The notes beneath the pieces were generated by a model. The model was not told the DNA's origin. It worked only from the letters and a program-made list of their open reading frames with translations, and searched no databases. DNA of 64,000 nucleotides from Stylophora pistillata (lineage: Eukaryota): assembly GCF_002571385.2 (NCBI RefSeq), contig NW_019218336.1:6207-70206 (forward strand), given 5' to 3'. Shown piece by piece: positions 1-64,000 of this stretch. Within the stretch, counting starts at the first letter, position 1. The number at the start of each line of letters is the position of its first letter. The position numbers and the translations under genes were made by a program.

Positions 1-229
1 CGAACGTGCAAAATGCTGAGGTTTAGGAAATCTTTATAGCTATTTTAACGAATAGTTTGCAGGATAGAATTCGAGCAGGAGGACAAGCCCGCTATTTCGA
101 AAAGTAAAGTTTTAAAATTTTCTCTTTACATTCCGCATGCTTTCGGTTGCGCCTCACTGCCTTTTTAACTCGCATTTATTAATTTCCACAGTGGTTGCGG
201 GTTCATTTATAAGCCAAATAGTGAGGGCT

Positions 230-830
230 ACAAAATGCACTGCGCCACTATGTTTCCCAAGTTATTTTTTCTCGCATACTTTGATATTTACATGATTCAA
301 GAGAAGGAGGTGAACTGTTAAAAACCCATCAAATCTCAACGAATTTGGGTAAGTTAACAGACTCTGTTTTATGATGTTCGTGGTGTTTGCCTGGAGCTTT
401 CGTGCTATGTTTATTAATTGTGTCTGCAAACCAATACGTTTCTTCAGCACTTCCTTATTGCAAATAAATTTTGGAATCTCAGAAGGGTGACATGGGCAGA
501 TTGATAGACGTACAGAGTTGTAGAGAATGTGGAATGGAGTATGGAATAAGGATAAGAAGCAGTTATGATTATGAAAGTGTCATATAGCGGATTCTGTCAA
601 AGATGCGATTTAAACCGGCATTTGCAATCACAAAAATTGTCGGCATCTGTATCTTCACAACGTTGCCAGGTCGAGGCTGTTCTGGTTCGACTACAATTTT
701 CATAGATAAGAAGGATTGAATGCAGCTTATTCGGAACACTTCTTTTGGTTTCGTCGACAAAACGGCTCGCTCATCAGATTGTATAGGAGGGATTCTCAGA
801 AAAAGAATATCATTTTCCGAGAAATGTATT
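230..830. repeat. Upstream flank shared between the two duplicated units
   Basis: 230-510 resembles 6283-6520 (gctacaaaat..gccactatgtttcccaag). 600-830 resembles 7115-7350 (tttcgtcgacaaaa..attgtata.gagggattct). Confidence 0.7.
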
Positions 831-1815
831 CCGCCGAAAAAAACTTAACAGTCAAATCAAACCTTGACAATGAGCAAACAAACGGAGCATAATATTATGG
901 AATACACGTTGAAGAATAAACAGCTTTTGAATCGCGGTACTGACAATTAATTACAACAGCAATGAAAAAAAAAAAACTTCAAGACTTTCGGAATTCGTCG
1001 AAACCGGAAAATGAAAGCGGTGTACTTCTTTTGTAATTGGCATAACGTTCAAAAGCTTTAGGGAAACTATTTTGAGGAAACTTCTTGCAGCGTGAAAGTA
1101 GCTTGAAGATTATGAAAAACTTGGCTTCCAATACATGTGTGTAAAAATTATTCAAGGCCTTGTACTTAAGAATGGCTGTCTATGGTGGAGGGCAAAGAGT
1201 GTTTGTGCCGAAAGAGCATATTGCGAGCTTTAGGCCGTTTTGGTGAAATTATCCGAAAACTTTTCAACATCTTGATGTTTGGAAAGAATTTTTTTTTGTA
1301 ATGGCAACTGAGCTTGAAAGATCCTTACGTTCCCAATATTTCCATTTTAAAATCCACTTTCGCTTTCGCTTCAAGCTTTAAAATGTACTCCCTTTGTTCT
1401 TCTTCATTACCTCCAATACCTGAAGGTAAGGCTGATAATTTTTTTTTTATTATTGTATCCGTTGTCGATTTCTTACGAGAATGTATTATTTGCGTGGCTT
1501 CACACTTATCGCTATTTTCTTACCCAGTTCTTTTAAAAGTAATATTCCGAATCTCACCAAAATTTTAAAACCAAGAAATATTGGGACAGAGAATCAGATA
1601 AAAACCAGAACATGTCGATTTCATTGAACTTTTTTTTGGCTTGGGGCAGAAAGCATTGAGGTTTCCTAATGTAGTTTCTTAGAGCCATTTGTTCACGTAT
1701 TACTCAGTTCTACTTAGGATCTAATTTCGTTTATTATACAAATAGAATTATCCAACCTATTTCACTATAACCTGGATAATTCTTGAAATTTACTGGATAT
1801 GTGATTAACTTTTAG

Positions 1816-4305
1816 ACCAAGAACAGTGTACTACTTTGTCCAAAGGACCAGAAATGTCAATGTCAAAATAATTTACTGCTGCAGTGGATGGAAGAAAAGT
1901 CCTTCAAGCTCACGAGAATGCACGAAAGGTACATTACATCACAGACTTTCCTTATTCGCCTAATGGACTTACAAACTAGTTCGCGATAGTGTCGCATCAC
2001 AATTTTTTAATCAAACCTTCTTCTTATATCTTTTTAGCGATCTGCTCCCAAGGTTGTGATTACAATCACGAGTCCTGTGTCGCACCCAATACGTGCCAAT
2101 GTTCTCCGAGATGGACTGGGTCTAACTGTAGCGAAGGTACACTGTATTTACATAGCGTCCATGTGTTGTTATCATCAACGTCTCCCTCGTCATCTCTTGC
2201 ATCTTCATCCCGGAATCATATCGTTATGATAAACCACAATGTACTCTAACTAGTTTTCATTAGTTCTAAGACGGAGACTGAGACCCCATGTAGGGCTTCT
2301 CCGTAGTCAATTTATCGATAGAGCTTTAGAAACTCTTTACGGTGGCCAATTACATTATCAACTCAGTTTATAAAACCAATGCAGCACTAAATTTTCTATA
2401 GAAACGTCCCCGCTCCCCTTATTTATCTAAGGATAGTTCACACTCAGGTGATAACTTTAGCGCTCCTTGAATATTTCGCTGAAACATACAAGCAAATAGA
2501 CACCGTTCAGGAGTACACGTGAACAAATTTACGACGCATGATTGCATTTTCCTAGATCCTTGAACTGATATTTTCTCCTTTGCGTATATGAGAAACATAT
2601 GTCGTGTGTTTTCATACATAGACAAAGATGAATGTGCTACATATAATGTTGGATGTGACCAACATTGTGTGAATGTTCCCGGCTCATATCAGTGTAGCTG
2701 CAATATTGGATACACCAAGCATGGCCACAACTGTATAGGTATCATCTCCATCATGACGTTCAGAAGTGCTCATTTGTGCTATGTTCTCCGTTAGGTATGG
2801 CATTTTAAAAGTGTATTGAGGAGGAAAATTGTTGTTGATTTTCTCTTACTCAGCCGAAATACGGCGTCTAAGTATAGAAGGAAGGGGGGGATTGTTTTCC
2901 CAGTTATGCAGGAACTTAGGTAATTTTTTCCTCTTCGTTTTGCTAACTGTTCCGAGTCCTCAGTGAACTGTGAAAATTGTAATTATCATAGAACTTGTCG
3001 TAGAGAATTGTTTAATCGTTCCTTGTGCAGCCAACTGTATGTCCTGCTGGCTCTCACAGCTCTGTGAACCCGACATGCGCTCTTTGTCCGCTTGGTTTTT
3101 ACCAGCCCTATTCTGGTCAGATGGATTGCCTTCCCTGTGGACAAGGTTTCATCACAGCCTCACCAGGAGATGTCGGTGAATCGCAGTGCGAAGGTAACCT
3201 ATTTCTTTCTGCTCTAACACTAACGTCTAGTCTCCAGACTCTAATGCAACTCTACTTTGTCGGTCAAATCATTGAAAATTTCAACGTTGACACAATTGTG
3301 AACTGAGTATATATTTTTTACTTTGAACATGACAGACATTCAAAAATCCGTTACTAAAGACAAGATAACCATTTCTACACCATTGGCAACATCGCGATGT
3401 GATGAAGCGAAGGTAGGTAGACTTTCTCGATGAATAAATTGGACCCGCAACAAGACAAGAAAATGGTAAACAAGTTTTTTACGATGCTCTCAGTTAAAAG
3501 CTGAGATGCTAAAACTTTACGATAGTGTAAGGTGAGCTGGCTGACAAGGAGAGGCTAATTTTGTTGCTGCATGCGTGTAACAAGTTCTTTGTAGTTGTTT
3601 ATCGCGCCACTGGTTATAGCCAATGGGCTCCTCTTCCAATGTCTTTCATTTTTCTTGTCAGAAAAGCACCAATAAACAACTTACAACTAAGACTCCAGAA
3701 GAGGCCAAAGAACAGGAAAATGCTGAAGAGTTTTTTTGGAAACTTCCCGTCACCATTGGTACACCACTCGCTGCAGTGCTAGGTAGGCCGTGTACAATCA
3801 TATAAACGTTTCTCATACTATCTCAACTGATATCTGGATAATTAATGAGTAACACGCCCTACACTTTCTTCACCTGATAGCAAGCGCACCTTGAGTTTCG
3901 TAAATCATTTGACCCTTCTGCATAAAAGAAAACGCAAACATCCAAAGCTCAGAAGAACCGAAACTTGTACTTGTTTTTTTGGTGAACCTCGATGCACGAT
4001 CAACTTATTTTTCTTTTGTTTTGATTCTGACACTTGCTGTATTTTAATCAGTGTTAGGTGCCATACTTTTGGTATTCTTCATCCGTAAGAGGCGGAGAGT
4101 AAGAAGGAATTATTTACCGGCAAGAACGGCACAGTTTGAGAATCCAGCCTACCTGGGTAACCCAAACGTAAAGCGAAAGGGAAAACGCACAGAGGATAAC
4201 GAATATTCATTCGCAGAGGGGCCAGAAGATGGTCCTGGAGATGGTCCTGAAGACTACGACGACAAAGGGGACTTCAAAACCAAGGATGCCGATGAGCCGA
4301 TATAA
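1816..4305 (+). pseudogene. Short, internally deleted paralog of the EMI/EGF receptor (EMI C-half, NIM/EGF, cbEGF, ephrin-receptor-like Cys repeat, stalk, TM, FENPAY tail)
   Basis: GT-AG exons 1816-1928 (..IIYCCSGW..), 2038-2136, 2622-2738, 3031-3193, 3336-3412, 3662-3782 and 4052-4305, each homologous to an exon of the 8976-25933 gene. Exon 3031-3193 is 163 nt, a +4 frameshift (CCAACTGT[ATGT]CCT) relative to the 159-nt unit. TAA at 4303-4305 aligns with TAT (Tyr) of the paralog. No first EMI exon is found upstream within the window. Confidence 0.75.
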
Positions 4306-4369
4306 GAAACTTTGCATAGCTCCTCAAAGGAGAAAACCACTTTTACTTTAACAAACTCAGGCTTTTAGT

Positions 4370-5480
4370 AAGGCAGCGATGGTTTAATGTTTGGCGTTCT
4401 TTTCCCTTTTGACCTTGATTTCATGTGTTTCGGTTCGTTTTCGTCAGGGCAACTTTAACCTTTTTGCTTTGTCAACGAAATGGAATAAGGTAATGATTAC
4501 AGGCGTAAGAAAATCTCCCCCCTCTTTCTCTCAAAAACGACGAATTTCGTAGTAAGACCCCGCCCCCGCCCCTCTGATCCCCCCACCCCATCCAATACCT
4601 TTTTTGATGCTTTGTTCATGTGTATACGTTCAACAATATATTCAGCTGGAAATTATACCTCCCTCTAAATGATTAATTCTGCATCATCCAAACTAGTCAA
4701 GGTCAGCTTTTTTGCTGAGATTTTTCCGGGTATTACAGAAATAAAGTTGAATGATATGAATGATAAAGATGAATGCTTTCATCTCTAACATGTACATTAG
4801 AAGAGAATTTATCAATTGCCTAAGAATAATTTAAGAAAAAAATTATGCAGTAATTCAGTGATCTACATTGAGTAGTCAGTGGATTTTAGAATTGTTTGAA
4901 CATATTTATATAAAGTTCCACTTACATCTTGTGTGTAAAATCTCATTTCTATTTCCGCTTGTGTCCATTTGAAAACAGCTTATGATAAGCGGAGCTCTAT
5001 TCGGAGATTTAAGGGCTGATAATTTGACGCAATCCAGGGGCTAACAGTCTAAGCTCAGAGTAAATTTCGGGGTTGGAGAAATTTACCAATAGTACTGAGA
5101 AATAATCTTTCCCCTTGCATCAAGGGAAAATGCTTTAAAGTCAGAAAGCATACATGAATTGTTGCCCTACGTTAAGTTGGGCGAGATACGTTCGACCTCC
5201 AACAAGACAAACCTTTGATGTTCACACTAGGGAGAGGTTCATTTTGGTTCACTATGTGTTATCTCTTCTAAACCCCTAGGGAGGGTGCTCTGATTGACTG
5301 GAGGTGACATTGGTTTTGACCGTAGATTACACCAAGTACTCACAGTTTATGTTTTCTCACACAATTCGCTCACCATTTGAGCTTTTTCTCGGAGCCTTCG
5401 TTGACATTAACAAAAGAAAAAAGGGTCTAAGAATTTAGTAATTTTTTGGTATCTGAAATTCACTCAAGACAATCGCCCTT
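4370..5480. repeat. Duplicated 3' flank of the receptor, fused to a copy of the METTL7 3' UTR/flank
   Basis: 4370-5120 resembles 25934-27145 (e.g. tttcggggttggag.aatt.acca..agtact.agaaataatcttt). 5161-5480 resembles 33922-34260 (gttgccc.acg..aagttggg ... caacaagacaaacc ... ccctagggagggtgc). Confidence 0.75.
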
Positions 5481-8400
5481 TCCTCCCTAGTTTTGTACAA
5501 ATGTCCCCTGCGAGTCACTACATGTGTTTGTGCAAACTGCCACTAAAAACTGAAAATACTCTCAAAAACTGGAAATGAATAAATCAAAATGCAGCAAGGT
5601 CTACTGACATACATAAGACATAGCTTATTACAATACACTGTTCTCCCGCTCGTACATGGCTTGATTAAGGGAACACTGAGAAACAGTTTTAATTTTCTCG
5701 TCGCCACGAAATGTTTCAGTAAATGTTCGCTAAGCTCTGCTCTGGTAAACAGACATAATTTTCTCAATGAAGTGCCGCAGCCATTTCTGTATATATGACA
5801 GACCTTGCTAGTGGTTCAGCAGAGGCTGAACTTGAAGGCGACCTCGCATGAATTCCTTGAGGCACTTTGGCCAGCTGCTTGTTGTTTAGCAAGCATTCTC
5901 TTCGTGTCTCTCTACCTTGTCTGGATTTGGATCCACAATATGGGAGTCCTTCCCTTCGAAAATGTACTCCTTCACGATTGTGGATTTTGCAAACATTTTT
6001 TAACATTTTTAAAAGTTTTCACAGAATAACACCTCCCAAACCTTCAGTTCTTCGATTTTTACAAGTGTAGAAGGAATTCTATCTTTTAAAGAAGCTCCTG
6101 GAATATCGCTTTCAAAAAGAACAACATCTGCAAGATCACTCGAAGAAAAGGACGCCAAGATGTTCTAAAATGCCTCGATTTCAAGTTTCTGAACACTCGT
6201 CCCAGTTTAAAACCGCGGGACAGCCATAGTTACGAACTGTTTGCACAGTCGGTTTGGGTTCGTTGATAATCCCGTCAGGGAATGCTACAAAATTTACTGT
6301 GCCACTATGTTTCCCAAGATATTTTTTGTCACATGCTTGGTTACATGCTTCAAGGGAACGACGCAAACTGTTATAAACCCGTCAAATCTCTACACATATG
6401 GGTAAGTCAGCTAACAGATTTTTATGATGTGCTTTCGTTTTCAAAGTATCATGTTTATTGTGTGTGCAAACCGCTCACTTCCTGCATATATCTCAGAAGG
6501 TTGATACGCAGGTAGATATACACAAATAATTGTAGTTTAATAAGTCACAGTTTAAGTCTGGAGAGAGTAAGAAACAATTCTTGGCTTTACGTTTCACACC
6601 ATAGACAAATCATCGTTGTAAGAAATGAAATAAAAAAAACATCAACGAAAAAAAAAAAAAAACCAAACCAAACGAAAGACGAAAGCAAAAGGCGGGTTGC
6701 AATATCGGTCGAAATTAAGCGCAGTTAGAATCTTATTAGAACATAGAAAGGTATCGAAGAGCTTTCATGAAAGTTGTGGAGCAGAGACACAGAACTCCCG
6801 CCTTTGTTTTAATTTAAAATAGAGCAAATATAGAACCTTGACAGTGCTCTTTTCTGTACAACTACATCTCATGTTTTTCCCCACACTTCTTTCGTGCTCT
6901 GGCCGCTTCTTGCGCGCTTCACAACAGAACTCCTCAAGAGCACAGTCAAGGCCTCTTTATTTGTTTAGTAACCATGAATTTACCCCTTATTAATTATGCA
7001 TAGCCAGTAGGCTCGAACAAACTTGCTTGTCGTGGACTTAAAGTGAAACTTAAAAAATATCATCTCTTTTCCATTTTTGTGTTAAGGTAGATATGGTTAT
7101 GAATGTACTTTGACGCCGATTCAGCTTAAGATGCGAGTAAAACCGACATTTGCTCTCACAAAACTTGGCATTTGCATTTTTATGACGTCTTCAGATCAAG
7201 GCTGTTCAGGCACAAATGCTAGAGATAAGAAAGACTGAATGCAGCCTATTTAGAGTTCATATTTTCGTTTCGTCGACAAAATGGTTTCCTAATCAAATTG
7301 TATACGAGGGATTCTAGGACAGTGATTATCATTTTTCGAGAGATGTTTTCCGTAAATAACATAAAGGGCGACCAAACACCAAATTTGTTTCCACAGTATA
7401 AATCTCCTTTTCTTACCTATAACAAAGTCGGAAAATTTAAAGTCGCGTCTAATTTAGTAATTGTTTTCATGAATTTTCAAAGATCCCAGAATTTTTCACG
7501 ACTGGTGAATGACGCGAATAACAATTCATGTATAGGAAGGTCTCCGTCGCTTTGTAATGCGTTTGTACGTCAAGGATCGATCGATTTCCCGTCAGTCTCT
7601 CGCCTTTGTATACTTTTGTGTCTGAGAATGTAGTTTCTGAGTCACATTTATTAGCCGCAAATTTGCTCATCTGTCAGTTGTTCATTTGATGGGCTCCTCA
7701 CGTGCTTCTTGCGTGACTCAATCTTTTAACCTTCAGCCTTTGGCTTTGTTTTCTTCTGTGAGACTTTTAACCGCTCATTTTTATTTCGTTCATGGTTCTT
7801 CCTTATTGTTCGTTTTTGAGGAGGCAGGGAATGTACCCGCACAAGATTCAATTTCTTTGTACTTCTCTATTGCTAGTTTGTGCTCTCAAATTTTCAAAAA
7901 GCGCGTCGACATCGATTAGTCTAGCTTTCGATTCCTTAGCTGATTTGCGGTAATTAGATAGCGGCGTATTATCTGATTAAAGTAGTCTACAAGGAGACAC
8001 CAAAATGATCGCAATGTTCGCCCTTACGTTGTATCGTACGCTTTTTGGGCATTTTCCCTTCTCGAGGTGAGCTTGTAAGAGTCCGATAGAGTTCTTTCTC
8101 CGTAGTGTAAGGGGTTTCTTGACTTCATTTTATCGAAGTTTCGCTTTCGGCACACAATCGATTTCCTCCCTCTCCACGTCATAGTCCGATAGCTGCGGAT
8201 GCTTCGGATTCATAAAGTCACTGTCCGAGTTTGTGTCTCCAGATGACATGGCTTTCTTTAGGAACTTTATGGAAGTTCCTCAATGTTTAAAGAACGGGAA
8301 ATTCCCAAACGTATTTGGGAACGCGTCTTTAAGCATTTCATTTCAGCCTTGTAGCGTGGTTCCGGGATGACGTAACAACCTTCCCGATCCAGGTTCCAAG

Positions 8401-10346
8401 ATGAATGGTCGTGAACATAAAAAATTAACCGTTTTTTACTTCTGTCTGTCTTACATGTCAACTCAGGCATGTGATAGTCTGGACATAACAATACCGTCCC
8501 ATTAATTTATTTTGATAAAACGCACTCAGGATAAGGATCGTTACTCGAGCTGAAGTTCAATATATGGCGAGCGTCCATTCAGAAACTATCGCCAACAATC
8601 CCACTAACACAACGTCTCTTACGGCACTACAAGAAATATCCGAGCCAATCAAACACAGCGCCTGCTTTTGCGTCTGTGTTGACTTTCTGCTCACCCGTGT
8701 GCGCGTTTGAGTTATTCAGTCACACCTGATTTCGCCCTGAGGGAAATCGAATTGGTTTCTATGATTTACCACTAGATCGTGGCAGAATTTGTTGTTTCTG
8801 AATAAGATGTCTTTAATGTGTCTTCCGAAACAGTGGTAATGGACACATGAATCAAATTCAGTTAGCCGCTTTAACTCTTAGGTTTCTTTTAATTATATGA
8901 TAGGCATTACCACCCTTATGCAATTTCAGCGCTCGCACTTGCGCAAACTTGTGACTGTCTTGTTGTGTCTCGCAGGCAAAACGTTTGTTACAAGTATAAA
9001 GTGCAGACTGAGGCTTACTACACTGTTACATCAAGGAAAACATACACACACACAACAACCAGTTGTGGATGGTTTGGTTGGTTCAGATGTGACTCAACAA
9101 GGTCAGTAAATATATTAAAAAAAAACATGCTCCTAACATTAAGCAGCTTTTATCTGAGCCAAAAAGGAAATATCAAATGATGAGTACAAGTGCGTTTTGG
9201 GATGCCAGATGGTAACCTTACCTTTCGAGAATTTGACTGCAGACTGCCATTTAAAATTTTTTTTAGCGAGCTAGCCATAGTCCCTTACCCAGACCTTCCG
9301 CGGCCAAGTGGTGGTGAGGTCCCTACATTTTATTAAACACGGTATGACCTGGGAACAAGATTAACTTAGGCACTTATCTACAACTTAATAGTTCCACTTG
9401 TCCTTTTTCCATCTAACCGGTTTGCCTCTCGCCAGTTGAGATTGGTATCAATTCTACTCCTTTAAGTCCATTTGTTTACGTATTACTCATTTTCATTCAT
9501 CATTCAAATACAATTATCCAGCCAATTTCATTATAAGCTGAGTAATTTCTTTCTTGAAATTCGCTGGATATGTGGTCATCTTCCAGACCCAAAATAGTGT
9601 ACTACGGTGTCCAAAGAACCAGAAATGTCAACGTGAAAATAATTTACTGCTGCGGTGGATGGAGGAAAAGTCATTCAAGCTCAAGAGAATGCACGAAAGG
9701 TACATTACATCACAGATTTTGCTTATTCGCCTCATGGACCTCCAAACTAGTTCGTGGTAATGTCACATCAAAATTTATTCAATTAAATTTTCTTTTTATA
9801 TCTTTTTAGCGATCTGCTCTCAAGGTTGTAATTCCAATCACGGGTCTTGCGTCGCACCCAACCAGTGCCGATGTTCTTCGGGATGGACTGGGTCTACCTG
9901 TAGCGTAGGTACACAGTCTTATCAACGTCTTCCTCGTCATCTTTACCATCGTTATCGCGGGCGCATATCGTTGTGATAAACCATAATGTCCTCCAACCAG
10001 TTTTCATTTGTCCTAAGACGAGATCAAATTTCGAGATCAAATCGGGTGACCGAGAGCCCATGTAGGCCTTATCCGTAGGTAATTTATGAATAGAGCATAG
10101 AAAACTATTTTTGGTGGCTAATTCACATTATCACCTCAGTTGGTAAAGCCAATTCCAGGGCGGAGTAATGCTTTATGAACCTCGGCAGGGTTCATGTATG
10201 TTTTGATGGAAAGCAAATAGACGCTGCTTAGGTGTACAAGTAAACAAATTTGCGACGTATGATTGCTTTCTCCTTGATCCTTTTAGGATCTCATAAAATT
10301 GGATTGCTATAAAATTAACTTTAGTCTCTTCTACGGATCTTTTTTC

Positions 10347-10357
10347 NNNNNNNNNNN
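10347..10357. other. Assembly gap (11 N)
   Basis: Run of N. Confidence 1.
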
Positions 10358-12952
10358 TGAGGAGAAATTAGGGTAGAAGTGAAGTTGGTAGTGACAGTCT
10401 CGTGTTTTTATGCGTAGATAAAGATGAATGTAATACAAATAATGGCGGATGTGACCAAAATTGTGTTAATATTCCTGGCTCATATCGGTGCAGCTGCAAC
10501 ATTGGATACACCCAGCATAGCCACAGCTGTCAAGGTATGATCTCCATCATGACGTTTAGCTATGCAAATTTTAAATTACCTTTGTCCTAAGACGGGATCA
10601 AACTCCGGAATCAAATCGAGAGACCGAGACCCCATGTAGGCCTCATTCGTAGGTAATTTATGAAAAGAGGTTTAGAAAACTCTCTATGGTGGCCAATGCA
10701 ATTTATAACATAACCAAAGTAAATCGCGCGCTCTGATTGGTCAATTTAGAAAACTCTCTATAGTGGCCAATGCAATTTATCTCAGCACCTCAGTTGGTAG
10801 AACCATGTCCATTTCAAAAGTGTTGGGTCTAACTGGGCCTTTTTCGGGTAAGGAGCCGCCACCTTCCGTTGGTTAAATTTCACAGTTTTGTCATCATTCT
10901 CAAGAGAGATTTCTAAATTTTTAACAACACTGGCGATGCCAAAACTGAAGTTCCCCTCATTTTTCCATTTGATGAAGAGGTGCCTTTGAATTAATGGCCC
11001 GCCTTGATTAGCAGTGCTATCTGAGGAGCCAGGGGAATAAGGATTTATTGTCATTGTTATTGTTAAATAAACCTACTATTTAATTGGTTTCATAAAGGAG
11101 AAGGCAAATATAAAGCACCCATAAGCAATGATTCTGTTTTAAAACTAAAACCATCTCCATCATACACACTCCTCGCTTTACTTGTAAGCCAAGTTGTCTA
11201 TGCGTAGTCACCGTCTGTGTCTCATTTTTAGACATTGACGAATGTCAGACGTTATTACCGACACCTTGCAGTTGTGGTGTTCCTGGAGAGCCCTGTGGTG
11301 CAAACTGCGTCAACCTGGTTCCTAGCTACAAGTGTACCTGTGCACCAGGATTTCAGCTCCGAAGTGGTGGAACCATCTGCGATGGTAATGTTTAAAGAAA
11401 CTGTTACTGATTTGTCAAATGGAAGAGAATCGAAGAGGGCTTGCTCAGGGTGTGGGTAAAACACAATTTAATGCGCTTTTGATCATTACATGTTAAAAAT
11501 CGCACTATAAATTAATAAGTTATTATAAAATCATTATAATGTAAAGGAAATACTGCCAGTGTCTTGAGTCTCTGTGTGATACAAATATGTATTACATGTA
11601 TTTGTCTTTAAGATGTCAACGAATGTTTAAAGGCCAATGGAGGATGCCCACAAACATGCCATAATCAACCTGGAAATTTCTCATGCGGATGCTATAACGG
11701 CTTCAACCTCATCAGCGGGAACAATGGTACTTACTGCGAAGGTGAAATAACTTACTTAGTACTAGTTTTTCAGGAGATGGTAAGCAAAAACTTTAGTGTC
11801 AGGGCAGCTTGAAAGTGATCAGAATAGCAACTTGCCAGCCAGCCAATGGTTACCCCCTCTATTTGACTCATTGCACAGTACCACTGTTGTAAGACTGACA
11901 GCAATATTACTCTCTGTTGTCAGATATTGACGAATGCCTCTCAAGTAATGGTTTCTGCACCCACCAGTGCGTGAACACTGAGGGATCTTATCGCTGTGAA
12001 TGCCCCGTTGGGTTTGTCTTGGATTCAAATGGAAGATCTTGCTCGGGTATATTACCCCTAGTGAACATGCCTGCAACTTTATTTGAGACAGCGGCGGAGC
12101 ACAGGCAAATGTTTTTTCTTTCTGTCATAACCACCTATTCAACAAATGGTAAACACCACAGCGTGCACTACTGAGTTACGAGCGCAAGCGGGAGGTTGCT
12201 AAGCACGAAAGAAGGGTAAAAGCCCGCACTTTACTTTGGTTATGTTGTAACCCTTACATAACACTTGCGGTCAAATTCTCCATTTTGATCAAGCAATCTC
12301 TACAGGTGTTGAGTTGACCGCTTCTTATCAAAACCGCACAGGTAAAAAACCGATAATTTGCTCATGTTACAGATCACGATGAATGTTTGGCAGGCCAACA
12401 TAGCTGCCAGCAAAAGTGTATTAATTACCATGGAAGCTTCTACTGCTCTTGCAACTCAGGATACGAACTCAACGGAGACAACACGACTTGTTCAGGTAAG
12501 AGGTCATATCGTCTCTTTATCATGGCCTTCTCATAGTCTTAGGTAGCACTTCTTTCCATTACCTCTCTGGCTAGTTCACGAATTAAGGAAACAATTATTG
12601 CTTTGAGCAAATGTCACTCTTCCATAGTTATTTACTTAATTTGTTGTTTGCACTATCCACGTACACCTTTTCGAATGAAATTCATTTTACAGATGTGAAC
12701 GAATGCACCCCTATTCGTGTAGAGAACCTTAACAAAACGGTCATCCCAGCAGGATGCGATCAAATCTGTCATAATACACCAGGAAATTATACTTGCAGCT
12801 GTGACCTGGGATATCAGCTTCTATACGATGGAAAGCGGTGCAAAGGTAAGAGTGTCTGATAAACCTTTTGTAACACTGTGGAACATAAACACAACTCCAC
12901 TTCATTTGTAACCTTCCTAAAAAAATGGTCGTCTAGGATGACTGTATATTTG

Positions 12953-13140
12953 ACAATTGGTTCATGCCTTAGCGTGCACTATCGAGTTATGGAGCACGCG
13001 GGAAGTCTGGAGAGGACGAAAGAAGCGTAAGAGCTGCCCGAGGCAATAGCCGAGGGCAACACTAGCTTCTTGAGTGCTCTCCAAACTTCCCACGTGCTCC
13101 ATAACTCGATAGTGCACAGCTGAAAGCATGAACCAATTGT
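12953..13140. mobile_element. ~190-bp palindromic (MITE-like) element
   Basis: Arms caattggttcatgc..gtgcactatcgagttatggagcacg and cgtgctccataactcgatagtgcac..gcatgaaccaattg. Related copy at 49411-49600. Confidence 0.7.
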
Positions 13141-13522
13141 TTTAGAACATAGCCGGTGGAATTGTGCATCAAATCCGACGCGAAAAACGGACAACAATAT
13201 CAAATTGAAGCGAATCGTGACGGCGCTGATGCCGAGTCTTTTTCTGTCGTTTTTCTCTTTTTCTGCCTTTAATAATTCTAGCCCAAGGAAAAAGGTCGAA
13301 AAATTGTCTTCGTTTTGGGACCAGTAGGCCGAGTCTCTGTTTGCATCCATTATTGTCGCGACATATATTATTTTTTCCCGCGCTAACAATATTCGCTCGC
13401 ACGAAAAAAAAAAATTTCTGGCGACGCGATTTGCTGACGCTATCAGCGTGCACTATCGGGATTTTGAGCACGCTTAAGTACACTGAATTTGATTTGCGCG
13501 GCTCTGCTAGCTATGTTCTAAA
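13141..13522. mobile_element. Small TIR-bounded non-autonomous element
   Basis: Terminal inverted repeats tttagaacatagc and gctatgttctaaa. Confidence 0.5.
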
Positions 13523-14169
13523 AGTTTGGAGACTCTAGTATCTATTCTACAGACCTGACTATGGGCCGAATAAACCATCGACCTATTGACCAACCCACCA
13601 GTCAGTTTACCTAAAAAAAATGTTGTGTATGGATCGAGTTCTGCAAAGTTACAGATCGCTGATCATTTTTGTCGTACCTCACAGATGTAAATGAATGTAA
13701 TACAGGAGTCCACTCTTGTGAACATAAGTGCCACAACACACCTGGCTCTTATGGCTGTTCATGTTTCTATGGTTACAAACAAAGGGCCGACATGCGAACC
13801 TGTGAAGGTAGGTTATAACTGCTACCTCAGAACAGATTCAGCTGATAAATGGTTGTTTTCAGAGTCCATCAGCGAGTACGAGACCTCGAAATAAATGTTA
13901 TTGAGCAATGGGTACAAAAGAATTAGGCCTCCAGGAATGTGTAGACATCTGCAATTACCGAGCTTTGAAAATTTTTCCCCTCGCCCTTATTTAGGACTTC
14001 CTTGTGAGAATATAAAAGCCCCACCTCATGGTCACATGACCTGCAGCGGATTTGTCACAAATGAGACATGTTTGTTTACGTGCGAGGATGGATATGAAAT
14101 GCAAGGTTCGGAGAAAAGAACTTGCCTCAATTCTTCAAAGTGGGACGGACAGCAAACATCCTGCAAAGG

Positions 14170-14180
14170 TAACAACAATG

Positions 14181-14221
<41 letters not shown>

Positions 14222-15497
14222 TTAACATTTATATTGCGCAAATTAACATGTAGATATGATCAAATGCGCATCACAACCCTTTTCGGGGGACTTTGGCCGG
14301 ACTGCATCAGCAGTTTACAAACAATCGAAGGAAACTTATTTGAAGATGCCCCCTCCCCCCCAATTTCCAGTAAACAGACCAGACCACATCACAGTAATCT
14401 CGTGAGTGGGTTCTTTAACGTCCCCTGCCTAACCAAATAGCTGCAGGTGACGGGACCTACGGTTTATTCGTCCTTATCCGAGAAGACTAGAATGTCTATC
14501 CATTTCTTGATATCATAGAAAGGTAGCGCATTCTCCTCAGTAAAAAAATACCAAAGCTTAACGAACTTTTTGCATACCGATCCAATGGCTGAACACTTTT
14601 CAGATTTTCACTATAATATGTGGTGGGAAGGAAGTACAAACATTTCCCTGAAAAATACAAGTAATTTTACAATCAACATGAAAATGACTGGCCTAGTTTT
14701 CTCATTCGTAGCAGATTTCAGCAGGGTGAGTATTCAGTCTTGTCTTGTAGCTAGCACAAAATAGAGTAGAGAGTTCAATTTCATCTTAAGGTTACCGATA
14801 CCCAGACACCCTGGAAACTAAAGAAAACCATGCATCGCTTTGATTTAGCACAAGAAATTTATCAAAATGGCTTAGTTCCAGATTATTTACGGAAAAATTT
14901 TGTTAAAGGTTGAGCAGTTCACAACAAGAACACAACGGACATTGTGCCACCAATGTATATTGTCAAAAGAAATTAATAGTTTTAAGCGGCAGCCTTTTAA
15001 CATTGTTTCATACGAGATAATTTTGAATATAGTTTGAATAACTGTGTGCGTGTCTATGTATATATTTTGGAGAGCTATTTAGTGCAACGTAATGAATCGG
15101 TTTGGGCGTCGGAATCATATCGGAGATCACATGAGGCTCCAAAATGGAGGGTTTCAACTTTATCTTAAGGCTGCAATGTCCTCGTGAGAATTACAGGATA
15201 ATCCTTAGTCCTGATTTGTCTTTTAGTTACTCACCAGATACTTTTCTCAGCAAATCAAGAGTATTTTCCATGGATCAGTCGAGCTTACTTTATACATACA
15301 AGCGCTTGGCGAGAAGCTTTCACTATCGTCGTCCTTATCCGAGAAGACTAGAATGTCTATCCATTTCTTGATATCATAGAAAGGTAGCGCATTCTCCTCA
15401 GTTATTTTAAGACCTTGAGTGTTGGTCCGGCTGGGGCTCGAACCATCGACCTCGACCTCCCGCACAACAGTCCGGCGTTCTAACCAATTGAGCTAAT
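14170..15497 (-). mobile_element. tRNA-derived SINE with Nin/Deu-like central domain and (ATT)n tail, interrupted by an insertion
   Basis: Minus strand reads TAGCTCAATTGG (A box) ... GGTTCGAGCC (B box) ... ctcggataaggacgaataaaccgtaggtcccgtc ... ggacgttaaagaacccac (resembles the Nin/Deu domain, recognised from memory) ... (ATT)n at ~14180-14220. Partial related copy near 59950-60195. Confidence 0.75.
14543..15325 (+). repeat. Near-identical copy of 17661-18442 (exon end, full intron, exon start) flanked by a 74-bp direct repeat
   Basis: About 3 differences over ~780 bp. Flanks 14468-14541 and 15329-15402 are identical. Confidence 0.9.
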
Positions 15498-18400
15498 GAC
15501 AGTTAAATGGTCAGCAGCTTCTAAGACTTCTCAGTTTTCCCTCTCTTTTCTTTCCGTGATATCTTTTCTACATGTTTGCTTCTTTCTCTAGAAAATCCTT
15601 TTGTTTATCATCTCCTGTTTCACGATCATTTTCTACGATAGAAATATCTTTTATGTGTGAAGAGTTCGTCACCGGCACCATTCAGATGTTTCCACTTACG
15701 CTGACATTTCATTAATACACGCGTTATTGTTAATCCCATAACTCAACACAGTGAAAAGTTGTGGTCGACTACATCCACCAGAGAAAGGCAAAGTTCTTCT
15801 CCCTTGTCACGTGACGTTTGGATCCACCTGCACACTTGACTGTATAGAAGGATACGTTTCCTTTGACAGCAACATTGCAACTTGCCGGCTTACAAATTCC
15901 AGTGACGTGGCATGGGACATAGGAAACTTTACGTGCAAAGGTACGAGGTATCCCGAGAAAATGGGCATTGATTGGAGAATTCATATCGTAGCAAAAACGT
16001 GCTCTGAACCCCTGTTACCTTCTTGGAAAACCTTACTCGGAGCAAAAAAAGTACACGACATATATGTAAAGACGAATTAGTTGTATCACTAAGTTAATGT
16101 TGATGATGTAAACTGGCCACCGTAAGGAGATTCTTGTAAAAGCTGACGCTTCGAGCGCTAGTCTTTCGTCAGCGAATACGGTGGCGAGTTTGTACTATCA
16201 ATTTAGTTCATTAAAACGAATAATCTTGTAATACCCCTCACAGACGCAGCACCGCAGTTTCTTCAGAAACCTACCCTCCTTATATATTTGAAGAATTTGC
16301 TTGATCGACTTATTCCCGAACGCCTATGCCAGTGCTCTTAGGGTACTGAATTTTTACATTTAAAGGAGACCTTTTAGTTAAGATGTCATTCCTCCGCGAA
16401 ATATTCAGTAATTTGTTCTTTTACCCGTTTGCTAAGTATCGTAATTTAAGTCTGTTTTAATTCAATCTAGAGATAAATCTTTGCAAGCCCAATCCCTGTC
16501 AGCATGGTGGAAGATGCATTCTTATCGATTCACAAAAATATTCATGTGATTGTCAGGATACTAGGTATGAAGGGAATCTCTGTGACCGAGGTGTTGTTAC
16601 ACTTCCTGATTTCCCAAAACTAATTCCTGGAAGATCTTCGGAAGATCTTTCATTACTTGCGAAACCTGACAATGTATTGACTGTTTTCTTCGATGCAACC
16701 CTGAAAATGACCTTCCATCCGAAGAGAATGATGATTCACTATCCATCAGATCAAGCCCAGTTTGAGGTGATTGGACACGAGTCTGGAGTTGGTATAGTGT
16801 CATATGACTTCACTGGGATGGACAAGCATAGTTTTGCGTCTCCCAAGGATAGCTCAGTCTTTGTTGGTTTGAACATATCAAATGTAAACAGTATCTTCAC
16901 CAAACTGGGCCTTTTGAATGGCGAAGTACCAATCGGATTCCAAACGAAGAAACTAGAGAACTTCCCATGTGGGCTAAAAATAGCCTACCACTCCTCCTCT
17001 ACCCCGCCAAATGATGTTCTCATCGAGTCAGGGCCTGTTCACATTATTACAGCCGACAACAAAACAATTCCTCTGAGTCTTGTGGGATACAATTTCGATT
17101 CCCCTAATCAATCGGGTCAAGAATCAGACTTGCTGAAAACACTTATCACTCAGACAAGCATCACCAACGCGGGCCCGATAGGCCAAACATCAAGCAAAAT
17201 GTGCTCCTTTAAGCCAACAGCAGAAGCTTTGATTGAATTAATACAGGAAGACGCCTTTCCAAAGTCTTTCATGCGATACTTGACTGACCTGCTACCATTA
17301 TGGATACGAATTACGGTTAAAGACGACAACACTTTATTTTCCGCAGAAAACATTCGAGCCGACCTCGTTCAAATCGCAAGCACGCAGAATACTTACCTGG
17401 ATTGCAAGTTTCCTCCCCTTAATGTCCCCACTGCAATGGTCATATATCGTCCGAAAGTCACTTTTACCATCTCCACTGGAGGAAGGAAGATTTCTTTGCC
17501 CAGCAAAGGTTGTTGTTTTGCAACCGACCCTTGCGTTAGTGCAGTGTTCCTGGCGTTATCCGAAAAAGCTGGCAAAGAAATTGGCAAGATGTGCGTTTTG
17601 AAGGAGTTGACTGATAATGGCTGGGATATCCTGTTAACATCTTTTGGTTTCACCGCTCCCAAAAAATACCAAAGCTTAACGAACTTTTTGCATACCGATC
17701 CAATGGCTGAATACTTTTCAGATTTTCACTATAATATGTGGTGGGAAGGAAGTACAAACATTTCCCTGAAAAATACAAGTAATTTTACAATCAACATGAA
17801 AATGACTGGCCTAGTTTTCTCATTCGTAGCAGATTTCAGCAGGGTGAGTATTCAGTCTTGTCTTGTAGCTAGCACAAAATAGAGTAGAGAGTTCAATTTC
17901 ATCTTAAGGTTACCGATACCCAGACACCCTGGAAACTAAAGAAAACCATGCATCGCTTTGATTTAGCACAAGAAATTTATCAAAATGGCTTAGTTCCAGA
18001 TTATTTACGGAAAAATTTTGTTAAAGGTTGAGCAGTTCACAACAAGAACACAACGGACATTGTGCCACCAATGTATATTGTCAAAAGAAATTAATAGTTT
18101 TAAGCGGCAGCCTTTTAACATTGTTTCATACGAGATAATTTTGAATATAGTTTGAATAACTGTGTGCGTGTCTATGTATATATTTTGGAGAGCTATTTAG
18201 TGCAACGTAATGAATCGGTTTGGGCGTCGGAATCATATCGGAGATCACATGAGGCTCCAAAATGGAGGGTTTCAACTTTATCTTAAGGCTGCAATGTCCT
18301 CGTGAGAATTACAGGATAATCCTTAGTCCTGATTTGTCTTTAGTTACTCACCAGATACTTTTCTCAGCAAATCAAGAGTATTTTCCATGGATCAGTCGAG

Positions 18401-21400
18401 CTTACTTTATACATACAAGCGCTTGGCGAGAAGTTTTCACTAACGTTTTACGCCAACAGTGTGGTGGCAAAGTCACAGCTCGGAGGTAAATATAAACAAT
18501 GCTTTCATTTCATTTTATTTTGTTTTCGTTTTGAGTACCTCAGTTTTTGTCTTGTTGTTGATCCTGATGTCTCCCTTCTCCTTGTTATCGTTCCTTTCTT
18601 TTCGGTTTTGACTAGTTCAGCTTTTGCCTTTTTCATGATCTTGATGGTTTGTTGCTAATTCATTGCATTTGCTTTACTAACAGTAGCCTCCTTGACAGGA
18701 CCACCCCTTCTCTCATCGGAATGCCACGCTCAGCAAGGATTCACCTTTACCCTAGATCGAGAAAGCGAACCTTTTAAGAACAGCAAATTTTTAACCATTG
18801 TTAGACCCAATGGAGGCATAAAATATTTGCAAATCTACTACTCTATTAACGGTGGAGAAGATATCGCAGCATAGGATCCTAACAACAGCTTGAGATCTTT
18901 GGAATATCAGACGCAAGACATAAAGAGGGTCTTTTTAGATGTTCAGATATTTGTTCCTGAATTGCAAGAAACAACTCAAAGGTGGACTCCATATTTGGAA
19001 GAGACACTCGTTAATGTCATCAAAGCTCGAAATTTGCTCTCCTCATCCTCAGATCTCTTGAAAATAAAACAACTGGTTGCAGAGATTGACGACGATCTTG
19101 ACAAGATACCGAGAGTCCTTGATCTCCTCATAGCCAGGTCACAGCCGTACAGGAATCGTTCAAACATTGAAAATGCCATCAGTCGCCTTCTCATACTCAA
19201 ATCAGACCTTCCAATGACCATCTCTCTGGTATTCACTCAGTCGTTCATTCGGCAATCTTTTGCTGGTGTTCGTTTTGCCCTTGTGGCACAGATTTGTCAC
19301 AAAAGACTCTGTTTCACCAACATCAACTGTAATGTTTGGTTCCTGACCGAGAACAACTGTTTAACCAATAGTTGTGGTATAGAGAGTGGTGTAATCGTCG
19401 AAGGAACTGCCTTGAGAGACACACCTCTTGGTACTACAATATCATTCCCTGCCCGAGGACCACTGAGAATGCTAATAAGCCGTAAAAATGAGCCACACCA
19501 GACTACATTTGAGTGTTTCGTTCGATTATTAGGAATGACCAAAAACACAAGCATACGAATGGTTGGAAATGAGCTCTTTTTTTCCATCTCGGGACCCATT
19601 TTTGGAAGATTCGAGTCGCTTTTAAATGTTACAACTGAGTTTGAAAATGTTGTGGAGTGGAAATCCTTACTGTTTGAAGTGAGGGGCACCATGAACAAGT
19701 CATCAGGTTTTCATATGATGCTGGAGAGTAAGATTACCAACGAGAATACTCTTGCAGCCAAAGAGGCAACTAGCAGATTGAGGAAGGCGAAGGCGGCCTT
19801 CAGTGCTGCCAAAATTAAAGCAGATGCAGTCAGGAAAATTCTAAAAGAAAAACAGACGATCGCCGAGCAGCTGAGAGGTGAAAAGGAAAGAGCTGCAAAG
19901 GATCTTCGTGTGGCACGTTTGCAATATCAGTTGGCAAAGCTGCGTTTCAATAACACGGTCTACCTTCATCGACATGTTCTAAATCCTGTGTGTGAAATAA
20001 GAGAGTGCAACTACACTTGTTTGAACGGCTGTGTTCACCCCACCTTCTGCCAGGACCCGATAAACATAACTTATCTTGAGCGATACTGTTACACTGTTGA
20101 CAAACCAATGACAGTCAAAGTTGTGGAAAGCAGCACTAAAAAAAAACGTAGTTTCGTTTTGCAGACGTATCATACCGTGTATACTGGAAACTGTAATTAT
20201 ACTATGAAGGGATTTCCGGCTGGAACGCTTGCTGGAGGCTTTATTGGCAGTGTGTTTGGACCCAAAGGAATAGAACTCGGAGCGGTTATTGGGGCATTGA
20301 TTGATGCGATTGGTGAAGATGTTGTTGGAAAGTTGAGCAAGGAAATATTTGGCTGTTCTAACACTTACGAGACAGTTCGTGGTGAACCGCGGCTTGTGGA
20401 GTACGAACAGAAGAGTTTCAAGTTGAAAGCTGTAGTCAAGATGATCAAGGAAGTTAAGTGCTCAGGCCAACAAGAGAAAACGAAACCTGGTGGATTCGGT
20501 CCTCCTTACCCCTGCTGCAAGCGATATGGATGCCAAACCAAAGTCATCGATCCTCTTTGTGTCAAACACAACGAGGATTGCTTTATGTCAATGACTGAGC
20601 TCAAATTTACGTTTGATGCCTTGAATGAAACTTTCCAATATGCCTTCCTGAATCTTAGGGAATCCGTTGACAAGGTTAAAGAGGCTACAGCTGTTTACGA
20701 GAGCGCCAGAATTCGTCATGAGGCAGCACTTAACGTGCTGCAAAAAGTAAAATCTTACACAGAGCAGAGCCTATCAGCGGTAAAAATTGTCAATGCTTCC
20801 AGGCTTCATGTTCGCCGAATCGTTGACTTTGGATTGAAAATATCCCAAGCTTTGAACGCCACCAATTCGAAAGGTAATAAAACTGTAGATGTTGGAGACC
20901 TTACATATTCCATAACCACGGCTTCAGAAGATACAAAAAAGATTCTTTTTCGATGCAACGTAAGCTCTACCAATAGTCAATCAACGTTGGTCTCTTTTGT
21001 AGTTGACTTCGATCAAGTCGAACGCTCAATCAGTTCTGCTTCCAAGACGATCCTTAGCAAGCTGTTTGGTGGAACATCCTCCAGAAAAAAGCGAAGTGCT
21101 CCAGAGGAACAGAGTCACTTTCAAAATTACACATATATAAAGACCTTACATATCAGCTTCACTGATTACCCTTATGCATGCCAGTTTGCCAATTCAACGT
21201 ATTTGTTCCTGAACTCCATTCTTCACTCACTGGATAATCTTATTTCAGCTGCTAAAGGACTGGATGAAGAGCTATCTTCTGGGTTCCAAGTCCTTGACAG
21301 AATGACAAACACCATTCGTGGTAGCAGCTCATCCAACAATTTGTCGTGTAATTTCAACATTTCCAACAGTTCCTCGAGTAGTTCGTGTCAGACTACCTCG

Positions 21401-24400
21401 TTCGTGTCAGACTACCTGGAGATGATAGAACTCCTTAAAAATGAGAGTTCCCAAGTTAGAAATGACTCTTCACAATCTTGGAATGAAACTTTTGAGGCCT
21501 GGAGGGTATTCCTCGAGGTATTCACCCATAATAGCGAATTCCAAGAGTGTTCAGGTGCCATTGACTGTCTCGAATACCTTTTTGAAGGGTTAAGGGAATT
21601 TTACGAATTTGAAAACAGTCCACAGGCCCTAAGAATAAAAGACGCACTTCCTGAGCTAAAAGACATTTTAATGGCATTAACGTCTGAAGCCTTGACAATG
21701 CCAGAAACTGAAAACACGTTCCAAAAGGCTGTTTTTTAGCTGAATGAAATCCGTGACGATTCCGTCTTGTGTGGTGGAACGCCATACATAAACTCTTCAC
21801 CTCAAAAGGAAATCATTGTCCTGGCCGGAGAAAGTTTATTGTTGCGTTGCACTGCTAAAAGTGAAGCTGAGATAAAGTATGCTTGGATGAGGAATGATAA
21901 GCTCGTTAACGAATCACTGGATGGAATTTTCTATGTAAGCGCTATCAGCAAACAACACGAAGGTGCTTATCTCTGTGTCGCTTCAAACAATAAAGGCAGT
22001 TCATTTTCTAACGTCACGATCGTCCAAGTTCATAACAAACCCAGCATCACTTTACATCCGCAACCACAAAGGGTAATTGTTGACAGTGAAATGCCTGCGA
22101 CATTCATTTGTAATGCGACGGGTGAGCCAGCACCTACTTTTCAATGGTTTTTTATAACCATCAATTTGACTGTTGCAAAAGTAAACGAGACGAGGCCTGT
22201 GTTACACATGCCTCGACTTCGCCAACATCAAGATGGTTATTACTACTGTGAGGCATCCAACGAGCATGGTGTGGCAATCAGTCAGAAGGCCCGGCTTGAC
22301 GTACTAGGCTACTCTGTGGGTCTTCCCAGGCTGCTTTTGGCCATGAATATTTCCTCTCCGTGCTGGCAGGCATCAAAAGCCTCCAACAGTTCTGTGCACG
22401 AAGCCCCGTCATGCAATTCCAGCTTCATGAAAGCTCTGTCGTCATCAGAAAACGAGACCTTGACCGATAACATTCTTCTTTCCTTAGCAAGATCACTTAA
22501 TTTGTCCATTGAGTTTATCTCCGAGCTTGAGTACGGCTCAAGAAACGATCACATCGCCACCATAGCATTTATATTAGATATCGATAAAGAGGCTTGGAAA
22601 CAATTCAATTTTACACGGCCCATGCATATAGTTGAAGCCGTCGCTGATGTTGGTGCTAATCTGATTAAGAAAGCGGAACTGCTCAATTCTAGCATACTGA
22701 ACAAGACTTTTGAGGTGCCTTGGAACAACACCGTTGTTTATGGAGATCCTGGAAGCCTTCTTGTTTACCCTCTCTCTCCGAAATGTCCCGATGGACAGGC
22801 CCTCCACGAAAATGGTTACATTTGTGGTAAGCATAATATCGACTTTAAACCATCTCTTATAAATTGGCTCAGAATTAGAGCTAGAGACAGAGTTGGAAAA
22901 AGTTCTGCTAATACCTCATCCCAAACACTACAGCCCTGTCTCAAACTGCAAACAATTTTAGCCAACGTTGTGGAATCTGGTGGGATCTTTCACGACTTAG
23001 ACTTCAGCTTTAAGTTCAGTTGTATTCGAACTTATACTTACTGACTGTTATAAAAAGCCCCTCTCTGATGTATTTTTTGAGGCTTTATTTGCTTTACCCT
23101 CTTAGCGTACGTGTTAACCATAAGACTTGCTTCATAAAGAATTTCTGAATTGTCTGATCCACTTTTTTAACATGCAGTGTCTTTATCTCCTTAGCAAACT
23201 GTCCGGCTGGCTCATCATATGTAGAGGAGAATGAAACATGCGCAGAATGTCCGTTTGGAACTTACCAGCCTGTGCAAGGACAAACAAGATGTATTTCCTG
23301 TGGCAAAAACCTCACCACAGCCTTCAATGGAACAGTGGAACAATCAGATTGTATTGGTAATATCAAATATATATATTTTAACTCGGTTTAATTCAGGTGA
23401 CATTCTTGGCTTTGTAAAGCAAAAAGTATTCCAGCAAGTGTAATATATTGTATTTCACTTCCGTCAACCGAAAAATACCTTCTGTGGTCTTCCCTGCTTC
23501 AAAATAGGCACAGTGAATGTTAAAAATGTCTGAACATCAACGGATTTTTAGAAGCTTATAATGGAGATGAAGGAATATTACAAAAATTTAAGAAGTCAAA
23601 ATCAACCAATCGGGTTAGTAAAAAGCTATTCGTGAAATCAATCTCTGATGAATAAAATCCAAGTATCTCCGTTGTTTTCGTCAAAGTAGGCTTACAATTG
23701 CCCAACCTGCTTTTGTATTCCGGGTTTTCTATTTCATTTCTTACTTCGTTCGAAAGCTCACCGACTCTGAGGTAAACATACCATTAATTTCACTTTTTTC
23801 TCTATCCTGTACTCCTTCAGCTGATTGTCCAGCTGGTTCCTACAGCGCAAAGAACAGAACATGCTTTTTGTGTCCGCTTGGCATGTACCAACCATCCCCA
23901 GGGAAGTTAGTTTGTCTTTCTTGCAGCAAAAACCAAACAACAATTAACACTGGTACTGTGGGAGAAATGCACTGTATTGGTAAGTTAATACTCGTCACAT
24001 TTTGAGTTCATATGGTGGGCGATTGAAGATATAATTTCTGGCCACAAAACGTTAGCAAATTGGCTGGCATGTACACTTCCTATTCCTTTCATGTTACGTT
24101 TTGTCAAGAGAGGTTTAAGTCCTCTTTTGGTTGTGTGTAGTACTGAATTCACCGAAAGAGGAAAAACGATAAAGACGAAATCACGATTGGTTGTAGTTTT
24201 AATTGATTGATTCAAAGGAGGTGCAGGCTTACGAGACAATTCTCATTACTTCTGACAAAATTACTCCAAGAAAAAAGCCTCTCCGGCAGAAGAAACGTCG
24301 ACAAATTATAAGAGAAAGGGAAGAATTTTTTCCGCAGTTATGTAGTAACTAACGATGGGTATTTTTTCATCTTTGTTGTATTGACTGTTCCGAGTCTTCA

Positions 24401-27400
24401 GTGAACTCTGAAAATTGTAATTGGTATATCGCAAAAATTATCGTGGGGAATTGTTTAATCATTCCTTGAGCAGCGATCTCTCCTGCCGGCTCGCACAGAT
24501 CTGTGAACCGGATATGCACTCTTTGTCCGCTTGGTTCTTACCATCCCTCAGATGGTTCGTTGGATTCCTTCCCTGTGGACAAGGTTTCACCACAGCCTCG
24601 TCAGGAGCTGTCGGTGAATACCAGCGTAAACGTAGGCTTTCGCTGTCTGCTACAACATTTACGACTAGTTTCAAGACTTTGTGGATCAAATCATGTAGAG
24701 TTTAAACGTTTACAAGATTGGGAACTGCTATTTTTACTTTAAACATGACAGAGAAAAAAAACAGTTCCATTCAAAAACCAGTTACTGAAGACAAGACAAC
24801 CATTTCTACACCATTGGCGACATCGCGAAATGTTGAATTGAAGGTAGGTAGATTTTCAGATTTTTGGACTCGCAAGAAGACAACAAGGCTATCTGGCAGT
24901 TTTTCTTTTAATGTTCTCGGTAAGAAACTGAGATGTTGAAACTTTTCAAAAGCAAATGGTGAGCTGGCTAACAAGCTAAGGAGAGGCTCATTTGGAAGCT
25001 GCTTGTCACTGGTACTTTGTAGTTATTTGTCGCGCGCCATTGGTAATTGCCAGTAGGCTCCTTTTCCTATCTCTTTCATTTCTCTTACCAGACAAGCACC
25101 AATGAACAGCCTAGAACGAATACTCAAGAAGAGGCTAAAAACCAGGAAAATGCTGAAGAGTTACCATGGAAACTTCCCGTCATCATTAGTGCAGCATTAC
25201 TTGCAGTGTTAGGTAGGCCAAGTACAATCATAAGCGTCTGTCATTCTCTTTTTAACTGATGTCTGGATAATTAAGGAGCAAACGTCTAACACTCTTTCAA
25301 CTGACAGCAAGCGCACCTCGAGTTTCGTTACTCATTTGACCCTTCTGCATAATAGAAACCGCAAACATCCAAAGCTCAGAAAACCGAAACATGTAATTGT
25401 GTACACAAAATCGTCGTCTGTGTTAACACTAGCGATACTCGGCCATAAAGTTTCGTTATTTTCTCTTGTGCCTTGCAGAATCTGATTGTTGAAAGTTGGT
25501 CCGCGAGTTTCTTGTGTCAAACAATTACTTTTTTGGTGAACATTGATACGCGGTCAACCCGTTTTCCTTTGTTTCGATTTTGACTCTTACCGTATTTTAA
25601 TCAGCGCTAGGTGCCATACTCTTCACCCGTATGAGACGGAGACCTAAAATAGAACCAAGGACGGTGCAGTTTGTCAATCCAATCTACGCATTCCCCGATC
25701 AATAGCCACCAAAACGAGCAAAAGGCAATGAACATTCATTAGTGGACGAGCCAGGGCAGGCCACATTCAGCCGTACGCGTGAAGATGGTTCTGGAAAATA
25801 TAACGACTACACTGGGGACTTCAAAACCAAGGATGCTATAAAGAACTTTGCCACTGAAACGATATATGAAAATTTCGAATGGTCCTCAGAAGAGAAAACC
25901 ACATTAAGTTTTACAAACCCATGCTTCCAGTGAGGCAGCCATGGCTCATTGTGTTTGATCAAGAGATCAAATGATCTCTTGCTTTGGTTATTTCTCCCTT
26001 TTTATTTTGAGTAGATTTTCTTTGTTCGCTTAAGTCAGAACACTTTTTCACGTTTGCTTTGACTAGGAGACAGGAAAGCCGGTAAAGTTTAGAGGAAGGA
26101 GTGCAAGTGGGTGGAATTCTCGACAGGTGTAAGAAAAAGATGCCCACGAGTGCAAAAAAAGAGAGAATTCATATGAGAGTTTCCTTCCCTCGGCTCTAAG
26201 TTTAAGAATTTCAAAGTAAGCCCCTACCCTTTCTAATACCTGTTTTGATGCTTCGTTCGAGCGAGTGTTAAGGTTCAGCAATTGTTAATGCTGTCGCATT
26301 AGACTAGTACAGCGGCATTTAGTTTAAATTTTGTTTACAGTCTTCGCTCGGACAAGTGACACATGTTTTCACTGTTCGAGACAAGGTTGTACCTCGGCCA
26401 ACCTAAACGAATTTTTATGTACTCGTCCTATATAAACGGAAAGACTAAACGGAAACGGAGGGCGATGTAACAAGGAACCTAAGGAGTGATTAAAGGTACA
26501 AACAATTCTACTGACGAGGCCGAGCGTTTTTAATCTTCAGGACAGTATTTATTACCGACGGTTACAGCAATATATTCAGCTAGAAAAAATATCTCAATTT
26601 AAAAGGTTAATGCATCGTGCAATCCGTGAATATCTCTCGCGAGATGACGGAGGGGAAGTTTTTTAATTGGAAAACCTTGTCTAAATATATCTTAATTCAT
26701 TTTAACATTATAAATCTTTTTAATTTGTTTTTAAAGTCAAGTTCAGCATTTTTACTGAGGTATTATGTGTGCGGGTATTTTAGAGATAAAGGCATACTTT
26801 CATTTCTAACACGAGAGTAGAATTTATTAATTACTAAAGAATATTATCAAGAAAAAAATTAACTCAGTGGTTTAAGTAGAGCAGTCAGTGGATCTTTAAA
26901 CAATTCTTTGAGCAAATTTAAAATAGGGTTTGGTTTCACATCTTAAGATGTATCTTGTGTGTTAAATCTCATTTCTGTCGCTATTTGTGTCCAAATGAAA
27001 TCAGCTTGTGATGTCTAGGGCTCTATTCAGAGATTAAACGCGGATAATTTGACCCAATCCAGGAGCTAATAGCCTTGGCTTACAAGAAGTTTCGGGGTTG
27101 GAGCAATTCACCAGGAGTACTTAGAAATAATCTTTCTCCTCGCAACGTCGGCCGTATCATGCACAAGGTGATGGCATAGAGGTTGGCCTCCGGAAGAGAT
27201 TTGCGAGTGACAATTGGATTTATAGCACTTTGGTCACATTCGACAGCATCATGTGAACACTGTTGCATGACAGTTTGTTTGGATAGAGTTCGAAAAAATG
27301 TTGATTTAATGGAGTTTTCCAATTATAAACTTCCAGAAGCCAGCTGGAATTCCCATTAAAAGCTGTGCATGCATCGGCAATCGAATGCACTTAGACTTGC

Positions 27401-30238
27401 ATGCACGCAATGTACCGAAAAAAGGCAATTTGACGGTAATGAATCAGACGGTAGAGTTCACGGAGCGGAAATTTCTCAGCTGGTCAGAATTCCAATTAAT
27501 GAAATTAAATTGTCGGAATGAGGTAAAGGTAACTTGCAGGATGACCACAATTAAGAAAAATTATTGCAGAAAAAACAACAAACAAACAGAACCTAGAGAG
27601 AATGCAATTAGGCCGAAGGAAATCTAAATTGGCAGAACGTAGATCGACATTTTGAAAATACAGTGATTTGTATATATCTTAAAATAAGTGGAATTTTCTC
27701 TCTGTAGATTACCATTAAGACTTCTTCTAGTAGCGGGATTTAAGCTTTCGGAGCAAAAGTTATGCGGTTCGCCATATTATGTTACTAATTGCATTGCTTA
27801 GAAACTGTTCGCTTCACATATATCAAGTGCAAACAAGTGTGCTGAAAGCATAACTACGCTCCCAAATGTGTGTAGTTCTCTTAAACCTCCATTAGGTAAG
27901 TTCGTCGGTAGAAAGTATTAGATTTTGAAGAGTCCCATCTGCTGAGCAGTATATACTTCAGTTATGTGCTTTTATTTTGAGGCCAATCTAATTAATGGAT
28001 CGAAAAAGAAGGAAAAACAATTTTTGCTATATATGGCATGTCGATCTGCACGCGAATTCGGTTTATTCTGTTGCTTTAACACAAAAACGCGAAAATGTTT
28101 TCGCAGCAGAAATTTTGTCATCTAGAACGGAAAAAAATCTGTTCCTGCACAAAACAAAATTACCAGTCCGTAAAAATGATGTCAGTGATACACTCCCGTA
28201 AGATTTCTTTTGGAATTTTACTCGCTGATTTATTTGCTTCAGGCACGAGTTCATAAGAACTTTCCGTAAAATCAGTCAAAAGTGAATCAGTGCACTTACT
28301 GGAAATTTAGTGCCGATCAAAAATGATTTTCCGGTAGAGACGATTTCGCTCAGACTTGAGAGAACAGTTGTTGCTGATTAGAACGAACTACTGAACGCCG
28401 GTGGCTGAGATGATTTTCATGCCGCCAAGGCCATACCTTCTGCGTCGCAGCTTAGAGTATCTGTTTCGAAACAATCTATATCAAAGAATACAAAACGTGG
28501 AGAGAGCATTGCATTTTGAAGTTACTGAGTAAAATGTTTGACGACCTCTGACGGTATATTAATCAGATACAGCGGCATGCTCGTCATTGATCAGATTCTG
28601 GACTATACGCTACGCTGTCACATAGAGAAAGCCTCTAAACGAGAAACAAAGGTAGAAACAAAGCCAGAAAAACAGAAACTGACAGAACATAAACAATTAA
28701 AGTGTTGTGAGTTGCTAACGGAAATCACCAGTTCGGCAGAGATACAAGTGAATGTCTATTTATGAGCACGAATGCGGATAATTCTGACCTTTCGAACCGA
28801 AAGAAAATTGTACTCAACTCGGGTGTTACGCGATCAGGCGTTCATCTGCAGTGCGTGATCTTTGTTTAACGTACAACAAGAAAACTGCCGGTAGCTGTAG
28901 TGGGGTGCGTTCATTGTTTTGCGGTTTTTGACTTGTTGCCAAAAGGTGGGACAGGATTATTAGTTCGCGTGTTCAAAACTGAGTCACGAAACTTCTCTGA
29001 ATGACGATACATTTCTTGCTGAGCAGCACGTTTTCCAGGCGTGTTCTTAACACGCACCATTTCACAAATTGAATAACGCTTAAAGGCTTAACAGCCCCCT
29101 ATATTAAGTCTTTTGATTTTCAGATTGATCTCCCAAACCACAATTGTCTTAGTTGGCAACGCTTCCAACTGCCACGCGCACGAGCCACTGAACGAAATTA
29201 ATTTTTAGAGTTTTTTGGTTTCCTAATATTTGTTCTCTGACTAACACCTAACATTGACTTGAAATATCAACAAAAACAATACATATTGAATAGCGTATCG
29301 TGAATATATATTCACAGCTTGTCGATTCATAGCCCCCTGATGAATTCACCGCCAGATATAACCTCCAGATCTACATGTCTTCAAAACGCGCTAAAAGTGT
29401 TTTCAAGTAGTCTTATACCTACGTTACTTTGGCAGCCATGCAACAGAAATACAGTAAATGCACTTGTTCTTACAGTTTTCCTGAAATGATTGTTATCTCA
29501 GAAATTTGCTGAATTTACGTTTTCAATAGATTTGCACCACCTCTGGGCCGGTATTTCGCTCAATTTTCCGAATAGCTGCTAGCTTAACGCCTGCTTCGGT
29601 AAAAATCTCTTGCCATGATTGTAAGACGTGCCGTAAAACTTAATTTCCGGCGTATACCAGAAATGTATAGATTCCTTGAGATAATTCGAGGTAAGGCTGT
29701 TAATTTTTGGCGATATTAATCCGCGTATTAACTGATCACCCGTCGATGGAAAAGAGAAGCTGCGAAATTAGCCAAAGGTATTCAATATTGCGTGACTAAT
29801 ATGAAAACCCCGGGAGACGAACTGAATGACAAGGTACATTGCGTAACAAAAATACCCCTAAAATGAATGCCACTGCATAGTTTCGCAACAAAAAAGAAGC
29901 GTGAACAGTCAGCTAAAGATCTTGTTGTAGCGTCATAAGATTGCATGCGTTTAACCTTCCGGTGTAGTAAGAAAACACCACGCAGAAGCATTCATCACCT
30001 TGTCAGATTGAATTATTCTTCGAGATTGACACGTGAGTAACCAAGTGGACTATTCAATACTTTGACCTTTTTTCAGATAGCTGACGTTTTCATTATCCCG
30101 ACAATTCTTAGCTGCGTCAAAGATTGACTGTCCTTTGTCCAGTGGTAGACGTCCTCAATCTGTCTACAAGCGACGCCAGCTGACAACAAGAAGTCACGCT
30201 TTTCCTAGTTTCTTTGACTCCGGCGGTCTATCGCGATC

Positions 30239-33200
30239 ATGATAGTACTCGGCATTTGTGCGGTCGTAATCGTGGTTTTTGCGATAACTGCAGCGATGAG
30301 CGACAAGCTTCGTGAAGCCGTAATATCATCGAAAACCTACAAGAAAGGTTTTGCCGTCCATATGAACTTATTCAGTCGCATTCACAACAGCGCCGTCAGA
30401 AAACACAAAGAGGACATTTTCGAGAAACTGAAACCATGCGCGGAAAGTGTTGGAGGTGGCGATATTTTGGAGATCGGAGCAGGAACCGGGGCAAATTTTG
30501 AGTTTTTCCCCGAGGGAAGCTCTATCATAGCACTTGAACCAAATCGTCACATGGTACCATACTTGCAGGAAAACGCTCAAAAGTTTCCGCATGTGCAGCT
30601 CAAGGAAATCGTTCTAGGATTTGCCGAAAAAATGGAAGGGATTCCAGATGAATCTGTCGCCGCTGTTGTATGCACCTTGACACTGTGTTCAGTGAGTGAC
30701 GTAGACACAACTTTGTCAGAAATCAAGAGAGTTCTGAAACCTGTAAGTACGCAAAATATGTCTCAAAAAAACATTTGTATGTAGAATTTCTACCATTCAG
30801 TGGACTCGCTCTTTTCGTAGTTACAGATCACATGTTATGTTCATGATAGAACTTCAACCAAAATTGCTCAAAATGATAATTTTTAATTTTCCTTTTACAT
30901 TTCGAGCGACTCTCCCTTTTCCTCCACACGATTGCATTTCCCTTCCATCTGCCACGGGTATCAGATCTTAATCCTCGAATCCTTATCTCTAATTTTCCAG
31001 GAACTAGCCAGCTATTTCGTTTTTAGGAATGTTAAAAAAACTGAATTCCATCATTATAAATATGTAGGAATGTGCGTGTTTTTAAACATCGAAGACGGAC
31101 AATATAAACAAATGTTAATTCCGATAATTCTGATCCTATTTCAATTATTTGATTGTCTCATAATTGCACACTTCCACTTAAGTGGCGCAAGGAAAATTAC
31201 CAAACTTCGACATCTCGTAGAAAACGGATGTGATGTGAGGACATGACTTAAACGAAGTTCAAATGTCATTTCTAAGAACATTGTTTCAAAAATAGCGAGA
31301 AGTCGTCGCTATTTTAGACTGCCCATCAAATTTTAATTGGATCGGAAGTATTTGATATAGCACGCTTAAGAGGAATCCATTTTTACAACCAATAGTTTGC
31401 GGCACCCGAAAACAACTCTTCGAAATCGCAATATTTTAACTTGCACAAATTCTTTATGCGTCTCCCTAACGCACATATGATAACCTTTAATTTGAATATC
31501 GATTATTTTTTTCGATACCTGTTACCTATTTGAACAGAAAAGTGTGAAATAAGTATACGTTCTGTAGTTATTGACATAGTAATTACTTTTGGCAAAGGCA
31601 AAGAAAAGCTCTCTTGTTTGGTTTTGAGACCATTTGATTGGAGAAAGTTCCCCCGACAAAACAATTTGAAACGAGATGTTAATGCCTTGTCATTTTATCT
31701 AAACGTTTCGTATCAAATTAGTGGTTTTATATCAAGGAATCGCAACTTAAAAGCATATATTTTCGTCTATCAGTTGGGGTTTTTCAACGATTTTTTTAGG
31801 AGAATATAAGATTGTTTTGATCGTGGGAAGACACTAGTGGTATGCTTTGTGTTCGCCGCAAGAAGCAAAAGTTTCGCGAAGAAACGAAAGGCATGAAAAA
31901 GGCAATTGAGATTGAAAGAGAGATTGGGGTTTAGCTAAGAGCCATTTTGGTGATGTTGACTTATTTTGTTTAGCTTTCAGTTGAGTTACAGAACCCGATA
32001 TGAACGCGAGAAAACCACGATAACCTTTAATGTGTTTATATCTCCTAAAGGAAATATTGACGAAAAATGTTTATTTGAAAAAACGTCCGGTAGCTAGACT
32101 TTGTTTACCCGAGCCATGTGCATAAACAATTCAAAATATTCCCTTCGCTAAGTGTGCATGTCAGATGACAAAACTTATATTCTAATATAATTTCCGCTGT
32201 TTTGATTTTTCTGTTTTGTCTAATATCATTTCCGCTGTTTTGATTTTTGTGTTTTGAAACCTAAGTCGTGCCATATGATTTCTTTGCAAAGAAACATAAC
32301 ATTTAGAACAAAAAACATTCTTGTAAGGATACATCATCCTGTTGGAAAAGCACGATTTTAAAAATGTCTGTTATTTTGTTTTTTTTCAGGGAGGTTATTT
32401 TTACTTCTTGGAGCATGTAGCAGGTATGTGGCGTCGTAAGAACTAAGTCCAATTCTTTCTTCTATATATAAGACTTAGGTCTTTCTGGCCGATAATTCGG
32501 GGAGGTTTTTTCAAGCGAAGGGCCTTGTAAAAGATTTGCGTGATGTTGCGCTTTCGCGATTGTTCTACCAGTTTGTTTTGTTCGATTTTTTACTTCGTTA
32601 CTGGTGTAATCCCGCGAAGTAAATAGCAATGGGAGTGTCCTTAAGCTTGGCTGATGAAAATGTTTTGGCAAACTTGTCTTTTAGAGTAAATTTCCGACCG
32701 CAGGAAGTTGCTTACGGAAGTCACCGGACGTTGAACTACGAGGAACTTTGCATTAGCAGCTGCCAAAAAAAGCAGCTGATAATTTTGGCATTGTATCAGC
32801 AGTTACATAAGGATCTTCCTGTTTGACCGGAGGTCAAACATGACGTGGGGTCGATTTACGCCAAATATAATCCTTTCTTCCTTTTCTGTTCAAATCACGT
32901 ATTGTACTTTGCACAAAATTGCGGTAAAAATCGTTTTACGTCAGTCACTAAACTTTAACATCGTGTCTATCGATTGCTATGTCCGGCCATCGGTCCGGCA
33001 GCAGCCTCGAAATTATCAACCGAAAGCGCCGAAAAAATCAGTTCGGGCCAGCGACCGGAGCGCGAGACTCGTGAGGATGATCCCAGTCCTCTCCGGCGAT
33101 CGCTCGGTATTTCGTAGCCCGATAAAGGACTTGAGAGCACTGCGTGACTTCCGTTCGGCTGTTGACGTGTCTTTTAGTGGTTTTCCTGCCACTTGAGGGT

Positions 33201-33902
33201 TTAAACACGGCATACTGATGAAAGACGAATGAGTAAAATCTTAAATTGCCTTTTAACATATTTTCCGTATTTATGTCAGCCACTGCGATGAAACTAAGAG
33301 CACAAGACAATCTTACCTTCTTCCGCGTATTTGAAACTGTTCATATACAAAGGAAATTCCGAGAGTTGTTTCCCTTTTGTCCTAATTTCCTGGAGCTTAA
33401 GAAAATTATTCTCAAGACTAAGAGAAGCTGCTCCATTTTACTTAGTAATTTGGATATATCAACAAAGTTGAAATGGTAAATTGGCCACCGTAATGATTAC
33501 CAAAGCTGACGTTTCGAGCGTTAGCCCTTCGTCGGAACGAATAGAGGAATTGTGGGTTGCGTGTGCTTTTAAAGGCAGAAAATGGAGCTACGTTATTGGT
33601 GGTTACGTTATTGATCTTTTTACTTCGATCTAAGCAGGCCGTGGAGAAAATTTTTCAAACATACTTAATTTGCTTTCTTATGCGCATCAGATGAAACAGA
33701 AACATGGAGGAACTCCCTGCAGCGAAGATTTGACAAGCAGTGGAAATATCTCAGCGACGGATGCTCTTGCAGTAGAGAAACATGGACCCACCTGGACAAT
33801 GCCGGCTTCAGTACCGTGTCTTATAAAAAATTCGACCTAAAAGAACTTATTGTGCTTTGTTACCTTATGCGGCCTCACCTAGCTGGGTATGCCATTAAAT
33901 GA
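30239..33902 (+). CDS. METTL7A: Class I SAM-dependent thiol methyltransferase, METTL7/TMT1-like (249 aa, N-terminal hydrophobic anchor)
   Basis: Exons 30239-30742, 32390-32423 and 33691-33902 join in frame. Motifs ILEIGAGTGANF, LEPN, AVVCTLTLCSV, EIKRVLKPGGYFYFLEHV, DGCSCSRETW, PHLAGYAIK*. Confidence 0.92.
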
Positions 33903-36377
33903 GGTGGCACACATGGGGTGTGTTGCCCCACGCAAAGTTGGGTGAGTAACGCGCGACCCTCAACAAGACAAACCCTTTGACATCCACACCAGGGAGAGGT
34001 TTCTTTTGGTTCACTATGTTTTATCGCTTTTTCACCCCTAGGGAGGGTGCCCCAAACAAATATTGACACGAGGTGATCGTGATTTTGACCGTAGACTACT
34101 CTGAGAACTCGCACTTTGTGTCTTCTCAGACAATTCGCTCACCATTAGTGCTTTTTCTCAGTCTTCATTGGCATTAACATAAGACAAAAGGGTTTAAGAA
34201 TTTATCTTACGAACCGTTAGTAGTATTTTGGTATCTAAAATTCACTGAAGAAAACCTCCTCCCAACTGTTGTATATATTTTTATTTCCTCTTTCCATGGG
34301 ATGTTTTTCAGCGTAGTTTTTTTCTTTTATCTAGCGCACGTTAAGTATCTCAGCACACACAATTTAACTGATATAACGTTGACAGTCGTATCAAAAGGAG
34401 TTGATCAAAGTAGATTATTTATCGTACACGACACATGTAGCCGCGTATTTGTAAATGGTATGACTCATATTATACTATTACGCATGTAGGGAGTTACGAC
34501 GGGAAAAACAGAAATACATCGTCAGAAATTGTACTTCCTCACCAAAGGGTTTAATAATTGTTTACCTTTGTACATCAAGGCACTAAGTATACCTCACTAT
34601 TTCAGGCGTTGTTTGTAATCGATGTCATTTAATTTAAGAGATCAGGATGTAGTCATCAAATTATTTATTGCATATTGTGAGAACGTGGTGTCATGCGTGG
34701 CTCGCATAAATTATTTTAACGAAATGCGAGTTACAATAGCACAGTAGTCTTATAATTGAACAATTCCAAGTTAAAGTTATAAAACTTTTTGGTATAGATT
34801 TGTGAGATTTTTGCAAATTTGCCTGATATAGAAGGCGTAATTTTCTTCACCGATTGATACTCAAGTTACCAATTTTTCTCTTTGATAGCAGTTCAGTGCT
34901 AGGTTTAGGTACATTTCGTGGAGAATAAATTAATAAAACGGAATGTTTGTAAAAAAAACAAAATATACTATAATCGTTACTGGGCATAATTAAGTAGTAA
35001 TCTCCTCTGGAACAGAGAGATTCTCCTTTAATTCATTGTTGTCCTTATTGCACGAAAAGGTATACTACATTATCGAAAATAAAATTATGAATTCCAGAAG
35101 TATGGTTCAATTAAAACCTCCATTTTTTTTACATTCCCAGGCGAAAATTATGGCGTGGGGTTTGGAAACGGGCTTGTTGCGCTCAAGATGGTCGGGCTTG
35201 GGGAGCCTTGACGTGCAAAATGTCAGCTGACTTCCATAGAGGAAGTGTGCGTTGCATTTACACCTGATATCGCCGTTAGTGACTCCATGACATTTGTACA
35301 GTTTCACAAAACTCACTTTCATTTATATTGAAAATTCTTTCCTTTGATGTCACGTGTTATTTAAAAATTACAAATCCTATGTCGCATCCCATACACTTGG
35401 CCTCGTTCTCGTGCTCTGCGCCCACAGACAGGACCCAGGCAACCTAAAAATACCTTTTATATTACACTTATTCCAGTCAAATTACTTTTTTCTAGCGATT
35501 CTACCAAGATTCCCCTTTTGATCCAAATCACAATCAAATTGTAGCTAATCTAACTTTGTGAAATTTTGTCTTACTTCCAGAGAGGGGTACCCTTCCTCCG
35601 GAATTCAGTATAACAAGAGTTTATTACTTAAGAAGCCTCGTCCTGTTAATATATAATTTTCTACCTTGATAACACAGACGAGCTGTTCATAAATATGAAA
35701 TCCGCAAATTAAGTATGGAGTGAAATTTAACCTTAAAAGACACATCTTTCAAAGTAAGATGATTTTTCAGACTAAAATTCACTTTGGAACGGTAAACATG
35801 TAATGGTAAGTACAGATTATATTCAGAAGATCCGATGGTCCGAAAAGAGAATTGAAAGAACTTAAAAGTACAACAGTGTGTTGACATTGACCAATAACCG
35901 TAAAAAAAAAATATATTTTTCCTCTACTTTCTCTCTGGATGCACCAATTATAGGGAGAAAACTTTCTACAGTTTAAAAATAGTTTTAACATTTTGAGCTA
36001 TTATCGAAAAAATGTACACTTCTTTCTTATTTTTTTTTTCTGAAAATTCAAAACATTATCTTCCAGAGTAACGAATCAAAGAAGAGAACAAAACACCATT
36101 ACCATAGTGATCGCGCGTAACAAAGTGAGTTAACGAGGAAATTCGATTTGAAGTCTGCGTTTCATGCTCACCCTTCATCCACTTTTTCAGTTTTATACCG
36201 GATCACACACAGTACAATTATAGACAATGTTTTACTTCCCCCACAAGCAACAAAAAAATATCTCGCATAAGTCATTGATATCAAAGCATTGATTCACTTT
36301 CTAGGAAGCGATTGGTCACACGGTTACTTATCCCATGTGACGTAATACCCCTTAGGTAATTTTCACCCCCTACAAGG

Positions 36378-49600: not shown

Positions 49601-50493
49601 ATTGATCAACTAGCAAATCAAATGCCACATGCTTGTAAAATAGCAAATCAGGCATCATGTTGGGATGTTTGGTCCCACATCATGCTGATAATTTGGGTTC
49701 AATCACATATCACGCTGTAAATTTTGGGGCCATCCCAGTCAACCCTTTGCCACCCTCGCAAGGAGGGCCTTATTGGCTCTGTAGTTTATACTAGTTCCAC
49801 AGACTGTACAGAGAGAATCGCAGTGAAATCAGACTGGTATGAAAGCATCAGTGGCAACACACTTACTTCTATGCTTAAAAAATAAAATCAAGTAAAAAAT
49901 TATGTTTTTAGAACTAGTTTGACTTCTGTTTTCTTTGATTTTCAGTCCCCACCATACCATACTATTAGAAATTTCTCTACTTTACCTTTTACTTGAATCA
50001 TTATTATCGTGAGAAGAACTGGCTAACTTGATTTTCTTTTTCATCACCGCTGTTCTTGAATCTCGCTGCAAATATTTTCGTTTATTGTTGCATTCGTACG
50101 TCCAATGACCCACTTGCAAACATTTCTGGCATCGTTGATTACCTGCCTGTTCTTGCCTTAAAATGCAATTCAAATTGTAATTCTTTGGCCAGCTCATGAT
50201 ATGGAACTCGTAACTTCATTTTCTGACAAACCCCGCGGCAACTCACAGAAACTGAAATCCTTGGAAAGATAATTCTCCAATGATATAACCGCATACCATT
50301 CAAAAACGAAGCCATAATCCCAAAGGTAATCTGTTGTTTTGCCTCTGCTTTCTTTTATCCAAGAATTGTATGCATAATGCAGTATGGGGTTATACGGAAA
50401 TCTAGCCAAATTCTCACCTTTTCTAACAACTAAAAGAAACCGAAATCCTTACCTTTTCTTGTTCAGGACGTAAGACCTCGCCACATACGCCAT
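46699..50493 (-). CDS. ZCCHC10: Zinc finger CCHC domain-containing protein 10 (151 aa)
   Basis: Exons 50493-50453, 50156-49986, 48358-48320 and 46903-46699 join in frame. [24 protein letters not shown] knuckle, Ser/Asp-rich tract, basic C-terminus. Confidence 0.9.
47601..48260. repeat. Element with internal ~18-20 bp tandem units (ctctaataagccacccccc)
   Basis: More than 10 units at 47615-47930. The ends tactgtaaatcctccattaagcc and ggatttattagaggagttatgg are imperfectly inverted. Confidence 0.65.
48709..48832. repeat. Inverted repeat with central gatcgaaacgtttcgatc palindrome
   Basis: aatgataataaagtatta..tttttct..tgtggtcact and agtgaccaca..agaaaaa..taataccttatcatcatt. Confidence 0.55.
49411..49600. 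mobile_element. Palindromic MITE-like element, same family as 12953-13140
   Basis: acaattggtt ... gggaagtctggagagcactcaagaagctag ... ccaaacttccc ... aaccaattgt. Confidence 0.7.
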
Positions 50494-51241
50494 CTTTTTT
50501 TGTCATTTGTTCCCAGTCTCCTTGGTGGGTAGTTGGAAAATTAATGTCACTCCCAGGCTTCCAACCGAGATTCACAAGGTTATGTGGATTTCTCTTACCT
50601 TTCGTTATCATTGGGACCAACGTCCCTTCAGTACAGGCGTACCAAACGAGGTTCCAATTGCATTCTGTAAATATTTTTAAGTCTGTAAAATGTGGAAAGT
50701 AACAGATAATATCTAGACTGGCTTTGAAAGTACTTCAACAAATCAACAGGTTTCCCAGGATACTTTTCATAACCTCCTAAAGCCAACCATGCATAAGTCA
50801 CAACAGCCAATGAGAGGTAAGGGAAACATTTTCAGGAGTCAATGAGAACTCAGATTGAAAATTTAACACCATCCTCGAGTACAGAAATGTGCAATTAATC
50901 AAGATGTGCTTGGTTTTAGTTTTGCATCTGATTGGTTTAGAGGATGTAGCAAGTTTTTGCAACTGATCCAGAGCAAAGTGGTGTGAAAGTCAATGCAAAG
51001 TGGTGTGAAACTCAATGCAAACCTAGATAACTTTAGATGCTCATATTAAAAATTCATCAAACGTAACAAAGACCTCTTGTTTATACCAAAGAACATAACA
51101 ACAGAATCCACTAAATACCAAAAAATGTCACATTTATTGGCTTTCAGCATACAAGAACTTATCCTCATGCTGTAGACACCAAAATACTTGATACTTAGTT
51201 CCTTGTTTATTTACAAACAGTATACCAGAGGAAAAATTCAC

Positions 51242-51449
51242 TTAACCCTTTAAATCCCAGAAGTGATTAACAAGTGACTTCTCCTTACAATATCCATGCA
51301 TTCTCTGAGAAACAGGTAATGAGAATACTCACACCTATCAAGTAGAAGTTATCTTGATCTAACACCAAATTCTCGTAACTAATTTACAAGAAAATGTGTA
51401 GTAGCTAGTAAGGAGAATTAACCATCGGATCTTGAGAGTTAAAGGGTTC
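51242..51449. mobile_element. ~200-bp non-autonomous element with TTAACCCTTT...AAAGGGTT ends (piggyBac-like MITE)
   Basis: TIR-like ends. Related copies or fragments near 41080-41230, 47335-47535, 61790-61950 and 63877-64000. Confidence 0.55.
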
Positions 51450-53143
51450 ATGCCCTGACAATACCAACATAAAAATAGTCTACAAATACCTAACTCACAA
51501 AGAAAGCACATGAGATTACATTTTTCTCAAATTAAGACAATTACCATATCAACAAAATTAGCACTATTAAAATAGAATAAAAAACCTTTAATGAAATTTG
51601 AAGGTTTGTCAGGGCATAAAGGTTTAATTTGGAACTTTAAAGCTCTGTAAAAATGGTAGTTATCTAAGTATTGTATCAAGCGAATGATCAGCCATGGTAT
51701 AAAACATGAAAAGCTGCATGACATAATTATTTTAAGTTCTTCTAGTCAACAGTGTTTGGACCAACACTGCAGGGAATTAATGCCTTTGAAAACAACTTGT
51801 CACAAAATCTCACACAGAGTCCAACTTAACAGTAGGTTATCACAAAATTACTTACTATCACTAGACATAATTTACAGTAAATAAATTAATCAACCATAAG
51901 CATTCCTATAATAAATTTTAACATACATTTCCAACAAAAAAGTACATTTCCACCATCACTGTTTTCTTGATTAAGAAAGAAAGTAAAAATCTTTCTCCTT
52001 CTACATAAATTTTTTCATGTTGGTAGTTTTCACTTTTAGTTAGTAAAATAATGTTAGTCTTGACATTCCCCTATTTTAGCATCACCTTTTTCAAAACTGT
52101 GTCCAGAAAAATAATCCTAACAAACAAAAAAAAAAAAACAGTTTCTGAGCTGTTGACATTCCTTAGGTTAAATTGGCCATTGTAATGCTTGTAACCAATA
52201 ATTGCTGTCCCTCCCTCGCTATTAAAGCTATCCCTTTCCCTCATTAGATCTAAGTAGTAATTTTCCACACAGTTGCCCAAACATTTCTTTTCATTGTTGC
52301 TCTGAAAAACTGGCATTCAATAAAACAATGTCCCCTACTCGACAATCAGTGTTCTTCTTGTCACTTTCCTGCTTGATATTCTACTGACATTGTGAGGAAA
52401 AATACTCTGATGGTCACTCATCAGAGCAAAAGCACTCTGATTAAATCAACGACAAAAGTAATTATACTAAAAACAATTATAATGGTAATAACAGTTTTTC
52501 TGTCGCTACTGATCGATAAAAATAACTACATAATAGAAGGTTTTTGTGCAATTCACAGGAAACAACCACTGCCCTTTCTTTTTTTGTAACATGCTTTCTG
52601 GAGTTACATACAAACAATGAGACCACCCATTTATGACTAACAATAGTTATTGTGACACAAACAATCTGATGTGAAAAAAAGAATCTCTGTTACGACGAAG
52701 CAACTACCTGCATCATCTGGTGTCTTGTAAATAATAAAAAAAAAAACAATTACGATCACTTCTAATACCTACTACAAAAACAAAGGAAGCAAAAGCAAGC
52801 AGAACAAATTACAATAAAAAAAATTTTGGATTGAGTCTAAGAAAAAATAATGTCAGCAACCAAGCTGCCTTAACAATTCATTTAGAGATGGAAAGAAAAG
52901 AAAAGCTTCCTCTGTTGATACAATTTTGATTATTCCTGATTGCAAGAAGTTGGAGCAATGATCTTCATCCCAAACAGTAGTACCCTTAAGGACGTCTGAT
53001 TTACAAGCAGTCAAAGGAAACTTTTCTTTATCACACAAAACCACTCTTTTGACCTGATGGGGTCACATAATATACTTGCAATATATACATGCACCCCTGA
53101 AGTATGCAATCTTCAATAATTCTAGGAGACAATAACCAATTTA

Positions 53144-56100
53144 TTAAGCCCTGAGATTGGTAATTTCAACCAAGTTTGAAGTTGAACTTGATGAATCTCT
53201 TTCCCAGTTCACCTCTGCACTGACACGAAGAACACGACCAGATTCAGAAACACTGGAGCTTTCTGTTAAAGACAGTAAAAAATCTCAATTATTTCTCTAG
53301 GTTGGTGAACTTTGGCTGTACAAGAAGGCCCTCAAATGTGGTCTTCCATCATTTTTTTTTTAAATGCAGACTAGCTAGGGACACTGACAGCAAAATTTAA
53401 AATAATTACAAATTCCAAGATAAGAAAACTGCTTGCCAAAAATGTTCAAACCATTTGCTCTTCTACATGTAGAGGTTTATTCAGCAGAATATCTTTCTTT
53501 ATTTCCTACCTGAACCATCACAACTGGACCTCCTCTCGCTAACAGAAGGTTCAATTTCATTCATGACCACACCGCGGTTGTCAGCAGCAGTACGATGGTC
53601 CTCATCAGGAAGTTCTGATGTACCAACTTCTACAGCTAGGGTGCGACTTCCTTCAACACTGGGCTGATAAATAAACAAAAAAAATTCCATAGTAATTTTG
53701 TGTTTGCTTACTGAACATAAGTAAACAAAAAGATAAATAAAAAGTGCTTTTCCAACATCATGCGCATAAGCATTATTTGCAATTTTTTTTCTTAACTTAC
53801 CAGCCCCAGTTCCTTTAAGATGTTGAGTTTACACATTGGACAAGTCCTATGTTCAACCAACCATGGGTCGATACACATCTTATGAAACTCATGCCTATCA
53901 AGAAAGACAAGTCAGGAATCAAACAATTTAGAACCCATGGTATCACTAGAACATTCAACCGAAGGTTACTGAATTAGACAACATATTTGCAACATCAATA
54001 TTCAAAGAATGGTTGGGATTATCACTCACTAAAGGTGCTTTAGGAAAAAACATATTTCTTACTTCTTACTTCCTTTTTCCTTCAAAAAGAGTAAAACAAA
54101 CTCAGAAGAACTGTCTGAAAATTTGTCTCAGAACCTCCTCTTCCTTCCATTCTTTTTTTTTTTCTGTAGGGAAGTTTTGGTCTCTTTGATCAGTTTAGAG
54201 TCACCCAATTAAACTGTAGGCTAACCTAAAAATTTTCAGAGCTTTTCAAACACATCCAACAAAGGTTTGAGTGCCACAAGGTAGGTCTTAAGTCTCTATA
54301 TGCATCCTGTCGAATTATTCCCAAATGTAGCATTTCCTGAAAGCTACTACTTACTGGCAAGGCAGAATACGAACGACATCACCAGCTTTGTAACCATCCA
54401 AGCACACAGCACAGTTATCAGACTCATCATCTTCAGTCTAAAATACAGACAACAACTGTACATGGCAAATGCAATTTACTTTACTTGAAGGCAAAGAGCT
54501 AAACATGCATACTTTGAAGTAATAGTCTTAATATTTTTGTATCCATTATTCAACTCAACAGTCATTTTTTTGTGTCTACTCCAATGACACCTAAATCTAC
54601 TTGATTTATAACATGTTTCCTCAATTTAATGTTAGTACCAGCACTCCTGAAAGGAATTTGGTTTTCCCTATTACTGGCTTCACTGTTAGCTAATGTACAG
54701 TTTCCTTCATGCAAAGACAAAATTTTTAAAAAAAATATAAGAAACAATTTAACAACCCTCTTTGTTTCACCTTAGCTCTAGACTGCCTATCTAACTTGGA
54801 GACACTACCTCATAATGGCTTATATGGCTAATGCAATTTTCTTATACAGTCCAACCTGTATTGCAGTCAGAATGGCAGACAGGTTGACCACTTATACAGG
54901 TTCCACAGAAAAGGGGCATACTAAAAAGTAATAAAAATCTTCATTTTGCCATAATTGACCACTTAATGTACAAACATTTGCTCAAAAATACTATTAACAT
55001 TAATTTTAGGAGACAAAAAAAGTTTAAATTTTAAATGAAAGAATAATCTAGTTTTATATGAGTGGTCCCCCATTAAATGATTATTCAATACAGGTGAGGG
55101 ACAATACAAAAGGGCTGTACAGTTTAAAGGGGTAAAAATTTCAGGACTTTGGAAACCATCTGCTTTAAACACCAAGTGACTGTTTGACATGGTGCCACTC
55201 AATACAGGTTCAACTGTAAATTAAATACTATAAGAAAATCTTCCTTTTTTAACATATGGAAATTCCTAAAACCATACCTTTTTGCTGACAGTGCGCGTTG
55301 GAAGTTTAGCAATAGCCTTCTTGGCAGCACAAGTTAAGCGTTTCTGTTAAGAGAGGAAAAATAATCAATCCACTTCCTCAATGATGGGCAAGTAACCACA
55401 AATATTCCAGTTAAAATTCAAGGTTGAACTCAAGTCAGATCACAAACCACGTTCAATGTTTTGAATGTTACACAATCACAACTTCACAGTTATAAGTTGG
55501 TGAATAGTATTTACGCTTGCTATTTTATTATACTAAATACACTATTTGCAAAAGTCCTGAAATATTTTAGCACTTTATCATGACTGTGGTTATACACAGC
55601 AGAAGTGTAAATAAACAATGTTTTAGGTAAAAAATAAAAAGGAACAACCAACTTCCACACTGTGGGCAAGCAACCACAAATAAGCTACTTAAAATTCAAC
55701 ATTTAAGTCAATGCAACAATCATTGTCAATGTTCCAAATGTTACATAATAATCATATAAATTTTATTTCTACATTATGTATTGCTGTTCATATATGTTTT
55801 TTCACTACTTTATACAACTTATTTACTTTGCAAAACTTTCTTAAACATTTGAGCATTGTAACTACACTGTAGTAATGTGCAGCAACAGTGTAAATAAAAA
55901 ATGTTGGTGTTGAAAAATCAAGTGGATCAACCAACTTCCACATTGTGGGCCAGTAACCACAAATATGCTAAATTCCCATTCAAGATTAAAGTATATACAA
56001 TAAATATTGTCAGTGATTCGATTATTATATAATCAAAATACCATTTATGAGTTTATTAATACTTTTAAAATTTGCTATTTCACTGTCTTACATGATTTAT

Positions 56101-58064
56101 TTACTTTCTAAAAGTCTTGAAATATTGGAGCATTCTAATAAGACTTATTAGTAAGTAATTCACAGCAACAGTGTGAATAAACAATGCTTTCAGTTTAAGA
56201 ATAAACATAACTCAAACAATTGCCATATAATAGCAGTAACCACAATTATATTTATGATCCCAATTAACAGCAGCAGTTGTCACAGTTCCAACTGTTACGT
56301 AACCTGACTTTTTTCATTTAGCAAAAGATTAATAATTTTTATACTTTCTATTTCGTATATTTTAATCAATCATTAACTTTTCAGAATTCTTCACATATTT
56401 GAGCACTGTTATGCATGTTATACTGTGGTAATACACAGAAACAGCTCAACCAAACAGAGTTTCAGTTGAATTATTCAAAAAGAATCAAGCAATTTCCACA
56501 AAGTGAAACAAACCACAAACTGTTCACATCACTTTTGATCTTAAAGATTTAAAATATCTAAAGAAGTCCTTGTCAATTTTTCACATTACACATGATTTCT
56601 CAATATTATTTATTAGCGGATTGATTAATAGTTTTGGTGCTTGCTATTCCAATATCCTACATAAACTATTTACTTAGGCAAAGTCTTCAGATATTAGTAA
56701 ACAGTATTATGAAAGTAATGATGCCCAGCAACATCTTTAGCAAGCAAAAGGTTTTGAATTATCAAACTGCGAACTTTCCGGAGTTTCTGATAAACCATCA
56801 TTATTAACAATTATATCTTCTTGGAAAGCAACAAAATATTACTGCTTTTTGATACTTCATGATCTTGGTTTGGCAATGACAGACTGAAATTTCGAACATT
56901 TCTCTAAAAAACCGCAATCAGCAAATGGTGAAATCGAAAAGTGCTTGTCGAAGCGCTTCACGACCCACTTAGCTTTGTTCCGTGAAGTTTCTGTCGTAGA
57001 ATTCATTTATCTATAAGTAATTACTGCTAAGTATTGCTAATGTGACGCAAGACTCTTCAAAATTCCGCAGGCGTTAATTGCAACGAAGAAAAAAATTAAC
57101 GGAAAGACGAATCAAGAAACATTTGCCCACAACTATGAAATATGAATAAGAAAGATAATGACTGAAAGTTATAATTCAATCTCGTTTGTGGAGTTATTGT
57201 CGAGGACTAAGCTTATTAACCCAGAGAGCGAAACAGTGATATTCAAAACAAATCATAGCAGATATCACAAACTCTAGAACAAGATTCCCCACTAATGCTA
57301 TTTTTACTAAAAATAAAAAGGATTTTTTATCAACAGGGTCAAAAATTGCCCGCACTTACCTCGGTTTTGTCCCGTGCATGGACATAACGAAACCTTTGGA
57401 CATAATAAAACACCAACCACGCAAGCGAAATCACCATTAAAACAATAAACGACACCGAGACGAAGAGAACAGATGTCGGATTCACTTGCCATTTCTTCTG
57501 TGAAATCGTTTCACCCACAGCAATCTCTACATACACAGCATTGGTTCTGTTCACAAGAGCATCGGCCAGCTCGACTCCAAGAGCCCTCTTTATACTGACA
57601 GCAACAATCTTGTCTGCCCCAACGTGTGACATTTGGATCACCTCGTCTCTATCTGAGCTGTCGTAAATAACAACTGCTGTAGCGTTGTGATTGCGAGCAT
57701 TTATAATCTTGTCCCTAAAATTGCACGCTCCTCTTTCGATGAGCGCAATCCAAGGCTTTCTTTCCACAACGACGTCAAATACGTTACAACCATTAACATT
57801 ATTTTCTTTTAGAGAATACAGCCATCCCTTCTCGTGGCGTTTAGGACTGTGACTTCCAAATTTTCCCTTTCCATCAAATGGCTTTATCTTACATTTATCA
57901 CCGTGTCTGCCGCAAAAGGTTATATTCAACACAGCTTCTGTGTATTTCTCAAGTTGTTGTTCGTCATCGTAGAAACTACAGTTGACAAAATTCCCGACAC
58001 AAACGAACAATAACAGTGCTAAGATGACGTTGATGCGCTCTGGGAAGCTGCTCACGATGGCCAT
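53144..58064 (-). CDS. RNF130: PA-TM-RING-H2 E3 ubiquitin ligase, Goliath/RNF130/RNF150 family (406 aa)
   Basis: Exons 58064-57360, 55343-55278, 54437-54355, 53894-53801, 53663-53510 and 53262-53144 join in frame. Signal peptide, PA domain [81 protein letters not shown]. Exact vertebrate paralog assignment is not resolvable. Confidence 0.9.
55365..56800. repeat. Diverged ~283-bp tandem array (5-6 units) in RNF130 intron 1
   Basis: Anchor 'acttccaca..gtgggc.agtaaccacaaat' near 55370, 55648, 55931, 56217, 56489 and weakly 56769. Anchor 'cagcaacagtgtaaataaacaatg' near 55597, 55880, 56163, 56436 and 56726. Confidence 0.75.
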
Positions 58065-58192
58065 TATCGTTTCAAAGTAGACGAACAGTTACAGGATCCT
58101 TTCAGCCGTAAATAAAAGAATCTACTGGAGTTTGAAGGATATTTTGAAGGTTTTTCAGTGTATACAGCGAATCAGCTCTTCCGCCATATTCC

Positions 58193-58453
58193 NNNNNNNN
58201 NNNNNNNNNNNNNNNNNNNNNNNNNNNNNNNNNNNNNNNNNNNNNNNNNNNNNNNNNNNNNNNNNNNNNNNNNNNNNNNNNNNNNNNNNNNNNNNNNNNN
58301 NNNNNNNNNNNNNNNNNNNNNNNNNNNNNNNNNNNNNNNNNNNNNNNNNNNNNNNNNNNNNNNNNNNNNNNNNNNNNNNNNNNNNNNNNNNNNNNNNNNN
58401 NNNNNNNNNNNNNNNNNNNNNNNNNNNNNNNNNNNNNNNNNNNNNNNNNNNNN
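58193..58453. other. Assembly gap
   Basis: Run of N. Confidence 1.
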
Positions 58454-58819
58454 GGTCAATGCTTCCCTTTCCAAAAAGCAACCAACTACAACAGTCAAAG
58501 AGCACCTTAATTAGGAGAGCTACTACTGGTAGTTTGCTTTCATCAATTGCTCATCATCACGGAACAGCTTATCTCAAAAAGAATTTGTGAATTACTTTGA
58601 TAACGCACATCAAAAAGATTTGAGTAAAAATCAAACAAACAAATATTGTCTTAGAATATCGAGACTTAGTGATCGTGAAATAATGATCAAGTTTACAAAT
58701 CTGTAACATAGCCAATGGGACGTACTCTTTATGAAATGCAATAAGAACAACTTCCTTCAATTTCTTTCAATAGCACATGAAAAACAAAGCAAACAATTTA
58801 CTCCTCTTAACTTGTAAAC

Positions 58820-59708
58820 TTATTGACTGGGTTTTGAAGCAAGTCACTAGTGATGGAAGAAGAGGGATCAGATGGACTTTGACCAGTGTCTTGGAAGATC
58901 TAGATTATGCTGGTGATATTGCGCTTCTTGCCCACCGACACCAGGACATGCAGACAAAGACCGACGCCTTGGCAACTACAGCAGGGAGCTTGGGCCTTAA
59001 GATCAATACCAAGAAAACAAGGCACCTTAGGATGAATAGTAGAGCCAATGAATCCATCATGGTGAATGGGGATGTAGTAGACGAGGTTGATCACTTTACT
59101 TACCTAGGGTCCAAGGTATCTACCAGCGAAGATGGTGAAGAAGAGATCTAAGTCCAGATTTCAAAGGCAAGTCAGGCTTTTGCTGCCCTTCGGGGCACTT
59201 GGAGATCCAAGAACATCAGCCAGAAGACTAAGATCCGACTCTTTAAGAGCAATGTCTTAAGCACTCTACTGTATGGCGCAGAATCCTGGAAGATGACCAA
59301 AACCATCAGTCACAAGCTAGAAGTCTTCCAGAACAGGTGCCTGCGTAGGATTCTTCGTATATACTGGCCCCAGACATTCTCAAACTACGAGTTGCGTAGA
59401 AGAACACGAACAGTATCAATCACAGTACCAATCACACAGCAAGTCCAGAAGAGATGGAAATGGATTGGGCATGTGCTGCGCATGCCACCAGCAGCACTAC
59501 CACGAGTTGCTCTCAGATGGACCCCTGATGGACGTAGGAAGAGAGGAAAACCGAAAGAAACCTGGAGGAGGACGGTGGAAAGGGAAATGAAGGACAACAA
59601 CTGGACTTGGGGGCACCTGGAGCGGCAAGCACCCGCCAGACATCAATGGCAAACTCTGGTCGAGGCCTTAAGTGTCTCTTAGTGACACGGATAGGATTAT
59701 GATTATTA
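58820..59708 (+). mobile_element. 5'-truncated RTE-clade non-LTR retrotransposon (RT C-terminal part, decayed)
   Basis: LDYAGDIALL (YADD mutated), GLKINTKKT, FTYLGS, LLYGAESW, WIGHVLR, RKRGKPKETW. In-frame stop at 59149. Short gattat tail. 13-bp TSD TTAACTTGTAAAC at 58807-58819 and 59709-59721. Confidence 0.9.
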
Positions 59709-59944
59709 TTAACTTGTAAACAACCCTTAAGAGAAATAAAGTCAAGTAGAACTTAAATCGGTTAGATTTCTACGGATTGTGTAACATGAAAAATGGCTAA
59801 AATATGAACATCATTCTCATAAAGGGTAGTAAGTTTCTTTGCAATAACAAATAAAATCCACAAGTATCAGAAAAGAACCAAAATATCACCCAGGCCAGAC
59901 AAATCCATCCGATTTGAACACTTCCTTTCATTTGTGGAGGCCTC

Positions 59945-60195
59945 CATGTATGTATGTATTTACAATATTTAGACAGGCCAGCCCAGTTCAGCTTGAAGCT
60001 GGTTTAAATGCGGGCCTGTACATCCCACCCCAGGGGAGGACATCCATCACACAGTAACCTCGTGTGTGGGAAATTAACGTCTCCTACCCCAGCCCTGCGG
60101 GAGACAGGACCTTCATTTATTCGTCCCTATCTGAGAAGACTAGAATATCTAACCATTTCTTGATGTTATAGAAAGGTAGCATATTCTTCTCAAAT
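59945..60195 (-). mobile_element. Partial SINE of the same family as 14170-15497
   Basis: ttattcgtcc.tatc.gagaagactagaat.tcta.ccatttcttgat.t.atagaaaggtagc is shared, with an (atgt)n tail-like repeat. Confidence 0.65.
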
Positions 60196-60962
60196 TCTTC
60201 CATCTGATTAACGACACTTCCCACTCTCATTTTTTGTTATGTAATGTTACCTAACTTAACCATCTGTAATGGGTTGTTCATGTGATGCGAGGGTGTGTGC
60301 ATTTAACAAATTGACATCAATTTTGCTTTGTCTATAACCTTATTGATCATAGAAATGACGTGTTCAAAACTTACCTGAAACCACAAGGTGCAGCTGAGTG
60401 GTTTCACTACAAAGTTTTTGAACATGGTTGACATCAATTCTATGATCAATAAAGTTATAGACGATGGAAAATTGATGTCAATTTGTTTTTAAACAAAAAT
60501 TGTGATTTCATTAGGCCTGCTTATGCAACTAAGTTTTCAGAAATTCATGCGCGTATGTTACGAACCAAGAATTTTCCTCTTATTTTCTTGTTTGTGTTCC
60601 TCCACGTTTTTGTCTGTTTTAACCAATTCTTCAAAACTTTCTGCTTACATCCCAGTCTTAAAATTGGGAAACTCTTCACTGTCCCTATTTCTAAAATTTG
60701 CAAATGTTTCCACACGAATAAGTTTTCCTCCAACAGATTGCCAAGGATTGCCTGACATGATACATCATTTTTATGATCTACAACCTTATTGATAATGGCT
60801 CTCAACAAATTCTCAACCAATTCGGTGGAAATTCTCTCAAAGAATTTCCACCGTTATTGTAAAATTCACAATGAAGGTTGGCTGACTTACAAAATTTTGT
60901 TCCCTGTCTAACAATATTATAACTAGTTTTCAGCAACACATTTGTACAGAGGGGACAGTATT

Positions 60963-60968
60963 TTTATT
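60963..60968 (-). terminator. Polyadenylation signal of RPL9
   Basis: AATAAA on the minus strand about 20 nt after the stop codon. Confidence 0.7.
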
Positions 60969-60988
60969 CATTTTCTTTGACAACACAT

Positions 60989-64000: not shown

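Follow-up and report, generated by a model that had tools for sequence, protein, structure and literature searches.

The closest described counterparts of the protein analysed here are the receptors of the CED-1/Draper/MEGF10/PEAR1/Nimrod group. In the Nimrod superfamily, a CCxGY motif precedes the first NIM repeat (PMC4073527), a YxxL or ITAM in the cytoplasmic tail is a criterion for CED-1/Draper/MEGF10 (PMC8092387), and EMI mediates adhesion in NimA and PEAR1 (PMC13076899). Two further systems are relevant: MPEG1, a type I membrane protein that is presumed to undergo shedding and whose hairpin tip is both hydrophobic and cationic (PMC7593815), and clusterin, which combines a coiled coil and a disulfide domain with hydrophobic tails that furin produces and that show a compositional bias but no sequence conservation (PMC12527946). 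For the seizing, keeping or killing of microbes and algae by cnidarian cells, candidate lists are drawn from already named families.

The window, i.e. the whole analysed stretch of 64,000 nucleotides from Stylophora pistillata (GCF_002571385.2, contig NW_019218336.1, positions 6,207 to 70,206), contains one real 21-exon gene (6307-25933; 2,740 codons), with phase 1 in 16 of its 20 introns. A sequence-only reading had proposed a single gene of about 2,700 residues made of mostly phase-1 symmetric modules, which agrees with this model, but its range of 8976..25933 was too narrow, as the signal-peptide exon 6307-6401 falls outside it; the model also requires exons 18344-18485 and 24752-24843. The predicted product is a single-pass surface protein of ~2,700 residues comprising, in order, a signal peptide, EMI, a NIM/DOS-like EGF, seven EGF, two sushi and another EGF, followed by a ~1,500-residue core, a furin-type site, two Ig, two ephrin-receptor-like repeats, a transmembrane helix (TM) and an NPxY tail (Table 1). 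RNA contigs connect the first sushi exon, the end of which was read in a contig ending at 15750, through to the tail, while a DNA joint at 15497-18513 was set aside owing to just 21 low-complexity letters on one side. Two separate genes, named beforehand as an outcome that would speak against the proposal, are ruled out by the RNA joints and by full-length orthologues; the Oculina orthologue (P0005) is intact with 2,748 aa. The third ephrin-like exon, dead in this copy, has an intact counterpart in the C5 paralogue.

Table 1. Features of the locus, in window coordinates.
Feature	Position	Strand	Evidence or remark
Degraded tandem paralogue, upstream, without core	250..4370	+	Frameshifted first exon, stop in tail
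Exon 1: start codon and signal-peptide-like segment	6307..6401	+	tblastn with Oculina P0005 residues 5-33, 62%; GT donor and phase fit
EMI in two exons (8976-9101, 9587-9699) with CGWFGWFRC loop and CCGGW	8976..9699	+	Pfam EMI on homologues
NIM/DOS-like EGF	9810..9908	+	Pfam EGF_PEAR1L E 1e-8, EGF_DL_JAG E 1e-7
Seven EGF_CA-type exons, phase 1 throughout	10418..13807	+	Pfam and gene model
Two sushi exons (13995-14168, 15752-15940)	13995..15940	+	Pfam Sushi
EGF, Ig-like beta-sandwich and start of core (exons 16471-17843, 18344-18485)	16471..18485	+	Pfam, AlphaFold, RNA joints
Giant exon: helical segment, beta-meander base, needle, furin-type site, helical domain, two Ig, membrane-proximal domain	18699..22826	+	Pfam, gene model, AlphaFold
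In-frame stop, polymorphic	18872..18874	+	TAG in X1, X5; sense codon in RNA run X9; X8 without coverage
Predicted needle: 86-residue helix, Cys cluster, ~40-residue strand, tip, return strand, Cys cluster, ~100-residue return helix	19706..20866	+	AlphaFold
Cys-bounded, Gly-rich hydrophobic tip loop, 53 aa, glycine-zipper-like	20192..20356	+	AlphaFold pLDDT <50 at model residues 314-364
Putative furin-type site RKKR↓S	21083..21097	+	Strict R-x-K/R-R here in 62/67 aligned homologues
In-frame stop, polymorphic	21737..21739	+	TAG in X1; sense codon in X9, X8, X5
Two ephrin-receptor-like Cys-rich exons	23195..23979	+	Pfam PF07699; RNA joints in X9, X16
Third ephrin-like exon, dead: frameshift, two Cys lost	24471..24631	+	Left out of the RNA contigs from two runs
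Ser/Thr-rich stalk and first half of TM helix (exons 24752-24843, 25092-25212)	24752..25212	+	RNA joints; gene model
Rest of TM and cytoplasmic tail: FVNPIY, stop 25703-05, then TIYENF and FTNPCF	25605..25933	+	Sequence, gene model

The EMI domain, which the sequence-only reading had recognised as split across two exons, was confirmed through homologues: Pfam EMI was found at full length in all four homologue N-termini tested, to which the window exons align, and exceeded the cut-off in two. The two half-exons of the window alone gave no Pfam match. In the Oculina orthologue, the same stretch matched the whole profile at E 3.6e-4, its 21.7 bits falling short of the cut-off of 25, and the other homologues scored 30.2 and 30.9 bits (above cut-off) and 17.6 bits. 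The CCxGY motif appears as CCGGW, with W replacing Y. An EGF does adjoin the EMI and shows the claimed likeness to NIM repeats in a loose sense, but the strict consensus CxPxCxxxCxNGxCxxPxxCxCxxGY fails in it (one relaxed copy), Pfam EGF_PEAR1L remained just under its cut-off, and the domain is closer to the Jagged DOS-type EGFs, which are the best solved relatives of the orthologue's counterpart (E 2e-9). The ectodomain does not run from EMI and EGF/NIM directly to the TM but has some 2,000 residues of other parts in between (sushi, core, Ig, ephrin-like).

In the cytoplasmic tail, FVNPIY is present as described, while the distal TIYENF exists in letters but lies beyond the stop at 25703-05 and offers YENF, not YxxL. 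The tails of relatives carry YEIL, YDNI or YDDI, single or spaced too widely for an ITAM. Among 16 TM-bearing rows, NPx[YF] occurs in nine (strict NPxY in only four) and additionally in the C45 paralogue; the seven rows without it are molluscan and crinoid tails of 1-75 aa. As the Nematostella models, moreover, end in fn3 domains and have no TM, uptake signalling is not a family-wide feature. The protein thus shares with the CED-1/Draper/MEGF10/PEAR1/Nimrod receptors its type I membrane topology, the EMI, CCxG[YW], a loosely NIM-like EGF and, in cnidarian members, a tail NPxY, but adds EGF_CA, sushi, the 1,500-residue core, the furin-type site, Ig and ephrin-like repeats. Because it has a single NIM-like EGF where those receptors have a long EGF/NIM stalk, because there is no ITAM and, in this copy, no YxxL, and because the NPxY motif is missing from molluscan and crinoid members, we do not place it in the CED-1/Draper family, even though its ends had been called CED-1/Draper/Nimrod-like. 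EGF_CA runs, sushi and ephrin-receptor-like repeats are likewise shared with SCUBE/SVEP1-type proteins, after which P0004 has been named; in contrast to these, no CUB, vWA or pentraxin domain was found by Pfam in the coral protein, and SCUBE/SVEP1 proteins are not known to have this core.

The same layout was found in anthozoans, a hydrozoan, a scyphozoan, crinoids and molluscs, with EGF, sushi, Ig, fn3 and cadherin domains as flanks across the family. Some members are without a tail or TM. Judged by its part order, the protein belongs to an old, unnamed animal family, and because this order recurs in cnidarians, crinoids and molluscs, the view of the receptor as a recent exon-shuffled chimera was abandoned. 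The matching proteins are all unnamed, and an already characterised family with an unrelated function, the other outcome named in advance as adverse, was not encountered. Literature searches by six accession or locus ids and by description returned no account of the family, and the supplements of a Nematostella matrisome paper, which may use other gene ids, contained 0 matches for three ids and EMI. A link to apolipophorin-like proteins was not confirmed, as none of the four long relatives found is annotated so. What appears to be new is the core module and the layout, the role being a prediction; the family spans cnidarians, crinoids and molluscs with a predicted fold that has no match, and its Nematostella (LOC5519391) and Hydractinia (LOC130623767) members are amenable to knock-out.

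The ~1,500-residue core gave no match in Pfam or NCBIfam, only Ig matches among the 60 of 784 PDB sequence matches listed, no fold match by Foldseek in PDB or BFVD, and nothing at 0.9 in ESM Atlas, while VIA-align returned generic coiled coils, with the base sheet barely covered. A weak, pattern-based search of prokaryote genomes, viral contigs and phage records produced no relatives beyond an Ig match. For exons 16471-18485, AlphaFold reached a pLDDT of 79.7; only residues 1-95 of this part match known Ig-like folds (best Z 9.8). The needle was modelled with a pLDDT of 82 (five models, 80-82), resolved in all but the tip and the C-end, and is predicted to consist of an amphipathic beta-sheet base, an 86-residue antiparallel coiled coil, a polar beta-hairpin of ~40 residues and a disulfide-bounded tip, adding up by arithmetic to a length of about 28 nm. 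Its two helices pair antiparallel in the alignment like generic coiled coils, and thirteen Cys columns are conserved. A trimer prediction scored 0.00, which speaks neither for nor against trimers. Colicin receptor-binding coiled coils, Tc toxin A channel helices and phage tail proteins similarly reach across a gap with a long antiparallel helical hairpin, but the matches to them are confined to the coiled coil, at background Z of 7-11 and 6-17% identity, and the best phage tail rows have E 2e-3 or worse with rmsd over 45.

The Cys pair flanking the tip is present in 96-98% of rows, whereas the enclosed segment ranges from 10 to 525 aa across 50 scored rows. GxxxGxxxG occurs in 24 of these tips and an internal furin-type site in 12, several of which continue with a hydrophobic stretch; the glycine-zipper Pfam match is weak (E 0.001, under cut-off). 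By mean interfacial hydrophobicity, 34 of 46 tips fell into the top tenth relative to same-length segments of their own core (~5 expected) and 12 outside it, with the reservation that the scored tips are related to one another and the counts therefore not independent; the best-window measure placed 25/46 in the top decile and 21/46 not. The D+E content of tips is 5% versus 11%. In a molluscan subfamily of evident homology (hhalign probability 100), just a short aromatic turn such as KKVWFVKIPYPCC occupies the same place, and therefore the tip property outlasts the tip sequence. Between two close paralogues, the tip is the least conserved part (57% versus 82-93%). In the closest relatives the tips are both cationic and amphipathic, with net charges of +8 to +11; the window's own carries almost no charge (net -1) and falls 10 aa short of the tip in its paralogue. 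The suggestion of an unfamiliar core with a candidate membrane-active module is consistent with both the missing family match and these putatively membrane-seeking tips. As a small, cleanly bounded unit, the tip is directly testable on liposomes.

Of the explanations considered, we tentatively prefer one in which the needle may push its hydrophobic tip into a target membrane or greasy surface and so hold the target, be it a microbe, an algal cell or a dying cell, for uptake. EMI, EGF and sushi parts would help to recognise the target or to cluster on it, furin would cut in the Golgi between needle and Ig/TM stalk, after which the halves could stay together or the needle be shed, the tip would insert, and in cnidarian members the NPxY tail might recruit a PTB adaptor for endocytosis or phagocytosis. 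As a counterpoint, the hydrophobic loop could instead lie hidden inside an oligomer or against another protein. A killing rather than gripping role, following the logic but not the fold of MPEG1/perforin-2, is unlikely: here a TM-anchored, furin-released protein would permeabilise engulfed microbes, either through oligomerising glycine-zipper helical hairpins or because a second cleavage within the tip releases ends that resemble antimicrobial peptides. The cationic amphipathic Gly-zipper tips of the closest relatives, the internal tip sites, the conserved site between needle and anchor and the MPEG1 precedent, with its presumably shed type I precursor and hydrophobic, often cationic hairpin tip, all point that way. 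However, Pfam, NCBIfam and Foldseek gave no MACPF or other pore-former match (Pfam MACPF was negative on every exon and on P0005), the predicted secondary structure being a long hairpin within the coiled-coil and beta-hairpin needle, and many tips, at 10-20 aa or as a bare turn, fall short of spanning a bilayer. In addition, the long beta-hairpin is mostly polar family-wide and without the strong alternation of the base sheet, and is therefore improbable as a barrel stem; among beta-barrel pore-formers of the aerolysin/lysenin type, lysenin rows appeared only at E 0.6-0.9.

Quite unlikely is a scavenger of lipids or misfolded proteins, with a tip acting like clusterin's hydrophobic tails or picking up lipid that the one-sided base sheet holds or passes on. 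Clusterin, with its three-domain fold of coiled coil, disulfide domain and alpha/beta-roll, is among the few VIA-align rows spanning both the base and the needle (227 aligned positions, Z 7.3, rmsd 10.1), and it shares the out-and-back topology of helix, Cys cluster, hydrophobic disordered middle, Cys cluster, return helix and two-ended base. The hydrophobic middle has predicted furin sites in some members. Residues along the base strands alternate strictly, giving the sheet a single hydrophobic face, and one unnamed protein of 2,728 aa has a very long beta-rich region ending in the needle's base and coil. Yet the Z and rmsd of the clusterin row lie within the tool's background, Pfam listed no clusterin match, and the hydrophobic face may simply be covered by neighbouring helices, which the model left out. 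The coral protein differs further in its beta-hairpin extension, its membrane anchor and its roughly sixfold size, and the structural likeness is weak. A long rod joining cells or matrix, with a tip for homophilic or allele-specific contact in self/non-self recognition, would suit the EGF, sushi, Ig, fn3 and cadherin flanks, the EMI role described for NimA and PEAR1 and the members without tails or TM, but is very unlikely, as it leaves unexplained why tips of unrelated sequence stay membrane-seeking and acid-poor and why some contain furin-type sites. Highly improbable is a cell-cell fusogen, in which furin would expose a fusion-peptide-like segment at the end of a rod anchored in its own membrane. 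Several tips do have a basic site followed by a Gly/aliphatic stretch, which may resemble class I fusion peptides, but Foldseek against BFVD and PDB found no viral glycoprotein fold at E 0.001, and the conserved cut would part needle from anchor, no linking disulfide being evident because the conserved Cys between the site and the Ig domains are four, an even number. Returning to the preferred reading of a membrane-gripping needle, we take the diverse tips, the tandem copies and the null alleles as marks of a family facing changing targets. The boldest extension of that reading, a new class of animal membrane-inserting machine, is possible but doubtful: an ancient, furin-armed harpoon on the cell surface that pierces or grips microbial or algal membranes with exchangeable tips, be they an aromatic turn, a glycine-zipper hairpin, cleavable ends of antimicrobial type or inserts of 500 residues. 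Corals would maintain it as a multigene family of rapid turnover in which null alleles segregate.

Three in-frame TAG stops (18872-74, 21737-39, 25703-05) had been missed in the sequence-only reading, and the haplotype of the window is, as read from its codons, a null allele. The first two were tested for polymorphism and both proved polymorphic; the gene is stop-broken in some individuals and not in others. An assembly error is ruled out at 18872, where TAG was seen in two studies (X1, possibly the source sample, and X5), and likely so at 21737, with TAG in X1 alone. A fixed pseudogene is rejected because X9 has sense codons at both tested stops and because dN/dS versus C5 is 0.34. The upstream paralogue reported to carry FENPAY exists, but as a wreck, and its first EMI exon was not found. 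Six core-bearing copies are present in the Stylophora genome, three with stops, and the null alleles may be mere redundancy. The window copy has accumulated 180 amino-acid changes versus 112 in C5 (p 8e-5), a surplus that relaxed selection fits as well as adaptation. Natural stop alleles in a reef coral provide a ready genotype-phenotype comparison.

Splice-site fitting on the window sequence yielded a gene of 21 exons running from 6307 to 25933 and comprising 2,740 codons, with GT-AG introns throughout and 16 of the 20 introns in phase 1, which agrees with the size of ~2,700 aa and the mostly phase-1 modules proposed in the sequence-only reading. Pfam analysis, run on one exon at a time, recognized an EGF, seven EGF_CA-type repeats, two sushi domains, one further EGF, two Ig domains and two ephrin-receptor-like repeats; the ~1,500 residues from the last EGF to the Ig pair, hereafter the core, gave no Pfam family match beyond weak glycine-zipper scores. 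An intact orthologue from Oculina patagonica (P0005, 2,748 aa) carries the same parts within one chain and corresponds to the window exon by exon, with a core identity of 62%.

Contigs of the RNA run X9 revealed spliced joints at 15940-16471, 17843-18344, 18485-18699, 22826-23195, 23356-23821, 23979-24752, 24843-25092 and 25212-25605, six of which (out of eight) were also seen in the RNA run X16, while sushi-2 is tied to sushi-1 by the end of one X9 contig. This RNA support covers the gene from sushi-1 onward and is pieced together from several contigs, none spanning the whole transcript. The listed joining contigs differ from the window by only 0-1 letters and so do not stem from the paralogue, in which one such stretch shows 25 mismatches over 238 letters. 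Within the intron that follows sushi-1 lies an almost identical 800-bp copy (14530-15329 versus 17649-18446) of a segment comprising the 3' end of exon 14, the intron behind it and a portion of exon 15. A short repeat comes next, and the copy reflects a duplication of very recent date or else an error of assembly.

The window haplotype carries in-frame TAG stops at codons 1136, 2091 and 2665. Contigs of four runs (X1, X5, X8 and X9) were compared at 97% likeness, covering the first two stops; such contigs drop rare variants and provide allele calls per site, but not the phase between these two stops. X1 showed TAG at both sites. In X5 the first site was TAG and the second sense, X8 had a sense codon at the second (the first lying outside its coverage), and the RNA run X9 read sense at both. 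Comparison with the close paralogue on contig C5 gave a dN/dS of 0.34 overall and 0.18 for the EGF/sushi part. These stop/sense differences among runs, together with dN/dS, led to the conclusion that the gene is functional in the species, with null alleles segregating. A third ephrin-like exon bears a frameshift and is skipped in the RNA contigs. Unspliced contigs across the surrounding intron region (23950-24780) also occur in X9 and X16, and retention or DNA carry-over thus takes place around this dead exon.

AlphaFold modelling of the later part of the core (window 19262-21100, alignment of 52 sequences; pLDDT 82, pTM 0.67) predicted a beta-meander that leads into a helix of 86 residues and a first Cys cluster, then a ~40-residue strand and a low-confidence 50-residue tip. 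In the model the chain comes back through the return strand, a second Cys cluster and a ~100-residue return helix, and closes with four strands and one helix that stops at a furin-type site. The earlier part of the core starts with a predicted Ig-like sandwich. According to VIA-align, the two long helices pair as an antiparallel coiled coil, and in porin-like partial matches (Z ~5) the closing strands sit with those of the base; the needle model had no match in this search besides generic coiled coils (best Z 10.8). The predicted needle length of ~28 nm is an arithmetic sum of helix and strand lengths rather than a measurement from coordinates. The hairpin strands are mostly polar, and those of the base alternate strictly.

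For the tip, 68 of 86 relatives (530 aa or more) and 4 close proteins were aligned, and 50 rows with a Cys-bounded loop and enough core were scored, leaving out short-tip molluscan-type rows without a long hairpin. Tip length ranged from 10 to 525 aa, with GxxxGxxxG in 24 tips and an internal R-x-K/R-R in 12. After exclusion of four loops >150 aa, Wimley-White interfacial scoring against segments of equal length from each protein's own core placed 34 of 46 tips in the top tenth by mean score and 25 by best window, and acidic residues made up 5% of tips versus 11% of the control. An anthozoan subgroup (P0019, P0020 and P0024, including Nematostella LOC5519391) stands out by a tip containing a repetitive helical insert of ~500 aa; furin-type sites flank this insert, which could be releasable as a separate peptide.

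An exhaustive HMMER search retrieved the 86 relatives at E 0.001. A species name was attached to the cluster in 10 of 20 relatives examined (11 clusters counting both Mercenaria rows), namely Nematostella, Hydractinia, Sanderia, two crinoids, three bivalve species (Mercenaria twice) and a chiton, all labelled as uncharacterised, HMCN1-like or by gene number only. A literature search found no description of the family, although subscription papers or closed supplements may contain one. FastTree analysis of 61 cores with the tip removed (midpoint-rooted) split the set into two clades, one cnidarian-rich and one of mollusc/crinoid members, and grouped the window with C5 and Oculina (support 1.0). 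The molluscan and cnidarian subfamilies match with an hhalign probability of 100, the former having an aromatic turn in place of the 150-residue hairpin. Full-length members share the succession EMI, EGF, core, furin-type site and Ig, and vary at their C-ends: some have a TM, with either a Tyr tail or hardly any tail, others have fn3 and no TM, and others a Cys-rich domain that is presumably apextrin-like. One unnamed JGI protein, presumably resembling choanoflagellate receptors, adds cadherins, one TM and a tail rich in Tyr to the core. Two complete needle modules occur in Mercenaria P0113 (3,942 aa); the unnamed P0116 (2,728 aa) consists of ~2,500 residues of beta-rich repeats without Pfam match and then a needle module that is broken off at the C-end, with only its base sheet and first coil retained.

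The likeness to CED-1/Draper/Nimrod put forward from sequence holds for EMI, CCxG[YW] and NPxY. In contrast, the ectodomain layout and YxxL/ITAM depart from the defining features given in PMC4073527, PMC8092387 and PMC13076899, and for this reason the protein was not counted as a member. Overall, the sequence-only observation was borne out in part, and its interpretation likewise found partial support. The interest of the gene lies instead in an undescribed, ancient, predicted needle module and segregating null alleles.

The predicted rigid polar rod would reach through the surface coat, its acid-poor, membrane-seeking tip would grip the target membrane, and the gripped target would then be brought in, cnidarian members having an NPx[YF] tail. 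Given the polar rod, the tip, the cleavable anchor and this tail, a device gripping target membranes for uptake is the simplest account, which we favor tentatively and at somewhat less than an even chance. Only anatomy was observed, and we infer every functional step. Killing by permeabilisation appears unlikely, and MPEG1 (PMC7593815) serves as an analogy only, as does clusterin (PMC12527946); lipid or clusterin-like scavenging is rated as less probable still. Adhesion, a role that a Nimrod with EMI can have according to PMC13076899, falls marginally below scavenging, and fusion seems quite improbable.

Six core-bearing copies are present in the genome, on four contigs. As read in the assembly, the C5 copy has two stops and one copy on contig C71 has one, and broken fragments adjoin both close copies. 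Contig-end fragments at C5:62-5515 (L009) show 83-89% identity to the 3' exons of the window (23879-26006) and 92% to window 1-369, and these matches suggest that a single tandem array, made up of complete and broken copies, includes both C5 and C551. C71:570000-745000 (L014-L022) harbors a cluster of three further full-layout paralogues, whose tips measure 51, 12 and 16 aa. A single paralogue at C45:930000-960000 combines a long tip with FQNPIY in its tail.

Ordinary neighbours of the gene in the window
Feature	Position	Strand
Methyltransferase	30218-30781	+
RAI16-like/KELAA (FHIP-type) gene	36381-43852	-
PA-domain TM protein	57342-58088	-
Reverse-transcriptase remnant	58774-59679	+
Ribosomal L6-family exon	62349-62681	-
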